Assembly (NCBI GenBank): GCA_964434945.1 | Contig: CAYSWZ010000221.1 | Span: 4,485-68,484, forward strand | DNA from: an uncultured bacterium | Lineage (GTDB): Bacteria > Eisenbacteria > RBG-16-71-46 | Direction: 5' to 3' | DNA: 64,000 nt | In this document: in pieces, positions 1 to 64,000 of the stretch | How positions within the stretch are numbered: the stretch's first letter is position 1 | Layout: each line of letters opens with the position of its first letter | Translations under genes and position numbers: made by a program | The notes under the pieces: model-generated | Told to the model about the DNA's origin: nothing | Seen by the model: only the letters and a program-made list of their open reading frames with translations | Databases searched by the model: none

Positions 1-1505
1 ACGAGCGGCGGCAGAACCGAGGCGCCCAGTTCGAAGTTGGGAACGAAGCGCGCCGGGAACTCGGTCGCCTGGATGCCCGCGGAGGGCGCGAATTTCTCGG
101 CATCGCCAAACGTGACGAAATGATCGCGCCACGCCACGAGCCGGCCGCCGGCATCCACCCCGCCCTCGAGATGATGAAAGCCCGCGGGGCGGTAGAAGTC
201 GTGCCGGAGATCGTCCTCGCGCGTCCACAGCAGCTTCACCGGCGCGCCGGCCGCCCTCGCGATCCAAGCGGCCTCGACCATGTAATCGTTGGAGAGCCGC
301 CGGCCGTAGCCGCCACCGGCACGCACGAGATGGATGACGATGTCCGACTCGGGGATGCCCAGCACCTGCGACACCAGCTCCCGGCCGGACTGCGGCGTCT
401 GCGAAGGCGCCCAGATCTCGAGCTTCCCGCCGTCCATGCGCGCCGTACAGTTCTGCGGCTCGAGCGTCGCGTGCGAGAGGAAGGGATAGGCGTAGGAAGC
501 CCGCACCCGCCGGGCCGCCGAAGCGAGCGCCGCGGTCACGTCGCCGTCCGTCCGCAGCATGCGCCCCGGCGCGGTGTTCGCGAACTCGGCCGCGCGGCGC
601 GCGAACCCCCCGCTCGAGAGCCCGGCCGCGGCGCCTTCGGTCCACTGGACCACCAGTTTCTCGCGCGCCGATTTCGCGGCCCACCAGCTGTCGGCCACGA
701 TCGCCACTCCGGAGAGGAGACCGCTGAGCGCGGTGCCGCCCTCGACCACGAAAACCTGGCGCACCCCGGGCTCGGCGCGCACCGTGTCGAGGTTCGCGGA
801 CGCCACCTTGCCACCGAACACCGGGCACTTCTCGAACACGGCGAAGCGCATGCCGGGAACGCGCACGTCGATCGCATAGAGCGGCCTGCCCAACGTGATC
901 GCCGGCGTGTCCACCCCGCGGCGGGGCGTGCCGATGATCGCGTAGTCCCTGGGATCCTTCAGTCGCACCGACTGGAGATCGGGAGGTGCGAGCGTGGCGG
1001 CGCGCGTGGCGAGCTTCCCGTAGCCGAGCTTCCGGCCGCTTCGCCCGTGCGACACCGCGGACAGGGCGGCGACGCACTCCGATTCGGGCACCTTCCAGGT
1101 GAGTGCCGCAGCCGAGATCAGCATCGCCCGGCCCGCGGCACCCACTCGGCGCTGCACGTCCCAGTTGTTCGGCGTCGCGCGGCTGCCGCCCGCGAACTGG
1201 TCGCCGAATCGTGCCGGGTCACTCGGCGCCTGCTCGATCGTCACTTGGTTCCAGTCCGCGCCCAGCTCCTCGGCGATGAGCATGGGGAGCATGGTCTTCA
1301 CCCCCTGGCCGATCTCGGGATTCTTCGCGACCAGGGTGATCGCCCCGTCCGCGGCGATGCGGATGAACGCGCCGAGTGCCGCCTGCTCGAGCTCGGCGGC
1401 CGAGAGCGGCCGGAAAGGCTCCAGGCAGGGCGCGAGGACGAGCCCGCCGCCGGCGAGCGCGGCCACCCGGAGGAACGTCCGCCGATCGATCAGGGTCGTG
1501 GCCAT
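1..1505 (-). CDS. iorB: Molybdopterin-binding large (beta) subunit of an IorAB-type aldehyde/isoquinoline oxidoreductase; the C-terminal end lies beyond the window start
   Basis: Absent from the ORF track because there is no stop inside the window. The minus frame is open from ATG 1505..1503 to position 1. The N-terminus MATTLIDRRTFLRVAALAGGGL is a twin-arginine signal. In-frame family-typical strings include GQGVKTMLPMLIAEELGADW, SHATLEPQNC and AGGGYGRR. The gene starts 3 nt after the stop of the 2Fe-2S subunit gene. Confidence 0.85.
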   Translation of the reverse strand, partial: MATTLIDRRTFLRVAALAGGGLVLAPCLEPFRPLSAAELEQAALGAFIRIAADGAITLVAKNPEIGQGVKTMLPMLIAEELGADWNQVTIEQAPSDPARFGDQFAGGSRATPNNWDVQRRVGAAGRAMLISAAALTWKVPESECVAALSAVSHGRSGRKLGYGKLATRAATLAPPDLQSVRLKDPRDYAIIGTPRRGVDTPAITLGRPLYAIDVRVPGMRFAVFEKCPVFGGKVASANLDTVRAEPGVRQVFVVEGGTALSGLLSGVAIVADSWWAAKSAREKLVVQWTEGAAAGLSSGGFARRAAEFANTAPGRMLRTDGDVTAALASAARRVRASYAYPFLSHATLEPQNCTARMDGGKLEIWAPSQTPQSGRELVSQVLGIPESDIVIHLVRAGGGYGRRLSNDYMVEAAWIARAAGAPVKLLWTREDDLRHDFYRPAGFHHLEGGVDAGGRLVAWRDHFVTFGDAEKFAPSAGIQATEFPARFVPNFELGASVLPPL

Positions 1506-1508
1506 GCG

Positions 1509-2015
1509 TCAGCGTCCCCCGTCGCCGCTCACGGGAACGCGTGGCGCTCCCGAGGGATTCGCCGCGAGCTCGATCGCCCGCTCTACTCCCGCGCGGATCC
1601 GGAGGTAGGTCGCACAACGGCAGAGATTGCCATCCATCGCGGCGTCGATCTCGGCCCGGGTCGGGCGCGGCTTCTTCGCCAGGAGCGCCGCCGCCGTCAT
1701 GATCTGCCCCGCCTGACAGTAGCCGCATTGCGGGACGTCCAGTTCGCGCCACGCGCGCTGCAGGGGGTGCGAGCCGTCGGCCGAGAGCCCTTCGATGGTC
1801 GTGATCCTCGCCGCGCCCACGCTCGAGACGGGAAGCTGGCAGGAGCGCGTGGCCTGGCCGTCCACGTGCACCGTGCAGGCGCCGCACTGCGCCACGCCGC
1901 AGCCGAACTTCGTGCCCGGCAGGTCCAGCACGTCGCGCAGCACCCAGAGGACCGGCGTGTCGGCCGGCACGTCCACGACCGCCGGCTTGCCGTTCACGGT
2001 GAGCGTGTATTTCAT
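1509..2015 (-). CDS. iorA: [2Fe-2S]-binding small (alpha) subunit of an IorAB-type oxidoreductase
   Basis: 168 aa with cluster motifs [17 protein letters not shown] and [19 protein letters not shown] lies 5 nt upstream of the ATG. Confidence 0.92.
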
Positions 2016-2232
2016 CGGAGTCCTCCCCGGGGTCCTCCCCGGCGGCGCACGGCGACTCTAAACCCTGCCCGCCAGGCAGGGCACGCACGAAACGCGGGGA
2101 GGCCGCCGAGCGCGGGGGCGCGGGAAATGGGCGGGGAACGAACGGGCGGGCGGCATGGCCCGAGCAGTCGTCCACGCGCGCCTAGGCGCAGCGATCCCTC
2201 ACCCTGCAGTTCGCGCAACGGGGCGAAGCGGC

Positions 2233-2610
2233 CTACGCGCCCTTCCGGAGCTGGATCCACAACGACATCTGGTGGTCCTCGATCCCTTCGGGGACGTCCT
2301 TCGCATCGCGCCCGATCTCCTCACCGTCCTGCGTGAGCACGACGCTCACCGTGGCACGGCGGACGTCGGGGGGCAGCGACAGCACGACGATGCACTGGAG
2401 CAGGCGCCCGTCGTTTTCGGCGTTCGGGCGCGGCAGCGGCCACTGATCGAGGTCGTTGTTGATGAAGTTCCCGTACCAGTGCGAGCCGCTGACGAGGGCA
2501 TCGGTCTCCTTCTCCCACAGGCGCAGCTCGTAGGAACCCTCGCGCCGGGGAGTCACCTTCACGGCAGCGACGACACGGCCACCACTTGCCGAGAAACGCA
2601 CGTTCTTCAA
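2233..2610 (-). CDS. Hypothetical protein (125 aa), probable TTG start overlapping the tadA stop
   Basis: Only the C-terminal 125 codons of track ORF 2233..2874 look protein-like (KNVRFSASGGRVVAAVKVTPRREGSYELRLWEKETD...). The in-frame TTG 2610..2608 overlaps the tadA TGA (TTGA) and is preceded by GGGAGGG. The upstream part of the track ORF is Arg/Gly/Pro junk that overlaps tadA. Confidence 0.6.
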   Translation of the reverse strand: MKNVRFSASGGRVVAAVKVTPRREGSYELRLWEKETDALVSGSHWYGNFINNDLDQWPLPRPNAENDGRLLQCIVVLSLPPDVRRATVSVVLTQDGEEIGRDAKDVPEGIEDHQMSLWIQLRKGA

Positions 2611-3125
2611 CGCAGCCCTCCCTCGTCCGGGCCATCGCCCAGGTCCATTTCGACCAGTCCCTCCACCGCCTTCCGCTTCTTGCGGAAGAACTCGCGCAGC
2701 AGCTCGCCACAGTCCCCCGAGAGCACACCGTGCGTGACCGGCACGCGATGATTCAGGCGCCGCTCGCCGAGGACGTCGAGCACCGAGCCGCACGCGCCCG
2801 CCTTGGGGTCGGTGGCGCCGTACACCAGGCGCCCGAGCCGTGCGAGCACGATGGCGCCGGCACACATGGCGCACGGCTCGAGCGTCACGTACAGCGTGCA
2901 GTCCGACAGCCGCCAGCTCCCGAGCGCATTGGAGGCGGCTCCGATGGCGAGGATCTCGGCATGCGCGGTGGCGTCCTGCAGCGCCTCGACCTGGTTGTGC
3001 CCGCGCCCCACGATCGTGCCGTCGTGAACGACGACGCAGCCGACCGGCACCTCGTCGCGGAGCAGCGATTCGCGGGCTTCGCGCAGCGCGGCGCGCATGC
3101 CGGTCTCGTCGTCCACGATCAGCAA
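2607..3125 (-). CDS. tadA: tRNA-specific adenosine(34) deaminase
   Basis: CDA-fold zinc motifs HAEILAI and LEPCAMCAGAI, plus MRAALREA...EVPVGCVVV. The start is ambiguous: TTG 3125, GTG 3116 or ATG 3098. Confidence 0.93.
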   Translation of the reverse strand: MLIVDDETGMRAALREARESLLRDEVPVGCVVVHDGTIVGRGHNQVEALQDATAHAEILAIGAASNALGSWRLSDCTLYVTLEPCAMCAGAIVLARLGRLVYGATDPKAGACGSVLDVLGERRLNHRVPVTHGVLSGDCGELLREFFRKKRKAVEGLVEMDLGDGPDEGGLR

Positions 3126-3129
3126 GCGG

Positions 3130-3858
3130 CTACTTCCCGGTTCCGCTCGAGTCCGGCGCGGGGGGCTTCGGGAACGGCTCGACCCAGCGCTGGCAGATCT
3201 TGAGCAACACTTCCTGGTACGCGGGTGCCTTGGTCGTGTTGCCGACGCCCTCGGTGTTGAGCCCCGAGGCCTTGACGCCGATCACGTTGGCGTCCGCGTC
3301 CTGCTGCTCGCCCTCGAGCGTCTCGTTGCTGCTCGCGGTCCACAGGAGCCGCCCGGTCGAGTCCACCAGCGCGGCGTGCAGCTGCACCGTGGTCGTCGGC
3401 CGGCCGGACTGGCCGGGCTCGAGCTCGCGACGCTCCATCTCGTCCACGCGCACGGTGAGCACCCCGCGCGCGTGCAGCGCGCGGCTCACGTAGGGCGCGT
3501 CGAGCGAATCGAGCCGGGGGTTCTTGAGCAGCTTGTCGCGGAGCGCCTTGGTCAGCGAATCGCCGCCGGCCCTGCTCAGGTAGTCGTTCACGAGGAACGG
3601 CGAGACCCAGTGGTGGCCCGAACCCTTGAGCGCCTGCCCGACCGCGGATTCGACCAGCTTGCGTGACTCCGCGTTGCCGTCGTACGTGGCGGGCGGCAGC
3701 ATGGCGACAGTGGTGACCGGGTAGTGAGCGATGTCGGGCGCGGTCCAGAACCGGTCGCCCAGGCCCTTGCTGCGGTCGGCGGCCAAAGCGGGGGACGCGG
3801 CCGCGAGCAGGCCGGCGGCCAGCACGAGGGCGGGCGAGACGATGCGCGGGTGGAGCAT
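3130..3858 (-). CDS. Exported hypothetical protein
   Basis: ATG 3858 is preceded by GGAGG 8 nt upstream. The signal peptide MLHPRIVSPALVLAAGLLAAASPALAADRS is followed by non-repetitive protein-like sequence. No family recognised. Confidence 0.7.
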   Translation of the reverse strand: MLHPRIVSPALVLAAGLLAAASPALAADRSKGLGDRFWTAPDIAHYPVTTVAMLPPATYDGNAESRKLVESAVGQALKGSGHHWVSPFLVNDYLSRAGGDSLTKALRDKLLKNPRLDSLDAPYVSRALHARGVLTVRVDEMERRELEPGQSGRPTTTVQLHAALVDSTGRLLWTASSNETLEGEQQDADANVIGVKASGLNTEGVGNTTKAPAYQEVLLKICQRWVEPFPKPPAPDSSGTGK

Positions 3859-4022
3859 GTCGAACACCTCCGGAAGCGGGGAGCTCCCTCTCGACCTCAA
3901 GCGTACGGCCGGATGCACGTGCCGCACGAGTGACCCTTCGCGATGCCTACCCCGTTCCGACCTCGTTCCGCCGCGACGGCGCGTTCCCGCGTGGCACGGG
4001 GCCGCGTGGATCCGAGCTCGAA

Positions 4023-4099
<77 letters not shown>

Positions 4100-4148
4100 A
4101 CCTCGATGCCACACCGTGGAGCGGGGCATGATGCGACCTGCGGCGCGC

Positions 4149-4240
4149 TGGCGGAGAGGAGAGGATTCGAACCTCCGAGTCGGTTTTACCCGACTAACCG
4201 CTTAGCAGGCGGCTGCCTTCGGCCACTCGGCCACCTCTCC
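4149..4240 (-). tRNA. tRNA-Ser (anticodon GCU), long variable arm, CCA encoded
   Basis: Reverse complement GGAGAGGTGGCCGAGTGG...GCCGCCTGCTAAGCGGT...GGTTCGAATCC...CTCTCCGCCA. The anticodon loop is CTGCTAA. Length 92 nt with a class II variable arm. Confidence 0.9.
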
Positions 4241-4250
4241 AAGCATGTAC

Positions 4251-4338
4251 TGGCGGAGGGAGTAGGATTCGAACCCACGGAGCTTTCGCTCAGCGGTTTT
4301 CAAGACCGCCGCCTTAAACCACTCGGCCATCCCTCCGC
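4251..4338 (-). tRNA. tRNA-Ser (anticodon UGA), long variable arm, CCA encoded
   Basis: Reverse complement GCGGAGGGATGGCCGAGTGGTTTAAGGCGGCGGTCTTGAAAACCGCTGAGCGAAAGCTCCGTGGGTTCGAATCCTACTCCCTCCGCCA. The anticodon loop is CTTGAAA. Confidence 0.9.
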
Positions 4339-4357
4339 GAGTCCGCCCGGGTGACGG

Positions 4358-4386
4358 ACTATAGACAACGCCCGGCGGGCACTCAA
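4358..4386 (-). promoter_or_regulatory. Sigma-70-type promoter for the tRNA cluster
   Basis: Minus strand reads TTGAGT (4386..4381), a 17-nt spacer, then TATAGT (4363..4358). The -10 element ends 19 nt before the mature 5' end of tRNA-Ser(UGA). Confidence 0.65.
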
Positions 4387-4605
4387 CGTACGACGCCGGG
4401 GTCGCGGTGGGACGTCCGGAGGGTCGAAGCCGCCCCACCCCAAACGCCAGAAGACGAAGGAAACTACCCTGCGCGGGGCTTGCCTGCAAATGCGGCGGGA
4501 GCGCGTTCGGCGGTTGTCACGCCGGTTGCCCGCGCCTGACGTTCGCGGGGTCGCCAACAGCAACGGCCCGGGCCGTATGGTCCGGGCCGTGCGCGTGACG
4601 CTGCG

Positions 4606-5208
4606 TCAGCGCTTCGAAGCGGCCTGCACGCCACCCCCGACCGGACGACCGAGTGCCGTGGCCGCGACCGCGGTCCAGCCCTGCGTGGGCATCTCCCCGC
4701 CGCTCTGGCGGACCCGCCCCTTCACGTCGATCACGAACCAGGCGGTGCGGGAGCGACCGAGGCTGGCGTCGAACACACCGTACTGCTGCCCGATCGCCCC
4801 CTTCGGATCGGCGAGCAGGCTGTACGTGAGGCCGAGCCGGCGGACCGACGCCCAGACGTCCCGGTCGTTGTGCTCGACCACGGCGAGCGGCATGACGCCG
4901 CCCTTCACGAGCGTCTCGCGCTCGCGCTCGAGCGTGCGCAGGTCCACGTCGCTCGCACCGAACACCAGCAGCACGTCGCCGTGCTCGAGCACGTTGTGCA
5001 GGTGCTGCCACAGCGCGTCGTAGGACTGGTACTGGAAATCGGGCGCACGGGACCCGGCGTTGAGCGCGAGCTTGTCCGAGTCCCGGGTCGTACTGGCCGC
5101 GGAGGCGTTGTTGGTGAACGCCACCGGTTGGGCGCCCTTGGCGTCCACGCTGGCAGGCGAAGAAACAGCGGCCAGCAGGCTGACCGCGAAAACCGACACG
5201 AATGACAC
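4606..5208 (-). CDS. Exported thioredoxin-fold redoxin (BCP/AhpC-TSA-like) lacking the peroxidatic Cys
   Basis: APDFQYQSYD...VLLVFGASDVDL...LLADPKGAIGQQYGVFD aligns with the BCP pattern APDF...FYP...PGC...LLSD, but no Cys is present anywhere. Preferred start is GTG 5208, preceded by AGGGGGA, giving the signal peptide VSFVSVFAVSLLAAVSSPASVDA. The track start 5244 is also a GTG. Confidence 0.7.
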   Translation of the reverse strand: MSFVSVFAVSLLAAVSSPASVDAKGAQPVAFTNNASAASTTRDSDKLALNAGSRAPDFQYQSYDALWQHLHNVLEHGDVLLVFGASDVDLRTLERERETLVKGGVMPLAVVEHNDRDVWASVRRLGLTYSLLADPKGAIGQQYGVFDASLGRSRTAWFVIDVKGRVRQSGGEMPTQGWTAVAATALGRPVGGGVQAASKR

Positions 5209-5540
5209 GGCATTCCCCCTGATGTCGAAGCCAGGATGTCGCACACGGAGGCGGGCCGTAGAGGCGCGCTCCCGACCGTCGGTGAGTCATCATTGCAAGT
5301 GGCGCGCCACCCCGCCGCATTGGGTCAGGCGGCCGCAAGTGAAAGCAATCACATGCGGCGCTCGCACGTTCGCGAAGGGTGTTCTCGCCCACGGCGTGCG
5401 TAGTGCAGTCCGAGGCATTGCGGGGCAATCGCGCTGGCGCCCATCGCCGCTGTTGCGCCCGCGGATTCGGTCGCCGCCGTGCCGCGCCTTAGCGCGCGGG
5501 GCGGGCCTGCGCTGCGCGCATGCGACGCGACTCAAAGGCT

Positions 5541-6644
5541 CTACGGCACGGACCCGCACACCGGGGCCGCCGATGCGGCGATTGCATTCGCTGCACGGCA
5601 CCGAGCGCCCTCCCGCTTTCGGCGCATGAACTCCCGGCCGAACATGCTCTCAGCCGTGTGCTGGTTGTGCGCGCGACAGAGGAGCCGGATCCCGCCTGCA
5701 GTCGCCTGCCCGCCGCGCGCGACCGGTTGCACGTGGTCGAACTCGAGACGTGTGCGTGATTCGCAGCGCTTGCCACTGTCCCCCACGAACGTGCATCTCC
5801 CACCATCGCGATCGAGGACGGCCCGCCGAACCGCGGCGGGGATGTGCCGGCTCATCGCGGCGTCGCGTGGCTGGCGTGATCGGGCGCACTTGGCGAACTT
5901 CCGCTTCTCGAGATCGTGGACCAGCGCGGCGAGCGCACGCTCGATGATCTGCGCGACATCGCCGGAGGGCACGGCGTGACCGAGCAGAGCCTGCGCGTAA
6001 CGCAGCAACTCATGCGCGGTCCCGCCGATGGTGACCTGCAGTCCGAACCGGTCTGGCGCCAGCGGCCCAATCCTGCTGCGCGCCGGAAGTGGTTCCATCG
6101 GAACCGGTGGAATGGAGTCAGTCGATGGGACTACTGGTTCTGGAACCAGTTGAAGTGAGGTTGCGTCGGCAGGTCCAGTCACGGGTTCGTCCGCGGGAAC
6201 TGCAGGCGGAAGCGCCTGCAAGACCGCGGGCAGATCGGGTCGCGGGAAGCGCTCGGCGAGCAGCAATTCGATCTCGGCCCTGGTCTTGTGCCTGGCTGCT
6301 ATCAGCAGCCCCTCGGCCGTCTCGGGGCTGAGATGCGGCGCCAGCAGGACCACGGCGGTCAGATGCAGCCGCCCGTCGGCTACAGCAGGGAAGATGTCCG
6401 GGAAGCGGCGTGCAGCGCGCGCCGCCTGGATCCGCTTGTACGCCATGTCCTCCGACATGCGCAGTTCGTGCACGCAATACGAGTACATCGAATCATGCGC
6501 CGCTCGGAGAAACAGCCGTCGCTCGTCCACTTCGGCGATATGGGCGATGAGCGCGGCGGTCGTGACGCGATCCTGCGCGACGAGGGATGCCAGACCATTC
6601 AGGAGCGTGGAATCAGCGAGATGCGACAGCGAGTAGGACGTCAT
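5541..6644 (-). CDS. HNH endonuclease family protein (DUF222-like N-terminal region)
   Basis: The C-terminal HNH core is RCTFVGDSGKRCESRTRLEFDHVQPVARGG...LLCRAHNQH. The N-terminal part resembles the DUF222 region that accompanies such HNH domains in high-GC bacteria. ATG at 6644. Confidence 0.85.
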   Translation of the reverse strand: MTSYSLSHLADSTLLNGLASLVAQDRVTTAALIAHIAEVDERRLFLRAAHDSMYSYCVHELRMSEDMAYKRIQAARAARRFPDIFPAVADGRLHLTAVVLLAPHLSPETAEGLLIAARHKTRAEIELLLAERFPRPDLPAVLQALPPAVPADEPVTGPADATSLQLVPEPVVPSTDSIPPVPMEPLPARSRIGPLAPDRFGLQVTIGGTAHELLRYAQALLGHAVPSGDVAQIIERALAALVHDLEKRKFAKCARSRQPRDAAMSRHIPAAVRRAVLDRDGGRCTFVGDSGKRCESRTRLEFDHVQPVARGGQATAGGIRLLCRAHNQHTAESMFGREFMRRKREGARCRAANAIAASAAPVCGSVP

Positions 6645-6997
6645 AGCGGGTCTCCGCGCCGGGGGACGGTCGCGGGGGCGGCATTGTTTCTATCACACCC
6701 CTGATGGACGCTCGTGCACCCGCGTACGCCTCACCGAGCTAGGTGGGGCGAGAACTGTCCGCACACCGACAGCGACACGTCCTCAGCCCCGATGCTTCGC
6801 GCCGTGGCGCGCATTTCCTGAAGGGGGCTCGGGTCGCGAACCAGCGCGCCCGAGAGCGCTGTCAATTGAAATCGTCGCGAACGTGAGCATTTCGCGCATA
6901 CCTGACGTGTCGGCAAACGTCCGTGGCTGGCGCTGCGTGCAGGTCCAAGCTCGCCCAGGTCGCCGGTTCAATCCGCGCGCATCTTGAATGCACGAAC

Positions 6998-7873
6998 CTA
7001 GAACAGCGTCGTCTGGTCCAGTCGCCCGAGCTGCCGGGCGCGACGCTCGAACGCGAAGTAGCCCCAGCGCGCGAGCAGGGCGAACACGATCGTGGAGCCA
7101 CCGAGCACGAGCAGCACCTGCGTGTCGCTGAAACGCTGCATGAGCCCGCGGGTGCCGTGGCCGGCGAGGAAGCGGCGGATCGCTTCGTACCACCATGTGA
7201 ACGGCAGCGACATCGAGATCCACTGGAGCGGCCTCGGCAGGAGATCGATCGGGAAGATGACGCCACTCAGGAGGTAGCTCGCGAGTGTCGTGCCCTCGAG
7301 GACGACCATGGCGGAACGCATGAGGACCAGGGACCAGCCGGCGAGGAGGAAGCCGAGGAACAGCGTGGACGAGAGGCCCGCGGCCATGGAGGCCGCGAGC
7401 GGGAGCCACTGGACGTGCGCCCAGTCCCAGCGTACGCCGAGCAGGAACCAGCCGGCGGCGAGCGTCACCACGACGCTGACTGTGGCGAGCGCGAACTTGA
7501 CGGACGAGCGGCCGGCCAGGTAGGTGAACATCCCCACCGGGCTCGCGTACACGTACTTGAGCGTCTCGTATTGCTCGCGCTCGTCGAACACCACCCAGCC
7601 CATGCCCACGAGCACCGTCGTCACGTACGAGTGGAATGCATTCGCAACGAAGAAGCCTACGAAGACGCTCAATTCGGCCCCGTGCGAGCGCACGGTCCGA
7701 TACATCACCGCCAGGATCAGCGACGTGGCGAGCGGACGCGCCAGCACGTAGATGCCGAACAGCACCGGGTCGGCCCAATTCCCCTCGACCTGCCAGCCCA
7801 ACCATGCTGCGGTGCGCGCCCGGGCGAGTGAAGTCGCCACCGAGTTCCGCACGGACGCCAGGCTCACTGCCAT
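6998..7873 (-). CDS. ABC-2 type transporter permease
   Basis: 291 aa multi-pass hydrophobic protein. Its start overlaps the stop of the preceding permease gene by 10 nt. Last gene of the ATPase-permease-permease operon. Confidence 0.85.
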   Translation of the reverse strand: MAVSLASVRNSVATSLARARTAAWLGWQVEGNWADPVLFGIYVLARPLATSLILAVMYRTVRSHGAELSVFVGFFVANAFHSYVTTVLVGMGWVVFDEREQYETLKYVYASPVGMFTYLAGRSSVKFALATVSVVVTLAAGWFLLGVRWDWAHVQWLPLAASMAAGLSSTLFLGFLLAGWSLVLMRSAMVVLEGTTLASYLLSGVIFPIDLLPRPLQWISMSLPFTWWYEAIRRFLAGHGTRGLMQRFSDTQVLLVLGGSTIVFALLARWGYFAFERRARQLGRLDQTTLF

Positions 7874-8769
7874 CGCTGCGTCAGCCTCCCCTCACGCTTC
7901 GAGAGTCCCTCGAGATAAGCGAGCGAAACGCGCGCGAGGTAGAGGAAGACGGCGCTGAATGCGGCGAGCGCCAGCGCCTCCAGCGGCAGTGGGAGGAGGC
8001 CGTGCGCGTCGGGTCCGAGCAGCACCTGGCGGATGGCGTCGGTGCCGAGCGTGAGCGGCAGTATCCCCGCGGCGACGGCGCCGAGCCCGCCGAGCGATCG
8101 GATGGGGAAATAGAGTCCGGAGAGAAAATAGACCGGCTCCTGCAGCGCATTCGCCGAGTGCCAGGCCTCTCTCCCATAGAGAAGAAACAGGCTCGACAGC
8201 GTCATGCCCAGCGCATAGAGCGCCACCATGGTGAGCACGAACACGCCTGCCAGCACCCACGGCGAGAACGCGGCGACGTGGATGTGGAACACCCACGCGC
8301 CGATCGCCACGCCCACGAGCGAGCGCAGCCCCGTGGCCGCGAGCCCGCCGATCGCCATGCCGGAGAGGATCGCCATCCGCGAGCACGGCGCCGCGAAGTA
8401 GAGCTGGAGCTGACCCTGCTGCTTCTCCCAGTAGAGCTGCGCGCCCATCCCCCACACGACGTTGATCCAGTAGGTGGAGAGCACGCCGCCCACGACGGCC
8501 AGCGCCTCGTAGGACCTCGGGGCGCCGAGCGCCCGGTAGAGGAGCACGAACGCGCACATGCCGAGGTTGGGAAAGATCGCGTCGGACAGCATCCAGGTCG
8601 GCTCCCGCATCGAGCCCACGATGCGCACGTACGCGCGCGCCAGCATCGCCTGCACGAACAACGTGGACCCGGTGTTGTGTGCCGGCCGCTCGTGATGCAG
8701 GGACGGTCCCGGGCGCGGGATCGTGCCCACGGCTCCCGCGCTGCCGGCACCGAGCCCGACGCCGCTCAT
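7864..8769 (-). CDS. ABC-2 type transporter permease
   Basis: ATG 8769..8767 overlaps the ATPase TGA (ATGA). The hydrophobic sequence FVQAMLARAYVRIVGSMREPTWMLSDAIFPNLGMCAFVLLY... follows. The track ORF 7864..9549 is over-extended through the ATPase gene. Confidence 0.85.
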   Translation of the reverse strand: MSGVGLGAGSAGAVGTIPRPGPSLHHERPAHNTGSTLFVQAMLARAYVRIVGSMREPTWMLSDAIFPNLGMCAFVLLYRALGAPRSYEALAVVGGVLSTYWINVVWGMGAQLYWEKQQGQLQLYFAAPCSRMAILSGMAIGGLAATGLRSLVGVAIGAWVFHIHVAAFSPWVLAGVFVLTMVALYALGMTLSSLFLLYGREAWHSANALQEPVYFLSGLYFPIRSLGGLGAVAAGILPLTLGTDAIRQVLLGPDAHGLLPLPLEALALAAFSAVFLYLARVSLAYLEGLSKREGRLTQRWQ

Positions 8770-9779
8770 TCCGGCGCCTCGCCCTCGTCCAGGCCGCGGC
8801 CGACGATCGCGATGAACGCGTCCTCGAGGCTCGTCTCGCGCGTGGAGACGCCGCGCACGGCGACGCCGCGGTTCTCGAGCGTACGCAGCAGCAGCGGAAG
8901 TCGGCCGCCGTCCGCGAGGCGGAGCTTCATCGTGTGCGTGCCGCGCTCGGGGTGCGGCGCGCCCCAGGTGACGGGAACGCCGTCCACCTCGGCGAGACCG
9001 TCCGGGACGCCGAGCACCTCCAACTCCACGTGCTGGCCGCCCTCCACCGAGCGCCGGAGCGCGGCAGGCGTGTCGCACGCGAGCACGCGGCCACGGTCGA
9101 TGATGGCGATGCGGTCGCACATCTGGTCCGCCTCGGCCATGTAGTGCGTGGTCAGGAGCACCGTGCGCCCGGGGCGTTCGCGCACCCAATCCAGCACGAA
9201 CACGCGCAGCATGCGCGCCGCGTTCACGTCCATCCCGAGCGTGGGCTCGTCCAGGAACAGGATCTCGGGATCGCTCACGAACCCGCGCGCGAAGTTCATG
9301 CGCTGGCGCTGGCCGGTGGAGAGCCGGTTGATACGCGTGCTGGCGAGATCCCCGAGCCCGAACGCGGTGATGAGCTGGTCGACGCGCGATCCGGCCTCGG
9401 CCCGCGGCACGCCGTAGAACTGCGAGAACATCCACAGGCACTCGCGCACGTTGAGGATGCCGTAGCCCGAGCTCTCGCCGCCCGAGACGAGCGCGATCCG
9501 GCGCCGGACCTCGCCGGCGTCGCGCACCACGTCGTACCCGGCAACCCACGCGTCACCCGAGGTGGGATAGAGAAGTGTGTTCAGGATCTTGATGAGCGTG
9601 GTCTTTCCCGCGCCGTTCGGGCCCAGGAGGCCGAACACCTCGCCGCGCTCGATCCTGATGTCGATGCCGTCGAGCGCCACGACTTGGGGGGAACCACGCG
9701 AGCGCTTGAACACGCGCCTGAGCGCGCGCGTCTCGACCGCAGGCGGTGTGAAGCCCGGTGAAGGAACGTTGGACGGCAT
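8766..9779 (-). CDS. ABC transporter ATP-binding protein
   Basis: Walker A GPNGAGKT, signature LSTGQRQR, Walker B ILFLDEPT, H-loop TTHYM. ATG 9779 gives MPSNVPS.... Confidence 0.93.
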   Translation of the reverse strand: MPSNVPSPGFTPPAVETRALRRVFKRSRGSPQVVALDGIDIRIERGEVFGLLGPNGAGKTTLIKILNTLLYPTSGDAWVAGYDVVRDAGEVRRRIALVSGGESSGYGILNVRECLWMFSQFYGVPRAEAGSRVDQLITAFGLGDLASTRINRLSTGQRQRMNFARGFVSDPEILFLDEPTLGMDVNAARMLRVFVLDWVRERPGRTVLLTTHYMAEADQMCDRIAIIDRGRVLACDTPAALRRSVEGGQHVELEVLGVPDGLAEVDGVPVTWGAPHPERGTHTMKLRLADGGRLPLLLRTLENRGVAVRGVSTRETSLEDAFIAIVGRGLDEGEAPE

Positions 9780-9919
9780 GGCCGCACCGTAGGGAGCCGC
9801 GCCCGGCCGTGTCAAAGATGCGGCAGGGCGCGGCGTGCGGGGGCCGCGGGCCGGGCCCGCGACTCCCGTCTCACGTGCGTGCGGTCAGATCACCCCGCGC
9901 TCCGGGGCGGCTCGTGCCG

Positions 9920-12160
9920 TCACCTCGCGTCGCGCAGAAGTGCGGCGCGCGTCGAGAGCACGCTGCCGTCCACCGTGAGGCGGACGAAGTAGACACCGTC
10001 GCGGGCTCCCGCGCCGTCCCACGTGAAGTCGCGCCGGCCGGCCGAGAGCCGGCCATGCACGAGCGTCGTGACCCGGCGGCCCGCGAGGTCGTGCACGGTG
10101 AGGTCCACGTCGGCATCCCGCGGGAGGCTGACCGTGAACGTGGTGCTGTGCGTGAACGGGTTCGGCCGCGCCGGCGTGAGCTCGACCACGGTCACCGGCG
10201 CCGTGGCCGAGAGCGAGGCGCTCGGAAGCGCGCCGGCGGGCGCGAGCGCGGCGCCGTTCGACGACGTCAGGTCGGCGTCCTCCACGCTCAACGTGCCGCT
10301 CTGCTCCGCGCCGGAGATCGGCACCGCGCGCAACTCGTACACCAGCTCGTCCGCCGCGACATCGGAAAGTCGGAGCGCGCCCACGCGCAGCAGTCCGGCC
10401 TCGCTGCCGTCCGCGAGCGGCAGCCAGCCGGCCGGAGCGCCCGGGTCGCCGCTGCCGGGCGGGGTCAGCTGCCAGCGGTCGGCCGGGTAGCGCACGCGCA
10501 GCAGCGCCGCGCCGAGCGCGCCCGCGCCGCGCACGTGGAGCACCACGCGAACCGCGTCGCCGTCTCGGACGAGCGGGTCCAGGCTCACGCTCAACCCGGG
10601 TTGGACGTGCGTGCTGTCGTGCGAGATCCCCGGCCCGTGCAGGATCTCGCGCGCGCAGCAGAACAAGTCGGGGATCCCGAACGTGCCGTCGCCGTCGCAG
10701 TCGAAGCACGCGACATTGCCGGTGCTGTCGCTGGCCGTATTGCGCAGGCAGCGCGCCATGAGCACGAGGTCGCGCACGTCCAGGTGTCCGTCGCCGTTCA
10801 CGTCGCAGCCCTGGGCGGCGCGGTCGATGCAGAGCGGCAATGCGGGAGGCACCAGGGCCGGCTCGGGGCAGAACGGGACCTGCTCGCCATTCGGGCCCGA
10901 GGCGACCTCGATCTGGCCGCGGAGGGTCCCCGACGGCGTGCCCGACGGGGTGGCCGAGGGGACGACCGAGTCCGCCACGACCGTGACCCGCAACAGGTCG
11001 GAGACACCGGCGGGAACGACGTCGGGACTCGTCCCGAAGATCACGAATCTCGACCGCTGGCCGTCCTGCCGCCAGGACACGTGCACGCCCGCCGCGGCCC
11101 CGGCGTACTGGATGTCCACCACCTGGAAGGGCCGGAATGTCGCGACATACCCTTCGACGCCGGAGATCCCCAGCCCTTGCAGGTCGCTCCGCACCGGCAC
11201 CAGCACGTCGCCGCGGCCTCCCGGCGGCACGCGCAGCGCGCAATCGGGTAGAGGCGTTCCGAGCGGCGGCAGTGGCGAGTGCAGGCACCCGACGGTCGTG
11301 CTGTCGCAGACACGCGGCACCTCGAACGTGAGATCGGTCCGGTAGGTGATCGTCGTGTCCGCCCCGGCCTCGCGGAGCACGTGGACGTCCGTCAGCGCGG
11401 TGAGCGAGAAAGACCCGGCCGCGAACCGGCCGAGGCCCAGTGAGAGCGTCTCGGGCCGGCAGACCAGCTCCAGGCACCGCGGTCGCCACTCGACGCTGGC
11501 AAGGAATCCACGGGCCGGGTCCATGGCAAGTCCCGTCAGGTGCACGCACGGCGGGCAGCCGTTCGTCAGGAGCTGCAGGCTCAGCGAGTCACCCGGGCAC
11601 CTCCGTTCGGGCACGATGCGCAGCGTGGTCAGCGTGCGCGCGAGCGAATCGAGCGGTGGCGGCTCCACGCCGCAGGACGGAAGCACCTCGTAGGTGATGA
11701 GTCGCGTCGCCAGGTGCGACGTCACCGTCGTGTCCGGGCATGAACGCCCCGTTTCGTTCAGCAGGAGTGACTGCGGGCCGATGGGCTGGGCGGCCAGGTC
11801 GATACTGGCCTCGAATGGCTTGAGCAAGTCCGGGCACGCATGACCGCACGTGTCCACCACGAAATCGGCGGAGACGACGGGGTGGAGTTCGACCACCGGG
11901 AGCTCCCGCAGGCCGCGGAACGTCACGCAACCCGGCACCACTCCCGTCACGGTGACCCGGACGGGCTCGCCGGGGCAGACGCGCGGAGCGCAGGTGTCGC
12001 ACGGCGGCGTACCGACCGTGATGTGCTGGATGTAGAGGATCGGGTCGGTGGCCGGAACGACCGGCACGATCTGCGCGAGCGCCGCGGAAGCCGACAACGC
12101 GGTCAGCAGCATCGCCGGAAACGCGATGCGACCGGACAGGAAGAGCTTGTCGATGCGCAT
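9920..12160 (-). CDS. Exported Cys-rich protein with dockerin-like Ca-binding repeats and a FlgD-Ig/T9SS-like C-terminal tail
   Basis: Signal peptide MRIDKLFLSGRIAFPAMLLTALSASAALAQ. About 30 Cys in the N-terminal 500 aa. DVNGDGHLDVRD and DCDGDGTFGIPD loops lie at about 10630..10800. C-terminal tail: PNPFTHSTTFTVSLPRDADVDLTVHDLAGRRVTTLV...GVYFVRLTVDG. Confidence 0.8.
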   Translation of the reverse strand: MRIDKLFLSGRIAFPAMLLTALSASAALAQIVPVVPATDPILYIQHITVGTPPCDTCAPRVCPGEPVRVTVTGVVPGCVTFRGLRELPVVELHPVVSADFVVDTCGHACPDLLKPFEASIDLAAQPIGPQSLLLNETGRSCPDTTVTSHLATRLITYEVLPSCGVEPPPLDSLARTLTTLRIVPERRCPGDSLSLQLLTNGCPPCVHLTGLAMDPARGFLASVEWRPRCLELVCRPETLSLGLGRFAAGSFSLTALTDVHVLREAGADTTITYRTDLTFEVPRVCDSTTVGCLHSPLPPLGTPLPDCALRVPPGGRGDVLVPVRSDLQGLGISGVEGYVATFRPFQVVDIQYAGAAAGVHVSWRQDGQRSRFVIFGTSPDVVPAGVSDLLRVTVVADSVVPSATPSGTPSGTLRGQIEVASGPNGEQVPFCPEPALVPPALPLCIDRAAQGCDVNGDGHLDVRDLVLMARCLRNTASDSTGNVACFDCDGDGTFGIPDLFCCAREILHGPGISHDSTHVQPGLSVSLDPLVRDGDAVRVVLHVRGAGALGAALLRVRYPADRWQLTPPGSGDPGAPAGWLPLADGSEAGLLRVGALRLSDVAADELVYELRAVPISGAEQSGTLSVEDADLTSSNGAALAPAGALPSASLSATAPVTVVELTPARPNPFTHSTTFTVSLPRDADVDLTVHDLAGRRVTTLVHGRLSAGRRDFTWDGAGARDGVYFVRLTVDGSVLSTRAALLRDAR

Positions 12161-12311
12161 GGTGGGACCCTTTGCGGCGTGGCCCGGTCGATTCAGTTGG
12201 GATGAGGTTCCGCCGCCGGCGGGGCGCGGTCAAGAACTGTTTCGGGCTTCTCGAATACTACTTCCGCTCCCCCTCCGCGGCCGGCCGTGCCCCCGGCCGG
12301 CGCCCCGCCAC

Positions 12312-13216
12312 CTACCCGGCCGGCTTCCTCGCCACCAGCACGGCCCTGTCCCCGAGGATGTTGAACGAGCGCGTGAGCGGCAGGTTGACGCTGTCGAGGA
12401 CCCGCATGGCCAGTGCCTGTACGGCGCTCTTCCTCCCGTGCAGCCGGCCGGGCGGGATCTTGCTCTGCTCGATCGAGCGCACCTCCAGCCCCGCCGCACG
12501 CGCGAGGCGCGCGAGCGACGCGGGCCGGAACTCCCACAGGTGATAGGGCGGCTCCCTGAGCACGATGCTCCCGCCGAACATTCCATAGAGCGCCAGTCCG
12601 GCCCGGCGGGCGAGCGAGTGCGTGGTGATCGGCCCGCGGACCACGGCGTGCCCGCCGGGGGCCAGAACGCGGGCGACCTCGGCGAGCGTGGCGCGGCAGT
12701 CCGGCACGTGCTCGAGCACATCTCCCATGTACACGACGTCGAACGAGCCCCCTGGGAGCGCGGCACCTTCGAGAGTTCCCTGCCGCACGTCGAGCCCGAG
12801 CGCGCGGGCGTGCGCCACGGCGTCGGGCGAGAGTTCGACGCCCGTCGTCCGCCAGCCACGCTCGTGCGCGCGCTTGAGCAGCAGTCCCGTCGCGCAGCCG
12901 ACCTCCAAGAGCCGCCCTTCAGCGCGCCAGGCCTCGAACCGGTCCAGAAGCCCGTCGTTCTCGGCTCGAAACGCCGCCTCGTCGGTGGCGCCGGCGTCGC
13001 TCCGGCCGCAGCGAAAGTCCTGCTCGAAGTACTCGGCGGAGTACATGCGCGCGAGTGTCGCACCCGCGGGCTGTATGCGAAGAAACAACATGCCGCAGTC
13101 GCGACAACGTGCCGCCGGGAAGCTCGTGCCCAGCCAGTCGTAGCGCATCGCGACGCGCGCGAGCCGCTTCGAGCCGCACGCCAGGCACTGGTCGAGCGCG
13201 CGCGTCTCGGGCGCGC

Positions 13217-13220
<4 letters not shown>
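12312..13220 (-). CDS. Class I SAM-dependent methyltransferase with an N-terminal zinc ribbon
   Basis: CLACGS...CRDCG ribbon. SAM motif I LLEVGCATG, then DVVYMGDVLEHV. The ATG overlaps the mnmA stop (ATGA at 13217..13220). Confidence 0.88.
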
Positions 13221-14349
<1,129 letters not shown>

Positions 14350-14353
<4 letters not shown>

Positions 14354-15507
14354 GCCGTCGCCCCGGCCGCCGCGCGCACGGCGCGCACCGACTCGCCCAC
14401 GATCGCCGCCGCGCGCTCCACGTCCGCCGCGGTCGTGGTGCGTCCGAGCGAGAACCGGAGCGCGCAGATCGCCAGCTCCCGCGGCACCGCCATCGCAGCG
14501 AGAACCGGCGAGGGCTCCACGCCGCCGCTCGCGCACGCCGCGCCGGCCGAGGCCGCGAGCCCGCGCGCGTCGAGCGCCAGCAGCATGTGGTCGGAGCGCG
14601 CACCCGGGAACGAGGCGTTGACCGTGTTCGGCAGCCGCGGAGCCCCCGCGCCGTGCACGACCAGGTCGGGCACCGCGGCTCTCAAGAGCCCCTCGAACTG
14701 CTTCCGCAACGCGAGCAGCCGCGTGCCCTCCGCCGCCAGCTCGCGCGCCGCCAGCTCGGCCGCCGCTCCCATGCCGATGATGCCCGGCACGTTCTCGGTG
14801 CCGCCGCGGAGCCCGTGCTCGTGCGCGCTGCCGCGGAACAGCGGCTCGAGCGGAGCGCGCTTCCGCACCACGAGCGCGCCCACGCCCTTCGGGCCGCCGA
14901 ACTTGTGGGCCGAGAACACCAGGTAGTCCACTCCGAGCGCCTCGACGTCCACCGGGACCTTGCCCGCGGCCTGTACCGCGTCACAGTGCACGCGCATGCC
15001 GCGCGCGCGGGCGCGCGCCGCCAGCGCCGCCACCGGCTGCAGGACGCCCGTCTCGTTGTTGGCGAGCATCAACGACAGCACGGTGACACCGGCCGGCAGG
15101 TCGTTCACCGAGTCGGGCAGGGTGAGGCCGTTCGCGTCGCACGGGAGCGAGGAATGCCGCCAGCCGAGGCTCTCGAGCACGTCCAACGCGCCGTGCACCG
15201 CGTGGTGCTCGATGGCCGCGCACGCCACGTGCTTCCCGCGCTCGCGCTGTGCCCACGCGCTGCCCACGATCGCCAGGTGGTCGCCCTCGGTGCCGCCCGA
15301 GACGAACACCACTTCGTTCTCAGCCGCACCGACCAGGGAAGCGGTCAACGCACGCGCGTGCTCGAGGGCGGCGCGGACGCGCTGCCCATCGCGGTGCGCG
15401 CTCGAAGGGTTCGCCCCGAGGTCGCGCAGGGCCTGCTGCATGGCCTCGGCGACCTCGGGGCGGACCGGCGTCGAGGCGTTGTGATCGAGGTAGAGGGACT
15501 CCGGCAT
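14350..15507 (-). CDS. iscS: Cysteine desulfurase (NifS/IscS family)
   Basis: LYLDHNASTP; PLP lysine context FSAHKFGGPKGVGAL; active-site loop SAGAACASG. ATG 15507. Confidence 0.92.
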
Positions 15508-15537
15508 GTGTGCGCTCCGCGCCGGGGCGGCGCTCCG

Positions 15538-16194
15538 TCACTGTCCGGACAGGAACCGCTCCAGCACGTCGATGCTCTCCTTGGCGCTCTGGGCCTCGGC
15601 CGAGGCCGGCGCCAGTTCCACGACCTTCTTCCACATGCGGATGGCGTCGCGGTAGAGGCCCGCGTCGGCGAACGCCACACCCATGGTGAAGTAGGCGCAG
15701 TGCGACTTCGGCTGCTTCGCGATCAGGTCGCGCAGCAGCGCCATGGATTCCGGGAACTTGCCCTGCGCGTAGAGCGACGTGGCCAGCCGGCAGCTCGCGA
15801 GCGAGTCCGTGGGCGCGATGGCGATGGCCTGGCGGTAGTACGACTGCGCCTCGTCCGCGCGGCTCAGGTTGTCGAGCGCCACGCCCAGGTTCACGAGCAC
15901 CTTCACGTTCTTGGGCTTGACGCGATTGGCCTTGGAGAACACCTGGGCCGCCTCGGCGTTCTTCTCGCGGTCGAGGTACATGATGCCCAGCTTGTAGAGG
16001 TTGTCGAACTTGGTGGAGTCCTTGGCCACGGCGTGCTCGAGCAGTCCGAGCGAGTCCACCGTGGCGGGCATCGCCGCCGGCTTGGCGTCGGACTTGGCAG
16101 CTTCCTTGGTTGGCTTGGCGGCATCGGCGGCATGCACGGTCGCGGCGGCGCAGACCGCGGCGAGCACCGCGACAACCGAAACGAAACGCTTCAC
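15538..16194 (-). CDS. Exported tetratricopeptide-repeat protein
   Basis: GTG 16194 preceded by GGAGGAAG. Signal peptide VKRFVSVVAVLAAVCAAATVHA. TPR-like helices (YKLGIMYLDREKNAEAAQVF..., YYRQAIAIAP...). Confidence 0.8.
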   Translation of the reverse strand: MKRFVSVVAVLAAVCAAATVHAADAAKPTKEAAKSDAKPAAMPATVDSLGLLEHAVAKDSTKFDNLYKLGIMYLDREKNAEAAQVFSKANRVKPKNVKVLVNLGVALDNLSRADEAQSYYRQAIAIAPTDSLASCRLATSLYAQGKFPESMALLRDLIAKQPKSHCAYFTMGVAFADAGLYRDAIRMWKKVVELAPASAEAQSAKESIDVLERFLSGQ

Positions 16195-16344
16195 GGGGCT
16201 TCCTCCGGCAGGTGGTAGGGATTCGCACAAAGCGCGAACGAGCATACCACGGCGGGAACGCGCGACGCACAGGCCGGCCCGCCGCGAGAGTTCAACATCG
16301 CGTCAAGCCCGCGCGGCCGCGCGGGCCGGCGGCCGCTGCGGAAA

Positions 16345-17541
16345 CTACGCCCGCACCACGGCTGCCCTGGCCAGCGCCTGCTGCAGGTCGGCCCACAGGT
16401 CGTCCACGTTCTCGATGCCTGCGGAGACGCGGACCAGTCCTTCGGGGATGCCGGCGCGTTTCCTGCCCTCGGCGCCGATCATCTTGTGCGAGGTGAACGC
16501 CGCGAGCGATGCCAGCGACTCCACGCCGCCGAGGCTCGCGGCGTGACGCACGATCTTCAACGCATTGACCACGCGCAGCGCCGCCTCCGCTCCACCCTTC
16601 ACGTCGAACCCGAGCAGCGGCCCGAACCCCTCCTTCATCTGCCTCGCGGCGATCGCGTGACTCGGGTGGGTCGGAAGCCCGGGGTAGAACACCTGCGCAA
16701 CGTCGGCGTGGCCCGCGAGCCGCTTCGCGAGCTCCAGCGCGTTCGCGTTCGCGGCGCGGATCCGGAGCGGCAGGGTCTTCAAGCTCCGCTCGAGCATGAA
16801 CGCCGTGGTCGCATCCGCGATGGGCCCGAATGCCGTGCGCGCTTCGTACACGGGACCCAGCGCCGAGCGCGAGCCGCTTGCGACACCCGCCAGCAGGTCA
16901 CTGTGGCCACCCAACGACTTGGTCGCCGAATAGAGCGACAGGTCGCAACCGAGTGCCAGCGGCTGTTGCCCGAGCGGCGAGGCGATGGTGTTGTCGCAGG
17001 TGACCACGGCGCCGCGAGCGTGGCCGAGCCTCGCGGCGGCCGAGATGTCGAAGCAGACGAGCGTGGGATTGATCGGCGACTCGAGGTGCAGCAGCCGGGT
17101 GTTGGGCCGAAACGCCGCCTCCCAGGTTTCGGGCCGGCGCGAGTCCACGAACGTGTGGTCCCAGCCGAGGCGCTCCTTGCCCCACCGGAGCAGCGCCTGC
17201 GTGCCGCCGTAGCACGGGTCCACGCACACCACGTGATCGCCCGACTTCAAGTAGCCCAGGAACGCGCTGCTGATCGCGCCCATGCCGGACGGGAAGAGGA
17301 GCGCGGTCTCCGCGCCCTCGAGCGCGGCCAGGCGTTCCTCGACCGCGTGGATCGAGGGATGGCCCTGGCGCTGGTAGAACGAACCGGCGCTGCCCGCATT
17401 CTGCGCCGCCACCATGTCGTCGAGCGATGCGAACGAGAACGTGGCGCTGTGGACGACGGGCGTGCTCATGGCGCCGGTCTCGCCGAGCTGCGGCCCGTGC
17501 ACGGCGCGGGTGTCGGGGCCGGGTTCGCGTTCAGGCTTCAC
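16345..17541 (-). CDS. Cys/Met-metabolism PLP-dependent enzyme (cystathionine gamma-synthase/lyase family)
   Basis: PLP lysine motif YSATKSLGGHSD and C-terminal ASLGGVESL...RVSAGIEN. GTG start preceded by GAGGAAG. Confidence 0.9.
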   Translation of the reverse strand: MKPEREPGPDTRAVHGPQLGETGAMSTPVVHSATFSFASLDDMVAAQNAGSAGSFYQRQGHPSIHAVEERLAALEGAETALLFPSGMGAISSAFLGYLKSGDHVVCVDPCYGGTQALLRWGKERLGWDHTFVDSRRPETWEAAFRPNTRLLHLESPINPTLVCFDISAAARLGHARGAVVTCDNTIASPLGQQPLALGCDLSLYSATKSLGGHSDLLAGVASGSRSALGPVYEARTAFGPIADATTAFMLERSLKTLPLRIRAANANALELAKRLAGHADVAQVFYPGLPTHPSHAIAARQMKEGFGPLLGFDVKGGAEAALRVVNALKIVRHAASLGGVESLASLAAFTSHKMIGAEGRKRAGIPEGLVRVSAGIENVDDLWADLQQALARAAVVRA

Positions 17542-17613
17542 GGCGGCTTCCTCGAGGGTGGCGGTGGGGCGCGGGTTTGGCTACGGTCGCATCATCTTGA
17601 GCGAGGGGAGCCC

Positions 17614-18666
17614 GTGAAGCCAGTGCGCAGTTCCAGGGTCCGCCGAATACTCTTCGTCCGACCCCGGTTCCTCGGCGACGTCTGCCTGACGCTGCCCGCC
17701 GTGGACGCCGCGCTCGCCGCCTGCCCGGGGGCGCGCGCCGCCTACGTCACCGAGGCGGGCCTCGCCCCGCTCCTGGCGGGCGATCCGCGCTTCTCGGAGG
17801 TCTTCGCAGTTCCCTCCCGGCCCGGGTTCGCGGAGACCGCCGGGCTCGTTCGGAAGCTGCGGGCGTTCGCGCCCGACGTGGCGTTCGATTTCTTCTCCAA
17901 CCCCCGCACCGCGCTGTGGACGTTCGCGTCCGGCGCGCGGGTGCGGGTCGGCTACCCGAACAAGGGCTGGCGCTCGGCGCTCTACACCCACCACGCGCGG
18001 CCGCGCGTGCTCTCGAGCGTGGCGTTTCATTGCGCGTCCGTCGCCGCGCTCGGCTGGCCGGTGCCCGCGGGCCCGGTCTCGCCCCGGCTGGTGGTGAGCG
18101 ATCCGGCTCGCGCCGAGGCGCGCACCGCGCTTCGGGGGATGCACGTGCGCGACGATGCCATGCTCGTGGGATTCCACCCCGGCGCGCGCTGGCCGACGCG
18201 GCGCTGGGCCGCCGAGCGGTACGCGGGGCTGGGGCAGCGCCTGCTGCGCGAGCACATGCGCGCCGTCGTCCTCGTGACCGCCGGCCCGGGCGAGGGCGCG
18301 GTCGCGCGTGCCGTGCTCGACTCGCTCCAGCCCGAGCGCACGCATCTCATCGAGGGCTGGCCGCTCGAGCGGTTCGTGGCGTTGCAGTCGCTGTGCCGGG
18401 CGTTCGTGTGCGGGGACACCGGGCCCGTCCACACGGCCGTCGCGGCCGGCACGCCGACGCTCGGGCTCATGAGCCGAAACCGGCCGGCGATGTTCTTCCC
18501 CTACCCCGAGGCCGACGGCCACCGTGCGTACTGGTCGCGCGTCGAGTGCTCGCCGTGCGACCGCGACGAGTGCGACGACCTTCGCTGCCTCGCACGGCTT
18601 ACCGTGGACGGTGCGTGGGAGAAGCTGAGCGCGATGCTGGCGCCCGCCGGCCTGCGCACGAGCTGA
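17614..18666 (+). CDS. Glycosyltransferase family 9 (heptosyltransferase-like)
   Basis: GTG 17614 preceded by GAGGGGAG. RRILFVRPRFLGDVCLTLPAV and CGDTGPVHTAVAAGTPTLGL are GT9 hallmarks. The track ORF 16486..18666 is over-extended antisense to the PLP gene. Confidence 0.88.
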   Translation: MKPVRSSRVRRILFVRPRFLGDVCLTLPAVDAALAACPGARAAYVTEAGLAPLLAGDPRFSEVFAVPSRPGFAETAGLVRKLRAFAPDVAFDFFSNPRTALWTFASGARVRVGYPNKGWRSALYTHHARPRVLSSVAFHCASVAALGWPVPAGPVSPRLVVSDPARAEARTALRGMHVRDDAMLVGFHPGARWPTRRWAAERYAGLGQRLLREHMRAVVLVTAGPGEGAVARAVLDSLQPERTHLIEGWPLERFVALQSLCRAFVCGDTGPVHTAVAAGTPTLGLMSRNRPAMFFPYPEADGHRAYWSRVECSPCDRDECDDLRCLARLTVDGAWEKLSAMLAPAGLRTS

Positions 18667-18668
18667 GC

Positions 18669-18684
18669 CTCGGCCGGGGCCGAG
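18669..18684. terminator. Short GC hairpin between convergent genes
   Basis: CTCGGCC-GG-GGCCGAG palindrome, 3 nt after the GT9 stop and 8 nt before the DUF2339 stop. No U-tract. Confidence 0.4.
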
Positions 18685-18691
18685 CGCGTGC

Positions 18692-21058
18692 TCACGCCGC
18701 CGCACGCCTCCGCTTCGCGTGGCGCTGGTAGGCATAGGAGACCGCGAGCATCGCCGCCCCTGCGGCGATCGCGATGAGGAATCGCCAGAACACGTCGGCG
18801 GAGGCGAGGTCGTAGAACGCGAACTTGAGGAGCGTCACGCCGATGAGCACGAGACCCGCCCAGCGGAGGAACGCCACCGCGCGAACCCAGCCGAGTGAGA
18901 GGAGCGCCAGTGCCTCGAGGAGCCACGCCGCGCTCGTGAGCGCGGCTCCGAGCGTGCGGACGCGCTCGAGCACGTCGGGCGCGGCGGGGGCCACGCGGTA
19001 GGCGCCCTCCCCTGCGACCCGGAGCAACGTGCGCGCGAGGTGGCCACCCTCGCGCGCGCTCCAGGGGAGGAGCATCACCAGGAGCCCGGCGGTGCACATC
19101 TCGGGCGCGTAGCGTTCCGCGGCCGAGAGCTCGGGGCGACAGGCGCCGATCCGCCACACCATGAAGGCCGCGAGCGCGAGACTGGCGAGGAGGCACCACC
19201 CGGCGGGGTAGAACACCGGCCGCTGATCGCTGCTCCAGCCGTCCAGGAGGCTCAAGCAGCCGACCACGGCGAAGAGCGCGAGCGACGCCAGTGCGTAGGC
19301 GGAGAAGCGCAGGAATCCGCTCCTCGCGCGCGCTCCCATCCACCCGAGCGCGGCGGCCTGCGTGAACCACGCGAACCCGATCGTCGCGGCGAAGAACTGG
19401 CTTTCGCGTACGCCCGGCTCGGGCGCCACGAGCGCATGCGGCTGCCACCAGCGGCCGGCCGGATTCTCCAGCGCGTGCGCCAGCGCGCCGCACCCGCGCC
19501 AGCTCCAGCCGACGAGCATCACGTTCGCGGCCGCGGTCCACAGTTCCGGCGCCCGGCGCTCGAGCGGACCCAGGTGGCCGCGACCGCGGGTGAGGAGCAG
19601 CGCGCCGAGGAGAAGCGCCACGATGATCGTGAGCTCGCGCAGTGCGTCGATGCCGAGGAACGGCAGCGCCCCGACCGTCCCCGGGTTCCACGCGGCGACC
19701 ACGTACGCGACCATCACCGCGACGCCCGCGACCACGTGACCGCAGAGGCGGAGCCAGCCCCCGCGCGGACCCGCGCCGAGGAGGACGAGCAGCACGCCCT
19801 CCACGCACCAGATCATGGCGAGGTTCTCGTCGCCCGTCAGCCGTTGCAGCCCGGCGGTGACGAACACGACCGCCGCCCCGGTGAGCGGGCGCCACAGATC
19901 GCGCTCCTGGCGGCGCGAGTCCACCCAGAGCGCCGCCAGCACCTGCACCACTCCGAGGCCGAGGAGCAACTGCGCCGCGGCGATCCGCGGCGCGAGGACG
20001 AGCCACGCCCACAGGCTGAGGAGGAGTCCGGCCGGGGCCGCCGCGACCACGGCGAGGTCGAGCGGGCGCACGCGCCCTTCCCGGCCGATGAGCCTCGGCA
20101 GCGGGGCGAGCCCGAGCCCGGTGAACAGTGCGACGAGTGCGAGCGTCACAGCCCAGCCCCATGTCCCGTCGGGACAGGCGAGCCGCCAGGTGAGCGCCGT
20201 GAGCGCCAGCGCCGAGAGATCGAGCGCGCTCCAGCCGGCGCGCGCGGTGAGCGCGAACACCAGCAGGTCCACGCACGCCAGGTAGCCGAGCAGCGCTCCG
20301 CGCTCGAGCGAGAAGCCTTCGAGCGGGATCCACGACGCGAGGAGCTGCGGGAGGAACGCCCCCACGACGCCGATCGCGGCGATGCCTTGGACGCCGTAGC
20401 GAAGTCCCGCGCCGATGACGAGGAACGACGTGAGCACGAGGAGCGCGAGAGCCGGCACCATCGGCAGCACGTGCAGCGTGAAGTGCCCGAGGTAGAGCGA
20501 GAGGTAGACCACGCCGAGCCCGACCCCGATGAACGTGTGCCCGAGTCGCGGCAGGCTCCGCGCGAGACGGTCGCCCCGCCAGGCGAAGGCGATTCCGATC
20601 CCGATCCCGGCGCTCACGAGCGCCCCGGCCCCGAAGCGGCCCGTGCTGTAACCCCAGAGGATGAAGAAGAAGACGCCGAGGAGCAGCACCACCGCGCCCG
20701 CGTTCTGGAGCCACACGCTCCCGATCAGGTTCTCGAGCCGTTCGGCCTCGAACGTGGGGTGCGGAGCGGCCGGCGCCGGGCTCGGGCGGACGTGGGTGTG
20801 CGGCTCGTCCCGCGCGCTCGCGGCCGGACGCGCGGGCGGCTCCCGGTGCGTGCCCGCCCCGGTGGGGATCGCGACCTGGCTCGCCGCGGGCGGCGAGTGG
20901 AATCCGGCCGGCGCGCTCCGCGCGGCCGCGGCCTCGACCGCGGCCAACCTCGCGCGGAGCTCGCGCAGCTCACGGCGCGCGCGTCCGATCTGGAAGAGCG
21001 CGACGAACGGCGCGATCAACCACGCGATGCCGAGCAGGACGACGGGCCACCACTCCAT
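18692..21058 (-). CDS. DUF2339-type polytopic membrane protein
   Basis: One N-terminal TM, a coiled RARRELRELRARLAAVEAAA segment and a Pro-rich linker, followed by more than 20 hydrophobic spans. This is the typical DUF2339 layout. Confidence 0.8.
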   Translation of the reverse strand: MEWWPVVLLGIAWLIAPFVALFQIGRARRELRELRARLAAVEAAAARSAPAGFHSPPAASQVAIPTGAGTHREPPARPAASARDEPHTHVRPSPAPAAPHPTFEAERLENLIGSVWLQNAGAVVLLLGVFFFILWGYSTGRFGAGALVSAGIGIGIAFAWRGDRLARSLPRLGHTFIGVGLGVVYLSLYLGHFTLHVLPMVPALALLVLTSFLVIGAGLRYGVQGIAAIGVVGAFLPQLLASWIPLEGFSLERGALLGYLACVDLLVFALTARAGWSALDLSALALTALTWRLACPDGTWGWAVTLALVALFTGLGLAPLPRLIGREGRVRPLDLAVVAAAPAGLLLSLWAWLVLAPRIAAAQLLLGLGVVQVLAALWVDSRRQERDLWRPLTGAAVVFVTAGLQRLTGDENLAMIWCVEGVLLVLLGAGPRGGWLRLCGHVVAGVAVMVAYVVAAWNPGTVGALPFLGIDALRELTIIVALLLGALLLTRGRGHLGPLERRAPELWTAAANVMLVGWSWRGCGALAHALENPAGRWWQPHALVAPEPGVRESQFFAATIGFAWFTQAAALGWMGARARSGFLRFSAYALASLALFAVVGCLSLLDGWSSDQRPVFYPAGWCLLASLALAAFMVWRIGACRPELSAAERYAPEMCTAGLLVMLLPWSAREGGHLARTLLRVAGEGAYRVAPAAPDVLERVRTLGAALTSAAWLLEALALLSLGWVRAVAFLRWAGLVLIGVTLLKFAFYDLASADVFWRFLIAIAAGAAMLAVSYAYQRHAKRRRAAA

Positions 21059-21101
21059 GGTCGGAAGGCCTCCCCGGAGAGGATCGCTGGGCGGCGAAGC
21101 G

Positions 21102-23777
21102 CTACCTGAGAATCGCGGCGCGTACGCTCAGCACGCCGTCCGCGCGCACGAGCCGCACGAGGTATACCCCCGGCGCGAGCCGCGTGTCCCGGCCGAGGCG
21201 CAACTGGTGCACGCCGGCCCCGCGCGAACCCACTTCGTGCGATTCCACGCGGCGCCCCGAGACGTCCAGGAGCTCCAGGCGGGCGGGCGCCGAGCTGTCG
21301 AGCGAGAACGGCACGAGGAGGTCGCCCCGGCCCGGGTTCGGGCTCGGCGCGTGCAGCGCGAACGTGCCCAGCGCCGGCACGTGCACGCTCGTCTCGCCCA
21401 GCACCTCGCTGCCACTCGCGCGCGGGATCCGCAGGCGGTAATCGTAATCGGCGCCGGGAGTGACGGCACGGTCGGTGAAGCTGATGTAGCCGCGCCCGTC
21501 CGGGCTCGCGCCCGCGAGCGTCGTCCACGCGCCGCCGGCCGCCCGGCGCTCGATGTGGACGAGCATGCTCGCGAGGGACGGCGCGTACCACCGCAACTCC
21601 ACCGCATCCGGGCGTGCGGACAGGCTCACCAGCGAGGCCTCGATCCCGGTCGCGACATCGGCGAACTCGACGATCGAGGCCTGCGGATAGGCGCCGGCGC
21701 GGCTGAACACCCCGCCCACGAAGACCGTGGAGAGCCCCGGCTCGATCGCGGCGACCACGCCCGGCACGTCGCCGTGCCAGGCGGAGACGGCTCCGGACGG
21801 CAGGTGCACGGCCGCGTTGGTCGTGCGCGGCACACCGCCGATCTGCGTGAAGCTTCCGCCCAGGTAGAGATCCCCGCTCAGCGTGTTCAGGACCCCGACG
21901 CTTCCGATCACGTCGGCCTGGAACGACGTCGCGGCACCGGTGTTGACGTCGATCCCCGCGAGTCCCTTGCGCGGCTGGCCCGCCCCGACCCCGATGGTAT
22001 CGAAGGCGCCCGCCACGTAGAGGACGGAGCCATCGAGTGCGATCGCGGTGAGCACGGTGTTCGTCCGCGCGGGATCCCACGAGTTGGCGACGCCGGTGGA
22101 CGCGTCCAGCGCGGCGAGCCCCCCGCGCCCGGCCCCGCCGATGTTGAAGAACGAGCCGCCCGCGTAGACGGTGGAGCCGCTGACCGCGAGGGCGGAGATC
22201 GTCCCGTCCGCGTGCGGATCGAACGCCAGCGGGACGCCCGAACTGGTGTCGAGCGCGGCACCTCCCCCGCGGAGCGCGCCGCAGATGCTGGTGAAATCGC
22301 CGCACGCCCACAGGAGCCCGTTCGCCGCGGTCAGCGACCGGACGCTCCCAGTCACGCCCTCCGCCCACGGGAGCGCCAGGCCGGAGGCGCGGTCGAGCGC
22401 GGCGATCTGCGCGCGGGGCTGTCCGCCCGCGTGCGTGAAGCCACCCGACACGTACACCTTGCCGCCGGCCGCCTCGAGCGCGACCACGGGTGCGTCCGCA
22501 CCCGGATCCCAGCCGGTGACCTGTCCATTGTTCGCGTCGATCGCGGCGAGGTTCGTGCGTGGCACACCCCCCACGAGCACGAAGTCCCCCCCGAGAAACA
22601 CGCTGCCGCCCGAGACCGCCAGCACGCGCACCTGCTGGCTGGGGCCGGGATCCCACGCGAGCGCGCTTCCGGTCATCGAATCGACCAGCGCGGCGCAGGA
22701 ACGGGGATCGGCGCTCACGGAAGGAAACGAGCCGCCGAGATAGAGGCCGTTCGAGGTGGGCACGATCGAGAGCACGCGGTTGGTGATGATCGGCGCGAAC
22801 CCGAACGCGGGCATCGCCGTCGTGCCGTCCACCCTCGCGAGGCCGAAGTGGGCCTCGCCCGTGACCGACGTGAACTCGCCGCCCAGGTAGACGTGCGAGC
22901 CGGAGACGGCGAGCGAGTAGACGCTGCCGTCCGGATCCGGCTGCCACGAGGAAGCCAGCCCGCTCGCGAGGTCGAGCGCGGCGGCGTTGGCCCGGGCCTG
23001 CCCGCCGGCCGTCGAGAAACTGCCGCCGACATAGAGGTTCGCTCCCTTCGCCACCATGCACATCACCGCGCCGCCCACGTTTCCGTCCCATCCCGTGAGC
23101 GCCCCGGTCGTGGTGGCGAACGCGGCGACGTCGTTCCGCGGCTGCCCGGCGAGTTGCGTGAAGACGCCGCCCACGAGCAGCGTCATGTCCACGACGGCGA
23201 GGCAGTTGACCGCGCCGTCCGGGTCGGGCGCCCAGCCCGTCGGCACGCCGGTCGTGGCGTCGACCGCGGCGAGACCGTTCCGGGGCAGGCCGCCGACGCT
23301 GTTGAACTCCCCGCCCACGTAGATCGTGCCGCCGAACTGGAGGAGCGCGTGCACCGTGCTCGCGGCGGAAGGGTCCCACGCGTCGAGCGAACCGTCCGCA
23401 TGGATGCGCGCGAGATTCGAGCGCGCGACGCCGTTGACGGCGCTGAAGCTTCCCCCGAGGTACCAGCCCCCGGACCCGTCCGGGATCGCGCTCCAGACCT
23501 GCCCCGCCACGCGCACGAGGCTCGCTACCAGCGCGCCGGTGGCGGCATCCACGGCCGCGAATCCGCCGCTCGGCGTGCCGACCTGCTTGAAATAGCCGCC
23601 GAGGTAGAGCGTCCCGTCGAGGAACGACACGGAGGTGACGTAGCCATCGGTCACGGGGAAGTCGACGCGAGCGACCTGCCCGCGGGCTTCGCCCGCGAGC
23701 AGGAGCGGGAGCGCGAGCGGTGCAAGCGGTGCGAGCGCAGCCCGGAAAAGGCCCCGAGCCATGCCATCCATGGTCAT
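21102..23777 (-). CDS. Exported 14-repeat beta-propeller protein (delta-60-like repeats), Fn3-like domain and FlgD-Ig/T9SS-like C-terminal tail
   Basis: Signal peptide ...LAPLALPLLLAGEARGQ. Fourteen repeats of about 48 aa are seeded by [LVIW][YFLW][LV]GG.F (LYLGGYF, WYLGGSF, IYVGGEF, ... VFVGGVF). Tail: PNPGRGDLLVPFSLDSSAPARLELLDVSGRRV...GVYLVRLVRADG. Confidence 0.85.
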   Translation of the reverse strand: MTMDGMARGLFRAALAPLAPLALPLLLAGEARGQVARVDFPVTDGYVTSVSFLDGTLYLGGYFKQVGTPSGGFAAVDAATGALVASLVRVAGQVWSAIPDGSGGWYLGGSFSAVNGVARSNLARIHADGSLDAWDPSAASTVHALLQFGGTIYVGGEFNSVGGLPRNGLAAVDATTGVPTGWAPDPDGAVNCLAVVDMTLLVGGVFTQLAGQPRNDVAAFATTTGALTGWDGNVGGAVMCMVAKGANLYVGGSFSTAGGQARANAAALDLASGLASSWQPDPDGSVYSLAVSGSHVYLGGEFTSVTGEAHFGLARVDGTTAMPAFGFAPIITNRVLSIVPTSNGLYLGGSFPSVSADPRSCAALVDSMTGSALAWDPGPSQQVRVLAVSGGSVFLGGDFVLVGGVPRTNLAAIDANNGQVTGWDPGADAPVVALEAAGGKVYVSGGFTHAGGQPRAQIAALDRASGLALPWAEGVTGSVRSLTAANGLLWACGDFTSICGALRGGGAALDTSSGVPLAFDPHADGTISALAVSGSTVYAGGSFFNIGGAGRGGLAALDASTGVANSWDPARTNTVLTAIALDGSVLYVAGAFDTIGVGAGQPRKGLAGIDVNTGAATSFQADVIGSVGVLNTLSGDLYLGGSFTQIGGVPRTTNAAVHLPSGAVSAWHGDVPGVVAAIEPGLSTVFVGGVFSRAGAYPQASIVEFADVATGIEASLVSLSARPDAVELRWYAPSLASMLVHIERRAAGGAWTTLAGASPDGRGYISFTDRAVTPGADYDYRLRIPRASGSEVLGETSVHVPALGTFALHAPSPNPGRGDLLVPFSLDSSAPARLELLDVSGRRVESHEVGSRGAGVHQLRLGRDTRLAPGVYLVRLVRADGVLSVRAAILR
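21680..23615 (-). repeat. Coding tandem repeats (14 units of about 144 nt) inside the propeller gene
   Basis: Periodic protein motif YxGGxF...GG.PR..LAA.D..TG....W.P..DG.V.AL. Boundaries are approximate. Confidence 0.7.
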
Positions 23778-23938
23778 GGACGCAGGCTATCCCGCCGGGG
23801 CCTGCGCGTCCAAGGGGTCGGTTGGGAGTGGTCGATCGGGAGCCTCGGTCGCCTGTATGCAGCGCCTCGCCACGGAGGCCGCCGGCCCGGCTCGCGCCTG
23901 CCGCAGCGTGATAGTTTCACCCCGGACCGGAGGCTCCC

Positions 23939-24742
23939 ATGCCGCGCCGCATCATCACGTTTCTCTCCGACTTCGGCGATGCCGACTGGTTCGTGGGCGT
24001 CGTGCACGGCGTGCTGCACGCCCTCGCACCCGATGCGCACGTCGTGGACCTCGCCCACTCGGTGCCCCCGGGCAACATCGCACGTGCCGCGTTCATGCTC
24101 GAGGCCGCGGCAGGGGACTTCCCCGCGGGCACCGTGCACCTGGCCGTCGTGGACCCCGGCGTCGGCACCGGCCGCCGCGCGCTCGCGGTGGCGGCGCACG
24201 GCCACGGCTTCGTGGGCCCGGACAACGGGGTCCTGGAATGGGCGCTCGGTGCGCCGGGCGCGGAGGTGCGCGCGCTCACCGAGGAGCGGTTCTTCCGCGC
24301 TCCCGTGAGCCGCACGTTCCATGGCCGCGACGTGTTCGCGCCGGTTGCCGCCGCGCTCGCGCGGGGGGAGAAGCTGGCGGCATTCGGTCCGCCCGTGACC
24401 GACCCGGTCCGGCTGCCGGCGCACGACCCGGTCCGGCGCGGCGACGCCCTCGTCGGCCGCGTCGTGTTCCTCGACCGCTTCGGCAATGCGCTCACCAATC
24501 TCACCGCCCGGGCCCTCACCCAGGCGTTCGGTTCCGACGCTGACGATGCGGGCTTCCTCGTCAGCGTGCTCGACCGGCGCATCTCCGGGCTGGCGCGCTC
24601 GTACGGCGACGCACCCGTGGGCGCGCTCGTCGCGATCGTCGGGTCGAGCGGGCGGCTGGAGATCGCACAGGTCGGCGGCGCGGCCACGATGCGCCTCGGG
24701 CTCGGCGAGGGCGACGCGGTGGAAGTGCGCCGGCGGGCGTGA
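23939..24742 (+). CDS. SAM hydrolase / SAM-dependent halogenase family protein (DUF62)
   Basis: ITFLSDFGDADWFVG, AVVDPGVGT, FVGPDNGVL, RTFHGRDVFAPVAA and VFLDRFGNALTN are family hallmarks. RBS GGAGG. Confidence 0.9.
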   Translation: MPRRIITFLSDFGDADWFVGVVHGVLHALAPDAHVVDLAHSVPPGNIARAAFMLEAAAGDFPAGTVHLAVVDPGVGTGRRALAVAAHGHGFVGPDNGVLEWALGAPGAEVRALTEERFFRAPVSRTFHGRDVFAPVAAALARGEKLAAFGPPVTDPVRLPAHDPVRRGDALVGRVVFLDRFGNALTNLTARALTQAFGSDADDAGFLVSVLDRRISGLARSYGDAPVGALVAIVGSSGRLEIAQVGGAATMRLGLGEGDAVEVRRRA

Positions 24743-24818
24743 AGGCGGCGGCGGCCGGCAGCGCGCGGTGCAGGTGCCCCGGGCTTCGCGTATCCTCGCC
24801 CGCTTCCGGAGGGAGCCC

Positions 24819-26981
24819 ATGCCGCGCACCTGGCGCACGATGCTCCGAGCGCTCGCGATCCAGTGGTTCACGATCCTGTGGGGGATGTCGTCGATGATCG
24901 GGCCCGTTTCCGCAGCCGACCCCGCGGCCGCTCCCCGGCCGCCCGTCGCCGAGAAGCATCCGCGCGAGTTCACGCTGCACGGCGAGCACATCACCGACGA
25001 CTACGCCTGGCTGCGCGACAAGCAGGATCCTCGGGTCATTCGCTACCTCGAGGCGGAGAACGCGTACACCGACTCGCTCACGCGCGAGCAGCAGCCCCTG
25101 CGCGAGCACCTCTACGCCGAGATGCTGGCGCGCATCCAGCAGACCGACCTGACGGTGCCGTACCGGAAGGGCGGCTGGCTCTACTACTCGCGCACGGAGG
25201 AGGGCAAGCAGTACCCGCTCTACTGCCGGAAGCACGGGGACGAGTCCGCGCCCGAGGAGCTGATGCTGGACCTGAACCGCCTCGCCGAGGGTCACACCTA
25301 CATGGCGCTCGGCGACCTCGAGGTGAGTCCGGACGAGCGGCTGCTCGCCTACACCACCGACGACAACGGCTACCGGCAATACCGGCTGCACGTGAAGGAC
25401 CTCGCCACGGGCGACACGCTCGCGGTGACCGACGAACGCGTCACGAGCCTGGCGTGGACCGCCGACAGTCGCGCGCTCTTCTACACCCAGGAGGACGCGG
25501 TCTCCAAGCGCAGCAACCGCCTCGTCGTGCACGAGCTGTCCCAACCGAACCCGGTCGCGCAGGACGAGGAACGCGACGAGCGCTTCAACGTCTCGGTGGA
25601 GCTGTCGCGGAGCGGGGAGTGGCTCTTCTACACGATCGCGAGCCACACCACGTCGGAGGTCCGGGTGCTGCGCGCGGACCAGCCGACGGGCCAGTGGGTC
25701 ACGATCGCGCCGCGGCGGCAGGACCGCGAGTACTACGTCGACCACCGGCGCGGGGAGTTCTGGATCCGCGTCAACGACAGGGGCCGGAACTTCCGGCTCG
25801 TCACCACGCCCGTCGGGACGCCGGATTCCTCGCACTGGACGGAGGTGCTGCCGCAGCGGGACGACGTGATGCTGTCCCGGGTGGAGTGCTTCGCGCACCA
25901 CGTCGTGCTCACCGAGCGCGAGCACGCGCTGCCGCAGATCACCGTGCTCGAGCCGGAGAAGCACCGCACGCGCCGCGTGGCGTTCCCCGAAGTGGCCTAC
26001 ACGGTCGGCCCGGCGACGAACGCCGAGTACGACCCGCGGGCGTTCCGCTACGCCTACCAGTCGTTCCTCACGCCGCCGAGCGTGTACGACCTGGACCTGG
26101 AAACGCTCGACTCGAAGCTGCTGAAGCGCACCGCGGTGCTCGGCGGCTGGGACCCCGCCCACTACACCGTGGAACGCACACACGCCACCGCCTCGGACGG
26201 CACGCGGATCCCGGTCACGCTCCTCTACCGGAAGGGCTTCCACCGCGACGGTCGCGCGCCTTGCCTGCTCTACGCGTACGGCTCGTACGGCATCCCGAGC
26301 AACGTCACGTTCAGCTCCTCGCGCTTCAGCCTGGTGGACCGCGGCGTCGTTTACGCGCTGGCGCACGTCCGCGGCGGCGGCGATCTCGGCAAACCGTGGC
26401 ACGACGCCGGTCGCATGAAGCTCAAGATGAACACGTTCACCGACTTCATCGCGTGCGGCGAGTTCCTGAAGCGCGAGAAGTACTGTGCGCCGGACCGGCT
26501 GGTGATCCAGGGTGGCAGCGCCGGCGGGCTGCTGGTGGGAGCGGTCACGAACCTGCGCCCGGACCTGTGGACCGGTGTGCTGGCGCAGGTGCCGTTCGTG
26601 GACGTGATCAACACCATGCTCGACGAGTCGCTCCCGCTCACCGTGGGCGAGTTCGAGGAGTGGGGCAATCCCAAGCTGGACGCGGACTACGCCGTCATGC
26701 GCACGTACTCGCCGTACGACAACCTGGCCGCACGCCCCTACCCGGCGCTGCTCGTGAAGACGAGCCTCAACGACAGCCAGGTGGGATTCTGGGAGCCCGC
26801 CAAGTACGTGGCCCGGCTGCGCACGCTCGACACCGGTACGAAGCCGGTGCTGTTCAAGTGCAACATGGGCGCCGGCCACGGCGGCGCGAGCGGGCGTTAC
26901 GACGCGTTGCACGAAGTGGCGTTCGACTATGCGTGGGTGCTGGAGACGCTGGGCGTCGCGGACGCAAAGCCGCTACCCTGA
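24819..26981 (+). CDS. ptrB: Oligopeptidase B (S9A prolyl oligopeptidase family)
   Basis: ATG 24819 preceded by GGAGGGAG. A signal-like N-terminus, then DDYAWLRDKQDPRVIRYLEAENAYT. Catalytic Ser motif GGSAGGLL; C-terminal GAGHGG. Confidence 0.92.
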   Translation: MPRTWRTMLRALAIQWFTILWGMSSMIGPVSAADPAAAPRPPVAEKHPREFTLHGEHITDDYAWLRDKQDPRVIRYLEAENAYTDSLTREQQPLREHLYAEMLARIQQTDLTVPYRKGGWLYYSRTEEGKQYPLYCRKHGDESAPEELMLDLNRLAEGHTYMALGDLEVSPDERLLAYTTDDNGYRQYRLHVKDLATGDTLAVTDERVTSLAWTADSRALFYTQEDAVSKRSNRLVVHELSQPNPVAQDEERDERFNVSVELSRSGEWLFYTIASHTTSEVRVLRADQPTGQWVTIAPRRQDREYYVDHRRGEFWIRVNDRGRNFRLVTTPVGTPDSSHWTEVLPQRDDVMLSRVECFAHHVVLTEREHALPQITVLEPEKHRTRRVAFPEVAYTVGPATNAEYDPRAFRYAYQSFLTPPSVYDLDLETLDSKLLKRTAVLGGWDPAHYTVERTHATASDGTRIPVTLLYRKGFHRDGRAPCLLYAYGSYGIPSNVTFSSSRFSLVDRGVVYALAHVRGGGDLGKPWHDAGRMKLKMNTFTDFIACGEFLKREKYCAPDRLVIQGGSAGGLLVGAVTNLRPDLWTGVLAQVPFVDVINTMLDESLPLTVGEFEEWGNPKLDADYAVMRTYSPYDNLAARPYPALLVKTSLNDSQVGFWEPAKYVARLRTLDTGTKPVLFKCNMGAGHGGASGRYDALHEVAFDYAWVLETLGVADAKPLP

Positions 26982-27001
26982 GCGCCGGCCCTGGAGGTTC
27001 G

Positions 27002-27427
27002 ATGCCCCCGACCGATCTCGAGCTGTTCGACGCGAGCCTGACGCGCTGCTACGCGAATCCCCGTTTCCTGGAGCGCTTCTACGAGCGGTTCCTCGAATCG
27101 TCGCCCGCGGCGCGCGCGAAGTTCGCGCAGACGGACCTGGAGCAGCAGCGCCGCATGCTGAAGGCGTCGCTCGTGCTCATGATGCTCGGCGCAGGCGGAA
27201 AGCAGGAGGGCAAGACCCACATGGAGCGGATCGCCGGCGTCCACGGCAAGGCGGAGCTCGACATCCCGCCCCCCCTCTACGACGTGTGGCTCGACTGCCT
27301 GCTCGCGACGGTGGGCGAGTTCGACCCGCAGAGCGACGAGGCACTGCTCCAGACCTGGCGCCGAGTGCTCGCGCCCGGTATCGCGTTCATGAAGTCGCGC
27401 TACGACGAGCGCCGGCCCGCGAGCTGA
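27002..27427 (+). CDS. Single-domain globin-like protein (sensor-globin type)
   Basis: 141 aa; FYERFLESSPAARAKF...MERIAGVHGKAELDIPPPLYDVWLDCLL matches the globin-coupled-sensor-type helix pattern with a candidate proximal His. RBS GGAGG 5 nt upstream. Confidence 0.7.
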   Translation: MPPTDLELFDASLTRCYANPRFLERFYERFLESSPAARAKFAQTDLEQQRRMLKASLVLMMLGAGGKQEGKTHMERIAGVHGKAELDIPPPLYDVWLDCLLATVGEFDPQSDEALLQTWRRVLAPGIAFMKSRYDERRPAS

Positions 27428-27452
27428 GCCGGCGGAACCCGGACGCCACCCG

Positions 27453-27992
27453 TCAGCGGCGCTTCGCGGCCACCCGCGGACCCAGCTTCGCGAGTGCGCC
27501 CAGGTCGAGCACGCCCTTGGCGCCCCAGCCGCGGGTGCCCGCCGGGATCTCGGGGCGGAAGCGCTCGTAGAGCGAGTAGGCGCTCGCCGCGAGCTCGGCC
27601 GGCGGGAAGCGCGCCGCCAGGGCCTTCATCGCGGAGCGCGCGCCGTCCAGCGACTCGCCGAACTTGCCCGCAAGGTAGCGCTCCACCGCGTCCGCCGACT
27701 CGGGCTTCCCGTCCTTCGCCGCGCGGATCCCGCGCGGCGTCCGCACCACCGGCACGGCCCGGCCGAGCAGGGCGATCGTCTGGGCCTCGCCCGCCGGGCG
27801 CCTGCGCGAAGCTTCGCCGGCCGGCTTGGGCTCGCGCAGGCCCAGGTGCACCGCCTTTGCCTGCGCGTTCATCCCGGCCACCGCACGCCCGAGCGTGAGC
27901 GCCTCGTCGCGCGAGTAGCCGAGCCGCTCGGCGACCACCGCGGCCCACAGCGTGAGCACCGGAGCGCGGTTGATGGTGATGCTGCCGGTCAT
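27453..27992 (-). CDS. Conserved-looking hypothetical protein (179 aa)
   Basis: ATG 27992; MTGSITINRAPVLTLWAAVVAERLGYSRDEALTLGRAVAGMNAQAKAVHLGL... is globular-looking. No family recognised. The upstream part of the track ORF is junk. Confidence 0.6.
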   Translation of the reverse strand: MTGSITINRAPVLTLWAAVVAERLGYSRDEALTLGRAVAGMNAQAKAVHLGLREPKPAGEASRRRPAGEAQTIALLGRAVPVVRTPRGIRAAKDGKPESADAVERYLAGKFGESLDGARSAMKALAARFPPAELAASAYSLYERFRPEIPAGTRGWGAKGVLDLGALAKLGPRVAAKRR

Positions 27993-28060
27993 GTGCGGTC
28001 CACCGGTGGTTCGGCAGCCGGGCCACGCGGCGGGAACCGCGCGGCCCGGGCTCCGCTGCC

Positions 28061-29692
28061 CTACGGGCGCCGGGTCTTGGGCGCCTTGCTGGTGTCCAGC
28101 GCGCCGCCCGCCATCAGCTTCTGGGCCTGCGGGAACAGTTCCAGCGCCTGGCTGAGCTGCGTGTCCTCTTCGACCGCGATCTTGTAGCGCTCGAGCGAGC
28201 CCAGCGTCTCCTGCGCCAGCTCCATGCGCAGCTGGTGGATCGCGAACGGCTTCTCCGCGGTCCACGTCGAGTCGCTCATCTTGACGCCCTTGTTGGTGAT
28301 GGCGTCACGCAGTTCCTTCCAGTCCGCGTCGGCGAGCTTGAACTTGTCGCGCGCCAGCGCCTCGGGCGTCCACTTCACGTCCTTGTGCGCCGTCACCATG
28401 TGGTTCGCGTAGTCGAAGAACGCGCGCTTGGTGATCATGTCGATCTCCGGCCGCGTCAGGTTCGGCGAGTCGTGCACCACCACGTCGGGGTAGATGCCGC
28501 CGCCCCCGAACACCGTGCGGCCGTTCGCGGTCTTGAACTTGGGCCGCGTGGCGAGCGCCGAGTCGCTGGGCACTTCCTCTTTGAACGCGTCCGCCTGGTA
28601 GTCGGCGCTGTCCTCGAACTTCGTGTAGTCGCGCTGGATCCCGCGGCCGCTCGGCGTGTAGTAGCGCGCCACGGTGAGCAGCAGCTTGCCCTCGGACAGG
28701 TTGACCTGGTTCTGCACCAGGCCCTTGCCGAACGTGTTGATGCCGGCCACGAGGCCGCGGTCGAGATCCTGGATCGCGCCCGACACGATCTCCGAGGCCG
28801 AGGCGCTGCCGTGGTCGACGAGCACGATGAGCGCGCCCTCGGTCCACTTCCCCTTGCGGTCGGTGGTGTAGTAGTCGGCGTTGGACGACTGGATCCGCCC
28901 CCGCGTGTACACGAGTTTCTTGTCCTCGGGCACCAGCTGGTCGAGCACGTCCACGGCCTGGTTCAGCAGCCCGCCGGAGTTCGAACGCAGGTCGATGAGC
29001 AGGCTCTTCATGCCCTCGGAACGGAGCGATGCGATCGCCTTCTCCAGCTCCTCGCCGGTCGTTTGGGCGAAGCGGATGATGCGCACGTAGCCCACGCCCG
29101 GCCGGATCATGTACGAGTACGGCACCGACTCGATCGGGATCTTGGCGCGCTCGATGCTGAAGTGCAGCAGCGCGGTCTCGTCGGGGCGCTCGATCGCCAC
29201 CTCCACCGTGCTGCCGGTGGGGCCCTTCAGGAGCTTGAACACGTCGTCGTTGACGAGGCCCTTCTTCAGGGGCTTGCCGTCCACCTCGACGATCTTGTCG
29301 CCGGCGCGGATGCCCAGCCGGTACGCCGGCGTGTTCTCGATCGGGGACAGGACCACGATCTTGTTGTCCACGATGTCGAACTGCACGCCGATCCCGGAGT
29401 ACTCGGCCCGGAAGTTCTCGTCCATCGCGGCGGCGCGCTGCTTGGGCAGGAACACGGTGTGCGGGTCGAGCGTCTTCAACATGCCGTCGATTGCGCCCTT
29501 GATGAGCTTCTCGTTGTCGGGCTGCTCGACGTAGTTGTTCTGCACGGTGAACAGCACCTGGGAGAACAGGTCGAGCTGGCTGCGCAGGTCGTCGGTGGCG
29601 GAGAGCGCGCGCGCGAAGCCGAATCCGAGCAGCAGCGACAGCGCCATGGCGATGCCGAGCGGGCCGAGGGACGAACGACGAGGCTTTTGCAT
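28061..29692 (-). CDS. Carboxy-terminal processing protease (S41 family) with PDZ domain
   Basis: ATG 29692; N-terminal anchor MQKPRRSSLGPLGIAMALSLLLGF. PDZ segment GIGVQFDIVDNKIVVLSPIENTPAYRLGIRAGDKIVEVDG. Catalytic region LVDHGSASASEIVSGAIQD...TFGKGLVQ. Confidence 0.92.
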   Translation of the reverse strand: MQKPRRSSLGPLGIAMALSLLLGFGFARALSATDDLRSQLDLFSQVLFTVQNNYVEQPDNEKLIKGAIDGMLKTLDPHTVFLPKQRAAAMDENFRAEYSGIGVQFDIVDNKIVVLSPIENTPAYRLGIRAGDKIVEVDGKPLKKGLVNDDVFKLLKGPTGSTVEVAIERPDETALLHFSIERAKIPIESVPYSYMIRPGVGYVRIIRFAQTTGEELEKAIASLRSEGMKSLLIDLRSNSGGLLNQAVDVLDQLVPEDKKLVYTRGRIQSSNADYYTTDRKGKWTEGALIVLVDHGSASASEIVSGAIQDLDRGLVAGINTFGKGLVQNQVNLSEGKLLLTVARYYTPSGRGIQRDYTKFEDSADYQADAFKEEVPSDSALATRPKFKTANGRTVFGGGGIYPDVVVHDSPNLTRPEIDMITKRAFFDYANHMVTAHKDVKWTPEALARDKFKLADADWKELRDAITNKGVKMSDSTWTAEKPFAIHQLRMELAQETLGSLERYKIAVEEDTQLSQALELFPQAQKLMAGGALDTSKAPKTRRP

Positions 29693-29699
29693 GTGGGTG

Positions 29700-30896
29700 C
29701 TACCCCCGGGTGAGGGACTCCGGCCGCGCCGGCAGGCGTGACCGCAGCGAGTCCAGGCGTTCCGCGGCGGCTTCCAGAGTCTCGCGTTTCCGGGCAAAAT
29801 GGAAGCGCAGGCGCTGGGAACCGGCCACCGGATCGGAATAGAAGCTCGAGCCCGGCACGGCGGCGACGCCGCCCTCCGAGACGAGCCAGCGGGCGAAGGT
29901 GACGTCGTCGGGGAAGCCGAATCCCGAGATGTCGGTCATCACGTAGTAGGCGCCACGCGGCTTGAACGCGCGGAAACCCGCCGCCTCCAGTATCGGCACG
30001 AGGTATTCCCGGCGTTCGTGGTAACTGACCGCGAGTCGGCGGTAGTAGTCGTCGGGCAGCTCGAGCGCCACCGCCGCGGCTTCCTGGAGCGGCGCCGGCG
30101 CGCCGACGGTGAGGAAATCGTGAACCTTGCGGATCGCGCCGGTGAGGTCCGGCGGCGCAAGGCACCAGCCGATCCGCCAGCCCGTGACACTGTAGGTCTT
30201 GGAGAGCCCCGACACGGTGACCGTGCGCTCGCGCATGCCGTCGAGCGCCGCCATGGACACGTGCTCGGCGCCATCGTAGAGAATGTGCTCGTAGATCTCG
30301 TCCGTGATCGCCAGCGCGTCCCACTTCCGGCACAGGGCGGCGATCGCCTCCAGCTCGGCGCGGGAGAACACCTTGCCGGTGGGGTTGTTCGGCGTGTTGA
30401 CCACGATCGCGCGCGTGCGGTTGTTGAACGCCCCCGCCAGCTCGGCGGGATCGAAGCTCCAGTCGGGCTCGCGCAGGCGCACGAAGCGGGGCACCGCGCC
30501 GGACAGGATGGCGTCGGGCCCGTAGTTCTCGTAGTAGGGCTCGAATACGATCACCTCGTCGCCCGGGTCCACCAGCGCCAGCATCACCGCCGCCATGCAC
30601 TCGGTGGAGCCGCAGCACACGGCCACCTCGCGCTCGGCGTCGAATGCGAGCCCGGTGAAGCGGTGCTGCTTCGCGACCAGCGCGTCGCGCAGGCGCTTCG
30701 CGCCCCAGGTGATGGCGTACTGGTTCACGTCCGCCATCACCGCGCGCGCCGCCTCGGCCTTGACGGGGTCGGGGGCGGGGAAGTCAGGGAAGCCCTGCGA
30801 CAGGTTGACCGCTCCGTGCCGCGTCGCGAGTCGCGTCATCTCGCGGATGACGCTCTCGGTGAAGCGCAGGCTCTTCTGCGAGACGCGGTCGCGCAT
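29700..30896 (-). CDS. Class I/II PLP aminotransferase
   Basis: ATG 30896; NLSQGFPDFP, NTPNNPTGKVF and the PLP lysine in SGLSKTYSVTGWRIGW. The track ORF (1123 aa) is grossly over-extended. Confidence 0.92.
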   Translation of the reverse strand: MRDRVSQKSLRFTESVIREMTRLATRHGAVNLSQGFPDFPAPDPVKAEAARAVMADVNQYAITWGAKRLRDALVAKQHRFTGLAFDAEREVAVCCGSTECMAAVMLALVDPGDEVIVFEPYYENYGPDAILSGAVPRFVRLREPDWSFDPAELAGAFNNRTRAIVVNTPNNPTGKVFSRAELEAIAALCRKWDALAITDEIYEHILYDGAEHVSMAALDGMRERTVTVSGLSKTYSVTGWRIGWCLAPPDLTGAIRKVHDFLTVGAPAPLQEAAAVALELPDDYYRRLAVSYHERREYLVPILEAAGFRAFKPRGAYYVMTDISGFGFPDDVTFARWLVSEGGVAAVPGSSFYSDPVAGSQRLRFHFARKRETLEAAAERLDSLRSRLPARPESLTRG

Positions 30897-31612
30897 CAGT
30901 GCCCGAGCCCGCGGTTGGAGCCGACGTAGGCGTAGCTCTCGACCAGCTGCCGGTAGGCTGCGAGCGATTGCTGGAAGCCCTGCGGCGTGTGCGACGTCAG
31001 CACGAGCAGCATGACCAGGTCCTTGTCGGGCACGTAGGCCACGGCCTCGTGGGGTGGGCCGCCGTCGTCGGAGAAGTAGCGCACGCGCGCGAGATTGCCC
31101 TTCTCGGAGGTGGCGAGCGTGCCCGCGTCGGTGACGATGCCACGCGGCGAGCGCTTGCGGAACGCCTGCTCGTCTTCGGCCATCAGCGTGGTCACGGTGC
31201 GCGTCTTGACCCCGAAGCCGTGGAGCGGGTTCACGTACATGACCGTTGGCGCCGTGGCCCATTTCTGGCCCTTCGGATAGAACACGCAGCGGATGCGCGA
31301 GCCCATGCCGGCCGTGTCGTCGAGCACCCATCCCGGCGGTGCGGCGACCATGAACAGGTGGTCGTCGCCCTCGATGACGAGCGCCTGGCGCACCGAGGGA
31401 GTGCCGGAAGGACTCGCGGGTGCGGCCGGCAGGGAAGGACCCGCCGGCCCGCCGGTGGTCGCGCCCCATGCCGGGGCGGCGCACACCAGAACGATCGCCA
31501 GCGACAGCGCGCGGTGACTCGTACGGACGGTCAGCGGAATCCCCTGGTTGGTGCGGACGGAACGCCCGCGAGGTCGCCACGCGGAAGGGCCCGTGGAGGA
31601 GGCGACGGGCAT
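30896..31612 (-). CDS. Exported hypothetical protein
   Basis: ATG 31612; basic N-region then the hydrophobic stretch ALSLAIVLVCAAPAWG. The stop shares 1 nt with the aminotransferase ATG. No family recognised and the start is uncertain. Confidence 0.6.
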   Translation of the reverse strand: MPVASSTGPSAWRPRGRSVRTNQGIPLTVRTSHRALSLAIVLVCAAPAWGATTGGPAGPSLPAAPASPSGTPSVRQALVIEGDDHLFMVAAPPGWVLDDTAGMGSRIRCVFYPKGQKWATAPTVMYVNPLHGFGVKTRTVTTLMAEDEQAFRKRSPRGIVTDAGTLATSEKGNLARVRYFSDDGGPPHEAVAYVPDKDLVMLLVLTSHTPQGFQQSLAAYRQLVESYAYVGSNRGLGH

Positions 31613-31769
31613 GGCATTGGACGAGTCTAACCCGCCCCGGATCCGCTCCCAACTCGCGATTTGCACGACCGTGATCATTGCCGCGACCAGCGGGGCCCGG
31701 CGCACGGACGGCGCGGCACATCTCACAGCCCGTTGACATGCAGGGCGCGCTCGGACACCGTGACCGCGC

Positions 31770-33227
31770 ATGGATGCCCAACGGATCATCGCCCGGCGGA
31801 GCGTCATCGGACTCCCGCCCGGAGGCCTCACTCCCGCGTGGGAGAAGGATTTCGCCCAGTATCCGCCAGCCGGCGTCATCGTGTTCGCGCGCGATTTCCG
31901 GGACCTCGACGACGCGCGACGGCTGGTGGCGCGCCTGCGTGCGCTCGCACGCCCGCGCCGGTTGCTCGTCTCGCTCGACGAGGAGGGCGGCTGGGTGTCG
32001 CAACTGGCCGGGCACCTCGTGGTGCCGCCCAATGCCGCGACGCTCGCGCGCGCGGCCGGCGCGGCCGACATCGAGTGGATCGCCGGGGTGACCGCGCGCC
32101 GGCTGCACGCGCTCGGCTTCGACTGGGATTACGCGCCGGTCGCCGACGTGCACAGCGAGCCCGACAACCCGGTGATCGGGCCGCGCGCCTGGGGCACCCG
32201 CCCGGAGCAGGTCACGGCGAACGTGGGCGCGTGGCTCGCGGGCTTCCGCGGCTCGGGCGTCGCCGCGTGCGTCAAGCACGCGCCGGGACACGGTGACACG
32301 CGCACCGACTCGCACCTGGCGCTGCCCGTGTGCGAGGCCGACGCGGCCACGCTCGAGGCCCGCGAGTTCGCGCCGTTCAGGGCCCACCCGAACGCCGACT
32401 CGCTCATGACCGCGCACGTGGTCTACCCGGCGCTCGACCCCGGCGTGCCGGCGACGTTCTCGCGGGCGATCGTCCAGGGGTTGCTGCGCGAGCGGCTCGG
32501 ATTCCGGGGCGTCGTGATCACCGACGCGCTCGAGATGCAGGGCGCCGCCGCGGGCCGCACGCCGGCCGAGGCGGGGCTCGCCGCGCTCGCCGCGGGCTGC
32601 GACCTCCTCCTCTACGCCACCTGGAGCGAGGAGGTGCGCCGCGCGCGTGCCACGCTCGCGAAGGCGGTGGTCGATGGCGAGGTGGATCGCCCGCTGTTCG
32701 ACGCCTCCCGCCCGCGCCTCGAAGCGTTCGACGCCGCGCACGCCGAGCCGGGTGAAGCGGAGCTCGCCACGCCGCTCAAGGCCCTCACCCCCGGCGACTG
32801 GGTTCCACGACTCGCGGACATCATCTCGCGCGCGATCCGCGTCGAGGGGCGCTCGCCCGAGAGCGTGGGCGCCTACTCGCACGTCAGTGAGGGCGGCTGG
32901 CGCGTGATCGAGGAGACGCCGCTCAAGTACGGACCGACGTTCGGCGACGCGCTCTACGCCGCCGGCATCCCCGACGGCGGAGCGGCGCCCGCCGTGGACG
33001 TGATCGCCATCGCCTCGCGCGTGCCGCTCGCGCCCGAGCGGATCGCCGCCATGCGCGCGCACGCCGCGCACCGGCCGACGGTCGTGGTCGGGCTCCAGAA
33101 CGACCGCTTCCTCGAACAGGTCCCCGAGGCGGCGCTCCGATTGTCGGCGGCCGACTGCACGCCCCTCACGCGCCGCGTCGTGGCGGAGCGGCTGGCGTCA
33201 TTGCGGCGCGGGGCGAAGACGGCGTAG
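31770..33227 (+). CDS. nagZ: Glycoside hydrolase family 3 (NagZ-like beta-N-acetylhexosaminidase) with a C-terminal extension
   Basis: SLDEEGGWV, PVADV...NPVIGPRAWG, CVKHAPGHGDTRTDSH and VITDALEM are GH3 N-terminal-domain hallmarks. Confidence 0.88.
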   Translation: MDAQRIIARRSVIGLPPGGLTPAWEKDFAQYPPAGVIVFARDFRDLDDARRLVARLRALARPRRLLVSLDEEGGWVSQLAGHLVVPPNAATLARAAGAADIEWIAGVTARRLHALGFDWDYAPVADVHSEPDNPVIGPRAWGTRPEQVTANVGAWLAGFRGSGVAACVKHAPGHGDTRTDSHLALPVCEADAATLEAREFAPFRAHPNADSLMTAHVVYPALDPGVPATFSRAIVQGLLRERLGFRGVVITDALEMQGAAAGRTPAEAGLAALAAGCDLLLYATWSEEVRRARATLAKAVVDGEVDRPLFDASRPRLEAFDAAHAEPGEAELATPLKALTPGDWVPRLADIISRAIRVEGRSPESVGAYSHVSEGGWRVIEETPLKYGPTFGDALYAAGIPDGGAAPAVDVIAIASRVPLAPERIAAMRAHAAHRPTVVVGLQNDRFLEQVPEAALRLSAADCTPLTRRVVAERLASLRRGAKTA

Positions 33228-33232
33228 CGCCG

Positions 33233-34822
33233 TCACTTTCCGCCGCGTTTCCGTCCCCATCCTCCGCCGCCCGGACTCGCGACCGTGAGGTCGCTCCCGG
33301 CCGGCAGATCGACCGTGAACTTCCCCGGCATGCGCCGCGTGCGCCGGCCTTCCCTGACGAGCGTGCGCCCAGGGGCGCCGGGTTCGCCGCCCTGCAAGCC
33401 ATAGGGGCCGCGCACCCGCCGCTCGGCGATCACCGTGACGCGTGCCGGCACCAGCAGCTCGACCGTCCGCTCGATGCCGTCCCCGCCGGGATTCCGGCCG
33501 CGTCCGCCGCTCCCCCGCCGCACGCGCAGCGATCGCACCCGGAGCGGGTAGGCGTGTTCGAGCGACTCGACCGGCGTGTTGCGCGTGTTGGTCATGTGCA
33601 CCTGCATCGCGCTCTCCCCCGGCCCCGCGGGCCCGCCGCCATGCCCGCCCCCGAGCGTCTCGTAGTAGGCGAACGCCCGGTTCCGGCGCGGATCGTGGCC
33701 GCCGATCAGCACGTTGTTCATGGTGCCGCTGCTCGCCGCCGGCACGCGGTCCGGCAGCGCGCGCGCGAACGCACCGAGCACGGTGTCCACGATCCTCTGG
33801 CTGGTCTCGACGTTTCCCGCCCCGACCGCGCCCGGAAGCGCAGGGTTGACGAGGCTCGGGAATGGCGCGACCACGTCGATCGCGCGCAAGAGCCCGTCGT
33901 TGACCGCGATGTCCGCTCGAAGCACGCAGCGGACCACGTAGAGCGTGGCCGCGGTGGTGACCGCGCGTACCGCGTTGACGGGGCCGGCGGCCTGCGGCGC
34001 GGTGCCGGTGAAGTCGGCGCGGACGCTGCCACCGCCGATCGTGAGCGCGACGCGGATCGGCAGGGGGCCGTTCCCCAGGCCGTCGTCGTCGAGCGCGTCC
34101 TCGAACCGGAACGTGCCGCGCGGCAGGCGTGCGAGGAGCGCGCGCGCGTGGCGTTCGGTGGCATCGAGGAGCGCCGTCGCGGCCCGCTCGAGCTCGCGCG
34201 CGCCACCCCTCGCCGCGAGCTCCTCGAGGCGCCGCGCGCCGGTGACCTGGGCGCCGAGTTGCGCGGCCAGGTCGGCGCGGCGCTCGTGCGGGGTGCGGAC
34301 GTTGGCGAGGAGCATGGCCAGGATCCCGGGATCGTCGCGCCCCGCGCGGCGCAGGAACACGGGCGGGATGCGGAGCCCCTCCTCGTAGACCTCGCGCGCG
34401 ATCGGGAGCGAGCCCGGCGCGGCGCCGCCCACGTCGGCGTGGTGCGCGCGGCTCGCGACGAAGAACGAAGGTGTGCGGCCGCGGCCGAGGAAGACCGGGG
34501 AGACGATCGTCAGGTCCGGGAGGTGGGTGCCCCCGTCGTAGGGATCGTTGAGCAGCACCGCGTCACCCCGGCCGAAGGGTGCGAGCCGGAGCGCCGCCTC
34601 GACCGCGCGCGGCATGCTCCCGAGGTGGACCGGGATGTGCGCCGCCTGCGCCACGAGCCGGGCGCGAGCGTCGAACACCGCGCACGAGTGGTCGAGCCGC
34701 TCGGTGATGTTGGGCGAGTGGGCGGCGCGCATGAGCGTCGCCCCCATCTCCTCGGCACATGCCGCGAAGAGGCCGCGGAAGAGCGCGAGTGAGACGGCGT
34801 CGGGTGCCGGGCCGCGTCTCAC
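33233..34822 (-). CDS. hyuB: Hydantoinase B / oxoprolinase family protein
   Basis: GTG 34822..34820 overlaps the hyuA TGA (GTGA). [28 protein letters not shown] and [12 protein letters not shown] are family strings. Confidence 0.9.
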
Positions 34823-36870
34823 CGGAGCCTCGCTGGCGTGAGGACGACCGCGCCCGAGTCGTGCGACCGTGCGCGCCAGCCGGCGGCCACCCAGAGCGTG
34901 GCGCCGTCGTCCACGATCACGGCCGGGCCGCGCAGCGTGGCGCCGGGGACGAGCTCCCGTCGCTCGCGGAACTCCGCACGCACCGTGCGCCCGGCGTCCC
35001 ACGCGATCACACGTCGCGGGCGCGCATCCGCGCGCGGGATCCGGGCAGGCCGCCGTTCGCGCGGCAGGGCCACGGGCAGCCAGCCGCCGACTTCGAGCGT
35101 CACCACCTCCACGTCGCCGTCCCGGTCGGCAAAGCCGTAGCGCCGCTCGTGCGCGACGTGAAAGCGCTCGGCGAGCGAGGTGAGAGGCGAGGCCTCGACC
35201 GTGAGCTCGTGTGCCTGCCCGAGCCCGCGCACCTCCGCGCGCCGCTCGAGCCGGACACGCGCTCGCTCGGAGGCGGCGAACGTCGCCAGCACCTCGCGCT
35301 CGAGAGTCTTCATCGCGCTCCCGAGCTCGCGCTGGCTGTGCACGTCCAGCAGCACGCTCCGCGAACGCTCGCGGCGCGAGCCGCCCTCCAGCGCGCCGAG
35401 CGCGCACAGCACGCCCGCGTCGCGCGGCCAGATCGCCGCCGGCATGCCGAGCGCGGCCGCGAGCGCGCACGCGTGGAGCCCGCCCGCGCCGCCGAACACG
35501 ACCAGCGCCGCGCCGCGCGGGTCCTCGCCCGACTCGACCGACACTTTCCGGAGCGCGGCTTCCATGCGCGCCTCGGCCACGCGCAGCACGGCGTCCGCCG
35601 CCTGCTCGGGCGTCGGCACCCGGATGTCGCGGGCGAGCTTCGCCAGCGCGGCGCGCGCCGCCGCGCGGTCCAGGGCCAGCGCGCCGCCCGCCAGCGAATC
35701 GCCGGCGATGGCACCCAGCACCACCAGCGCGTCGGTCACCGTGGCCGGCCCGCCGCGGCCGTAGCACGCGGGCCCTGGCTCCGCACCGGCGCTCTCGGGC
35801 CCGACCTCGAGCACGCCGCCCGCGTCCACCCGCGCGATGGACCCGCCGCCCGCGCCGACCGTGTGCACGTCGAGCGTGGGGCAGAGCACCGGAATGCCCG
35901 CCACCTCGCGGCCGCGCCGGCGCGGCAGGCCGTCCGCACCGGTGTCGCGCCCGCCGAGGAACGCACAGTCGGTGGACGTGCCGCCCACGTCGAGCGACAG
36001 CACGGCGCGGTATCCGCACGCGCGCCCCGCGGCGAGCGCCGCGCGCAGGCCGGCGGCGGGCCCCGACAGGAGCTGTCGCACCGGCTCGCGGGCGGCCTGC
36101 GCGGGCGGCGCGGTGCCGCCGTGCGACAGCACGATCTCGATCTCGCCGCGCCCGCTCGCGGCGAGCGAGTCGAGGTAGCCGCGGAGCAGCGGGACCAGGT
36201 ACGCGTTCGCCACCGTGGTGGCGAGCCGCTCGTACTCCCGGATCTCGGGGATCAGCTCGGTGGCGCTCGTCACCGGCACGCCGAGCGCGCCCAACGCCCG
36301 CGCCAGCCGGAGCTCATGAGACGGATTCGACCAGGCGTGGAGGAGCCCCACCGCGACCGCCTCGGGGCGCGTCGCGCGCGCGCGCCGCACCGTGTTCGCG
36401 ATCTCCCCCGCGGTGAGCGCGGTCAGCACCTTCCCGCCCGCGGCCAGGCGCTCACGCACCCCGAGCCTTCGCTCGCCCGGCACCAGCGGCACGGGCCGGC
36501 GTGGCTGGAGTGAATAAATGTCGGGACGCTCCTGCCGGCCCACCTCGAGCACATCCTCGAAGCCGGCCGTGGTCACGAGCGTCACCCGCGCGCCCTTTCG
36601 CTCGAGGAGCGCGTTCGTCGCCACGGTGGAGCCGTGCCGCACGCGCGTCCCGCGCTCGGCGCCCGCACGCGCGAGAGCCTCCAGCACGGCGGCCGCGGGC
36701 GCGCGCGGCGTGGACGGCACCTTGAACGCGATGCGGCGCCCGCCACGCCACGCCACGACATCGGTGAACGTGCCGCCGGTGTCCACGCCGACAGCGACCG
36801 CGGGCGGGAGCGGTGGCGGCCCCGCGGCGGCTCCGGAGCGCGGCGCTTCAGTCCGTTTGCGGACGCGCAA
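34819..36870 (-). CDS. hyuA: Hydantoinase A / oxoprolinase family protein
   Basis: [29 protein letters not shown] and LDVGGTSTD. Start is TTG 36870 with GGAGGAAG just upstream, so the exact start is uncertain. Confidence 0.9.
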
Positions 36871-37390
36871 GCTTCCTCCAGCGCTCGAGCAGGAAGACCG
36901 CCGCGACCAGCACCACGAGTCCGAGCAGCGCCCACGACGGAACGGGGAACTCGTGCCCGAGCCACGCCAGGAGCGCGAAGTACGGGATGCCGCCGAGCAG
37001 CACCGCGAGGAAGTAGCGCGGCAGCGGGTAGCTGCCCGCGGCGGCGACGAGCTTGACCGGGGCGTCGGGAAGCGGCGTCGCGCGTGCGATCAGGATGGCG
37101 AGGAACGACGCGTGCGGTGAGCCGGCGAGCGTCCGCTCGACTCGGTCGCGCGAGGGCGCGAAGCGCCGGACCCAGGGCCAGTCCGTCGCGAGCACCCAGC
37201 GGAAGACCATCATCTGGACCGTGCTGCCGGCGCCCGCCGCCGCGGCGCCGAAGAGGCCCACCTGCCAGGGCTCGAAGCGAGGCGCGTAGGCGAGGAGCAG
37301 CGGCGTCGAGAACGCGGCGAGCGTGGCGTTGTCCACGAACAGCAGCAGGCAGAGGACCGGCAGCGGCAGCTCGGGCGGGGCGAGCTTCAT
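36848..37390 (-). CDS. DedA/VTT (TVP38-like) membrane protein
   Basis: ATG 37390; 180 aa with about 4-5 TM spans and ARATPLPDAPVKLVAAAGSYPLPRYFLAVLLGGIPYF. The 3' end overlaps the hyuA start by 23 nt. Confidence 0.7.
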   Translation of the reverse strand: MKLAPPELPLPVLCLLLFVDNATLAAFSTPLLLAYAPRFEPWQVGLFGAAAAGAGSTVQMMVFRWVLATDWPWVRRFAPSRDRVERTLAGSPHASFLAILIARATPLPDAPVKLVAAAGSYPLPRYFLAVLLGGIPYFALLAWLGHEFPVPSWALLGLVVLVAAVFLLERWRKLARPQTD

Positions 37391-37627
37391 GAGGTCGCTC
37401 ACGCTGGACAGCAGGACGCCGGGCACGCGACCTCCAGGCAGGATCCGGGGCGCGCCACTCGGGTGCGGCGCGGGCTCGCGGCACCTTGCCGCACGCCCGC
37501 CGCGGCCGCAAACGCGGCTCCGCGCCGCCGCTCGCCCGGTGCTCCGCGCGCATGCCTTGCCCTGCGCCGGCCGCATGCGCGCGCGCGCGGTGTCCGGGCG
37601 CGCGGTTCACGCGAGCGGCGAACGCGC

Positions 37628-37656
37628 TTGACACCCAGACCCGCTATGCTTAGAAT
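37628..37656 (+). promoter_or_regulatory. Near-consensus sigma-70 promoter giving a leaderless or near-leaderless padR mRNA
   Basis: TTGACA (37628..37633), a 17-nt spacer, then TAGAAT (37651..37656). The padR ATG is at 37665, only 8 nt after the -10 element, and there is no RBS. Confidence 0.7.
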
Positions 37657-37664
37657 AACTGAGT

Positions 37665-38006
37665 ATGAAGCGTGAAGCCGTACTCACCGGACAGCTGGAT
37701 CTGTTGGTGCTCGCCGTGCTCGCGCGCCGCCCGGCGCACGGCTATGCCGTGCTCGAGGCACTGCGGGTCCGGAGCGGCGGCCTCTTCGACCTGCCCGAGG
37801 GGAGCCTCTACCCGGCGCTCTATCGCCTCGAGCACGCCGGGTTCCTCGCCAGCGAGACGCGCGTCGTCGCCGGCCGCACGCGGCGGACGTACGCGATCAC
37901 CGCCAGCGGGCGCGCTGCGCTCCGGGACCGGCAGGCCGCCTGGCAGAAGCTGGTGCGCAGCATCGCCGCCGTCACGGGGGACGGACCGGTTCCCGACCAT
38001 GGCTAG
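37665..38006 (+). CDS. PadR family transcriptional regulator
   Basis: LDLLVLAVLARRPAHGYAVLEAL...GSLYPALYRLEHAGFLAS...RRTYAITASG is the winged-helix PadR signature. Confidence 0.93.
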   Translation: MKREAVLTGQLDLLVLAVLARRPAHGYAVLEALRVRSGGLFDLPEGSLYPALYRLEHAGFLASETRVVAGRTRRTYAITASGRAALRDRQAAWQKLVRSIAAVTGDGPVPDHG

Positions 38007-38622
38007 GGCCATCGAGCGCTACCTCGGGGAGCTGCGCGCCGAGCTGAGGCACGACCCGCTGCTCGCACGACGGCTCTGTGAGGAAGTCGCCGATCACCTG
38101 GCCGAGATCGCGGCCAGCGAAAGGAGGAACGGGATGACGGAGTCCGATGCCGAGGAGGCCGCCGTGCGCCGCTTCGGCCCGCCGGGGCCGCTGGCCCGCC
38201 AGTTCGACCGCTTCTCGCTCCCGTTGCGGGTGCTCCTCGCCGGTGCGGGCCTCGCGACGGCGCTCATCGCCCTCTGGCTCTTCAGCGTGATCGCGTTCGT
38301 CCTTCCCCAGCGCGACCCGGCGCACGTGCCGATGTGGACCGCGCTCTCGCTCGGGTTCCTCTGCTATGCGGCGCTCACGCTCGCCTTCGTGGTCCGCGGA
38401 CCCCGCCCGCCGTTCCTTCCGGCGCTGGTCGTGGCGCTCTCGCTCGCCGCGATCGGGTTCGGCGGCTACGCGGTGAGCCGCATGCTCGCGGCCGCGAGCG
38501 GCAGCGGGCACTTCGAGGGCTATCTCCTGATCATGGGGATCGTGCTCGCGGGGCACGGACTGTGCGCGCTCGCCTATACCACGCTCACCGCGGAGATCGC
38601 CCGTCGCGTACGCGCGGGCTGA
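37999..38622 (+). CDS. PadR-associated membrane protein (DUF1700/HAAS-like N-terminal helix plus 4 TM)
   Basis: ATG 37999 overlaps the padR 3' end by 8 nt. IERYLGELRAELRHDP...EEVADHLAE is followed by four hydrophobic spans. Confidence 0.75.
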   Translation: MARAIERYLGELRAELRHDPLLARRLCEEVADHLAEIAASERRNGMTESDAEEAAVRRFGPPGPLARQFDRFSLPLRVLLAGAGLATALIALWLFSVIAFVLPQRDPAHVPMWTALSLGFLCYAALTLAFVVRGPRPPFLPALVVALSLAAIGFGGYAVSRMLAAASGSGHFEGYLLIMGIVLAGHGLCALAYTTLTAEIARRVRAG

Positions 38623-38712
38623 GCTCCGGCATCGCGGAGCAGCGATGACCCGCAACTCTCCCCGGACTCACCGGCCGGCGCAGCGCGGCCGCGGAGAGTT
38701 CTCGAAGGGAGC

Positions 38713-40023
38713 CTAGGAGATCACCTCGGCCCCGCTCGAGCTCGCGGGCGGCGGAGGGGGTGGCGGCGGCGTCGGCGGCGGCGGGGGTGGAACATCGTAG
38801 CGCGGCGGCGCGTCACTGCGGGGCGAGCCCGGCGGGCGCATGCGCTGCCACCAGGTCTGGAGACTGCGGCGCTGGTACTCGCCCCGAACCAGCGCGCCCG
38901 CGCCGAGCGTGGCCAGCGTGATGAGCGCCACGAAGTGGATGAACTTGAGGAGCCCGCCCACGAACCCGAACACCGGCACGACGTGCAGCAGGTCCCCGGC
39001 GATCCGCATTCCGTGGAGCGCGACGGCGCCCCACAGCACCGACTGCATGAGCGTGGCCTGGCCGCCCTTGAAGCGCGGATAGAGCCGCTGGCCGAGGACG
39101 CCGTAGCCCACGATCGTGCCCCACAGGCTCGCGATCACGCAGAACGCCGCGTAGCCCACGGCCACGGCCGCTGCGAGCGGGATGCCGATGATGGTGATGC
39201 ACAACACCGCGATCACCAGAGCCAGGGCGATGACGCTGGGGATGATGAGCGCCCAGAGCAGGAGGCCGATGATGAATGCCGGTCCGGGCTCGCGCTCGAT
39301 CAAGTCGAGCGCGCTCTGGGTGCGCGTCGGGGCCAGCTTCACGAACAGCCACGAGAAGCCGAGCATGATGAACAGGCCGACGAGGTGCACCATCATCTGG
39401 ACGCCGGTGCCGACCACCGACAACATCGGAATGAAGAACTTGGCGCCGGGAGTGCGTGGCGCGGTGACGCGCTGGCCGCCGACCGAGGAGCCCGGTTCCT
39501 CGCGCAGCGTCCCGCCGATGCACACGACGTCGCCGTCGACGCGGGCGCTGGAATCGAGCGTGAGGTCGCCGCCCATCGCGGACACGTTCCCGGTGACGTG
39601 ACCGCGGACCTCGATGGCGCCGCCGAAGCTCACCACGTCGCCCTGGACCACCTGGTCGGCCGCGATCGTCACGTCGCTGCCGAAACGCACGATGTCGCTG
39701 CTGGTCGAGTGCGCGTGCCGGGGCTCGCCCGGCGCCGGAGGCTCGGGCGGCACGGGGGACGGCGGCACCTGGGGCGTCGTGCTCCACTGGGAGGTATCGC
39801 GCGTGGCGTCGCGGGCGTGCGCCGCGTCCCGGTCGCGCTGCTCGTAGCCGGAGAGGCTCTCGGCGGGCACCGGCCGGAAGTGCATCGTATGCGACTGGGC
39901 ACGGGCCGGGAGCGGCAGGAGGAGGAGCGCCAGTCCGGCGAACGCACCACGCAGCAGTTCGCCGGCCGGGCGACCAGGAAGGCTGGTGGGGAGTCTGCCG
40001 TTCACATTCCCTCCGCGCGTCAC
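38713..40023 (-). CDS. Membrane protein with a bactofilin-like beta-helical segment, multi-TM domain and poly-Pro tail
   Basis: Signal/anchor ...AFAGLALLLLPLPARAQ. Repeat region VVQGDVVSFGGAIEVRGHVTGNVSAMGGDLTLDSSARVDGDVVCIGG, then about 6 TM spans and a C-terminal PPPPPPTPPPPPPPP. Start is GTG 40023 or GTG 40005. Confidence 0.75.
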   Translation of the reverse strand: MTRGGNVNGRLPTSLPGRPAGELLRGAFAGLALLLLPLPARAQSHTMHFRPVPAESLSGYEQRDRDAAHARDATRDTSQWSTTPQVPPSPVPPEPPAPGEPRHAHSTSSDIVRFGSDVTIAADQVVQGDVVSFGGAIEVRGHVTGNVSAMGGDLTLDSSARVDGDVVCIGGTLREEPGSSVGGQRVTAPRTPGAKFFIPMLSVVGTGVQMMVHLVGLFIMLGFSWLFVKLAPTRTQSALDLIEREPGPAFIIGLLLWALIIPSVIALALVIAVLCITIIGIPLAAAVAVGYAAFCVIASLWGTIVGYGVLGQRLYPRFKGGQATLMQSVLWGAVALHGMRIAGDLLHVVPVFGFVGGLLKFIHFVALITLATLGAGALVRGEYQRRSLQTWWQRMRPPGSPRSDAPPRYDVPPPPPPTPPPPPPPPASSSGAEVIS

Positions 40024-40283
40024 GACCTGGGCGTCAACCTCCCCGCCGCCCGGGATCCGCCGCCCGGGCTCCGCGCACCCGGGAGAGGCTCCGGAGCCGG
40101 GGCTCCGCAGCCCTTCGGGATAGCGCCGGAACCGCGGCGGGGGCCGTCGGCTCGCGGGGACTCCATCTCTCGATTCCCCGGATACGCCGGGGACCGCCGC
40201 CAGGTTGCCGTCTACAGGGAAAAACCAATGGGGAGTCGCGTCTTGCGCGACTCCCCACGGTCACACACGAGTCACCGACGGCC

Positions 40284-40481
40284 TCAGTGCTTCGCCTTCG
40301 TCGAATCAGCAGCCATCGCCGACGTGGAGTCCATGCCACCACCCATCGCCGCCGTGCTGTCATTGCTCATCGTCGAGGTCTCGGTGGCGGCCGGCGTCGT
40401 CTCCTCCGCCTTCTTGCCACAGCCCACCGCGAATGACGCGAGGGCCAGCGCCATGAGCGCCAGAGCAAAAAGCTTACGCAT
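40284..40481 (-). CDS. Small lipoprotein (65 aa), Thr/Ser/Met-rich
   Basis: ATG 40481 with GGAGG about 14 nt upstream. Lipobox in MRKLFALALMALALASFAVGC. Confidence 0.65.
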   Translation of the reverse strand: MRKLFALALMALALASFAVGCGKKAEETTPAATETSTMSNDSTAAMGGGMDSTSAMAADSTKAKH

Positions 40482-40575
40482 CGTGTGCACGTTCACCTCC
40501 TCTCACGCGGCCACTCCGGGCATTCGCCGGGAATGGTCGTGTTCGTTTTTCTCGATATTCAAGCTCGGGACTCAG

Positions 40576-40606
40576 AAAAAAACACCACTGTGTGGAAAGC
40601 GGTGTC
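40576..40606 (-). terminator. Intrinsic terminator (hairpin plus U7)
   Basis: Minus strand reads ACACCGC-TTTCCACACA-GTGGTGT followed by TTTTTTT (A-run 40576..40582 on the plus strand). This is the only clear U-tract terminator in the window. Confidence 0.6.
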
Positions 40607-40698
40607 GGGCCGGCAGCGTCCTTGCGCATTGTGTTGTGATCGCGGCCAGAGCGTGCGAACCCGCGAAGGGGACGCACCCTCCCTCAAAAGCGAACCGC

Positions 40699-40727
40699 AG
40701 GCTAGGCATGAACCCCCCGCTTGTCAA
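40699..40727 (-). promoter_or_regulatory. Candidate sigma-70 promoter in the low-GC spacer
   Basis: Minus strand reads TTGACA (40727..40722), a 17-nt spacer, then TAGCCT (40704..40699). It lies about 60 nt after the cytochrome gene stop and about 95 nt upstream of the U-tract terminator. Confidence 0.4.
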
Positions 40728-40786
40728 CCCGTATCTGCCCTCCCCCCGGGGGCCGCACAAATGACAACTTGATGGCGTGCAATGTC

Positions 40787-42220
40787 TTAGCGATTCGTTG
40801 CCGGGCCACCTTCCATCCCGTGCGGGGATCTCCCGGCGCGCATGAGCCTGTGCGCGGGCGTTTCCGGCAGCGGGAGCAGCCCGGGCGGGGGATCGTGGAG
40901 CACGTGCGGCCGATAGTCGGCAAACGAGAAGGTGGGACTCGTGGTGGCGGTGTGGCAGCCGCGGCAGGTGGCCTCCGCGACCGTGCTGCCTCCCTTCGCC
41001 CAGGCGTTGTGGTGCGAGCCCATGCCGTGGCAGGCCTCGCACTGCACATTCCCGAACCGCGCCCAGTCGTCGCCGGTCTGGAACCCCCCCGGGCTCACGA
41101 ACCCTGTCACGTGGCAGGAGAGGCACGCCGGCGTGGACTCCTTGTGCTGGTCCACCAACGTCCGCCAGGCGTGGGCATGGGCCGAGGTCTGCCACTGGGC
41201 GTACTCGTGTGCGTGGCACGGGATGCAATTGGACATCCCGAGATAGTGGTCCCCGCCGCGCCTGAACCTCGCCCCGCGTCCGTCGGCCGCGGAGCGCGAC
41301 CCGAGCTGGGCGTTGAGCGAGTCCTCGAAGGTCCTGACGCTCGCGGCCATCGCGGGCTCCTCGGGGACATCGGGCCCCAGCACGATGGTGCGGGCCTGGA
41401 TCTCCCGGACTGCGCGACCCGGGGCGCCATGGCGGTCGAGGAGCACGTCCGCCGCGCCCACCTGCCAGCCCTCGGACCCCCCGTAGACCGCAACCGTGTG
41501 ACCCAGCCGCACGCCGTGCGAGAGCGTGGCGACCCGACCGCCGCCCACCAGCAGGTCGATGCCGGGCACCCGGGCGGCAAGCCGCTCGCCGGCGTCCTGG
41601 CCGAGCTGTGAGAGGAGGATGATCACGACGGCTCCCCGTGCGCGGAGCGCCTCGATCGCGCGGCGAGCCGATTCCTCGACCGGCTCGATGCGCAGCGAGT
41701 CGCGCGCCGGCCCCAGGTCAGCGGTCTCCCCCACGAGGCCGAATACCCCGACCGTGTCGCCGCCGGCCTCGAGCACGCGCCAGCGCTCGAACGCAGGCTG
41801 GCCGCCTGCCGTACGCGACAGGTTCGCGCACACGAGCGGCACGCCGCACGAGCGAGCGTTCTCGCGCACGAACGCGTAGCCGAAGCGCAGCTCTCCGGGG
41901 CCCACTCCTGCGGCCTGCGTGCCCAGTCGGCGCATGGCCTGCAGCATGAAGGGCGCGGCCTCACGTTCGTCGTCGCTCGTCGGGAAGAACCCGCCCGCGT
42001 CCACGGCGAGGACGCGTCTTCGGACCGCGCGCACGCTGTCGAGGAACGTCGCGCGGCGGGCGAGCCCGCCCTTCGGCGTGTGGCAGCCGCACGGGCTCGT
42101 CTTCCCCGCCACGTCGTTCGTGGTGACCACGAGGAGCCGCGGATCGCCCCCGCCCCCGCAGCCCGCGAGGAGCGCGAGCCCGGCGATCACGACCGGTCGT
42201 CGCGCCTCAGACCACCCCAA
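40787..42220 (-). CDS. Lipoprotein: degenerate 5'-nucleotidase/metallophosphoesterase-like domain fused to a tetrahaem c-type cytochrome (Cys paralogue)
   Basis: Lipobox LALLAGCGG. TTNDVAGKTSPCGCHTPKGGLARR replaces the TND.HG motif. Four CxxCH motifs (CIPCH, CLSCH, CEACH, CRGCH). TTG start 42220 overlaps the upstream gene by 14 nt. Confidence 0.85.
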   Translation of the reverse strand: MGWSEARRPVVIAGLALLAGCGGGGDPRLLVVTTNDVAGKTSPCGCHTPKGGLARRATFLDSVRAVRRRVLAVDAGGFFPTSDDEREAAPFMLQAMRRLGTQAAGVGPGELRFGYAFVRENARSCGVPLVCANLSRTAGGQPAFERWRVLEAGGDTVGVFGLVGETADLGPARDSLRIEPVEESARRAIEALRARGAVVIILLSQLGQDAGERLAARVPGIDLLVGGGRVATLSHGVRLGHTVAVYGGSEGWQVGAADVLLDRHGAPGRAVREIQARTIVLGPDVPEEPAMAASVRTFEDSLNAQLGSRSAADGRGARFRRGGDHYLGMSNCIPCHAHEYAQWQTSAHAHAWRTLVDQHKESTPACLSCHVTGFVSPGGFQTGDDWARFGNVQCEACHGMGSHHNAWAKGGSTVAEATCRGCHTATTSPTFSFADYRPHVLHDPPPGLLPLPETPAHRLMRAGRSPHGMEGGPATNR

Positions 42221-43373
42221 GCGCCTGCTCCAGGTCGGCGCGCAGGTCGCGAACGTCCTCGATGCCGACCGACAGCCGCAATAGCCCGTCGGCGAAACCC
42301 ATCGCCAGCCGCCGCTCGCGCGGCACCGAGGCGTGCGTCATCGAGGCCGGGTGGCAGACCAGGCTCTCGACCCCGCCCAGGCTCTCCGCGCGCGTGAACA
42401 GCCGGAAGCGGTTGAACATCGCACGCCCCGCCTCGAGCGATCCGTCGCCCGGGACGAACGAGATCATGCCGCCGAAGCCGCTCGCCTGCCGCTTCGCGAG
42501 CGCATGCTGCGGATGGTCCGCCAGCCCGGGATAGAACACCTTCGAGACCTTCGGGTGCTTCGCCAGCACGCCGGCCAGCTCGCGCGCGTTCTCGTCGTGG
42601 CGCTGCATACGCACGGCCAGCGTCTTCGTGCCGCGGAGCGCGAGGAAGCAGTCCATGGGTCCCGGCACGGCGCCGGCCGCGTTCTGGAGGAAGCGGAGCT
42701 GCTCGTGCAGCGTGTCGTCGCTCGTGACGAGCGCGCCGCCGACCATGTCGCTGTGGCCGTTCAGGTACTTGGTCACGGAATGGAACACGACGTCCGCCTG
42801 CAGCTCGAGCGGCCGCTGGAAGTAGGGCGTCATGAACGTGTTGTCCACCACCACGCGGATGCCCTGCGCGTGCGCGCGCTCGGCCACCGCCGCGATGTCG
42901 GTGAGCTGCATCAGGGGATTCGTCGGGGTCTCGACGAACACCAGCCGGGTCTTCGGCGTGAACGCCGACGCGATCGACTCGGTGCGGGTGGCGTCCACGA
43001 ACGTGAATTCGAGACCGTGGCGGCGCCACACCTTGTCGAACAGCCGGAACGTGCCGCCGTAGGTGTTCTGCCCGCACACCACGTGGTCCCCCGCGGACAG
43101 CGTCTGCACCAGCGCATTGGTCGCGGCGAGGCCGGAGCCGAAGCACAGGCCGTGCTTCCCGCCCTCGAGCCCGGCGAGGTTCCGCTCGAGCGCCGCGCGC
43201 GTGGCGTTGTGCGTGCGCGCGTACTCAAAGCCCTTGTTCACCCCGAGCGCTTCCTGCGCGTAGGTGCTGGTCTGGTAGATCGGCGTCATGACCGCGCCCG
43301 TGGTGGGATCCGGGTGCTGGCCCGCGTGCACGGCCTTCGTGCTCAGGCCCGAGTTCGCGTCCAGGTGCGCCAC
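42207..43373 (-). CDS. Cystathionine gamma-lyase / beta-lyase family PLP enzyme
   Basis: TPIYQTSTY; PLP lysine motif HSVTKYLNGHSDMVGG; AESLGGVESL...RLSVGIED. The GTG start shares 1 nt with the CBS stop. Confidence 0.92.
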   Translation of the reverse strand: MAHLDANSGLSTKAVHAGQHPDPTTGAVMTPIYQTSTYAQEALGVNKGFEYARTHNATRAALERNLAGLEGGKHGLCFGSGLAATNALVQTLSAGDHVVCGQNTYGGTFRLFDKVWRRHGLEFTFVDATRTESIASAFTPKTRLVFVETPTNPLMQLTDIAAVAERAHAQGIRVVVDNTFMTPYFQRPLELQADVVFHSVTKYLNGHSDMVGGALVTSDDTLHEQLRFLQNAAGAVPGPMDCFLALRGTKTLAVRMQRHDENARELAGVLAKHPKVSKVFYPGLADHPQHALAKRQASGFGGMISFVPGDGSLEAGRAMFNRFRLFTRAESLGGVESLVCHPASMTHASVPRERRLAMGFADGLLRLSVGIEDVRDLRADLEQALGVV

Positions 43374-44764
43374 TATTCGCCTCCCGCGATGAACTGCAGC
43401 ATGTCGAAGCGCGTGAGGATCGCCCGCACGGCGCCGTCCGACTTCACCAGCACCGCGGGACTCCGCGAGGCGAGCAGCCGGGTCACCACGTCCGCCGGTT
43501 CGTCGCCGCCCACCACCGGCAGCGGCGGGCCCATGATGGAGTCGAGCGACCGCTCGAGGGAGCTCGGGTCCGCGAGCGCGCTACGGAGGACGTCGCCCTC
43601 CTCCAGCGTACCCACCACGTCGGCGCCGCGGAACACCGGGAGCTGCGAGACGTCGTGCTGCTGGATCAGGGCCAGCGCGCGCTTCAACGGCTCGCCCGAC
43701 TCCACCTTGAACAGCGTGCGGACGCGCGGCGTCTTGCCGGCGGCGATGTTTCCGACGCGCACGCTCGACGGGTCGAGCAGGTGGTTGTCGCGCATCCACT
43801 CGTCGTTGTGCACCTTGGTGAGGTAGCGCTCGCCGGTGTCGGGCAGCAGCACCACCACCAGGTCGTTCGGGCCGCCGTCCCGGGCCACTTGCAGCGCCAC
43901 CCACGCCGCCATGCCGGCGGAGCCGCCGACGAAGATGGCCTCCTCGCGCGCCAGCGTCCGCGTCAGGTTCAGCCCGTCGTGGTCGTTGCACGAGAGGACG
44001 CGATCCACGACCGAGAAATCGGTGGCGGTGGGAATGAAGTCCTCGCCCACACCCTCGATCTTGTAGGTGTGCGCCTCGCCGATCTCGCCGGTCTCCTTGT
44101 AGTGTTTGAGGATCGAGCCCACCGGGTCGGCGCCGATGACCTGGATCTTCTCGTTCATCTTCTTGAGATACCGCCCGGTGCCCGAGATGGTGCCGCCGGT
44201 GCCCATGCCGCACACGAAGTGCGTGATGCGGCCCCTGGTCTGCTCCCAGAGTTCCGGGCCTGTGCTGCGGTAGTGCGCCTCGGGGTTCGCGGGGTTGTGA
44301 TACTGGTTCATGAGCACCGCCCCCGGGCGCTCGGTCGCGATCCGCGAGGCGACGCTGTAGTAGCTGTCCGGATGGTCGGGCGCCACGGCGGTCGGGCTCA
44401 GGAACACCTCCGCGCCGAACGCCTTCAGGAGATTCACCTTCTCGCTCGAGACCTTGTCGGGCATGCAGAACGCGGCGCGGTAGCCCTTGATCGCCGCGAC
44501 CATCGCGAGCCCCAGCCCGGTGTTGCCCGACGTGCACTCGACGATGGTGCCGCCGTGCTTCAGGCGGCCGTCTTTCTCAGCTGCCTCGACCATCGCCAGC
44601 CCGATCCGGTCCTTGACGCTGCCGCCGGGATTGAAGAACTCGAGCTTCGCGAGCACCGGGCACGGCAGGTCCTTCGCGACGCGGCGCAATCGAACCAGTG
44701 GCGTGTGGCCGATCGTGTCGAGGATGCTCTCGTGGTACTGCACGCCCTCGAGGACGTTGCTCAC
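43373..44764 (-). CDS. Cystathionine beta-synthase (PLP fold type II) with a C-terminal CBS-domain pair
   Basis: GHTPLVRL, NPGGSVKDR, TSGNTGLGLA and GTGGTISG, followed by a tandem CBS regulatory region. GTG start 44764. Confidence 0.92.
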   Translation of the reverse strand: MSNVLEGVQYHESILDTIGHTPLVRLRRVAKDLPCPVLAKLEFFNPGGSVKDRIGLAMVEAAEKDGRLKHGGTIVECTSGNTGLGLAMVAAIKGYRAAFCMPDKVSSEKVNLLKAFGAEVFLSPTAVAPDHPDSYYSVASRIATERPGAVLMNQYHNPANPEAHYRSTGPELWEQTRGRITHFVCGMGTGGTISGTGRYLKKMNEKIQVIGADPVGSILKHYKETGEIGEAHTYKIEGVGEDFIPTATDFSVVDRVLSCNDHDGLNLTRTLAREEAIFVGGSAGMAAWVALQVARDGGPNDLVVVLLPDTGERYLTKVHNDEWMRDNHLLDPSSVRVGNIAAGKTPRVRTLFKVESGEPLKRALALIQQHDVSQLPVFRGADVVGTLEEGDVLRSALADPSSLERSLDSIMGPPLPVVGGDEPADVVTRLLASRSPAVLVKSDGAVRAILTRFDMLQFIAGGE

Positions 44765-45010
44765 TTCGGGTCGCTCCTGGGAAAGGGGGGTGGCGCGGGG
44801 AGCGGCCGGCGCGCCCCGTGAGTCGGTACGGGGGCCGCATGCTCTGGGCCGCGAAGAGGTTAGGAGCCACGCCGCGCGATGGCAAGTCGCGGGGGGGCAC
44901 GGACGCGAGCACGGACGCGAACGCCGTGGCCGCGGGCCGGGACAAGTCCTAGAGTGTCGGGCGGCCGCCGCGATCCATTTCGCACCTCACTCCCGTGAAG
45001 GAGTCCCGTC

Positions 45011-45514
45011 ATGCCCAGCAGCGAACTCGAGAAGTTCATCGGAACCTGGGAGCACGAATCGAAGAGCACCGAGCGCCTGCTCGCGGCGCTGCCGCCGACC
45101 CAGTACGACTTCCGTCCCGATCCCAAGGGCCGCTCGCTCGGCGAGCTGGCGTGGCACCTCGCCGAGATCGACGCGTTCATCTCGCGCGGCGTGGCGACGG
45201 GGACGTTCAACTTCGACGAGAAGATCCCCGGCCTCGAGCGCCCGCGGACCATCGCGGAGCTCCTGCCCGGCTACAAGCGCGTGCACGCGACGGCGGTCGC
45301 GACGATCAAGGGCCTGAAGCCCGATCATCTCGACAAGAGCACCTCGTTCATGGGCCGGCCGATGCGGAACGGGGACATTCTCTATGCCGTGCTCCTGTCC
45401 CACCTGATCCATCATCGCGGCCAGCTCGTGCTGCTGACGCGGCTGGCGGGCGGCACCCCCCCGGGAATGTACGGCCCGACGCGCGAGGAGATGGCGGCGA
45501 TGAAGAACAACTGA
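45011..45514 (+). CDS. DinB-family (DinB_2) four-helix-bundle protein
   Basis: LGELAWHLAE...LLSHLIHHRGQLVLLTRLAGG. RBS GAAGGAG. Confidence 0.88.
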   Translation: MPSSELEKFIGTWEHESKSTERLLAALPPTQYDFRPDPKGRSLGELAWHLAEIDAFISRGVATGTFNFDEKIPGLERPRTIAELLPGYKRVHATAVATIKGLKPDHLDKSTSFMGRPMRNGDILYAVLLSHLIHHRGQLVLLTRLAGGTPPGMYGPTREEMAAMKNN

Positions 45515-45540
45515 GCCCCGGCTCAGGTCGCGTCGCAAGC

Positions 45541-45578
45541 ACGCAGGCCCCCGCGGTTCGCGCCGCGGGGGCCTGCGT
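45541..45578. terminator. Bidirectional GC-rich hairpin terminator
   Basis: 16-bp perfect stem ACGCAGGCCCCCGCGG / CCGCGGGGGCCTGCGT with loop TTCGCG, between the convergent dinB-like and selenoprotein-candidate genes. Confidence 0.7.
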
Positions 45579-45605
45579 CACTTCAGGCTGCCGATCCTCG
45601 CGGGA

Positions 45606-47045
45606 TCAATGCCCGGCCTTCTTCGCCTCCATGGCCGGATTCGGAGGCAGCGGCGGCATGCTGGCCGGCGGGTGGTGCAGGATGTGCGGCTCGTACACGG
45701 CGAACGTGAACGGCGGGCTGTTCACCGTCGTGTGGCAGGTGATGCACGTGGCCTCGGTGATCTTTTGCGGCTGCGCCGGCATCGCCTCGTGCGTCGTGCC
45801 CATGCCGTGACACATCTCGCACTGCACGTTGGCGAGCTTCGGCGCGTCGTCACCCGTCTGGAATCCACCCGCCTCCTTGTAGCCGACGACGTGACACTTG
45901 ACGCACTCGGGCGTGGCTTCCTTCTTCGCGTCCACCAGCGTCTGCCAGGCTTTCGCGTGGCCGGTCGTCTTCCACTGATCGTACTCGGGCTGGTGGCAGC
46001 GCTGGCAGACCCCGGCGCCGACGTAGTGGTCCACCGACTGCTTCGCCGCCTGCCCCTCGCCGCCCGTCTGCAGCTGCGCCTGGGCCGCGCGCTCCTTCTC
46101 GAGCTTGCGCATCTTGTCGTTCCAGGCGTCGTTGAAGCTCTTGACGAGCGTGAGGATCTCCGGCTTCTCGCCCACCTCGGGTCCGAGCACGAACACGTCG
46201 TTCTCGCCCGTCTGCATCTTCTTCGCGGCGTCCAGCGTGACGATGGTGCGGCCCATGTTCTGGCCCTGCTCGCCGCCGTAGCACGCGACCGTGTTCTTGA
46301 TCATGCGGCCCTTCTGCAGCACGGGCACGTTACGGCCGGCGATCACCACGTCGATGCCGTCGACGCCGGTGACCAGGTCCTCGCTCTCGACCTTGCCGAG
46401 CTGCGACAGCAGCACGACCACGGTGGCGCCCTTCTTCCGCAGCTCCTCCACCGTGCGCTTGGCGGCGACCGCCGGATCCTCGAGCGTGAGCGAGTCGCGC
46501 GCCGGGCCCAGGTCCACCTTGTCGCTGGTGAGCCCGAACACGCCGACGTTGACGGTGCCCTTCTTCACGATCAGGTACGGCGGTACCAGCGTCTTCTTCG
46601 TCTGCTTGTCCCAGACGTTGGCGCACACCATGGGCAGCCGCGTGCGCTTCAACTGCGCCAGCAGCCAGCCGCGCCCGTACTTCAACTCCTTCTCGCTCAT
46701 GCCCGACGCGTCGGTGCCGAGCAGCACCATGGCATCCATGAGGAACCAGGCCTTGTCGCGGTAGAGGCTGTCGCCTTCCTCGGGGAAGAAGCCGCCGTTG
46801 TCCACGATCATGACCTGTCCGTACTGCTGCTTCAGGCTGTCCGCGAAACTCGCCCGCCGGGCGAGGCCCCCTTTGGGCGTGTGTCAACCACAGGGTTCGT
46901 TCTTGCCCTTGACGTCGGTGGTGGACAGGATGATGAGCTTGTTGGGCTCGAGCAGCTTGCCGGGGGCGGCGGCGCCGAGGAGCGCGACGGCGATGGCGAT
47001 GGCCACCGCGGCGGCGACGAGGCGCAACGGGAACGACTTCTTCAT
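45606..47045 (-). CDS. Exported degenerate phosphoesterase-tetrahaem cytochrome fusion with in-frame TGA (candidate selenocysteine, codon 54)
   Basis: Track ORFs 46884..47132 and 45606..46811 share one frame and are split only by TGA 46886..46884. The joined product MKKSFPLRLVAAAVAIAIAVALLGAAAPG...TTDVKGKNEPCG-U-HTPKGGLARRASF... is colinear with the 40787..42220 paralogue. Four CxxCH motifs (CQRCH, CVKCH, CEMCH, CITCH). AGGAG lies upstream of ATG 47045. Confidence 0.75.
46845..46886 (-). promoter_or_regulatory. Candidate bacterial SECIS: UGA plus downstream hairpin
   Basis: UGA, then the 18-nt spacer CACACGCCCAAAGGGGGC, then CUCGCCC-GGC-GGGCGAG (46865..46849). Possible G.U/G-C extension below the stem. 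Confidence 0.55.
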
Positions 47046-47258
47046 AGAGGGATCGAGTCTCCTGGTCGGGTGCGGCCCGCGAGCGGAAACGACTGGCGTG
47101 GACGGGTCGGGAGGCAAGTCTATGCACGCCACTGACGCGGGTCAAGGTCAGGTCCTCGTGTCGTTTGCGGTCATGTCGCCCCCTTCCGCTCTCGGCGTCC
47201 GGAACCCGATCACCCGGGGGAGCCCCCGGCCGCGGAGCGGACGGTCGCCAACGCGGCG

Positions 47259-47300
47259 CACCCGCCACCGTCGGGGGATCCCCAGCGACGGTGGCGGGTG
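47259..47300 (-). terminator. Hairpin terminator downstream of DUF3494 gene 1
   Basis: 15-bp perfect stem CACCCGCCACCGTCG / CGACGGTGGCGGGTG around GGGGATCCCCAG, 37 nt after the TAG stop at 47337. Confidence 0.65.
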
Positions 47301-47336
47301 CGAGCGTGAGTGCAGCGGCCTCGCGAGGCGCGGTGG

Positions 47337-48440
47337 CTACATCTTGTCCGGACGGTGCCTCTCCGGGACCGGCACCGAAGTCGCGGGACCAGCGGAAGGA
47401 ACGACGATGGCATTGCCGTCCAGCGTGACGGCGCCGATCCTCGCCAATGCCCGGCCGTTCAGCGTTGCGCCGGTATTCAGCGTGATCGACTGATCCGCCA
47501 TGATGGTGCCCTGGCATACGGACGTCGTGCCGAGGGTTGCCGAGCTGCCCACCTGCCAGAAGATGTTCGACGCCCTGGCGCCCCCGCTCAGGAAGACCGC
47601 CCGGCCGGACGTCAGCGTGAGCGTCGACGCCATCTGGAAGATGAACACGGCATTGGGATCACCCTGCGCGTCGAGCATCAGGTCGCCCGAGGAGACCGCC
47701 AGGGAGGACGTCGACTTGTAGAGCCCCGGACGCAGGTTCCGCCCGCCGAGGTTCCCCGAGATCAGGACGGGAGCCAGAGTCCGTCCCGCCGCGTCGGCAT
47801 AGGCCTTGGTCAGGTCCACGATGGCCTGAGCCGAGGCCGGATCTCCGGCGTGCATCGCACCGACCAGGATTCCGGGCGGGAAGCCGGTCACTGCCGTTCC
47901 CGGGCTGACACCGAGGTCGCCCGTCACGGTGGTCTCACCGGTGTTGGTGACCGTCGCGCCGGCGAGGACCGCGAAGGTGCCGGCGCTGCCGAGATCCGGG
48001 GCTGCCAGCATTCCCGCGGTCGGCAACGTGGTGAAGCCCCACACGACGTTGCCTGGCAGCGCATTGCCGGCGAGATCCTTCGCCCCCGTCGTGATCGTGG
48101 CGGTGTACGCCGTGCCGGCTGCGAGTGCGCTGGAGGGCGAGAACCTGGCGACCTCGGTCGACGCGTCATACGTGACGCCGCCCCGGACGGAAGTGCCATC
48201 CGGCCCGATGATGGCGAAGGTGGTCGTCGAAATGGTCTTTGCGTCCATCGCTTCGCTGAAGACTGCCGTCATGACCGCCGTGCTCGTGGCGCGATCCAGG
48301 GGATTCGTTGCGATCACGGACGGTGCGACGGTGTCGACCGTCATGCCCACGGGGCTCTTGTTGGCGGAGCTGCATCCGGACGCCACCCCGAGGACGACTG
48401 CCAGCGTCAGGGCTGCGAGACTGCGGTTGCGGAACTGCAT
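47337..48440 (-). CDS. Lipoprotein: Big_5 (SbsA-type Ig) domain plus DUF3494 ice-binding-like beta-solenoid
   Basis: ATG 48440 preceded by AGGAGG. Lipobox LGVASGC. APSVIATNPLDRATS...GAKDLAGNAL is the Ig domain. LGSAGTFAVLAGATVTNTGETTVTGDLGVSPGTAVTGFPPG...NIFWQVGSSATLG...GRALA are DUF3494 hallmarks. Confidence 0.9.
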   Translation of the reverse strand: MQFRNRSLAALTLAVVLGVASGCSSANKSPVGMTVDTVAPSVIATNPLDRATSTAVMTAVFSEAMDAKTISTTTFAIIGPDGTSVRGGVTYDASTEVARFSPSSALAAGTAYTATITTGAKDLAGNALPGNVVWGFTTLPTAGMLAAPDLGSAGTFAVLAGATVTNTGETTVTGDLGVSPGTAVTGFPPGILVGAMHAGDPASAQAIVDLTKAYADAAGRTLAPVLISGNLGGRNLRPGLYKSTSSLAVSSGDLMLDAQGDPNAVFIFQMASTLTLTSGRAVFLSGGARASNIFWQVGSSATLGTTSVCQGTIMADQSITLNTGATLNGRALARIGAVTLDGNAIVVPSAGPATSVPVPERHRPDKM

Positions 48441-48562
48441 TGAGATATCCTCCTGTTGGATCAGACATTCGGTCGAGTGCGTGCCCCCGGAACGGGAGGC
48501 GCCCTGGTCGAGGCACGTGGCGACGCACTTCATTCGGTGAACAGCGACACACGAGTAGCAAC

Positions 48563-48577
48563 GCAGGAACGGTGCCA
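48563..48577 (-). promoter_or_regulatory. Sigma-54 (-24/-12) promoter of DUF3494 gene 1
   Basis: Minus strand TGGCACCGTTCCTGC with GG-N10-GC spacing, about 120 nt upstream of the ATG. Confidence 0.75.
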
Positions 48578-48697
48578 CGCGTCGGAGGAGCCTCGAGAGA
48601 CTCCGCAGTTCGTTGCGAGCCAGCCAGCTGGCGAGATCGCCGTGCGTCGTGGAATGCGGAGGTTCGCAGCGGAACGGGCGGCCGGGGCGGACGGATG

Positions 48698-48730
48698 TGC
48701 AAACTCGCGCCGTGTTCTTCAAACGGCGCG
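48698..48730 (-). promoter_or_regulatory. Candidate enhancer (UAS) for DUF3494 gene 1
   Basis: Plus strand TGCAAAC and CTTCAAAC are spaced 20 bp apart. The second copy sits inside the 8-bp inverted repeat CGCGCCGT..ACGGCGCG. About 142 bp upstream of the -24 GG. Confidence 0.5.
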
Positions 48731-48832
48731 GGCGCATCGGGATCTGGATGGCGCCCTGAATAGCCGAACGCTCACCTCCACTCCGGCGTGATGCGAAGTC
48801 CGCCGGCTGGAGATGAGCGATGGGTTCGGCAT

Positions 48833-48847
48833 CGGGGTCTCGCCCCG
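48833..48847 (-). terminator. Possible weak hairpin after DUF3494 gene 2
   Basis: CGGGG-TCTCG-CCCCG, 19 nt after the stop at 48866. No U-tract. Confidence 0.3.
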
Positions 48848-48865
48848 AACAAGTGTCGTGAACGA

Positions 48866-49918
48866 CTACGGCGTGGGAAGCACGGCAGCGTTGCCCGCGA
48901 GTGAGACCGCGCCGATCCGCGCCAGCGCCCTGCCACTCAGCGTCGCCCCGGTGTTCAGCGTGATCGACTGGTCCGCCATGACGGTGCCCTGGAATGCGGA
49001 CGTCGTGCCGAAGGTCGCGGAGCTGCCGACCTGCCAGAAGATGTTGGAGGCCTTGGCGCCGCCGATCAGGATCACGGCCCGAGCCGGGGTCGTGGTGAGC
49101 GTCGAGGCCATCTGGAAGATGAACACGGCGTTCGCGTTGCCCTGGGCATCCAACGTCAGGTCACCCGAGGAGATCTCGAGCGACGAGCTGGACTTGTAGA
49201 GACCCGGAGCCAGCGTCATCCCGCCGAGATTCCCGGCGACCGTGACCGGTGCCAGGGTGCGACCCGCGGCGTCGTTGTAGGCGAGGGTCAGAGCGGCCAT
49301 GGCCGCTGCCGAGGTGGGATCCGCAGCATGCTGCACGCCGGTGAGGATGCCCGGCGGGAAGCCCGTCACCGCGCTGCCCGGGCTGACGCCGAGATCGCCC
49401 GTGAGCGTGGTCAGGCCGGTGTTGGTGACCGTCGAGCCGGCCAGGATCACGAAGCCGCCCGCTGCACCGAGATTCGGCGCCAGCATCCCGGACACCACGC
49501 CACCCTTCGTGAATCTCCACACACGATTGGCCGGCAACGCATTGCCGGCGAGGTCCTTCACGCCGGTCGTGAGCGTCGCCACGTAGGCCGAGCCATCCAC
49601 GAGAGCGGCGGTGGGCACGAAGCTCGCCACCTGGGTCGGGGCGTCATAAGAGATGGCGCCCGCGAGGGGCGCCCCGCCCGGCCCGCTGACGAAGAACGTC
49701 GTCGCCGTGAACGTCGAAGCGTTCATCGGCTTGCTGAACGACGCGTTGATCAGCGTGACGCTCGTGGCGCCATCGGCAGGGGTCGTGCTGGTCACCGTCG
49801 GCGCCACGGATGCGGGTGGGACGGGATTCGGGCTCGAATTGGATGTCATGCAGCCAGCCGCCACGACAACCAGTGCGGCCAGCGATAGAGCGACGAGACT
49901 GCGTGTCCGGAACTTCAT
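48866..49918 (-). CDS. Lipoprotein: Big_5 Ig domain plus DUF3494 ice-binding-like beta-solenoid (tandem paralogue)
   Basis: ATG 49918 preceded by AGGAGG in the same context as gene 1 (CAACAGGAGGAT.TCTC). Lipobox VVAAGC. Colinear with gene 1, with long near-identical stretches (AVFIFQMASTLT, ASNIFWQVGSSAT, MADQSITLNTGATL.GRALARIGAV). Confidence 0.9.
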   Translation of the reverse strand: MKFRTRSLVALSLAALVVVAAGCMTSNSSPNPVPPASVAPTVTSTTPADGATSVTLINASFSKPMNASTFTATTFFVSGPGGAPLAGAISYDAPTQVASFVPTAALVDGSAYVATLTTGVKDLAGNALPANRVWRFTKGGVVSGMLAPNLGAAGGFVILAGSTVTNTGLTTLTGDLGVSPGSAVTGFPPGILTGVQHAADPTSAAAMAALTLAYNDAAGRTLAPVTVAGNLGGMTLAPGLYKSSSSLEISSGDLTLDAQGNANAVFIFQMASTLTTTPARAVILIGGAKASNIFWQVGSSATFGTTSAFQGTVMADQSITLNTGATLSGRALARIGAVSLAGNAAVLPTP

Positions 49919-50030
49919 CGAGAGATCCTCCTGTTGCGTTCGTTGGTGTCGCGTGCAGGCTGCAGGCGACGTTGTCTCGAGTCCTTCGAAGTGAACGGCG
50001 CCGCACGGTGCGACACACCCGGGGAGCAAC

Positions 50031-50045
50031 GCACGAACAGGGCCA
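50031..50045 (-). promoter_or_regulatory. Sigma-54 promoter of DUF3494 gene 2
   Basis: Minus strand TGGCCCTGTTCGTGC with GG-N10-GC spacing, about 110 nt upstream of the ATG. Confidence 0.7.
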
Positions 50046-50161
50046 TTCGTCGGAGGAATCGCGCGGCACGCCCTAGGTGCCTGCGGCAGCGCACGCTAGC
50101 CCCGTCGCTCGACGCCGCGGCGGGCGATCCATCGGGTGTCACTCCCGCGCAGAGAAGGACG

Positions 50162-50192
50162 GAAGTTCAAGATCGCACCCTGTTCTTCAATC
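50162..50192 (-). promoter_or_regulatory. Candidate enhancer (UAS) for DUF3494 gene 2
   Basis: Plus strand GTTCAAG and CTTCAAT are spaced 20 bp apart, about 142 bp upstream of the -24 GG. Confidence 0.5.
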
Positions 50193-50340
50193 CCGGCATG
50201 CATGCGCAGGATCCAGATGCTGACCGTGAACGTCACCGGAACCGGACATCTGGATCCGCCGCGAGCGAGCGATGCGGCACGCTCGGCGGGGCGCCGTGGT
50301 CAACCGTGTCTGCACCGGTGACACACACTCAATGCGAAAT

Positions 50341-50384
50341 GGAGAGAGGGCGGACCGAACAACGATTCGGTCCGCCCTCTCTCC
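50341..50384 (-). terminator. Very strong hairpin terminator downstream of DUF3494 gene 3
   Basis: 19-bp perfect stem GGAGAGAGGGCGGACCGAA / TTCGGTCCGCCCTCTCTCC with loop CAACGA, 50 nt after the stop at 50436. Confidence 0.7.
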
Positions 50385-50435
50385 ACGCTCGGCTCGAGCG
50401 TGCGCGACCTGAGTGCGGCCAGAAGCCGCGTTGCC

Positions 50436-51188
50436 CTACCGATACATCGACTTGACCTTGCCCCAGGTCGACTTGGTCGTGGGTGTTCCCTTGTCGTTGG
50501 TTCCAACAATGGTGTTCGTGTCCATGGACACGGCGCCGCTCTGCGCCAGGGCCCGACCCGCCACGGTGGCGTTGGTATTGAGCGTGATGCTCGCGGACGC
50601 GAGCACATTGCCGAGCGTCGTGGAACCGATGCCGAGCGTCGCGGAACTGCCGACCTGCCACCAGACGTGCCGCCCCTGAGCGCCATTGATCACGGTCACG
50701 GAAGAGCCGTTGGCGACCGTCAGCGTGCTTCCCATCTGGAAGACGAACACCGCGGAGGTGTCGCCTTGAGCGTCAAGCGTCAGGGCCCCGGTCAATCCCG
50801 CCGAAGTCGCGAAGCAGTACACCCCGGGCACGAGCGTCTTGCCTCCCAGGTCCACGCCGGTCATCGTGACGGAGCAGGGCATGCCGGCCAGGAAGCCGTA
50901 CATCGTGCCGAGATCCGCCATCGCCTGAGCTGCTGCGGCATCACCGGCGTGAACCGTCCCGGGGCTGGGCTGTCCGAGGGGAAGTCCCGTGATCGCCGTG
51001 CCGGGGCTCACGCCAACGTCGCCGCTGATGGTCGTCGCGCCGGTATTGGTGATCGTCGAGCCGGCCAGGACCGCATAGCCCGCCGCAGTACCCAGGCCGT
51101 TCTGGGCGAACGCGAACGAGGGCAGGAACAAGAGCGCGGTGAGTGCGGCGCCGGTGACGAGAGCCGAGTGCTTGTAGCGGTACTTCAT
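50436..51188 (-). CDS. Exported DUF3494 ice-binding-like protein (no Ig domain)
   Basis: ATG 51188; signal peptide MKYRYKHSALVTGAALTALLFLPSFAFA. LGTAAGYAVLAGSTITNTGATTISGDVGVSPGTAITG...HVWWQVGSSATLG...GRALA. Confidence 0.9.
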   Translation of the reverse strand: MKYRYKHSALVTGAALTALLFLPSFAFAQNGLGTAAGYAVLAGSTITNTGATTISGDVGVSPGTAITGLPLGQPSPGTVHAGDAAAAQAMADLGTMYGFLAGMPCSVTMTGVDLGGKTLVPGVYCFATSAGLTGALTLDAQGDTSAVFVFQMGSTLTVANGSSVTVINGAQGRHVWWQVGSSATLGIGSTTLGNVLASASITLNTNATVAGRALAQSGAVSMDTNTIVGTNDKGTPTTKSTWGKVKSMYR

Positions 51189-51289
51189 GTTGCACCCCCA
51201 CATCCGTGAAGTGGACCAGCGACTCGCCGCGAACCCTTCTCGGGTCTCCGCGTTGTCCTGGGATCCTGCTTCTTGCTCGTCCCGGTAAC

Positions 51290-51304
51290 GCACGCGTGAT
51301 GCCA
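51290..51304 (-). promoter_or_regulatory. Sigma-54 promoter of DUF3494 gene 3
   Basis: Minus strand TGGCATCACGCGTGC with GG-N10-GC spacing, about 100 nt upstream of the ATG. Confidence 0.7.
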
Positions 51305-51421
51305 CGTTCGACCCGGATCGTGTCCGCTCCCCGAACCCGTTACGAAGGTGGGCGTTGACCGCCGGCGCGATCGGTTCGGGGGACGTGCGAGTGGGCGCCT
51401 GCCGGCGATCCACGAGACCAC

Positions 51422-51451
51422 TTCCTTCAAAGCCGCGCAGTTCTTACAACG
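51422..51451 (-). promoter_or_regulatory. Candidate enhancer (UAS) for DUF3494 gene 3
   Basis: Plus strand CCTTCAAAG and TTCTTACAAC are about 19 bp apart, the second flanked by CCGCG..CGCGG. About 141 bp upstream of the -24 GG and just downstream of the kinase stop. Confidence 0.45.
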
Positions 51452-51462
51452 CGGCGTTGGGG

Positions 51463-53343
51463 CTAGGACGCCACTCCGTCCACGCCGAGACCCCGGCGTC
51501 TCGCGAGGCTGCCCACGACCGCGATCAGCTCGTTGGGATTCGCGGGCTTGGACAGGTACATCTGGAAGCCCGCGGAGAGGATGGTCACGCGGTCGTCGAT
51601 CTTGGCGAACGCGGTCAGCGCCACCGCCGGGGTCAGGCCGCCTCGCGCCGGCGAGCGGAGCCGGATCTTCCGGATGAGCGAGTATCCGTCTTCGCCGGGC
51701 ATGGCGATGTCCGAGACGAGAACGTCCGGCTGCCAGTCGTCGAACACGATGAGCGCTGCCGCGGCCGAATCCGCGACACGGGCCTCCGCGCCGCAAGAGT
51801 CGAACAACACGCCGAGCGCCTCGCTCGAACTCGGTTCGTCGTCGACGACGAGCACGCGAACCCCGTCCAGTCGCCCGAGGTGGACGGAAGCGAGCGCATC
51901 CCCCGCGATCGGGTGCCGTCGCGAGGGGATACCACCCTCTCGAGTCGAGGGCAGAAGCGGGAACTTGACCGTGAACTTGGCGCCGTGACCGGGGCCATCG
52001 CTGTACCCGGTGATCTCGCCGCCGTGCAGTTCGACGATATGGCGAACGATGGAGAGGCCCAGGCCGAGTCCCCCGTGGCGTCGCATCGTCCCGCCGGTGG
52101 CCTGCCGGAAGGGCTCGAAGACGTGCGGCAGGAACTCGGGATCGATGCCGATGCCGGTATCGCTGACCGCGATCTCCACGTGCGACTCCGCCCGTTGCAG
52201 CACCACCTGCACCCTGCCGCCGCGGGGGGTGAACTTGATGGCATTGGAGATCAGGTTCGACATCACCTGCTTGAGACGTTCCGAGTCCCCCGAGATCGGC
52301 CCTGCCCGCTCGTCGAGAACGAGCTGCAGGGCGATCTGCTTGGCGGAACTCGCCGGGGTCTGCGATTCGGCTGCTTCCTTGATCACCGGCCCGAGCTCGA
52401 CGGGCCTCACGTCGAGCCGGAACTTCCCGGACACGACCCTCGACACATCGACCAGATCGTCGATGAGCTGGGTCTGGGACATAACGTTGCGCTCGATGAC
52501 CTCCAGTGCCCGGGCGGTCTTCGCCTCGTCGAGCGTTCCGCTTCGAAGCAGCTGGGTCCAGGTGAGGATCGGCGCGAGGGGGTTGCGGAGCTCGTGCGAC
52601 ACGGTCGCCAGGAACTGGTCCTTCAGGCGCCCGACCGCCTCCACTTCGGAAAGCGATTCCATCGCCTGGCTCTGCCCGCTCTCGGCCAGTGTGCGAGCGG
52701 TCGTCTGCTCACCATAGCTTCGGGTCAGCGCGATGCTGATGAAGATGCAGAACAACACCAACAATACGATGTTCGCGACGGAAAACGAGATCAACAGGGT
52801 CTCGGAGCGGCTGACCTCCGCGCGGGCGGGAGCGAGGTTTCGGATTCGCGCCGACTCGCGGTGCGCCACCAGCGCCGCGAGCGCCAGCTCGTACTGGGCG
52901 CTGCGCGTCAGCACGGCCTCGGGATAGAGCGCCCCGGAAGAACCCTTGCCGGCACCTGCCGCCAGCGCGTTCGCGAACGCGTCCTCGTGCGCCTGCTCCG
53001 CGGCCAGGACGCTGACCAGAAGCGCCCGGCCCTCGGGGTCGGTGATCTGCCCCTGCAGGCGCTCGACAAGATCGCGCGCCCTTGCGCTACCCGTTCGTGC
53101 CGCGGGGGTGAACTCCTTCCCACCGCTGAGAAGGCAGGCGCGCACGTCGGCGATGTTCTTGAGCCCGATGAGCTGCAGTGCCCTCGCGTCCGCGAGATCC
53201 TGGCCTTCCCCGGAGGTGACCTTCGTCATGTTCGAGATCAGGGAGCGCGAGGCGAACAGGGACACGACGGTCGTGAGCAGGACCAGCACACAGATCAGGA
53301 TCACGCCGGTGGTGAGTTTTGTTTGAAAAGACCATGTCGACAC
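51463..53343 (-). CDS. Hybrid sensor histidine kinase (periplasmic helical sensor, HisKA, HATPase_c, C-terminal receiver)
   Basis: Two TM spans flank a helical domain of about 150 aa. H-box FLATVSHELRNPL, N-box NLISNAIKFT, G-boxes DTGIGI and GGLGLGLSIV. Receiver VLVVDDEP...VLVSDIAMPGEDG...LTA...SKP. Confidence 0.92.
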   Translation of the reverse strand: MSTWSFQTKLTTGVILICVLVLLTTVVSLFASRSLISNMTKVTSGEGQDLADARALQLIGLKNIADVRACLLSGGKEFTPAARTGSARARDLVERLQGQITDPEGRALLVSVLAAEQAHEDAFANALAAGAGKGSSGALYPEAVLTRSAQYELALAALVAHRESARIRNLAPARAEVSRSETLLISFSVANIVLLVLFCIFISIALTRSYGEQTTARTLAESGQSQAMESLSEVEAVGRLKDQFLATVSHELRNPLAPILTWTQLLRSGTLDEAKTARALEVIERNVMSQTQLIDDLVDVSRVVSGKFRLDVRPVELGPVIKEAAESQTPASSAKQIALQLVLDERAGPISGDSERLKQVMSNLISNAIKFTPRGGRVQVVLQRAESHVEIAVSDTGIGIDPEFLPHVFEPFRQATGGTMRRHGGLGLGLSIVRHIVELHGGEITGYSDGPGHGAKFTVKFPLLPSTREGGIPSRRHPIAGDALASVHLGRLDGVRVLVVDDEPSSSEALGVLFDSCGAEARVADSAAAALIVFDDWQPDVLVSDIAMPGEDGYSLIRKIRLRSPARGGLTPAVALTAFAKIDDRVTILSAGFQMYLSKPANPNELIAVVGSLARRRGLGVDGVAS

Positions 53344-53443
53344 GGTGTGACCCCGCTCTGGAAAGGCGATTCGAGGATCGAACGGTGGCGTTTTCCAACC
53401 GATGGACCGACGCTGTCCTCACGACTTGCATGCGGAGCTTGCG

Positions 53444-53460
53444 CTCCTGGGGCCCAGGAG
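53444..53460 (-). terminator. Short hairpin after the glycine-zipper lipoprotein gene
   Basis: CTCCTGG-GGC-CCAGGAG, 29 nt after the stop at 53489. Confidence 0.4.
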
Positions 53461-53488
53461 TCGAATCCGCCCGACTCGGGGCCACGGC

Positions 53489-54112
53489 CTAGTTCACGGT
53501 GAAGCTCATCAGCGTGCCGGACTTCAATACGACCTGATACCCCTTGGAACTGGCCACCACGCCCGTGGCGGCTGCCCCGCCGATGAGCCCTCCCGCGGCG
53601 GCATGCCTGCCGTCGCCCACGACGTTGCCAATGAGTGCGCCGGCCAGGACCCCACCGGCGATGGCTCCAAGGTTACGGGCGCGAGTGGAACCGGCGACGA
53701 CCGATTCGCCATTCGCCGCGATCGACTCGTCCCGGCCGTTCACTCGGATGTTGCGGACCGCGAGGTCCAGCATGGCGCGGGCGCCGCGCTGTGCACCCGT
53801 GGCTCCGGTGACCACGCCATTCACCGGGCTGCCGGCGGGAATCACACCTCCATGCCTCGTCACCACGTTGTTCGCCACCGTTCCATGCCAGGCATCCCCG
53901 ACGGAGGCGGTCTCGGAGGAGATGGCGCCACCCAGCGTCACGTTGAACATCGAACCCGACGACAGGAAGCGTGACGGGGAGCTGCGGGACTGCCCCGGCT
54001 GGGAGGTCCCCGCCTGACCGCCATCGCTCTCATCCCTGCAGCCGATCGAGAGCCCGAGTGTCATGACGAGGCCGATTGCTGTCAGCAGCGCGGTGCGTGT
54101 GCGGGTTGTCAT
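53489..54112 (-). CDS. Lipoprotein with a C-terminal glycine-zipper region
   Basis: ATG 54112 preceded by AGGAGG. Lipobox LGLSIGC. Glycine zipper NLGAIAGGVLAGALIGNVVGDGRHAAAGGLIGGAAATG. Confidence 0.8.
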   Translation of the reverse strand: MTTRTRTALLTAIGLVMTLGLSIGCRDESDGGQAGTSQPGQSRSSPSRFLSSGSMFNVTLGGAISSETASVGDAWHGTVANNVVTRHGGVIPAGSPVNGVVTGATGAQRGARAMLDLAVRNIRVNGRDESIAANGESVVAGSTRARNLGAIAGGVLAGALIGNVVGDGRHAAAGGLIGGAAATGVVASSKGYQVVLKSGTLMSFTVN

Positions 54113-54186
54113 CTGGTGTGCTCCTCCTGGCTGGTCACATCCGCCCCGACCTGATTTCAGGCTCGACGGTCGCTCGAGACACACCC

Positions 54187-54201
54187 GCACGAACGGTGCC
54201 A
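54187..54201 (-). promoter_or_regulatory. Sigma-54 promoter of the glycine-zipper lipoprotein gene
   Basis: Minus strand TGGCACCGTTCGTGC with GG-N10-GC spacing, about 75 nt upstream of the ATG. It differs from the DUF3494 gene 1 promoter at one position. Confidence 0.75.
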
Positions 54202-54307
54202 GCGGTTCGGATCGCCCGCCCGGGCACGCCAATCCGTTGTGGAGGTCCGGGCTAGCCGGGTTTCGCGTGGATTTCGAGCGGGACCCGCGGCCGGGATGCG
54301 CAGGAAG

Positions 54308-54339
54308 GAACTTCAAGCGCAGGGAAGGATCTACAAGTC
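54308..54339 (-). promoter_or_regulatory. Candidate enhancer (UAS) for the lipoprotein gene
   Basis: Plus strand ACTTCAAG and TCTACAAG are spaced 20 bp apart, about 132 bp upstream of the -24 GG and immediately 3' of the activator gene stop. Confidence 0.45.
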
Positions 54340-54345
54340 CCGGGC

Positions 54346-55668
54346 TCAGACCTCGGAGTAGAGGTGAAGCCGGTTGTAGAGCGTCTTGAGGCTGATGCCC
54401 AGGATCTGCGCCGCCCGCTTCTTGTCGCCGCCGCACTGCTCGAGCGTGCCGAGGATGAGCTTGCGTTCGGATTCCTCGAGCGAACCTCCGACCTCGGTGG
54501 GGGGCGGCGCGGGGTCGGGCCCCGTGGGCAGATCCGACAGTTCGATCACCTTGTCGCTCATGATGAAGGCCCGATGCAATTCGTTCCTCAGCTCGCGCAC
54601 GTTGCCCCGCCACGGGCACTTCCGGATGCGATCGCGCGCAGCGGCACTCAGCTTCTTGCTCGTGCCGTGGGTCCCGTTGAGCGACTCCAGGAAATGCGTG
54701 GCCAGCAGGATTCCGTCCTCCTCACGCTCACGAAGCGGCGGCAGGACGATCGGGAATACGTTGATCCGGTAGTAGAGATCCTCCCGCAGTTTGCCGTCCC
54801 GGACGGCCTCCAATGGCACCCGGTTCGTGGCCGTGATCAGGCGCACGTCCACCGGAACCGGCACGTCACCGCCGACGCGAACCACGGAGCCGGACTCGAG
54901 CACGCGCAGCAACTTGACCTGCAGCTCGATCGGCATCTCCGTGATCTCGTCGAGGAACAAGGTGCCCCCGCCGGCTCTCTCGAAGCAGCCGCGTCGGAGC
55001 TGCGTCGCACCCGTGAAGCTCCCTCGCTCGTGTCCGAAGAGTTCGCTCTCGATCAGGGTCAGCGGGATCGCGCCACAGTTGACTGGAATGAACGGCCTCT
55101 GCCGACGACTGCTGAGCTCGAAGATCGTCTGCGCGACGAGTTCCTTGCCGGTCCCGCTCTCACCCGAAACGAAGACCGTCGCGTCCGTGGGAGCGACCTT
55201 GACCATGAGGTCGTACACCTTCTGCATCGCGGGAGACACTCCGATCAACCGGCCCAGGCGGCCCAGCTTCCGCAACTCGCCCCGCAGGCTGCCCACCTCT
55301 TCCTTGAGCGACCGCAGCCGAAGCACGTTCGCGAGCACGGCCTTCAGCCGCCGGTTGTCGAGTGGCTTGGTGAGGTAGTCGAGCGCGCCGAGCCGAAGCG
55401 CCTCGATCGCGGAGTCGACCGTGGCCGTACCCGAAACCATGATCACGTCGGCACTCGACGTCTCCTTGATCTCACGGAGCAGTGCGATCCCGTCTCCATC
55501 GGGCAACCTCAGATCGACCAGGACGAGGTCGGCGGCGCCGTTCGCGAGATGCGCACGAGCCTCCTGGAGCGAGTGGGCGCTCGTGACGTCGAACCCCTCC
55601 TGCGTGGCGACCTCGGCCACGCCCTCGAGGAAGTCGGAATCGTCGTCGACGAACAGTGCACGCAGCAT
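54346..55668 (-). CDS. Sigma-54-dependent response regulator (NtrC family bacterial enhancer-binding protein)
   Basis: Receiver (FVDDDSD...LVLVDLRLPDGDG...TKP). AAA+ domain with Walker A GESGTGKE, the sigma-54 contact loop ESELFGHERGSFTGA (GAFTGA variant) and RELRN. C-terminal Fis-type HTH AAQILGISLKTLYNRL. ATG 55668. Confidence 0.93.
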   Translation of the reverse strand: MLRALFVDDDSDFLEGVAEVATQEGFDVTSAHSLQEARAHLANGAADLVLVDLRLPDGDGIALLREIKETSSADVIMVSGTATVDSAIEALRLGALDYLTKPLDNRRLKAVLANVLRLRSLKEEVGSLRGELRKLGRLGRLIGVSPAMQKVYDLMVKVAPTDATVFVSGESGTGKELVAQTIFELSSRRQRPFIPVNCGAIPLTLIESELFGHERGSFTGATQLRRGCFERAGGGTLFLDEITEMPIELQVKLLRVLESGSVVRVGGDVPVPVDVRLITATNRVPLEAVRDGKLREDLYYRINVFPIVLPPLREREEDGILLATHFLESLNGTHGTSKKLSAAARDRIRKCPWRGNVRELRNELHRAFIMSDKVIELSDLPTGPDPAPPPTEVGGSLEESERKLILGTLEQCGGDKKRAAQILGISLKTLYNRLHLYSEV

Positions 55669-55882
55669 CGAGATGGCCCTCGGCGACGCCGAACCGCGCC
55701 GCGGGAAGATCCCGCGAACGCAACGGGATCCAGGTCGCTCCCCGGGGAGCAAGGCGCAACGCCGGCCCGGTGCTCCTGGAAGTCAGGCCAGCCCGATCGC
55801 GCCCGGATGCTCACCCTACCACTTCGGGCGCCGTCCACCGCATAGTTGAGCGGCGCGCGGGCCTCGGCGCGCGAAACCCGCC

Positions 55883-57112
55883 TCAGGCCCGATCGCCTTC
55901 CACGAGCCGCACCGTGTCGCGGGCGATGAGCAACTCCTCGTTCGTCGGGATGACGAGCACGGCCGATCGCGACGTCGCAGCCGAGATGCGCGCTTCCCGG
56001 CCGATCGCCGCGGCGTTCTCCGCCTCGTCGATCTCCAGGCCGAGCCAGCCCAGTCCCGCCAGCGTGCGCGCACGGATCACCGGAGCGTTCTCGCCGATGC
56101 CGCCGGTGAAGATGAGCGCGTCCAGGCCGCCGAGCGCGGCAGCGTAGGCGCCGACGTACTTGCGGAGCCGGTAGCAGAACACGTCGATCGCCAGCTTCGC
56201 GCGCTCGTGCCCCTTCGCCGCCTCGGCGAGGATCTCGCGCATGTCGCCGGAGATGCCCGAGAGCCCGTAGAGCCCCGAATGCTTGTTGAGCATGGCCGTG
56301 AGCTGGTGCTCGTCGAGGTCCTCGGCGTGGAGGATGTGGAAGACGAGCGACGGATCGAGGTCGCCCGCGCGCGTGCCCATGAGCAGCCCTTCGAGCGGCG
56401 TGAAGCCCATGCTCGTGTCGATCGATCGCCCGTGGTCGATCGCGCACACGCTCGCGCCCGCCCCGAGGTGGCACGTGATGAGCCGTGTCTCCTCGCGGGG
56501 ACGGCCGAGCAGCGCCTCGCTGCGCCACGCGACGTAACGGTGCGACGTGCCGTGAAAACCGTAGCGCCGGATCGCGTGCCGCGTGTAGAGCGCATACGGC
56601 AGGCCGTAGAGGTACGCGTGCGGCGGCATGGACTGGTGGAACGCGGTGTCGAAGACCGCGACGTGCGGCACGTTGCCGAGGACCGCCCGCGCGGCACGAA
56701 GTCCCCGCAGGTTGTGCGGGTTGTGGAGGGGCGCCAGCTCGCAGCACTGCTCGATGCTTCGTTCGACGTCGGCATCGATCTCCACCGATGCCGAGAAGCG
56801 CTCGCCCCCGTGCACGACGCGATGGCCCACCGCGGCGATCTCCGCCGGGTCGCCGACGACCCCGCGCTCGGGATCGCACAGCAGGCGAAGAATGTCCGCG
56901 ACCGCTCCCCGGTGCTCGAGGATCTCGTTCGCCTCGCTCGTGCGCGGCTCGTCGCCACGCTGGAACGAGTGCACGGCGCTGCCGCTCCCGATCCGCTCGA
57001 CCGCGCCGCGCGCGAGCACGCGGTCGTCGTTCCGGGCGATGCGCGCGCGCGACGTCTCGACGAGCTGGTACTTGACCGAGCTCGAACCGCAGTTGAGCAC
57101 GAGCACCCTCAC
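55883..57112 (-). CDS. ackA: Acetate kinase
   Basis: VLVLNCGSSSVKYQL, GHRVVHGG, FDTAFHQSMP, RYGFHGTSH and FTGGIGEN. GTG 57112..57110 overlaps the hbd TGA (GTGA). Confidence 0.93.
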   Translation of the reverse strand: MRVLVLNCGSSSVKYQLVETSRARIARNDDRVLARGAVERIGSGSAVHSFQRGDEPRTSEANEILEHRGAVADILRLLCDPERGVVGDPAEIAAVGHRVVHGGERFSASVEIDADVERSIEQCCELAPLHNPHNLRGLRAARAVLGNVPHVAVFDTAFHQSMPPHAYLYGLPYALYTRHAIRRYGFHGTSHRYVAWRSEALLGRPREETRLITCHLGAGASVCAIDHGRSIDTSMGFTPLEGLLMGTRAGDLDPSLVFHILHAEDLDEHQLTAMLNKHSGLYGLSGISGDMREILAEAAKGHERAKLAIDVFCYRLRKYVGAYAAALGGLDALIFTGGIGENAPVIRARTLAGLGWLGLEIDEAENAAAIGREARISAATSRSAVLVIPTNEELLIARDTVRLVEGDRA

Positions 57113-57999
57113 GCCGTGCGCCCTCGCGCGGCGCCGGCCCGCTCGCCGTGGACCCAGACGAAGAAGCCGCGCCCGGTCTTCCGCCCGAGCTGGCCCGCAC
57201 GCACCAGCTTTCGCAGCAGCGGGCACGGCCGGTACTTGAGCTCGCCCAGCTCGCGGAACAGGTGCTCCATCCAGCCGAGCACCTTGTCCAGGCCGACGCG
57301 ATCGGAGTACTCGAGCGGGCCCATCTTGAAGTCGTAGCCGAGCGAGAGGGCGCGATCCACGTCGTCCGCCGTGGCGACGCCCTCCATGACGATGTGCATG
57401 GCCTCGTTCAAGAACGGGATCATCGCCCGCGTCACGACGTAGCCCGGGTACTCGAAGACCTCGATCGGCGACTTGCCGAGCGCCTCGGCGAGCGCGCGCG
57501 CGGTGGCCAGCGTGTCGTCGGAGGTCTCCCGTCCGCGCACGACCTCGACGATCGGGCTCTTCGGCACCGGGTACATGAAGTGCATGCCGATGACGCGGGC
57601 CGGGCGGCCCGATGCGGCGGCGATCTCGGTGATGCTGAGCGTGGACGTGCTGGTGACGATGACGCGCTCGCGAGCCAGGCGCTCGCCGAGCATCCGCACG
57701 ACCGCGGTCTTCCGCTCGAGATCCTCGTTCACGCTCTCGATCGCGAGGTCCGCGTCGGCCAGCGCCCCGGGATCCGAGCCGAAGCGCATCCGCGACAGCA
57801 GCGCCTTCTTCTCGGGCAGGGTGAGGCCCCACTTCGCGAGTTCGGCGTCGAGCGTCTCCTCCAGCGCGGCGCGCGCGGCGGACGCCTGGGCGTCCGAGAC
57901 CTCGAGCAGTGCGACCTCGATGCCGCTCGATGCGAGTTTCTCGGCGATCGAGCGCCCCATGGGCCCGCCGCCGACGATGCCGATCTTGCGGAATTCCAC
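57109..57999 (-). CDS. hbd: 3-hydroxybutyryl-CoA / 3-hydroxyacyl-CoA dehydrogenase
   Basis: GTG 57999 preceded by GGGAGG. Rossmann motif IGIVGGGPMG and family strings GMHFMYPVP and GYVVTRAMIPFLNEA. The track ORF (814 aa) is over-extended. Confidence 0.9.
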   Translation of the reverse strand: MEFRKIGIVGGGPMGRSIAEKLASSGIEVALLEVSDAQASAARAALEETLDAELAKWGLTLPEKKALLSRMRFGSDPGALADADLAIESVNEDLERKTAVVRMLGERLARERVIVTSTSTLSITEIAAASGRPARVIGMHFMYPVPKSPIVEVVRGRETSDDTLATARALAEALGKSPIEVFEYPGYVVTRAMIPFLNEAMHIVMEGVATADDVDRALSLGYDFKMGPLEYSDRVGLDKVLGWMEHLFRELGELKYRPCPLLRKLVRAGQLGRKTGRGFFVWVHGERAGAARGRTA

Positions 58000-58103
58000 G
58001 CGCACCTCCCGGGCCGCTCCCCCGAGGAGCGGTCCCGGGCAGTCTAGCGTGTCGAGCCCGCGCGCACGGGCGGCGGGACCGGCCGGCCGTGGCCGGCTCG
58101 CCC

Positions 58104-60638
58104 CTACGGCGACGCCGCGCCCGCCGCCGCGGCGGGCTGGGCGTTCTTCACGTAGCGGTCGAACCAGTCGAGCGCCCGCGCCCAGTAGTCGAGCACGGTC
58201 TCGCGCGAGGCGGGGCCGTGGTCCTCGTACGGGTACTCCACCAGTTCCACCGTCTTCCCGAGCCCGTTCAGCGCCTCGAACAGGCGCTGGCTCTGGATCG
58301 GATTCGTGCCGACGTTCGTGTCGTCCTGGTTGTGCGCCAGCAGGAGCGGCGCCTCGATCTGGTTGGCATAGAGGAACGGCGACATGCCCAGGTAGGTGTC
58401 GCGCGCCTCCCACAGGTTCCGCGTCTCGGCCTGGAACGTGAACGGCGTCAGCGTGCGGTTGTAGGCGCCGTCGCTCGCGAGCCCGGCCCGGAAGAGTTTC
58501 GTGTGCGCGAGGCAGTTGACGGTCGAGAACGCGCCGTACGAGTGGCCGCCGACGCCGATGCGGTCGCGGTCGGTGAAGCCGCGGCGGACGCACTCGTCCA
58601 CCGCCGCCTGCGCCGAGCGCTTCAACTCGGCCACGTACTGGTCGTTGGTCCCGACGATGGCGAGGTCGGGCTTGACCACGGCGTAGCCCTGGGTCACCAG
58701 CACCTCGGGATTGAGCGCGCTCTGGGACGGGAAGCGATTCGGCGAGGTCCGGTTCTGCGAAGCCGCCGCGGCCGACCGATAGTCGTTGGGGTAGATCCAG
58801 AAGATGGTCGGCAGCGGCGCCGAGCCCGGCTTCCAGTCCGGCGGCAACACCACCTCGGCGTTCAGCACCACGCCGTCGTCGCGCTTGAACGTGAACTGCT
58901 GGCGCGGCGCGCGCGACAGCGCCTCGGCCGGGTTCGTGAACGCGGTCACCGCCGTGACGGCGGGCTCGCCCGGGCGGCGCAGGAACCAGTTGGGCGGCTC
59001 GGTCGCCGACTGGCCGAGCGTGAGGAAGCGCTTGCCGTCTGCGGCCAGGAGCGTGACCGGCGCCTCGAGCCGCGAAGCCTCGCTCTCGAACAGCCGCGAG
59101 GACTTCCCGCCCTCGAACGGGCAGCGGTCGAGGAACGGGCGCTGGCCATCGGCGCGAAAGCCGTCGCCGAAGCGGTAGAAGCTCCTGCCGTCGGCCGTCA
59201 CCCACGCGCGCGGATCGTGGTGAACGGTACGGGTGGCCATGCGGCCCGGGTCGTCGTACACGCCCTCGGTCGAGCGGAACGACAGCACGCCCCGCTTGGC
59301 CGGCGACTTCGCGTTGAACCAGGCCTCCCGCTCCACCCGGCGCGGTTCGTAGCCCTCGAACGTGACGACGCGCGCGCCGTCCGCGGTGAACAGGAAGCCA
59401 TCCAGCGGGTACTCCATGCGCGCCACCTCGACCGGCTTGCCGGTGAACGGCGCATCGAGGCGGAGGATGCGATCGGAGCCCGGGGGCGGGAGCGACGTGT
59501 CGCGCACCGCCGCCTGGGCCGACGCCCCCGGCTTGTCCTCCCACGACACGCACCAGAGCGACCTGCTGTCCGGTGCGAACGTCCAGTCGCGCATCCCGAG
59601 CGGCGAGACGCTCGCGATCGCGCTGCGGTCGTTGAGCGGGATGTCCGCGAGCACGATCGGAGCGGAATCGACACCGCCCGGCGCCGCCCCGACGCGCAGC
59701 AGTTCGACCCTGCGCGGGAAGAGCCCGGCCGGAAAGCCGAGCGGAGCGGGGAGCACGTAGCGGGTGACCACCATCCAGTTGTCGTCGTCCGAGATCTCGC
59801 AGCCGGCGAGCGCGACGGGCTCGCCGATCTTCCGCAGCGTGCCCGAGCCCGAGTCGCCGGAACCGGCTGCGCCGGGTGCCGCACCCTCCCCGACGGGAAC
59901 CCAGGCGAGCTGTGCGCTGACGGTGTAGGCGAAGCGCGCCTGGTCATCCGGCGTGCGGAGCACGTCCCGCGAGGTGCGCTGCGGCGTGGCCCGGCCGGCG
60001 CCAACGCGCACGGCGGGACCCGTGGGCACGCGTGAGGGCTCCTCGGGGGCGACGGCGTCCTCGACCACGAGCGAAGCGAACACGCCCCGGTCGTCCGCGG
60101 ACCATTCGAGCAGTCCGCTCACCGATTGAAGGTGCACGCCCTCCACGCGGCGGGCGGCGCCCGTCGCGGCATCCACGATCCACAGCTCGCTGCCGCCCTT
60201 CGCGTACGCCTGGCACGCGACGCGATCGCCCTTGTTGGACCACTGGACGGCGCCCAGCTGCACGTCGGTCGGAAGCTTCGCGCGGACCTGCGCGCCGTCC
60301 GCGACGCGATAGAACGTGAGCCCGGCCGCGGCGTTCTTGAGCCCGATGCGATTCGCCCACATCCCGGGCAGCACCTCGAGCCCCGCGAGCTTCACCACCG
60401 GCTCGGCGAGCGTGCTGATGGGAATGAGCGAACGGAGATCCGGAACCGCGAGCCACGCCCCATCCGGCGACGCGTTGGGCGCGCCACGCGGGAGGCGGGG
60501 CGCGGTGAGGAGTTCGGCCACGATCGGCGGTGGCACGCGATAGTTCGCATCGTCGGATGCGGCACGCGTCGAGGGCACGAGCCCGGCGTAGGGCGCCAAC
60601 AGGACGAGCGAGAACCGGACGAGGGATCGCAGACGCAT
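58104..60638 (-). CDS. Exported S9 family serine peptidase (beta-propeller plus alpha/beta-hydrolase)
   Basis: ATG 60638 preceded by GAGGAG. Signal peptide MRLRSLVRFSLVLLAPYAGLVPSTRA. Catalytic GGHSYGAF with Asp/His region ...HNQDDTNV...YEDHG. Confidence 0.9.
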   Translation of the reverse strand: MRLRSLVRFSLVLLAPYAGLVPSTRAASDDANYRVPPPIVAELLTAPRLPRGAPNASPDGAWLAVPDLRSLIPISTLAEPVVKLAGLEVLPGMWANRIGLKNAAAGLTFYRVADGAQVRAKLPTDVQLGAVQWSNKGDRVACQAYAKGGSELWIVDAATGAARRVEGVHLQSVSGLLEWSADDRGVFASLVVEDAVAPEEPSRVPTGPAVRVGAGRATPQRTSRDVLRTPDDQARFAYTVSAQLAWVPVGEGAAPGAAGSGDSGSGTLRKIGEPVALAGCEISDDDNWMVVTRYVLPAPLGFPAGLFPRRVELLRVGAAPGGVDSAPIVLADIPLNDRSAIASVSPLGMRDWTFAPDSRSLWCVSWEDKPGASAQAAVRDTSLPPPGSDRILRLDAPFTGKPVEVARMEYPLDGFLFTADGARVVTFEGYEPRRVEREAWFNAKSPAKRGVLSFRSTEGVYDDPGRMATRTVHHDPRAWVTADGRSFYRFGDGFRADGQRPFLDRCPFEGGKSSRLFESEASRLEAPVTLLAADGKRFLTLGQSATEPPNWFLRRPGEPAVTAVTAFTNPAEALSRAPRQQFTFKRDDGVVLNAEVVLPPDWKPGSAPLPTIFWIYPNDYRSAAAASQNRTSPNRFPSQSALNPEVLVTQGYAVVKPDLAIVGTNDQYVAELKRSAQAAVDECVRRGFTDRDRIGVGGHSYGAFSTVNCLAHTKLFRAGLASDGAYNRTLTPFTFQAETRNLWEARDTYLGMSPFLYANQIEAPLLLAHNQDDTNVGTNPIQSQRLFEALNGLGKTVELVEYPYEDHGPASRETVLDYWARALDWFDRYVKNAQPAAAAGAASP

Positions 60639-60841
60639 GGGGCACTCCTCGGCGCTTGAAAGGGGAACCAGCCGATATGGCACGGGGCGGAGAATGTAGC
60701 CCGCGGCGACGCGGCCGGCCACAACGAAACGCGATCCGCGGCGCCCCGGCGCCGGACGCGGGAGCGAGGGCGCGATCCGCCCCCCCGGACCGGGGCCGGG
60801 CGCCATGCGCGCACGCGGGAACTCCGATACTCTCGCCCCAC

Positions 60842-61666
60842 ATGAACGCACCCTACGAGACGCTCAACGAGTCCGAGTGGGCCGAGGTGGATCGCATCCA
60901 CGGGTTGCTGGACGAGGAGGAGGTCGGCGAGGCGCGCCAGGCGCTCGACGAGCTGCTGCGCCGCCGCCCCGGGCACCCCGACCTGCTCATCGAAGACGCC
61001 ACGCTCCGGCTGGAGGAGGGCCGGCCGCACCAGGCGCTGGCGGCGCTGGAGGGCGCCGAGCGCTCGGCCGATCCGGCGCGCTTCTTCTACCTGCGCGCGG
61101 CCTGCCACCACGAGCTGTCTCGCTTCGCGGAGGCCGAGGCGGACGCGCAGCGCTCGGTCGCGGTGCACCCCGGCTTTGCGATGGCGCACGACCTCCTCTC
61201 CCGCATCCTCGACCACCTGGGCGATGCGAAAGGCGCCATCGAGGCGTCGGAGGTCGCGGCCGAGCTGGACCCGGAGAACTTTCCCGAGCCGCTGGAGGTG
61301 AACGACGAGGAGTTCGACCTGCTCGTCGAGAAGGCGGTAGCCGACCTGCCCGCAAGGGTGCGCGCGAAGTTGGAGGACATCCCGGTGCTGGTCCAGGCGC
61401 TGCCGAACCGCGAGATGCTGGGCGGGTCGAACCCGCCGCTCACGCCCGATCTCCTCGGCCTCTTCGTCGGCCAGCACATCTTCGCCCAGCTGCCGAGCGC
61501 GGTGCCCGGCGCTCCCGGCGCGATCTACCTGTTCCGGAAGAACCTGCTTCGCGCCTGCGAGGACCGCGAGGAGCTGGCCCGCGAGATCCGGATCACGGTC
61601 CAGCACGAGGTCGGGCACCTGCTCGGGCTGGACGAGGACGAGCTGGAGGACTGGGGACTGGCGTGA
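60842..61666 (+). CDS. Zinicin-like metallopeptidase-family protein (DUF1025-like) with an N-terminal TPR-like region
   Basis: C-terminal ITVQHEVGHLLGLDEDELEDWGL (HExxH). ATG 60842. Confidence 0.8.
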   Translation: MNAPYETLNESEWAEVDRIHGLLDEEEVGEARQALDELLRRRPGHPDLLIEDATLRLEEGRPHQALAALEGAERSADPARFFYLRAACHHELSRFAEAEADAQRSVAVHPGFAMAHDLLSRILDHLGDAKGAIEASEVAAELDPENFPEPLEVNDEEFDLLVEKAVADLPARVRAKLEDIPVLVQALPNREMLGGSNPPLTPDLLGLFVGQHIFAQLPSAVPGAPGAIYLFRKNLLRACEDREELAREIRITVQHEVGHLLGLDEDELEDWGLA

Positions 61667-61750
61667 GCGACCAGGCCCGGGCGGAATCGGGCTCTGGGCT
61701 TGGAGCCGCGGGAACTCCCGCGCGAGCCGAACCGTGCGACGACGATCAAC

Positions 61751-61789
61751 GCGGAAGCCGCAGGGGCCTGGTCCCGCTGCGGCTTCCGC
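61751..61789. terminator. Bidirectional hairpin between convergent genes
   Basis: 13-bp perfect stem GCGGAAGCCGCAG / CTGCGGCTTCCGC with a 13-nt loop. Confidence 0.6.
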
Positions 61790-61801
61790 GTTCGCTGTCG
61801 T

Positions 61802-62326
61802 TCAGTCCTGCTTTGCCGGCGGGTGACCCGGCGGCCCCAGGATGATGAACCCGTTTCGCTTCGCGACCGGCGCCAGCCTCTCGATCTCGGGTGGAGGCCC
61901 GGACGGCACCGGCGGGAGGACCCGCTCGGGGGCGGGGCGACCGACCTCCCGCATGAAGCCCTCGAACTGCATGGGCGAGAAGCCGACCAGCGCCCGCGTG
62001 GGGTTGGGACCGGCGCCGATGAACGTGTGCGGCACGCCCTTGGGGCCGAACGCGAATCCACCGGTCGTCAGGTCGAACCGGGTCCCGCCGACGTGGAACG
62101 TGAGATTCCCATCGAGCACGTAGAACCACTCGTCTTCCTCGGGATGCACGTGCCACGGCGAGCCGAGACCCGGCGGCACGACGATCTCGAGCATGCCGAA
62201 CTCCCCCCGCGCATCCGCCCTTCCGATCTTCACCGTCTGCAACATGCCGAGGAGCCAGAACGCCTCGCCTTCGTTTTGCGCCAACGCATACCCGTGCCGC
62301 GCCCGATCGACAGCGGTGGTCGTCAT
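61802..62326 (-). CDS. Cupin-domain protein
   Basis: WHVHPEEDEWFYVLDGNLTFHVGG...GVPHTF cupin motifs. ATG 62326 preferred because GGAGG lies 5 nt upstream; the track start is 62338. Confidence 0.85.
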   Translation of the reverse strand: MTTTAVDRARHGYALAQNEGEAFWLLGMLQTVKIGRADARGEFGMLEIVVPPGLGSPWHVHPEEDEWFYVLDGNLTFHVGGTRFDLTTGGFAFGPKGVPHTFIGAGPNPTRALVGFSPMQFEGFMREVGRPAPERVLPPVPSGPPPEIERLAPVAKRNGFIILGPPGHPPAKQD

Positions 62327-62453
62327 GCTCGCCTCCATTTCTGTTTAGCGGAATGTCGTTGTGACGACTACCTCACCCGAACGCGCTCCCTCGATTCTCG
62401 AACACCTGGTCCCCCCGTGAGCCGACCTCGCGAACCGGGTCGGATCGAGACGG

Positions 62454-62936
62454 TCAGGGAAACGTCCCCATCTCCTGCAGCACGTCTTCGAGCAGCGCGG
62501 CCAACCGGGCGAGTCTCCGCGGGCCGAGCCGTCCCAGCATGGCCTTGGGCATTCGCTCGGCGTGGACGTCCAGGTCGCGGAGGATCGCACGCCCCTGGCG
62601 GGTGATGCCGATCTCGACGACCCGCCGGTCGCGCTCGCTGCGGACGCGATCGACCAGCTCGCGCGCGCTCAGGCGATCGATCAGCCGCGTGATGTCCGGG
62701 TCGCGGGAGATCATCCGTCCGGCGATCTCACCGCACGCCAGCCGGGACGGGTGACTGCCGCGGAGGATCCGGAGCACGTTGTACTGATTCGGCGTCAGGT
62801 CCGCGGTGGTCTTGAGGAACTTCTCCCACGGGTCGAGGATCCGGGCGGTGGCGGTCCGCAGGCCGAGCACCACCTCCTGCTCGCGAGAGGTGAACTTCCC
62901 CTGTTGTTGGAGTGCTCCGGCAATCGCTCCAGGCAT
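62454..62936 (-). CDS. MarR family transcriptional regulator
   Basis: LTPNQYNVLRILRG...CGEIAGRMISRDPDITRLIDRLSARELVDRVRSERDRR winged-helix pattern. Confidence 0.9.
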   Translation of the reverse strand: MPGAIAGALQQQGKFTSREQEVVLGLRTATARILDPWEKFLKTTADLTPNQYNVLRILRGSHPSRLACGEIAGRMISRDPDITRLIDRLSARELVDRVRSERDRRVVEIGITRQGRAILRDLDVHAERMPKAMLGRLGPRRLARLAALLEDVLQEMGTFP

Positions 62937-63030
62937 GGGCCGACATTAATCGTTTAAACGACTATCGTCAAGAGGATTGTTTCCGGGGCCGGCGCGCGCC
63001 CCGGGCCTGGCGCGCGCCGCACCGGTCCGG

Positions 63031-63408
63031 CTACTCGATCCGGATCGTCCCTTTTTCCATCCCCATGCCGCACTCGTAGTGCACCGTGCCCGGGCTCACC
63101 CCCGTGAGGTCGACCCGCACCGGCTGGTTGAGCGGCAGGTCGTACTTCCGCCCGGTCTCGGCGAAGACCACCTCCGTCGCGCACGTCTGGTCCGTCTTCC
63201 GAGTGATCACCAGCACGGCGGCTTCGCCCTTCTTGATCGTGATGGCGTTGGGCTGGAACCCCATGTCGGTCACGGACAGCTGGACCTCCTTGGGACCGGC
63301 CGGCATGCAACCGGCGAGCGAACCGACTGCGGCGAGCGCGGCGCATGCGGCGAGCGCGGCGCATCCGGCGTGCGCGGCGCGTGAGACGCCTGTGAACATC
63401 TTGCCCAT
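63031..63408 (-). CDS. Cupredoxin-like lipoprotein
   Basis: ATG 63408. Lipobox SLAGC. VTDMGFQPNAITIKKGEAAVLVITRKTD..C....H.ECGMGM pattern (Cys/His/Met ligands). Adjacent to a P-type ATPase gene. Confidence 0.75.
   Translation of the reverse strand: MGKMFTGVSRAAHAGCAALAACAALAAVGSLAGCMPAGPKEVQLSVTDMGFQPNAITIKKGEAAVLVITRKTDQTCATEVVFAETGRKYDLPLNQPVRVDLTGVSPGTVHYECGMGMEKGTIRIE
63329..63364 (-). repeat. Perfect 18-bp tandem duplication inside the cupredoxin signal peptide
   Basis: GCGGCGAGCGCGGCGCAT occurs twice in tandem (63329..63346 and 63347..63364), encoding a duplicated CAALAA. Confidence 0.9.
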
Positions 63409-63527
63409 CTTCTCGACTCCTCTGGGGAACTCCTCGGATGGTCCGACCCCGCGAACCGCCCGGCGGTCACGTGCGAACGGTTGGGGCACTCGGGTCCGGC
63501 CCCGGGAAGATCGTCATCCAAGTTACT

Positions 63528-64000
63528 TCAAATGAACCGCCGCAAACGCAAAGACGACGTCACGACTGAGACGCTCGACAGCGCCATGGCCAGCGACGCC
63601 AGCATGGGATGGAGCGTTCCCTGCCAGCCGAACAGCGGGCCCACGGGTCCGCCGGGCGCGAGGAGCGGCACCAGCACGCCGGCCGCGACCGGGATCAGCA
63701 CGACGTTGTAGGCGAACGCCCAGAACAGGTTCTGGCGGATGACCTGGAGCGTCCGGCGGGCGAGCCGCAGCGCGTCCGGCACCGCGGTAAGATCCCCGCG
63801 CAGCAGCGTGAACGCGCTCGCGTCCATCGCCACGTCCGTCCCGCTCGCCATCGCCAGCCCGACGTCGGCGCGCGCCAGGGCGGGCGCGTCGTTCAATCCG
63901 TCGCCGACCATGGCCACCCGGTGGCCGCTCCGCTGCAGGCGCTCGATCGCGGCGCTTTTTTCTGCAGGTGCCACGCCCGCGAGCACGTTTTCCGGTGCGA
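63528..64000 (-). CDS. copA: Heavy-metal (copper-type) translocating P1B-type ATPase, C-terminal part; the 5' end lies beyond the window
   Basis: ...[56 protein letters not shown]..., then two C-terminal TM spans. The frame stays open to position 64000. Confidence 0.9.

Follow-up and report, generated by a model that had tools for sequence, protein, structure and literature searches.

A putative lineage-conserved sigma-54 regulon of Candidatus Eisenbacteria that includes genes for DUF3494 ice-binding-type proteins and a VirB10-like lipoprotein

The genes of the locus

The window (i.e. the whole 64-kb stretch of DNA analysed, which is 70% GC) carries on its minus strand, in the direction of transcription, an NtrC-family response regulator or bacterial enhancer-binding protein (54346..55668), a lipoprotein (53489..54112), a hybrid sensor histidine kinase (51463..53343) and three proteins with a DUF3494 domain, here named DUF3494-1 (50436..51188), DUF3494-2 (48866..49918) and DUF3494-3 (47337..48440).

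The activator is built of REC (PF00072, 3e-25), Sigma54_activat AAA+ (PF00158, 2.6e-67) and HTH_8 (PF02954, 3.6e-12) domains, contains ESELFGHERGSFTGA, and has DDD8-10, D52, K101, the Walker A sequence GESGTGKE and LFLDEI in place. Its sigma-54 contact loop reads GSFTGA, with A changed to S and with F and T kept; the stretch IESELFGHERGSFTGATQxRRG is common to the orthologues in the related loci L005 (69% identical to the window protein), L081, L082, L083 and L088, and GAFTGA is found instead in unrelated activators of these loci. Assignment to a named regulator (NtrC, AtoC, ZraR, GlrR/QseF and others) was considered and rejected, the best NCBIfam scores all being below the curated cut-offs (e.g. 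AtoC, 384 bits versus 714; NtrC, 373 versus 559). No second activator gene was found within the window, and an RpoN box was found neither there nor in the Eisenbacteria or DUF3494 loci examined; that the genome encodes rpoN is suggested by the conserved activators.

The kinase consists of a first transmembrane segment, a periplasmic region of approximately 150 residues, a second transmembrane segment, and HisKA, HATPase_c and REC domains, as seen from Pfam and the translation. The residues of the H-box and of the receiver domain are intact, and the sensor region has no Pfam match. Since the kinase is a hybrid with neither an HPt domain of its own nor an HPt gene nearby, direct phosphotransfer from kinase to activator is uncertain. 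The domains of both regulators bear out their identification, in an earlier note on this DNA, as an enhancer-binding protein with a sigma-54 contact loop and a hybrid sensor kinase.

The lipoprotein has a lipobox (LSIGC) followed by a beta domain, predicted to resemble the C-terminal domain of VirB10, which is interrupted by a glycine-zipper segment. It matches no Pfam or NCBIfam model, even at E <= 5, and has 1192 homologues, the named ones being from Eisenbacteria. In the AlphaFold model the beta domain is predicted with a pLDDT of approximately 90 and the inserted segment with low confidence. With Foldseek the modelled beta domain resembles VirB10/TrwE/ComB10 (E 2e-5, probability 1.0, TM-score approximately 0.43), and all 23 PDB matches at E <0.01 are VirB10-type components of type IV secretion systems (VirB10, TrwE, ComB10, CagY and others). 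The glycine-zipper segment would be inserted where VirB10 has the antenna helices that span the outer membrane. Unlike VirB10, TrwE and ComB10, however, the protein is small and stand-alone, with no type IV secretion genes nearby. A SlyB-type or Pfam glycine-zipper lipoprotein was rejected, as no family model matched and Foldseek returned VirB10-type proteins, not SlyB. One source labels one of the homologues ‘SlyB’. Of the earlier description as a glycine-zipper lipoprotein the lipobox stands, while the zipper label refers solely to a GxxxG-rich segment and has no family match behind it.

All three DUF3494 gene identities were confirmed, the proteins matching PF11999 with E-values of 1e-60 to 3e-66 (205, 219 and 223 bits, versus a gathering cut-off of 28.7). 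DUF3494-1 (250 residues, E 1.3e-60) is Sec-secreted and consists of a single Ice_binding domain; DUF3494-2 (350 residues, lipobox VAAGC) and DUF3494-3 (367 residues) are probable lipoproteins in which a Big_5 Ig-like domain, found in these two of the three, accompanies the Ice_binding domain. DUF3494-3 is closely homologous to EfcIBP, the protein of a bacterium that lives in symbiosis with Euplotes focardii (PDB 6EIO; E 8e-73, 249 bits, 212 residues aligned), and the window proteins also match other characterised ice-binding proteins (5UYT, 7e-43; 7BWX, 2e-39; and others); the score against the NCBIfam equivalog IBP_CFB, 138, is below its cut-off of 400. Inhibition of ice recrystallization is documented for EfcIBP. 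Because of this close homology, the earlier view of the DUF3494 proteins as functionally opaque was dropped. Ice binding is not predictable from sequence, and homology suggests it for the window proteins. They share with EfcIBP secretion and the DUF3494 beta-solenoid domain, but two of them add a lipobox and a Big_5 domain; no description of how EfcIBP is regulated was found in the literature. The arrangement of an Ig-like domain followed by a C-terminal DUF3494 domain recalls SfIBP_1, the ‘ice adhesin’ of Shewanella frigidimarina (6BG8), which has a lipoprotein-type signal and a proposed surface anchoring. SfIBP_1, however, has tandem Big_2 domains where the window proteins have one Big_5, and the similarity is weaker (E 5e-23). 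We know of no sigma-54 or two-component system linked to SfIBP_1.

Promoter elements and upstream sequences

Four -24/-12 elements, i.e. putative sigma-54 promoters, lie on the minus strand. TGGCACCGTTCGTGC (54201-54187) is followed by GGG and ends 74 nt before the ATG of the lipoprotein gene at 54112; the other three are each followed by GTT, namely TGGCATCACGCGTGC (51304-51290; 101 nt before the ATG of DUF3494-1 at 51188), TGGCCCTGTTCGTGC (50045-50031; 112 nt before that of DUF3494-2 at 49918) and TGGCACCGTTCCTGC (48577-48563; 122 nt before that of DUF3494-3 at 48440). All four 15-mers, their exact GG-N10-GC spacing, the bases that follow and their placement upstream of the start codons were found as the earlier note had reported. 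The genes behind them are not four consecutive ones as it had stated, since the kinase gene, which has no sigma-54 element of its own in the window, sits between the lipoprotein gene and DUF3494-1. The elements share the form TGGC-N8-TGC, with G or C, not T, at -15.

The core by itself does not stand out from background in this GC-rich DNA. The bare TGGC-N8-TGC pattern occurs 20 times in the window versus 13.65 +/- 3.9 expected, a number reached in 8 of 100 shuffles, and with a generic sigma-54 matrix three sites come 7th, 8th and 16th and the fourth falls below the top 40, many coding-region positions scoring as high or higher. A lineage matrix trained on 15 sites, all from other genomes, behaves differently: over the 128,000 positions scanned it places the sites of DUF3494-3 (26.5 bits), DUF3494-2 (21.2 bits) and the lipoprotein gene (19.9 bits) at ranks 1, 2 and 3, and that of DUF3494-1, with a low score of 11.8 bits, at rank 6, the best non-element position reaching 12.6 bits. 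In the scoring against the window background that had been proposed, a generic pattern or matrix cannot tell the sites apart, and a matrix built from other genomes places them among the top six positions. All four elements are intergenic and correctly oriented to the downstream gene, and their significance derives from position and conservation, not from the score of the core.

Furthermore, each element is preceded by 115-126 bp by a tandem enhancer-like repeat, TTGAAG-N14-TTGAAS, as a candidate upstream activator sequence (UAS). The four minus-strand copies are TTGTAG-N14-TTGAAG for the lipoprotein promoter (54311..54336, the second half-site starting 115 nt before TGGC), TTGTAA-N13-TTGAAG for DUF3494-1 (51425..51449; 126 nt to TGGC; conserved in L085), TTGAAG-N14-TTGAAC for DUF3494-2 (50165..50190; 125 nt) and TTGAAG-N14-TTGCAC for DUF3494-3 (48697..48722; 125 nt). 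The pattern occurs exactly four times in the 64 kb, both strands considered, always in these upstream regions and versus 0.08 expected, a count that is partly circular because the pattern was derived from the same sites. Across the lineage sites the distances to TGGC fall into two classes, of 123-126 and 111-116 bp, one helical turn apart; a spread of 111-126 bp in classes approximately 10 bp apart agrees with the position (approximately 80-150 bp upstream) and the helix-face dependence of the UAS of sigma-54 promoters. A third conserved box, CCRCAASGAYCTRG, lies at a fixed -41 from TGGC, an IHF-like position, and an unconstrained motif search recovers it between -38 and -42 in 19 of the 21 promoters, including, on the minus strand of the window, those of the lipoprotein gene (CCACAACGGATTGG, 54229..54242), DUF3494-1 (TCGTAACGGGTTCG, 51332..51345), DUF3494-2 (CCGCAGGCACCTAG, 50073..50086) and DUF3494-3 (TCGCAACGAACTGC, 48605..48618).

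As to transcript ends, a perfect 20-bp hairpin, a probable terminator, follows DUF3494-1 (50341..50384, minus strand, z = -7.25), and hairpins follow DUF3494-2 (48770..48818, minus strand, z = -3.75) and DUF3494-3 (47257..47302, minus strand, z = -3.82). The hairpin between the lipoprotein and kinase genes is no better than shuffles (z = -1.4), and a canonical T-tract is absent after all four. As regards the hairpins, the idea that each target gene has its own terminator therefore holds for the DUF3494 genes and not for the lipoprotein gene, and that of four independent units under a shared control logic is kept as regards the logic, whereas the lipoprotein and kinase genes may form one transcription unit.

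Recurrence in related genomes

The composite of UAS, -41 box and -24/-12 element recurs in 13 other loci of Candidatus Eisenbacteria, with the GG-N10-GC spacing intact in 21 of 21 lineage sites; the independent observations are fewer than 21, because several sites are copies of one another by paralogy or orthology (DUF3494-2 and DUF3494-3; the window and L085). Eisenbacteria sequence totalling 284 kb contains 22 sites of the composite, to be set against 13 lower-scoring matches in 1.08 Mb of other DUF3494 loci. The composite precedes DUF3494 orthologues in L001, L002, L003, L005, L081 and, three times, L085, an operon of a secreted protein and a DUF3494 protein in L004, the orthologous secreted-protein gene in L023, an operon of an outer-membrane protein (OMP) and a lipoprotein in L081, L082, L083, L087 and L088, and the kinase gene itself in L083. 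The DUF3494 gene of L023 has its own TGGCAGCGTTCGTGC, without a UAS of the TTGAAG type, and in L005 two divergent elements, TGGCACGGAACTGGC and TGGCATCAATCTGGC, flank a single UAS. The closest relative, L085, shows the gene order of the window (lipoprotein, kinase, three Ice_binding genes), with intergenic DNA 86% identical to that of the window and TGGCATCACTCGTGC as the orthologue of the DUF3494-1 element.

The regulators recur as well. Orthologues of the kinase adjoin the lipoprotein gene in L081, L082, L083, L085 and L088, the lipoprotein gene being directly upstream in the window, L081, L082 and L085, and just downstream, after the OMP gene, in L083 and L088. In L081, L082, L083 and L088 the lipoprotein gene is accompanied by orthologues of both activator and kinase. 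In L085 the kinase is present and the contig ends just upstream of the lipoprotein gene, while neither regulator gene was called in the stretches examined of L086, which ends short upstream, and L087. Activator, kinase and lipoprotein form the conserved core of the regulon, to which an OMP beta-barrel gene is usually added, whereas the DUF3494 genes are recruits of a subclade. A DUF3494 gene is indeed absent from the regulon in most relatives (L082, L083 and L086-L088), and therefore the signal need not involve ice. The isolate names of several related genomes suggest glacier-stream, Antarctic or permafrost sources, a weak indication taken from names only.

Because the composite recurs in 13 loci beside orthologous regulators, and because a matrix from other genomes picks out the window sites, we regard these sequences as marking a genuine conserved regulon. 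The shared sigma-54 control logic with an adjacent activator and kinase, proposed earlier for the window, is supported by the same conservation upstream of orthologues. On the sequence evidence, it is very probable that Candidatus Eisenbacteria share a conserved sigma-54 regulon under the control of a single two-component pair.

Proposed circuit, alternatives and meaning

In the circuit that we propose, the membrane-bound hybrid kinase would sense a periplasmic or envelope signal via its helical region of approximately 150 residues and control the phosphorylation of the NtrC-type activator, which would bind the tandem TTGAAG-N14-TTGAAS enhancer approximately 115 or 125 bp upstream of each -24 element, a pairing suggested by the co-occurrence of activator and repeat. 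A DNA bend at the -41 box would bring the activator to the sigma-54 holoenzyme at TGGCAC-N5-sTGC, and ATP hydrolysis would then open the promoter. The first promoter would drive the outer-membrane lipoprotein with its VirB10-like domain and glycine zipper, and transcription would probably run on into the kinase gene and so create positive feedback; the other three would drive one secreted and two lipid-anchored, Ig-domain-containing DUF3494 proteins. The output is most likely a stress-induced remodelling of the cell surface, which in the subclade most likely includes the display and secretion of ice-binding proteins upon cold, freezing or related envelope stress.

A narrower reading, in which the pathway is dedicated to freezing or ice, the kinase sensor detecting cold, freezing or the accompanying envelope stress and the GSFTGA activator and sigma-54 inducing both ice-binding proteins, to be secreted and displayed on the surface, and a VirB10-like lipoprotein that stabilises the outer membrane, is in our opinion unlikely. 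A circuit that is real but not about ice, i.e. a general envelope or surface response (e.g. to desiccation, osmotic stress or in biofilm formation) in which the DUF3494/Big_5 proteins are adhesins or surface beta-solenoids, is a more credible competitor, although we lean against it. It would accommodate the genes behind the promoters or beside the core in the five relatives without a DUF3494 gene (an OMP beta-barrel, an LPXTG protein with sortase, FlgD_ig, DUF5670, DUF6627, YtxH and PEP-CTERM-type proteins), as well as the many DUF3494 proteins that come from never-freezing habitats. It agrees less well with the closeness of the window domains to EfcIBP, an inhibitor of ice recrystallization, with the layout of lipobox, Ig domain and DUF3494 shared with the proposed ice adhesin SfIBP_1 and, weakly, with the cold provenance that the isolate names suggest.

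The lipoprotein, taken here as an effector, might instead act with the kinase as a periplasmic or outer-membrane co-sensor, the part that QseG plays for QseE in the QseE/QseG/QseF kinase-lipoprotein-activator sigma-54 system of Escherichia coli (as outlined in the abstract of PMC6075780). This role, for which the closeness of the lipoprotein and kinase genes in the window and five relatives and the non-significant hairpin between them in the window would speak, seems improbable to us: the likeness to QseG is one of gene order, the modelled fold resembling that of the VirB10 C-terminal domain, the gene is itself a regulon target that has a UAS and a promoter and, in most cases, an OMP gene as partner, and the L086 and L087 stretches have no called regulator gene (with L086 ending short upstream).

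It is far less probable still that TGGCAC-N5-GTGC(C) is a near-palindromic operator of a dimeric transcription factor, with the TTGAAG repeats belonging to a different regulator. Some copies are palindromic, e.g. GGCACCGATCGTGCC in L083, and the spacer CCGTTC shows more conservation than recognition by sigma-54 usually calls for; but the invariant positions are T-GG and GC at the exact N10 spacing, the base after GTGC varies (G, A, C, T), so that a palindrome is not maintained, the two L005 copies keep GG-N10-GC without being palindromic, the orientation to the downstream gene is constant, and the conserved neighbour is an activator with no known role apart from sigma-54. Chance matches in GC-rich DNA, with the genes using ordinary sigma-70 promoters, would fit the counts of the bare pattern and the generic matrix, but are dismissed as extremely improbable given the intergenic, correctly oriented elements 74-122 nt from a start codon, each with a UAS at a fixed distance and a -41 box, their retention at orthologous positions in 13 other loci, their ranks with the other-genome matrix and the finding of no sigma-70-like promoter upstream of the four target genes.

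The sigma-54 regulon proposed here resembles those of the NtrB/NtrC type (glnAp2, nifH, ZraSR, QseE/QseG/QseF) in its REC, AAA+ and HTH_8 activator, the tandem candidate activator sites approximately 100-150 bp upstream, the GG-N10-GC core, the adjacent sensor kinase and the conserved box where IHF usually bends DNA, and QseEGF in particular in having a lipoprotein gene between or beside those of kinase and activator. It differs from them in its activator, which is no named NCBIfam equivalog and has the GSFTGA loop, in a hybrid kinase that lacks HPt, in a UAS made of a direct TTGAAG repeat and not of the NtrC palindrome, in a -12 region that reads GTGC/CTGC and not TTGC, in its targets, namely ice-binding-type proteins and a lipoprotein resembling VirB10, and in its host, a member of an uncultured phylum. 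In an Archangium locus (Myxococcota, L009), a XylR/DmpR-type activator gene is followed by TTGGCCTGGAACGTGCT 69 nt before the gene of a DUF3494 lipoprotein. This activator, unlike that of the window, has an XylR_N and V4R sensory module, no REC domain and no kinase, and both the upstream sequence and the divergent DUF3494 protein differ. The locus would represent a parallel, independently evolved sigma-54 link to DUF3494 in Myxococcota.

The mechanism itself is a textbook one, and the novelty lies in the target set and the lineage, not in a new principle. To our knowledge, next to nothing has been described of how bacteria decide on the production of ice-binding proteins, and a literature search turned up no paper that connects sigma-54 with DUF3494 or with ice-binding proteins. 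The present proposal would mark the first time that a regulatory circuit has been predicted for the ice-binding proteins of bacteria and, if the freeze-responsive reading held, it would be the first defined sensor-to-promoter circuit for them. The locus offers it in concrete form, as kinase and activator, enhancer motif and the four promoters are all specified, and a heterologous sigma-54 host could serve to reconstruct its activator and promoters. A further outcome is the definition of a large lipoprotein family, with approximately 1200 members and a predicted VirB10-like fold, unconnected to type IV secretion, and Candidatus Eisenbacteria, an uncultured phylum, would gain its first information at the level of a regulon.

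Predicted promoters, activating sequences and spacing

The four 15-mers proposed as -24/-12 elements lie on the minus strand at 48577-48563, 50045-50031, 51304-51290 and 54201-54187, as the earlier note had reported, and end 122, 112, 101 and 74 nt 5' of the ATGs of their four genes. The genes are not consecutive, as had been stated, since the kinase gene, which has no such element, sits among them. A hairpin terminator had been assigned to each target; it stands for the three DUF3494 genes (z = -7.3, -3.8 and -3.8) and fails for the lipoprotein gene (z = -1.4), with significance taken from fold z-scores in place of the terminator scan, which found no T-tract at the target gene ends, all four hairpins included.

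The core motif alone, TGGC-N8-TGC, is no evidence for sigma-54 promoters, with 20 matches in the window versus 13.65 expected. By a generic sigma-54 matrix (a self-made approximation of the published consensus) three of the sites rank 7th, 8th and 16th in the window, and the fourth falls outside the top 40. Generic scoring by regular expression or matrix, which does not discriminate in DNA of 70% GC, was dropped in favour of a 22-nt lineage matrix trained on 15 promoter sites of other genomes, the window and its closest relative, L085, being left out. Against the window background, the comparison that the earlier note had proposed, this matrix gives the four sites 26.5, 21.2, 19.9 and 11.8 bits, i.e. 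ranks 1, 2, 3 and 6 of 128,000 positions, the best non-site position reaching 12.6 bits. The top generic consensus match in the window (14.2 bits) is a different, intergenic sequence, TGGCGCGCCACTTGCA (5294-5309, minus strand), 5' of the ORF at 5244-4606; it has no UAS (upstream activating sequence) of the TTGAAG type and, if real, would need a different activator.

Alignment of the four upstream regions brought out a second common element, the tandem UAS TTGAAG-N14-TTGAAS, the second half-site of which begins 115-126 nt 5' of each TGGC. On both strands of the 64-kb window there are exactly four copies of it, always at the four promoters, versus 0.08 expected; the count is post hoc, the pattern having been derived from the same four sites, so that other genomes had to supply the confirmation. 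Across genomes the distance from UAS to TGGC is either 123-126 bp (14 sites) or 111-116 bp (7 sites); the two classes differ by one helical turn, which is what activation through looping would predict. An unconstrained motif search of the interval between UAS and promoter returned a third box, CCRCAASGAYCTRG, which in 19 of 21 sequences sits between -38 and -42 relative to TGGC, often with GCTAGC just before it; by position and by its CAA-N4-CTG core it fits an IHF-type bending site, a speculative assignment. The composite of UAS and -24/-12 element has 22 occurrences in 284 kb of Eisenbacteria DNA, several of the sites being paralogous or orthologous copies, and 13, with lower scores, in 1.08 Mb of other DUF3494 loci.

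Conserved stretches, GTGTGTCGC, GTGCGGCGCCATTCAC and CAACAGGAGGATATCTC, are common to the 5' leaders of the Big_5-DUF3494 genes (48441-48562 and 49919-50030, minus strand, and those of L002 and L003) and are possibly part of a post-transcriptional element; a search of 45000-56500 against Rfam turned up no known RNA element in the window leaders. The leaders in the relatives L002 and L003 are about 255 nt long.

Regulators and conservation among Eisenbacteria

Both regulatory genes were correctly recognized from the sequence. The activator (55668-54346) consists of REC, Sigma54_activat and HTH_8 domains (Pfam) and contains ESELFGHERGSFTGA; no named regulator is its equivalog. All orthologous activators carry the motif IESELFGHERGSFTGATQxRRG, and unrelated activators of the same loci have GAFTGA. 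The hybrid kinase (53343-51463; HisKA, HATPase_c and REC in Pfam) has two transmembrane segments flanking a periplasmic region of about 150 residues and no HPt domain. No RpoN box was found in the window or in any fetched locus.

The nearest relatives in a DUF3494 alignment scan of species-representative genomes are the Candidatus Eisenbacteria metagenome-assembled genomes (MAGs) L001-L005 and L023. In L001, L002, L003 and L005 a DUF3494 orthologue has the UAS and promoter composite upstream. In L004 the composite precedes an operon of a secreted repeat protein and DUF3494, and in L023 the orthologous secreted-protein gene, the DUF3494 gene of L023 having a TGGCAGCGTTCGTGC to itself, with which no TTGAAG-type UAS is associated. 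The secreted repeat protein (L004 7968-8705 and L023 9230-9691, both on the plus strand), encoded directly 5' of DUF3494 under the same UAS and sigma-54 promoter, is built of one or two repeats of about 90 residues (…YDVFRY…YYAY…RWY…SRE…IPR..WR.YP..W) and a Gly/His/Arg-rich tail, and has no match in Pfam or NCBIfam. L005 has one UAS flanked by two divergent GG-N10-GC elements, which face the DUF3494 gene and a pair of DoxX and lipoprotein-homologue genes, respectively; an orthologous activator (69% identical) and kinase are encoded 7-9 kb away.

Eight contigs with homologues of the window lipoprotein were also fetched, seven of which are informative (L081-L083 and L085-L088), the eighth, L084, being short and duplicating the L083 site. 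A core of activator, lipoprotein (in some cases with an outer-membrane protein (OMP) beta-barrel) and hybrid kinase genes is present in five of the seven, counting L085, where lipoprotein and kinase are present and the contig ends upstream; the fetched stretches of L086 and L087 hold no regulator gene. The OMP-lipoprotein operon has the composite in L081, L082, L083, L087 and L088, the kinase gene has one of its own in L083, and an Ice_binding gene with the composite adjoins the activator in L081. L085, the lipoprotein of which is 76% identical (BLASTP), repeats the order of the window: lipoprotein, kinase and three Ice_binding genes, each with UAS and promoter. Cold-shock-domain genes lie a few kb 3' of the OMP-lipoprotein-DUF5670 operon in L083 (13497-13700) and L087 (12707-12907), on the opposite strand and without a UAS or promoter of the regulon type, and their proximity may be coincidental.

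Many relatives lack DUF3494 genes in the regulon; LPXTG and sortase, FlgD_ig, DUF5670, DUF6627, YtxH and similar proteins are encoded there at the promoters or beside the core. The window holds no homologue of the OMP beta-barrel, the secreted repeat protein, DUF5670, DUF6627 or hyp216, and one weak FlgD_ig-like match (9932-10186).

The lipoprotein, the DUF3494 proteins and a further gene

The lipoprotein (54112-53489) has the lipobox LSIGC and a GxxxG-rich segment; it belongs to no Pfam or NCBIfam family, and its 1192 homologues form a family of about 1200 members, the named ones being Eisenbacteria. Its beta domain, as modelled (pLDDT about 90), is similar to the C-terminal domain of VirB10/TrwE/ComB10 (Foldseek E 2e-5), and the glycine zipper stands where VirB10 has its outer-membrane antenna helices. 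Type IV secretion genes are absent from the vicinity. Because of the VirB10-like beta domain and the zipper at the antenna position, the model suggests an oligomer inserting into the outer membrane. On a minority view the lipoprotein may be a co-sensor, by analogy of gene order with Escherichia coli QseE/QseG/QseF (kinase, lipoprotein and sigma-54 activator; PMC6075780). A SlyB-like identity finds no support in Pfam, NCBIfam or the fold search.

The three DUF3494 genes (51188-50436, 49918-48866 and 48440-47337, minus strand) were rightly named, all matching PF11999, and the latter two additionally encode a lipobox and a Big_5 domain. The description of the family as functionally opaque does not hold: the domains are very close to ice-binding proteins of solved structure, among them the characterised EfcIBP (6EIO, E 8e-73), and on this homology ice binding by the window proteins is inferred. 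The layout of lipobox, Ig domain and DUF3494 parallels that of the proposed ice adhesin SfIBP_1 (6BG8). DUF3494 proteins on Thermoplasmata archaeon MAG contigs (L010, L015, L016 and L036) are 57-71% identical to Eisenbacteria ones, a likeness consistent with horizontal transfer between domains or with binning errors.

The gene at 45606-47045 (minus strand), whose metallophosphoesterase-like product carries a multihaem cytochrome c554 domain at its C-terminus, has an in-frame TGA at 46883-46885. The TGA (EPCG-TGA-HTPKGG) aligns exactly with a Cys of the paralogue at 40787-42220 (minus strand; SPCGCHTPKGG), and 19 nt 3' of it there is a GC-rich hairpin of 7 bp. The codon is a candidate for selenocysteine, the alternative being that the gene is a pseudogene.

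Specificity and proposed output of the regulon

Sigma-54 control is not a general trait of DUF3494 genes, most of 74 non-Eisenbacteria DUF3494 loci having no such element. Only 6 of 80 loci have an activator gene in the flanks that were fetched (at most 10 kb on each side). One locus, L009 (5644-8519, minus strand; Archangium sp. MAG), has an activator gene of XylR_N, V4R and sigma-54 domains, followed by TTGGCCTGGAACGTGCT, a sigma-54-like element 69 nt 5' of the ATG of a DUF3494 lipoprotein gene; it is a second and independent sigma-54/DUF3494 association, in the Myxococcota. Literature searches found no paper joining DUF3494 and sigma-54, and the single match on 'ice-binding protein' and RpoN was unrelated. 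Neither ice-binding proteins nor Eisenbacteria are mentioned in a large survey of sigma-54 regulons across phyla from 2025; a study of the genomic context of Arctic ice-binding proteins describes nothing beyond ice-binding genes in tandem and, occasionally, LytTR response regulators; on a habitat link between Eisenbacteria and glaciers the literature was uninformative.

As predicted from sequence, the locus represents a sigma-54 two-component regulon of the conventional kind. It combines UAS, putative bend site and -24/-12 promoters, and its conservation extends across an uncultured phylum. Judging from architecture and co-occurrence, the kinase would act on the activator, which would bind the UAS and drive open-complex formation by sigma-54. 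Transcription from the lipoprotein promoter probably continues into the kinase gene, because the intervening hairpin is weak, no promoter lies between the two genes and the kinase of L083 is directly sigma-54-driven; such read-through would create positive feedback. The regulatory logic is of the textbook NtrC/sigma-54 class, and the novelty lies in the set of genes it controls and in the lineage.

The targets are cell-surface proteins. Since the regulons of many relatives have other genes in place of DUF3494, a generic envelope or surface stress is at least as likely a signal as ice itself. The best reading is stress-induced surface remodelling which, in the subclade of the window, includes the display and secretion of ice-binding proteins.

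Follow-up and report, generated by a model that had tools for sequence, protein, structure and literature searches.

At upstream activating sequences (UASs) of the NtrC type (e.g., glnAp2 in enteric bacteria), the activator sites are palindromes, each bound by a symmetric dimer. In Pseudomonas putida, CbrB uses short, non-palindromic subsites that lie 12 to 16 nt apart upstream of sigma-54 promoters (PMC6296734). Three such subsites occur in mixed orientation (F1, R1, and R2) with the motif TGTTAC/GTAACA; IHF assists, and CbrB is monomeric in solution, so that symmetric dimer binding is not required (PMC6296734). The sites of Nla28 from Myxococcus xanthus are reported to be tandem imperfect repeats of an 8-bp sequence, CT(C/G)CG(C/G)AG, before sigma-54 promoters, with binding dependent on the presence of the two repeats; their spacing is variable (mean, ~25 bp), and three to five copies are often present (PMC9765219). 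Here, we describe a pair of short direct repeats (a dyad) that precedes each of four sigma-54 promoters in a 64-kb stretch of DNA (the whole of the stretch analyzed; referred to below as the window) and that probably serves an NtrC-family activator encoded beside them. The gene cluster lies entirely on the minus strand and comprises three PF11999 (DUF3494/Ice_binding) genes, a hybrid histidine kinase gene, a lipoprotein-like open reading frame (ORF), and the activator gene, as follows.

47337..48440, minus strand: ibp1, Big_5 plus DUF3494, putative target (domain match)
48866..49918, minus strand: ibp2, Big_5 plus DUF3494, putative target (domain match)
50436..51188, minus strand: ibp3, DUF3494/Ice_binding, putative target (domain match)
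51463..53343, minus strand: hybrid histidine kinase (HisKA-HATPase_c-REC), presumed sensor partner (domains and neighborhood)
53489..54112, minus strand: lipoprotein-like putative target of 207 aa
54346..55668, minus strand: NtrC-family activator (REC, AAA+ with a GSFTGA loop, and HTH_8), presumed binder of the dyads

No second bEBP gene was detected in the window, and the activator gene abuts the cluster. Its assignment to a named equivalog (AtoC, NtrC, ZraR, or others) was rejected, every score being below the curated cut-off (e.g., 372.6 bits against the NCBIfam ntrC equivalog, for which the cut-off is 558.6). The lipoprotein-like ORF had no match in Pfam or NCBIfam. The nearest named relatives of the system are MAGs assigned to Candidatus Eisenbacteria, and a literature search for DUF3494 or Eisenbacteria in combination with sigma-54 found nothing. 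The four promoters in the window are intergenic, have the form GG-N10-GC, and each lie upstream of a minus-strand gene, their ends being 62 to 121 nt from the start codons.

48577-48562, minus strand: sigma-54 promoter of ibp1, TGGCACCGTTCCTGCG
50045-50030, minus strand: sigma-54 promoter of ibp2, TGGCCCTGTTCGTGCG
51304-51289, minus strand: sigma-54 promoter of ibp3, TGGCATCACGCGTGCG
54201-54186, minus strand: sigma-54 promoter of the lipoprotein gene, TGGCACCGTTCGTGCG

In these promoters, 10 nt separate the GG from the GC, and the surrounding sequence is similar to TGGCAC-N5-TTGC; at -12, they have (C/G)TGCG instead of the TTGCW consensus. The promoter of the lipoprotein gene could possibly also serve a lipoprotein-kinase operon. 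A scan for the RpoN box revealed no rpoN gene in the window, because its matches never fell in a real gene, and a scan for sigma-70 promoters gave none at the repeat positions. On the coding (minus) strand before each sigma-54 promoter, there is a direct repeat of the form TTGWA-N14/15-TTGWA, whose extended unit has the consensus TTGWAGWTCCTKCC across the 26 sites considered below. The four dyads of the window are listed here, and for the distal and proximal units, the number of nucleotides by which the start precedes the first G in the -24 GG is given.

48689..48722, minus strand: dyad of ibp1; distal unit TTGAAGAACACGGC from 48722 (146 nt), proximal unit TTGCACATCCGTCC from 48702 (126 nt)
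50157..50190, minus strand: dyad of ibp2; distal unit TTGAAGAACAGGGT (146 nt), proximal unit TTGAACTTCCGTCC (126 nt)
51417..51449, minus strand: dyad of ibp3; distal unit TTGTAAGAACTGCG (146 nt), proximal unit TTGAAGGAAGTGGT (127 nt); spacing, 19 bp
54303..54336, minus strand: dyad of the lipoprotein gene; distal unit TTGTAGATCCTTCC (136 nt), proximal unit TTGAAGTTCCTTCC (116 nt)

The four pairs of heptamers reported in a preliminary description of this DNA were all found where it had placed them. Its distances to the GG (141 to 142 nt, and 132 nt in the lipoprotein unit) belong to the promoter-distal copy, not to the promoter-proximal copy to which they had been attributed, because upstream corresponds to higher coordinates on the minus strand; measured to its nearer edge, the proximal heptamer lies 121 to 122 nt from the GG (111 nt in the lipoprotein unit). 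The proximal units, starting 116 to 127 nt before the GG, lie within the range of roughly 80 to 200 bp for a UAS, and that of the lipoprotein gene is one helical turn closer to the GG than those of ibp1, ibp2, and ibp3. A near-identical copy of the lipoprotein-gene proximal unit occurs in an orthologous locus (L001) at 17919. The ibp3 dyad begins 14 nt past the kinase stop codon, and the lipoprotein-gene dyad begins 10 nt past the activator stop codon. Each of the four 200-nt upstream regions contains exactly two TTG[ACT]A pentamers, both of them in the dyad.

In principle, AT-rich pentamers might have clustered by chance to give the dyad, or it might be left over from the duplication that gave rise to ibp1 and ibp2. 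TTG[ACT]A pentamers occur at 0.76 per kb per strand in the window, and a dyad pattern defined after seeing the data was found five times in 128 kb (the window, both strands), four of these five being the promoter-linked sites; by the same post hoc pattern, a dyad arose in only 0.02 to 0.12% of dinucleotide shuffles of each 200-nt region. In a de novo motif search by our own one-site-per-sequence method, the TTGAA element was the top motif, and it stood clearly above the shuffles only when the duplicated ibp1/ibp2 pair, whose upstream regions are homologous, was included (z, 4.7 and 6.5); three independent upstream regions gave no significant result (z, 0.8 and 1.7). After the duplication is discounted, the window-only statistics are weak and the comparative evidence is decisive, and we relied on the cross-genome evidence because the three independent window sequences had yielded no significant motif. 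The ibp1 and ibp2 proteins are old paralogues, only 65% identical in amino acid sequence, and what similarity their intergenic regions retain is largely confined to the dyad, the promoter, and the Shine-Dalgarno region, the rest having diverged. This supports the earlier view that the sites of ibp3 and the lipoprotein gene are not explained by this duplication. Dyads with the same spacing and distance recur before different genes in eleven further loci, and this cross-genome conservation effectively refutes an origin by chance or duplication, to which we assign a negligible probability.

These eleven loci encode an orthologous activator (69 to 84% identical), and the hybrid kinase is also kept in most of them, its orthologue adjoining that of the activator in most loci fetched. 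They contain 22 further dyads (three in L001, one in L081, one in L082, three in L162, one in L163, two in L164, two in L165, three in L167, one plus two degenerate copies in L166, three in L161, of which one is upstream of an Ice_binding gene, and two in L168, of which one is upstream of a Big_5 plus Ice_binding gene), most of them 103 to 136 nt upstream of sigma-54 promoters. The genes behind them, related and unrelated, encode DUF3494, OMP beta-barrel, and DUF6627 proteins and the kinase itself. When the DUF3494 and lipoprotein sequences of the window were used as tblastn queries against the first 160 loci, a single weak lipoprotein match was obtained; the DUF3494 targets in orthologous loci were found only once closer orthologues were added. 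Over the 26 sites, the units are 19 bp (12 sites), 20 bp (9 sites), 21 bp (4 sites), or 18 bp (1 site) apart, so that 25 of the 26 have a spacing of 19 to 21 bp, as expected for helical turns, and a third unit is never present. The proximal unit is 115 to 116 nt (6 sites) or 123 to 128 nt (12 sites) from the GG, and these two classes differ by about one helical turn. This phasing gave a Rayleigh R of 0.65 at a 10.5-bp period in the 26-site set, in which the sites are related by descent and the Rayleigh P value is thus optimistic. Of the dyads in orthologous loci, 16 of 25 are followed by a sigma-54-like motif, versus 8 of 94 in the loci of distant paralogues (Fisher P = 3e-8), and six of the latter eight are antisense coding artifacts. 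As a point against the enhancer reading given below, at another promoter some orthologous loci also have an arrangement that is inverted, TTGTA-N19-TACA.

We consider it likely that the paired TTGWA units form a UAS (i.e., an enhancer) that tethers the adjacent REC-AAA+-HTH_8 activator about 115 to 170 bp upstream of the promoters, in agreement with the function first proposed for the repeats. A gene for a REC-Sigma54_activat-HTH_8 protein lies nearby, the dyad travels with the orthologous activator through the eleven loci, and dyad-plus-promoter modules accompany orthologues and are rare with distant paralogues. From this association, we infer that the activator is the protein that binds the dyads. 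A different protein (e.g., another regulator, a repressor, or a DNA-bending architectural protein that aids looping) might instead recognize the element, with the activator binding elsewhere or acting from solution. In favor of this, paralogues with identities as low as ~55% have an unchanged HTH recognition helix (LGISLKTLYNRL), and their loci mostly lack the dyad; specificity is therefore not accounted for by the sequence of the helix alone. However, the dyad specifically accompanies the orthologous activator, no other DNA-binding regulator is conserved in the orthologous neighborhoods, and the element, at about -130 to -170, is placed as activator sites usually are, rather than between such a site and the promoter. 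An IHF site, which would usually be situated between the UAS and the promoter, was rejected, as strict matches to WATCAANNNNTTR are absent from the whole window and the TCAA-N4-TTR core is absent from the four intergenic regions, which also contain neither an IHF consensus nor A-tracts. We thus regard another binder as improbable.

Still less probable are two readings in which the repeats belong to a structure of another kind. The preliminary description had embedded two of the copies in GC-rich inverted repeats. These do exist, around the distal units of ibp1 (48706-48713/48723-48730; 8 bp, perfect) and ibp3 (51428-51437/51450-51459; 10 bp, 90% complementarity, located immediately past the stop codon of the kinase gene, with TTTG behind it), and arms of 5 to 10 bp surround one unit at several orthologous sites; the inverted repeats are not conserved, and a part for them in the mechanism is not supported. 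Such arms could form a hairpin, either a cruciform or a terminator for the upstream gene, with the TTCAA motifs as incidental loop and tail. We rejected an intrinsic terminator or conserved hairpin and consider this reading very unlikely, given that ibp2 and the lipoprotein unit have no such inverted repeat (stems being present at only two of the four window sites), that a terminator scan gave none at the repeat positions, and that conservation resides in the supposed loop bases and not in the arms. Moreover, folding of the dyad segments at the 26 sites was not significantly better than that of shuffles (mean z, -0.36; P = 0.06; neighboring control segments, -0.13). The opposite strand, read as an ECF-sigma-type promoter (GGAACTT-N16-TCTaCAA) for divergent or antisense transcripts, is equally hard to credit. 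On the plus strand, positions 54307-54336 read GGAACTT, 16 nt, and TCTACAA, an arrangement that resembles the RpoE-type consensus, and the ibp2 site and one site in L001 (L001-b) have GGAAGTT, a spacer of 15 to 16 nt, and TGTTCAA or TCTTCAA. Yet one motif, present twice, makes up both "elements," as would suit a single domain that binds at each copy and not a bipartite promoter; the GGAAsTT form is found in only a minority of the 26 sites, and the window transcripts would all run antisense into the upstream gene. The fixed distance and phase relative to the sigma-54 promoter would also be needless for an independent promoter, and an ECF-type promoter was rejected on the identity of the two elements and the scarcity of the GGAAsTT form.

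As an activator site, the dyad resembles the NtrC UAS in having two sites, separated by a whole number of helical turns, that lie more than 100 bp before a GG-N10-GC sigma-54 promoter, together with a response regulator of the REC-AAA+-HTH type whose kinase is encoded alongside (PMC6296734 and established background). Unlike NtrC sites, the window units are direct repeats without an inverted partner. A classical NtrC-type palindrome (inverted half-sites ~11 bp apart) was rejected, as T[ATG]CAA occurs only four times around the 26 sites and at no common offset; direct half-sites are present at offsets 0 and 18 to 21 in all 26, and no hidden palindrome was found in or beside the units. The NtrC site motif is presumably unrelated to TTGWAGWTCCTKCC. 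The likeness to CbrB concerns the layout of the sites: TTGWA pentamers are likewise non-palindromic and are 13 to 16 nt apart, but there are exactly two units, both facing the promoter, and the four intergenic regions have no IHF consensus. With Nla28, the dyad shares tandem repeats of a short sequence upstream of sigma-54 promoters and differs in its tight spacing (19 to 21 bp) and its copy number, which is fixed at two. Because the units are direct and non-palindromic, non-symmetric binding of the CbrB or Nla28 kind appears more likely than a symmetric NtrC dimer site.

In the mechanism that we propose, the hybrid kinase would sense a signal, probably of cell-envelope origin, and the receiver domain of the activator would become phosphorylated. 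The activator would then assemble as an ATPase ring, in its active form, at the pair of 14-bp units, whose spacing of 19 to 20 bp would put both on one face of the helix. The GC-rich DNA between the dyad and the promoter would loop, so that the ring could touch the sigma-54 holoenzyme at the -24/-12 promoter and open the promoter by ATP hydrolysis. The DUF3494 surface proteins and the lipoprotein would be transcribed, probably along with the kinase, giving positive feedback. A more specific version, which we put forward tentatively and regard as rather doubtful, is that the enhancer works as a direct repeat locked in orientation and in helical phase, its two head-to-tail 14-bp units always facing the promoter from distances (~115, 126, and 136 nt) that are whole helical turns apart. 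This would imply asymmetric docking by this bEBP family, protomer by protomer as in CbrB, in a defined geometry toward the sigma-54 holoenzyme without IHF, and it would establish an envelope regulon, not described before, in the uncultured phylum Candidatus Eisenbacteria. If so, the regulon would comprise DUF3494 "ice-binding-like," OMP beta-barrel, DUF6627, and DUF5670 proteins and the kinase.

The dyad is a sound but ordinary regulatory element and reveals no new kind of mechanism. It adds a clean case of a probable bEBP enhancer made of direct repeats whose helical phasing is conserved, and it bears on how an activator ring is placed relative to the sigma-54 holoenzyme. For an uncharacterized NtrC-family two-component system, two copies of the unit 19 to 20 bp apart represent a candidate recognition motif that is testable and that allows the regulon to be predicted from sequence, with DUF3494/ice-binding-like surface proteins, OMP beta-barrel, DUF6627, and DUF5670 proteins, and the sensor kinase as its predicted members.

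The relevant genes in the window all lie on the minus strand, with upstream at higher coordinates, and four good -24/-12 promoters are present, one per intergenic region. The preliminary description had reported a pair of TTCAA-type heptamers upstream of each promoter; the coordinates of all four pairs were confirmed, and in gene orientation the pairs read as a direct repeat, TTG[ACT]A-N14/15-TTG[ACT]A (the dyad). The upstream regions of ibp1, ibp2, and ibp3 are called g1, g2, and g3.

Genes, sigma-54 promoters, and dyads of the window
47337-48440, minus strand: ibp1, Big_5 and PF11999 Ice_binding/DUF3494
48577-48562, minus strand: ibp1 sigma-54 promoter, TGGCACCGTTCCTGCG
g1, minus strand: dyad, TTGAAGAACACGGCGCGAGTTTGCACATCC
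48866-49918, minus strand: ibp2, Big_5 and PF11999 Ice_binding/DUF3494
50045-50030, minus strand: ibp2 sigma-54 promoter, TGGCCCTGTTCGTGCG
g2, minus strand: dyad, TTGAAGAACAGGGTGCGATCTTGAACTTCC
50436-51188, minus strand: ibp3, PF11999 only
51304-51289, minus strand: ibp3 sigma-54 promoter, TGGCATCACGCGTGCG
g3, minus strand: dyad, TTGTAAGAACTGCGCGGCTTTGAAGGAAG
51463-53343, minus strand: hybrid histidine kinase, HisKA-HATPase_c-REC
53489-54112, minus strand: lipoprotein-like ORF, 207 aa, no family match
54201-54186, minus strand: lipoprotein-gene sigma-54 promoter, TGGCACCGTTCGTGCG
lipoprotein unit, minus strand: dyad, TTGTAGATCCTTCCCTGCGCTTGAAGTTCC
54346-55668, minus strand: activator, REC-Sigma54_activat-AAA_lid-HTH_8

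The two units start 146 and 126 nt (g1 and g2), 146 and 127 nt (g3), and 136 and 116 nt (lipoprotein unit) upstream of the first G of the -24 GG. The preliminary description's distances of 141 to 142 and 132 nt are accurate to one base, yet they apply to the promoter-distal copy; in all four dyads, its proximal counterpart lies about 20 bp nearer the promoter. No TTG[ACT]A pentamer beyond the two units occurs in any of the four 200-nt regions upstream of the promoters. In the window (71% G+C), the pentamer has a density of 0.76 per kb per strand, and four of the five occurrences of the dyad pattern on both strands are these promoter-linked sites. The pattern, defined post hoc from the data, appeared in 0.02 to 0.12% of dinucleotide shuffles of each upstream region. 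De novo motif discovery against shuffles, the check proposed in the preliminary description, gave weak statistics for the window alone: the TTGAA element was the top motif in every run, with a clear excess only when both duplicates, g1 and g2, were included (z = 4.7 and 6.5, versus 0.8 and 1.7 for three independent upstream regions).

The ibp1 and ibp2 proteins are 65% identical, and either is 52 to 53% identical to ibp3. Pairwise alignment of g1 and g2 revealed decayed similarity left in blocks, chiefly the dyad, the promoter and a few bases around it, and the Shine-Dalgarno region. Even this duplicated pair therefore has the character of a phylogenetic footprint, not of recent copying. About 50 nt past the ibp3 stop codon begins a perfect inverted repeat with 20-bp arms and a 6-nt loop (50340-50385; TGGAGAGAGGGCGGACCGAA/TTCGGTCCGCCCTCTCTCCA). 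It probably forms a terminator hairpin, one lacking a T-run; if it terminates, ibp3 is its own transcription unit.

For comparison, loci encoding relatives of the activator were fetched from other genomes (numbered with the prefix L), the closest named relatives being MAGs labeled Candidatus Eisenbacteria. Where the activator is 69 to 84% identical, an orthologous hybrid kinase is usually also present (55 to 67% identity where measured). These loci contain the following modules (dyad plus sigma-54 promoter) and dyads.

Modules and dyads in orthologous loci
L001: TTGAACATCCGGCCGCCGTTTGAACTTCCTTCCTGCGC, 115 nt upstream of TGGCACCATTCGTGCG, preceding an OMP_b-brl gene
L001: two further modules, one before the kinase gene
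L081 and L082: dyad after the kinase gene
L161: window-like order activator-kinase-Ice_binding, with three modules, each at 126 nt
L162, L164, L165, L166, and L167: one to three modules apiece, before OMP_b-brl/DUF6627/DUF5670 clusters, Big_5 plus Ice_binding genes, and the kinase gene
L162 (two more), L163, and L168 (two): dyads, then slightly variant promoters at 112 to 126 nt (CGGCACCATTCATGCG, TGGCATCAATCTCGCG, and TGGCACGAAACTGGCG); one L168 dyad precedes a Big_5 plus Ice_binding gene

With dyads counted by one fixed pattern and the window excluded, 16 of the 25 in orthologous loci are followed by a TGG[CT]-N8-TGC motif, compared with 8 of 94 in 4.2 Mb (both strands) of distant-paralogue loci (Fisher p = 3e-8); six of these eight matches represent the antisense strand of conserved HTH-helix coding sequence. 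The dyad is genuine, and there is no reasonable doubt that it is conserved. The promoter spacer is also unusually conserved: the window, L001, L081, L162, and L165 to L167 share TGGCACC(A/G)TTC(G/C)TGCG, in which (G/C)TGCG replaces TTGCW as the -12 element. Upstream of the kinase gene, (T/C)GGCACGATTCTGG is conserved in L081 (3330-3345), L082 (1975-1990), and L002 (11600-11615) and may be a sigma-54 promoter variant; its -12 GC is kept in L082, with GT in its place in L081 and GG in L002.

Across 26 dyad sites, the unit consensus is TTGWAGWTCCTKCC, the unit count is always exactly two, and the start-to-start spacing is 19 bp in 12 sites, 20 bp in 9, 21 bp in 4, and 18 bp in 1. Inverted half-sites show no consistent offset in these sites, and the dyad is a direct repeat, not a palindrome. 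The units face the promoter wherever one is assignable, with one possible exception (L162 6116, upstream of a minus-strand promoter at 6065 and in the opposite orientation). Two classes account for most distances between the proximal unit and the GG: 115 to 116 nt (6 sites) and 123 to 128 nt (12 sites), with single sites at 69, 103, 112, 133, and 136 nt; the Rayleigh R of 0.65 at a 10.5-bp period is suggestive and not a strict probability, since the sites are related by descent. Both classes were seen after the kinase gene in different genomes, suggesting that gain or loss of about one helical turn of DNA was tolerated. Behind the L001 module with the 69-nt distance (dyad 20416, promoter 20328), a short ORF (20240-19840, minus strand) resembles, as judged by eye, ECF sigma factor region 2.

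Other readings of the repeats fared less well. The four window intergenic regions contain neither an IHF consensus, even its core, nor A-tracts, and an IHF site was rejected, as was a sigma-70 promoter, none being found at the dyad positions. The opposite strand of a few sites resembles an ECF-type promoter (GGAACTT-N16-TCTACAA); this was also rejected, since one repeat supplies both "elements," the resemblance is confined to a minority of sites, and the transcripts would run antisense to the upstream genes. The GC-rich inverted repeats described around two of the copies are real at g1 and g3, where they fold moderately well (z = -2.1 and -1.6), but g2 and the lipoprotein unit lack them. Across all 26 sites, folding of the dyad segments does not exceed that of shuffled controls (mean z = -0.36, p = 0.06; neighboring control segments, -0.13), and the inverted repeats are best regarded as incidental features or as local terminators for the gene that precedes.

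The best-supported reading is the one proposed originally, that the dyad is the upstream activating sequence of the adjacent activator, and we consider this predicted assignment probable. The dyad lies about -130 to -170 from the transcription start. The activator has a GSFTGA loop and is the only bEBP detected within the 64-kb window, which contains no rpoN gene. In the predicted mechanism, phosphorylation through the hybrid kinase would drive an activator ring to assemble on the paired units; the DNA would then loop, and the sigma-54 closed complex would be opened at the expense of ATP. NtrC binds a symmetric dimer site, whereas the direct-repeat geometry argues against such a site here. This geometry, together with the long proline-rich linker (DLPTGPDPAPPPTEVGG) preceding the minimal HTH_8 domain, fits the binding modes of CbrB, which is monomeric in solution and binds non-palindromic subsites 12 to 16 nt apart (PMC6296734), and of Nla28, whose 8-bp half-sites are arranged in tandem (PMC9765219).

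A caveat concerns specificity: relatives as distant as about 55% identity, many Burkholderiales among them, share an unchanged recognition helix, LGISLKTLYNRL. Hexamers enriched upstream of sigma-54 promoters in their loci (TTACAC, TTACAT, GTTACA, and ATGTAA) represent TGTAA-type half-sites, often about 79 to 93 nt from the GG; enrichment was relative to whole-locus background only, and many loci are closely related to one another. These data are compatible with a family-wide TTGTA/TGTAA half-site in variable arrangement. In Burkholderiales with 55 to 60% identity and the identical helix (L050, L058, L068, L076, L024, L019, and others), promoters have TTACA(C/T) and GTAA elements 78 to 120 nt upstream, e.g., GTTACAC-N9-GTAATTGTTAC, which recalls the CbrB site TGTTAC-N12-GTAACA. 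Promoters that diverge from the orthologous activator gene share a conserved TTGTA(G/A)nAAC-N12-(G/C)TTACA (i.e., TGTA-N19-TACA) about 102 nt ahead of their GG (L002 ~9880-9910, L081 ~1255-1285, and L083 ~420-450, all minus strand); inverted and not direct, it may be an alternative layout of the dyad's half-site.

Our literature search found no reports of DUF3494 genes being regulated by sigma-54 or of regulons in Eisenbacteria. The dyad is a probable bEBP enhancer, conceptually a known kind of element, with a newly defined motif, a direct-repeat layout, and good helical phasing. In the window, 145 bp separate the lipoprotein gene from the kinase gene downstream, which may be co-transcribed from the lipoprotein promoter. 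Between the two genes (53344-53488), CGCCACCGTTCGATCC agrees with the cluster promoters (TGGCACCGTTCGTGCG) at 12 of 16 positions but has neither the GG nor the GC dinucleotide. Given that a dedicated dyad and promoter precede the kinase gene in L001, L162, and L164, this sequence may represent a decayed promoter. With the possible co-transcription in the window, these kinase-gene modules suggest that positive feedback on the sensor is conserved. The flanks of L001, L162, and L164 to L168 repeatedly hold genes for OMP_b-brl, DUF6627, DUF5670, a 71-aa ORF, Peptidase_C39-like plus TPR, and Big_5 plus Ice_binding proteins, which suggests a conserved envelope or secreted-protein regulon.
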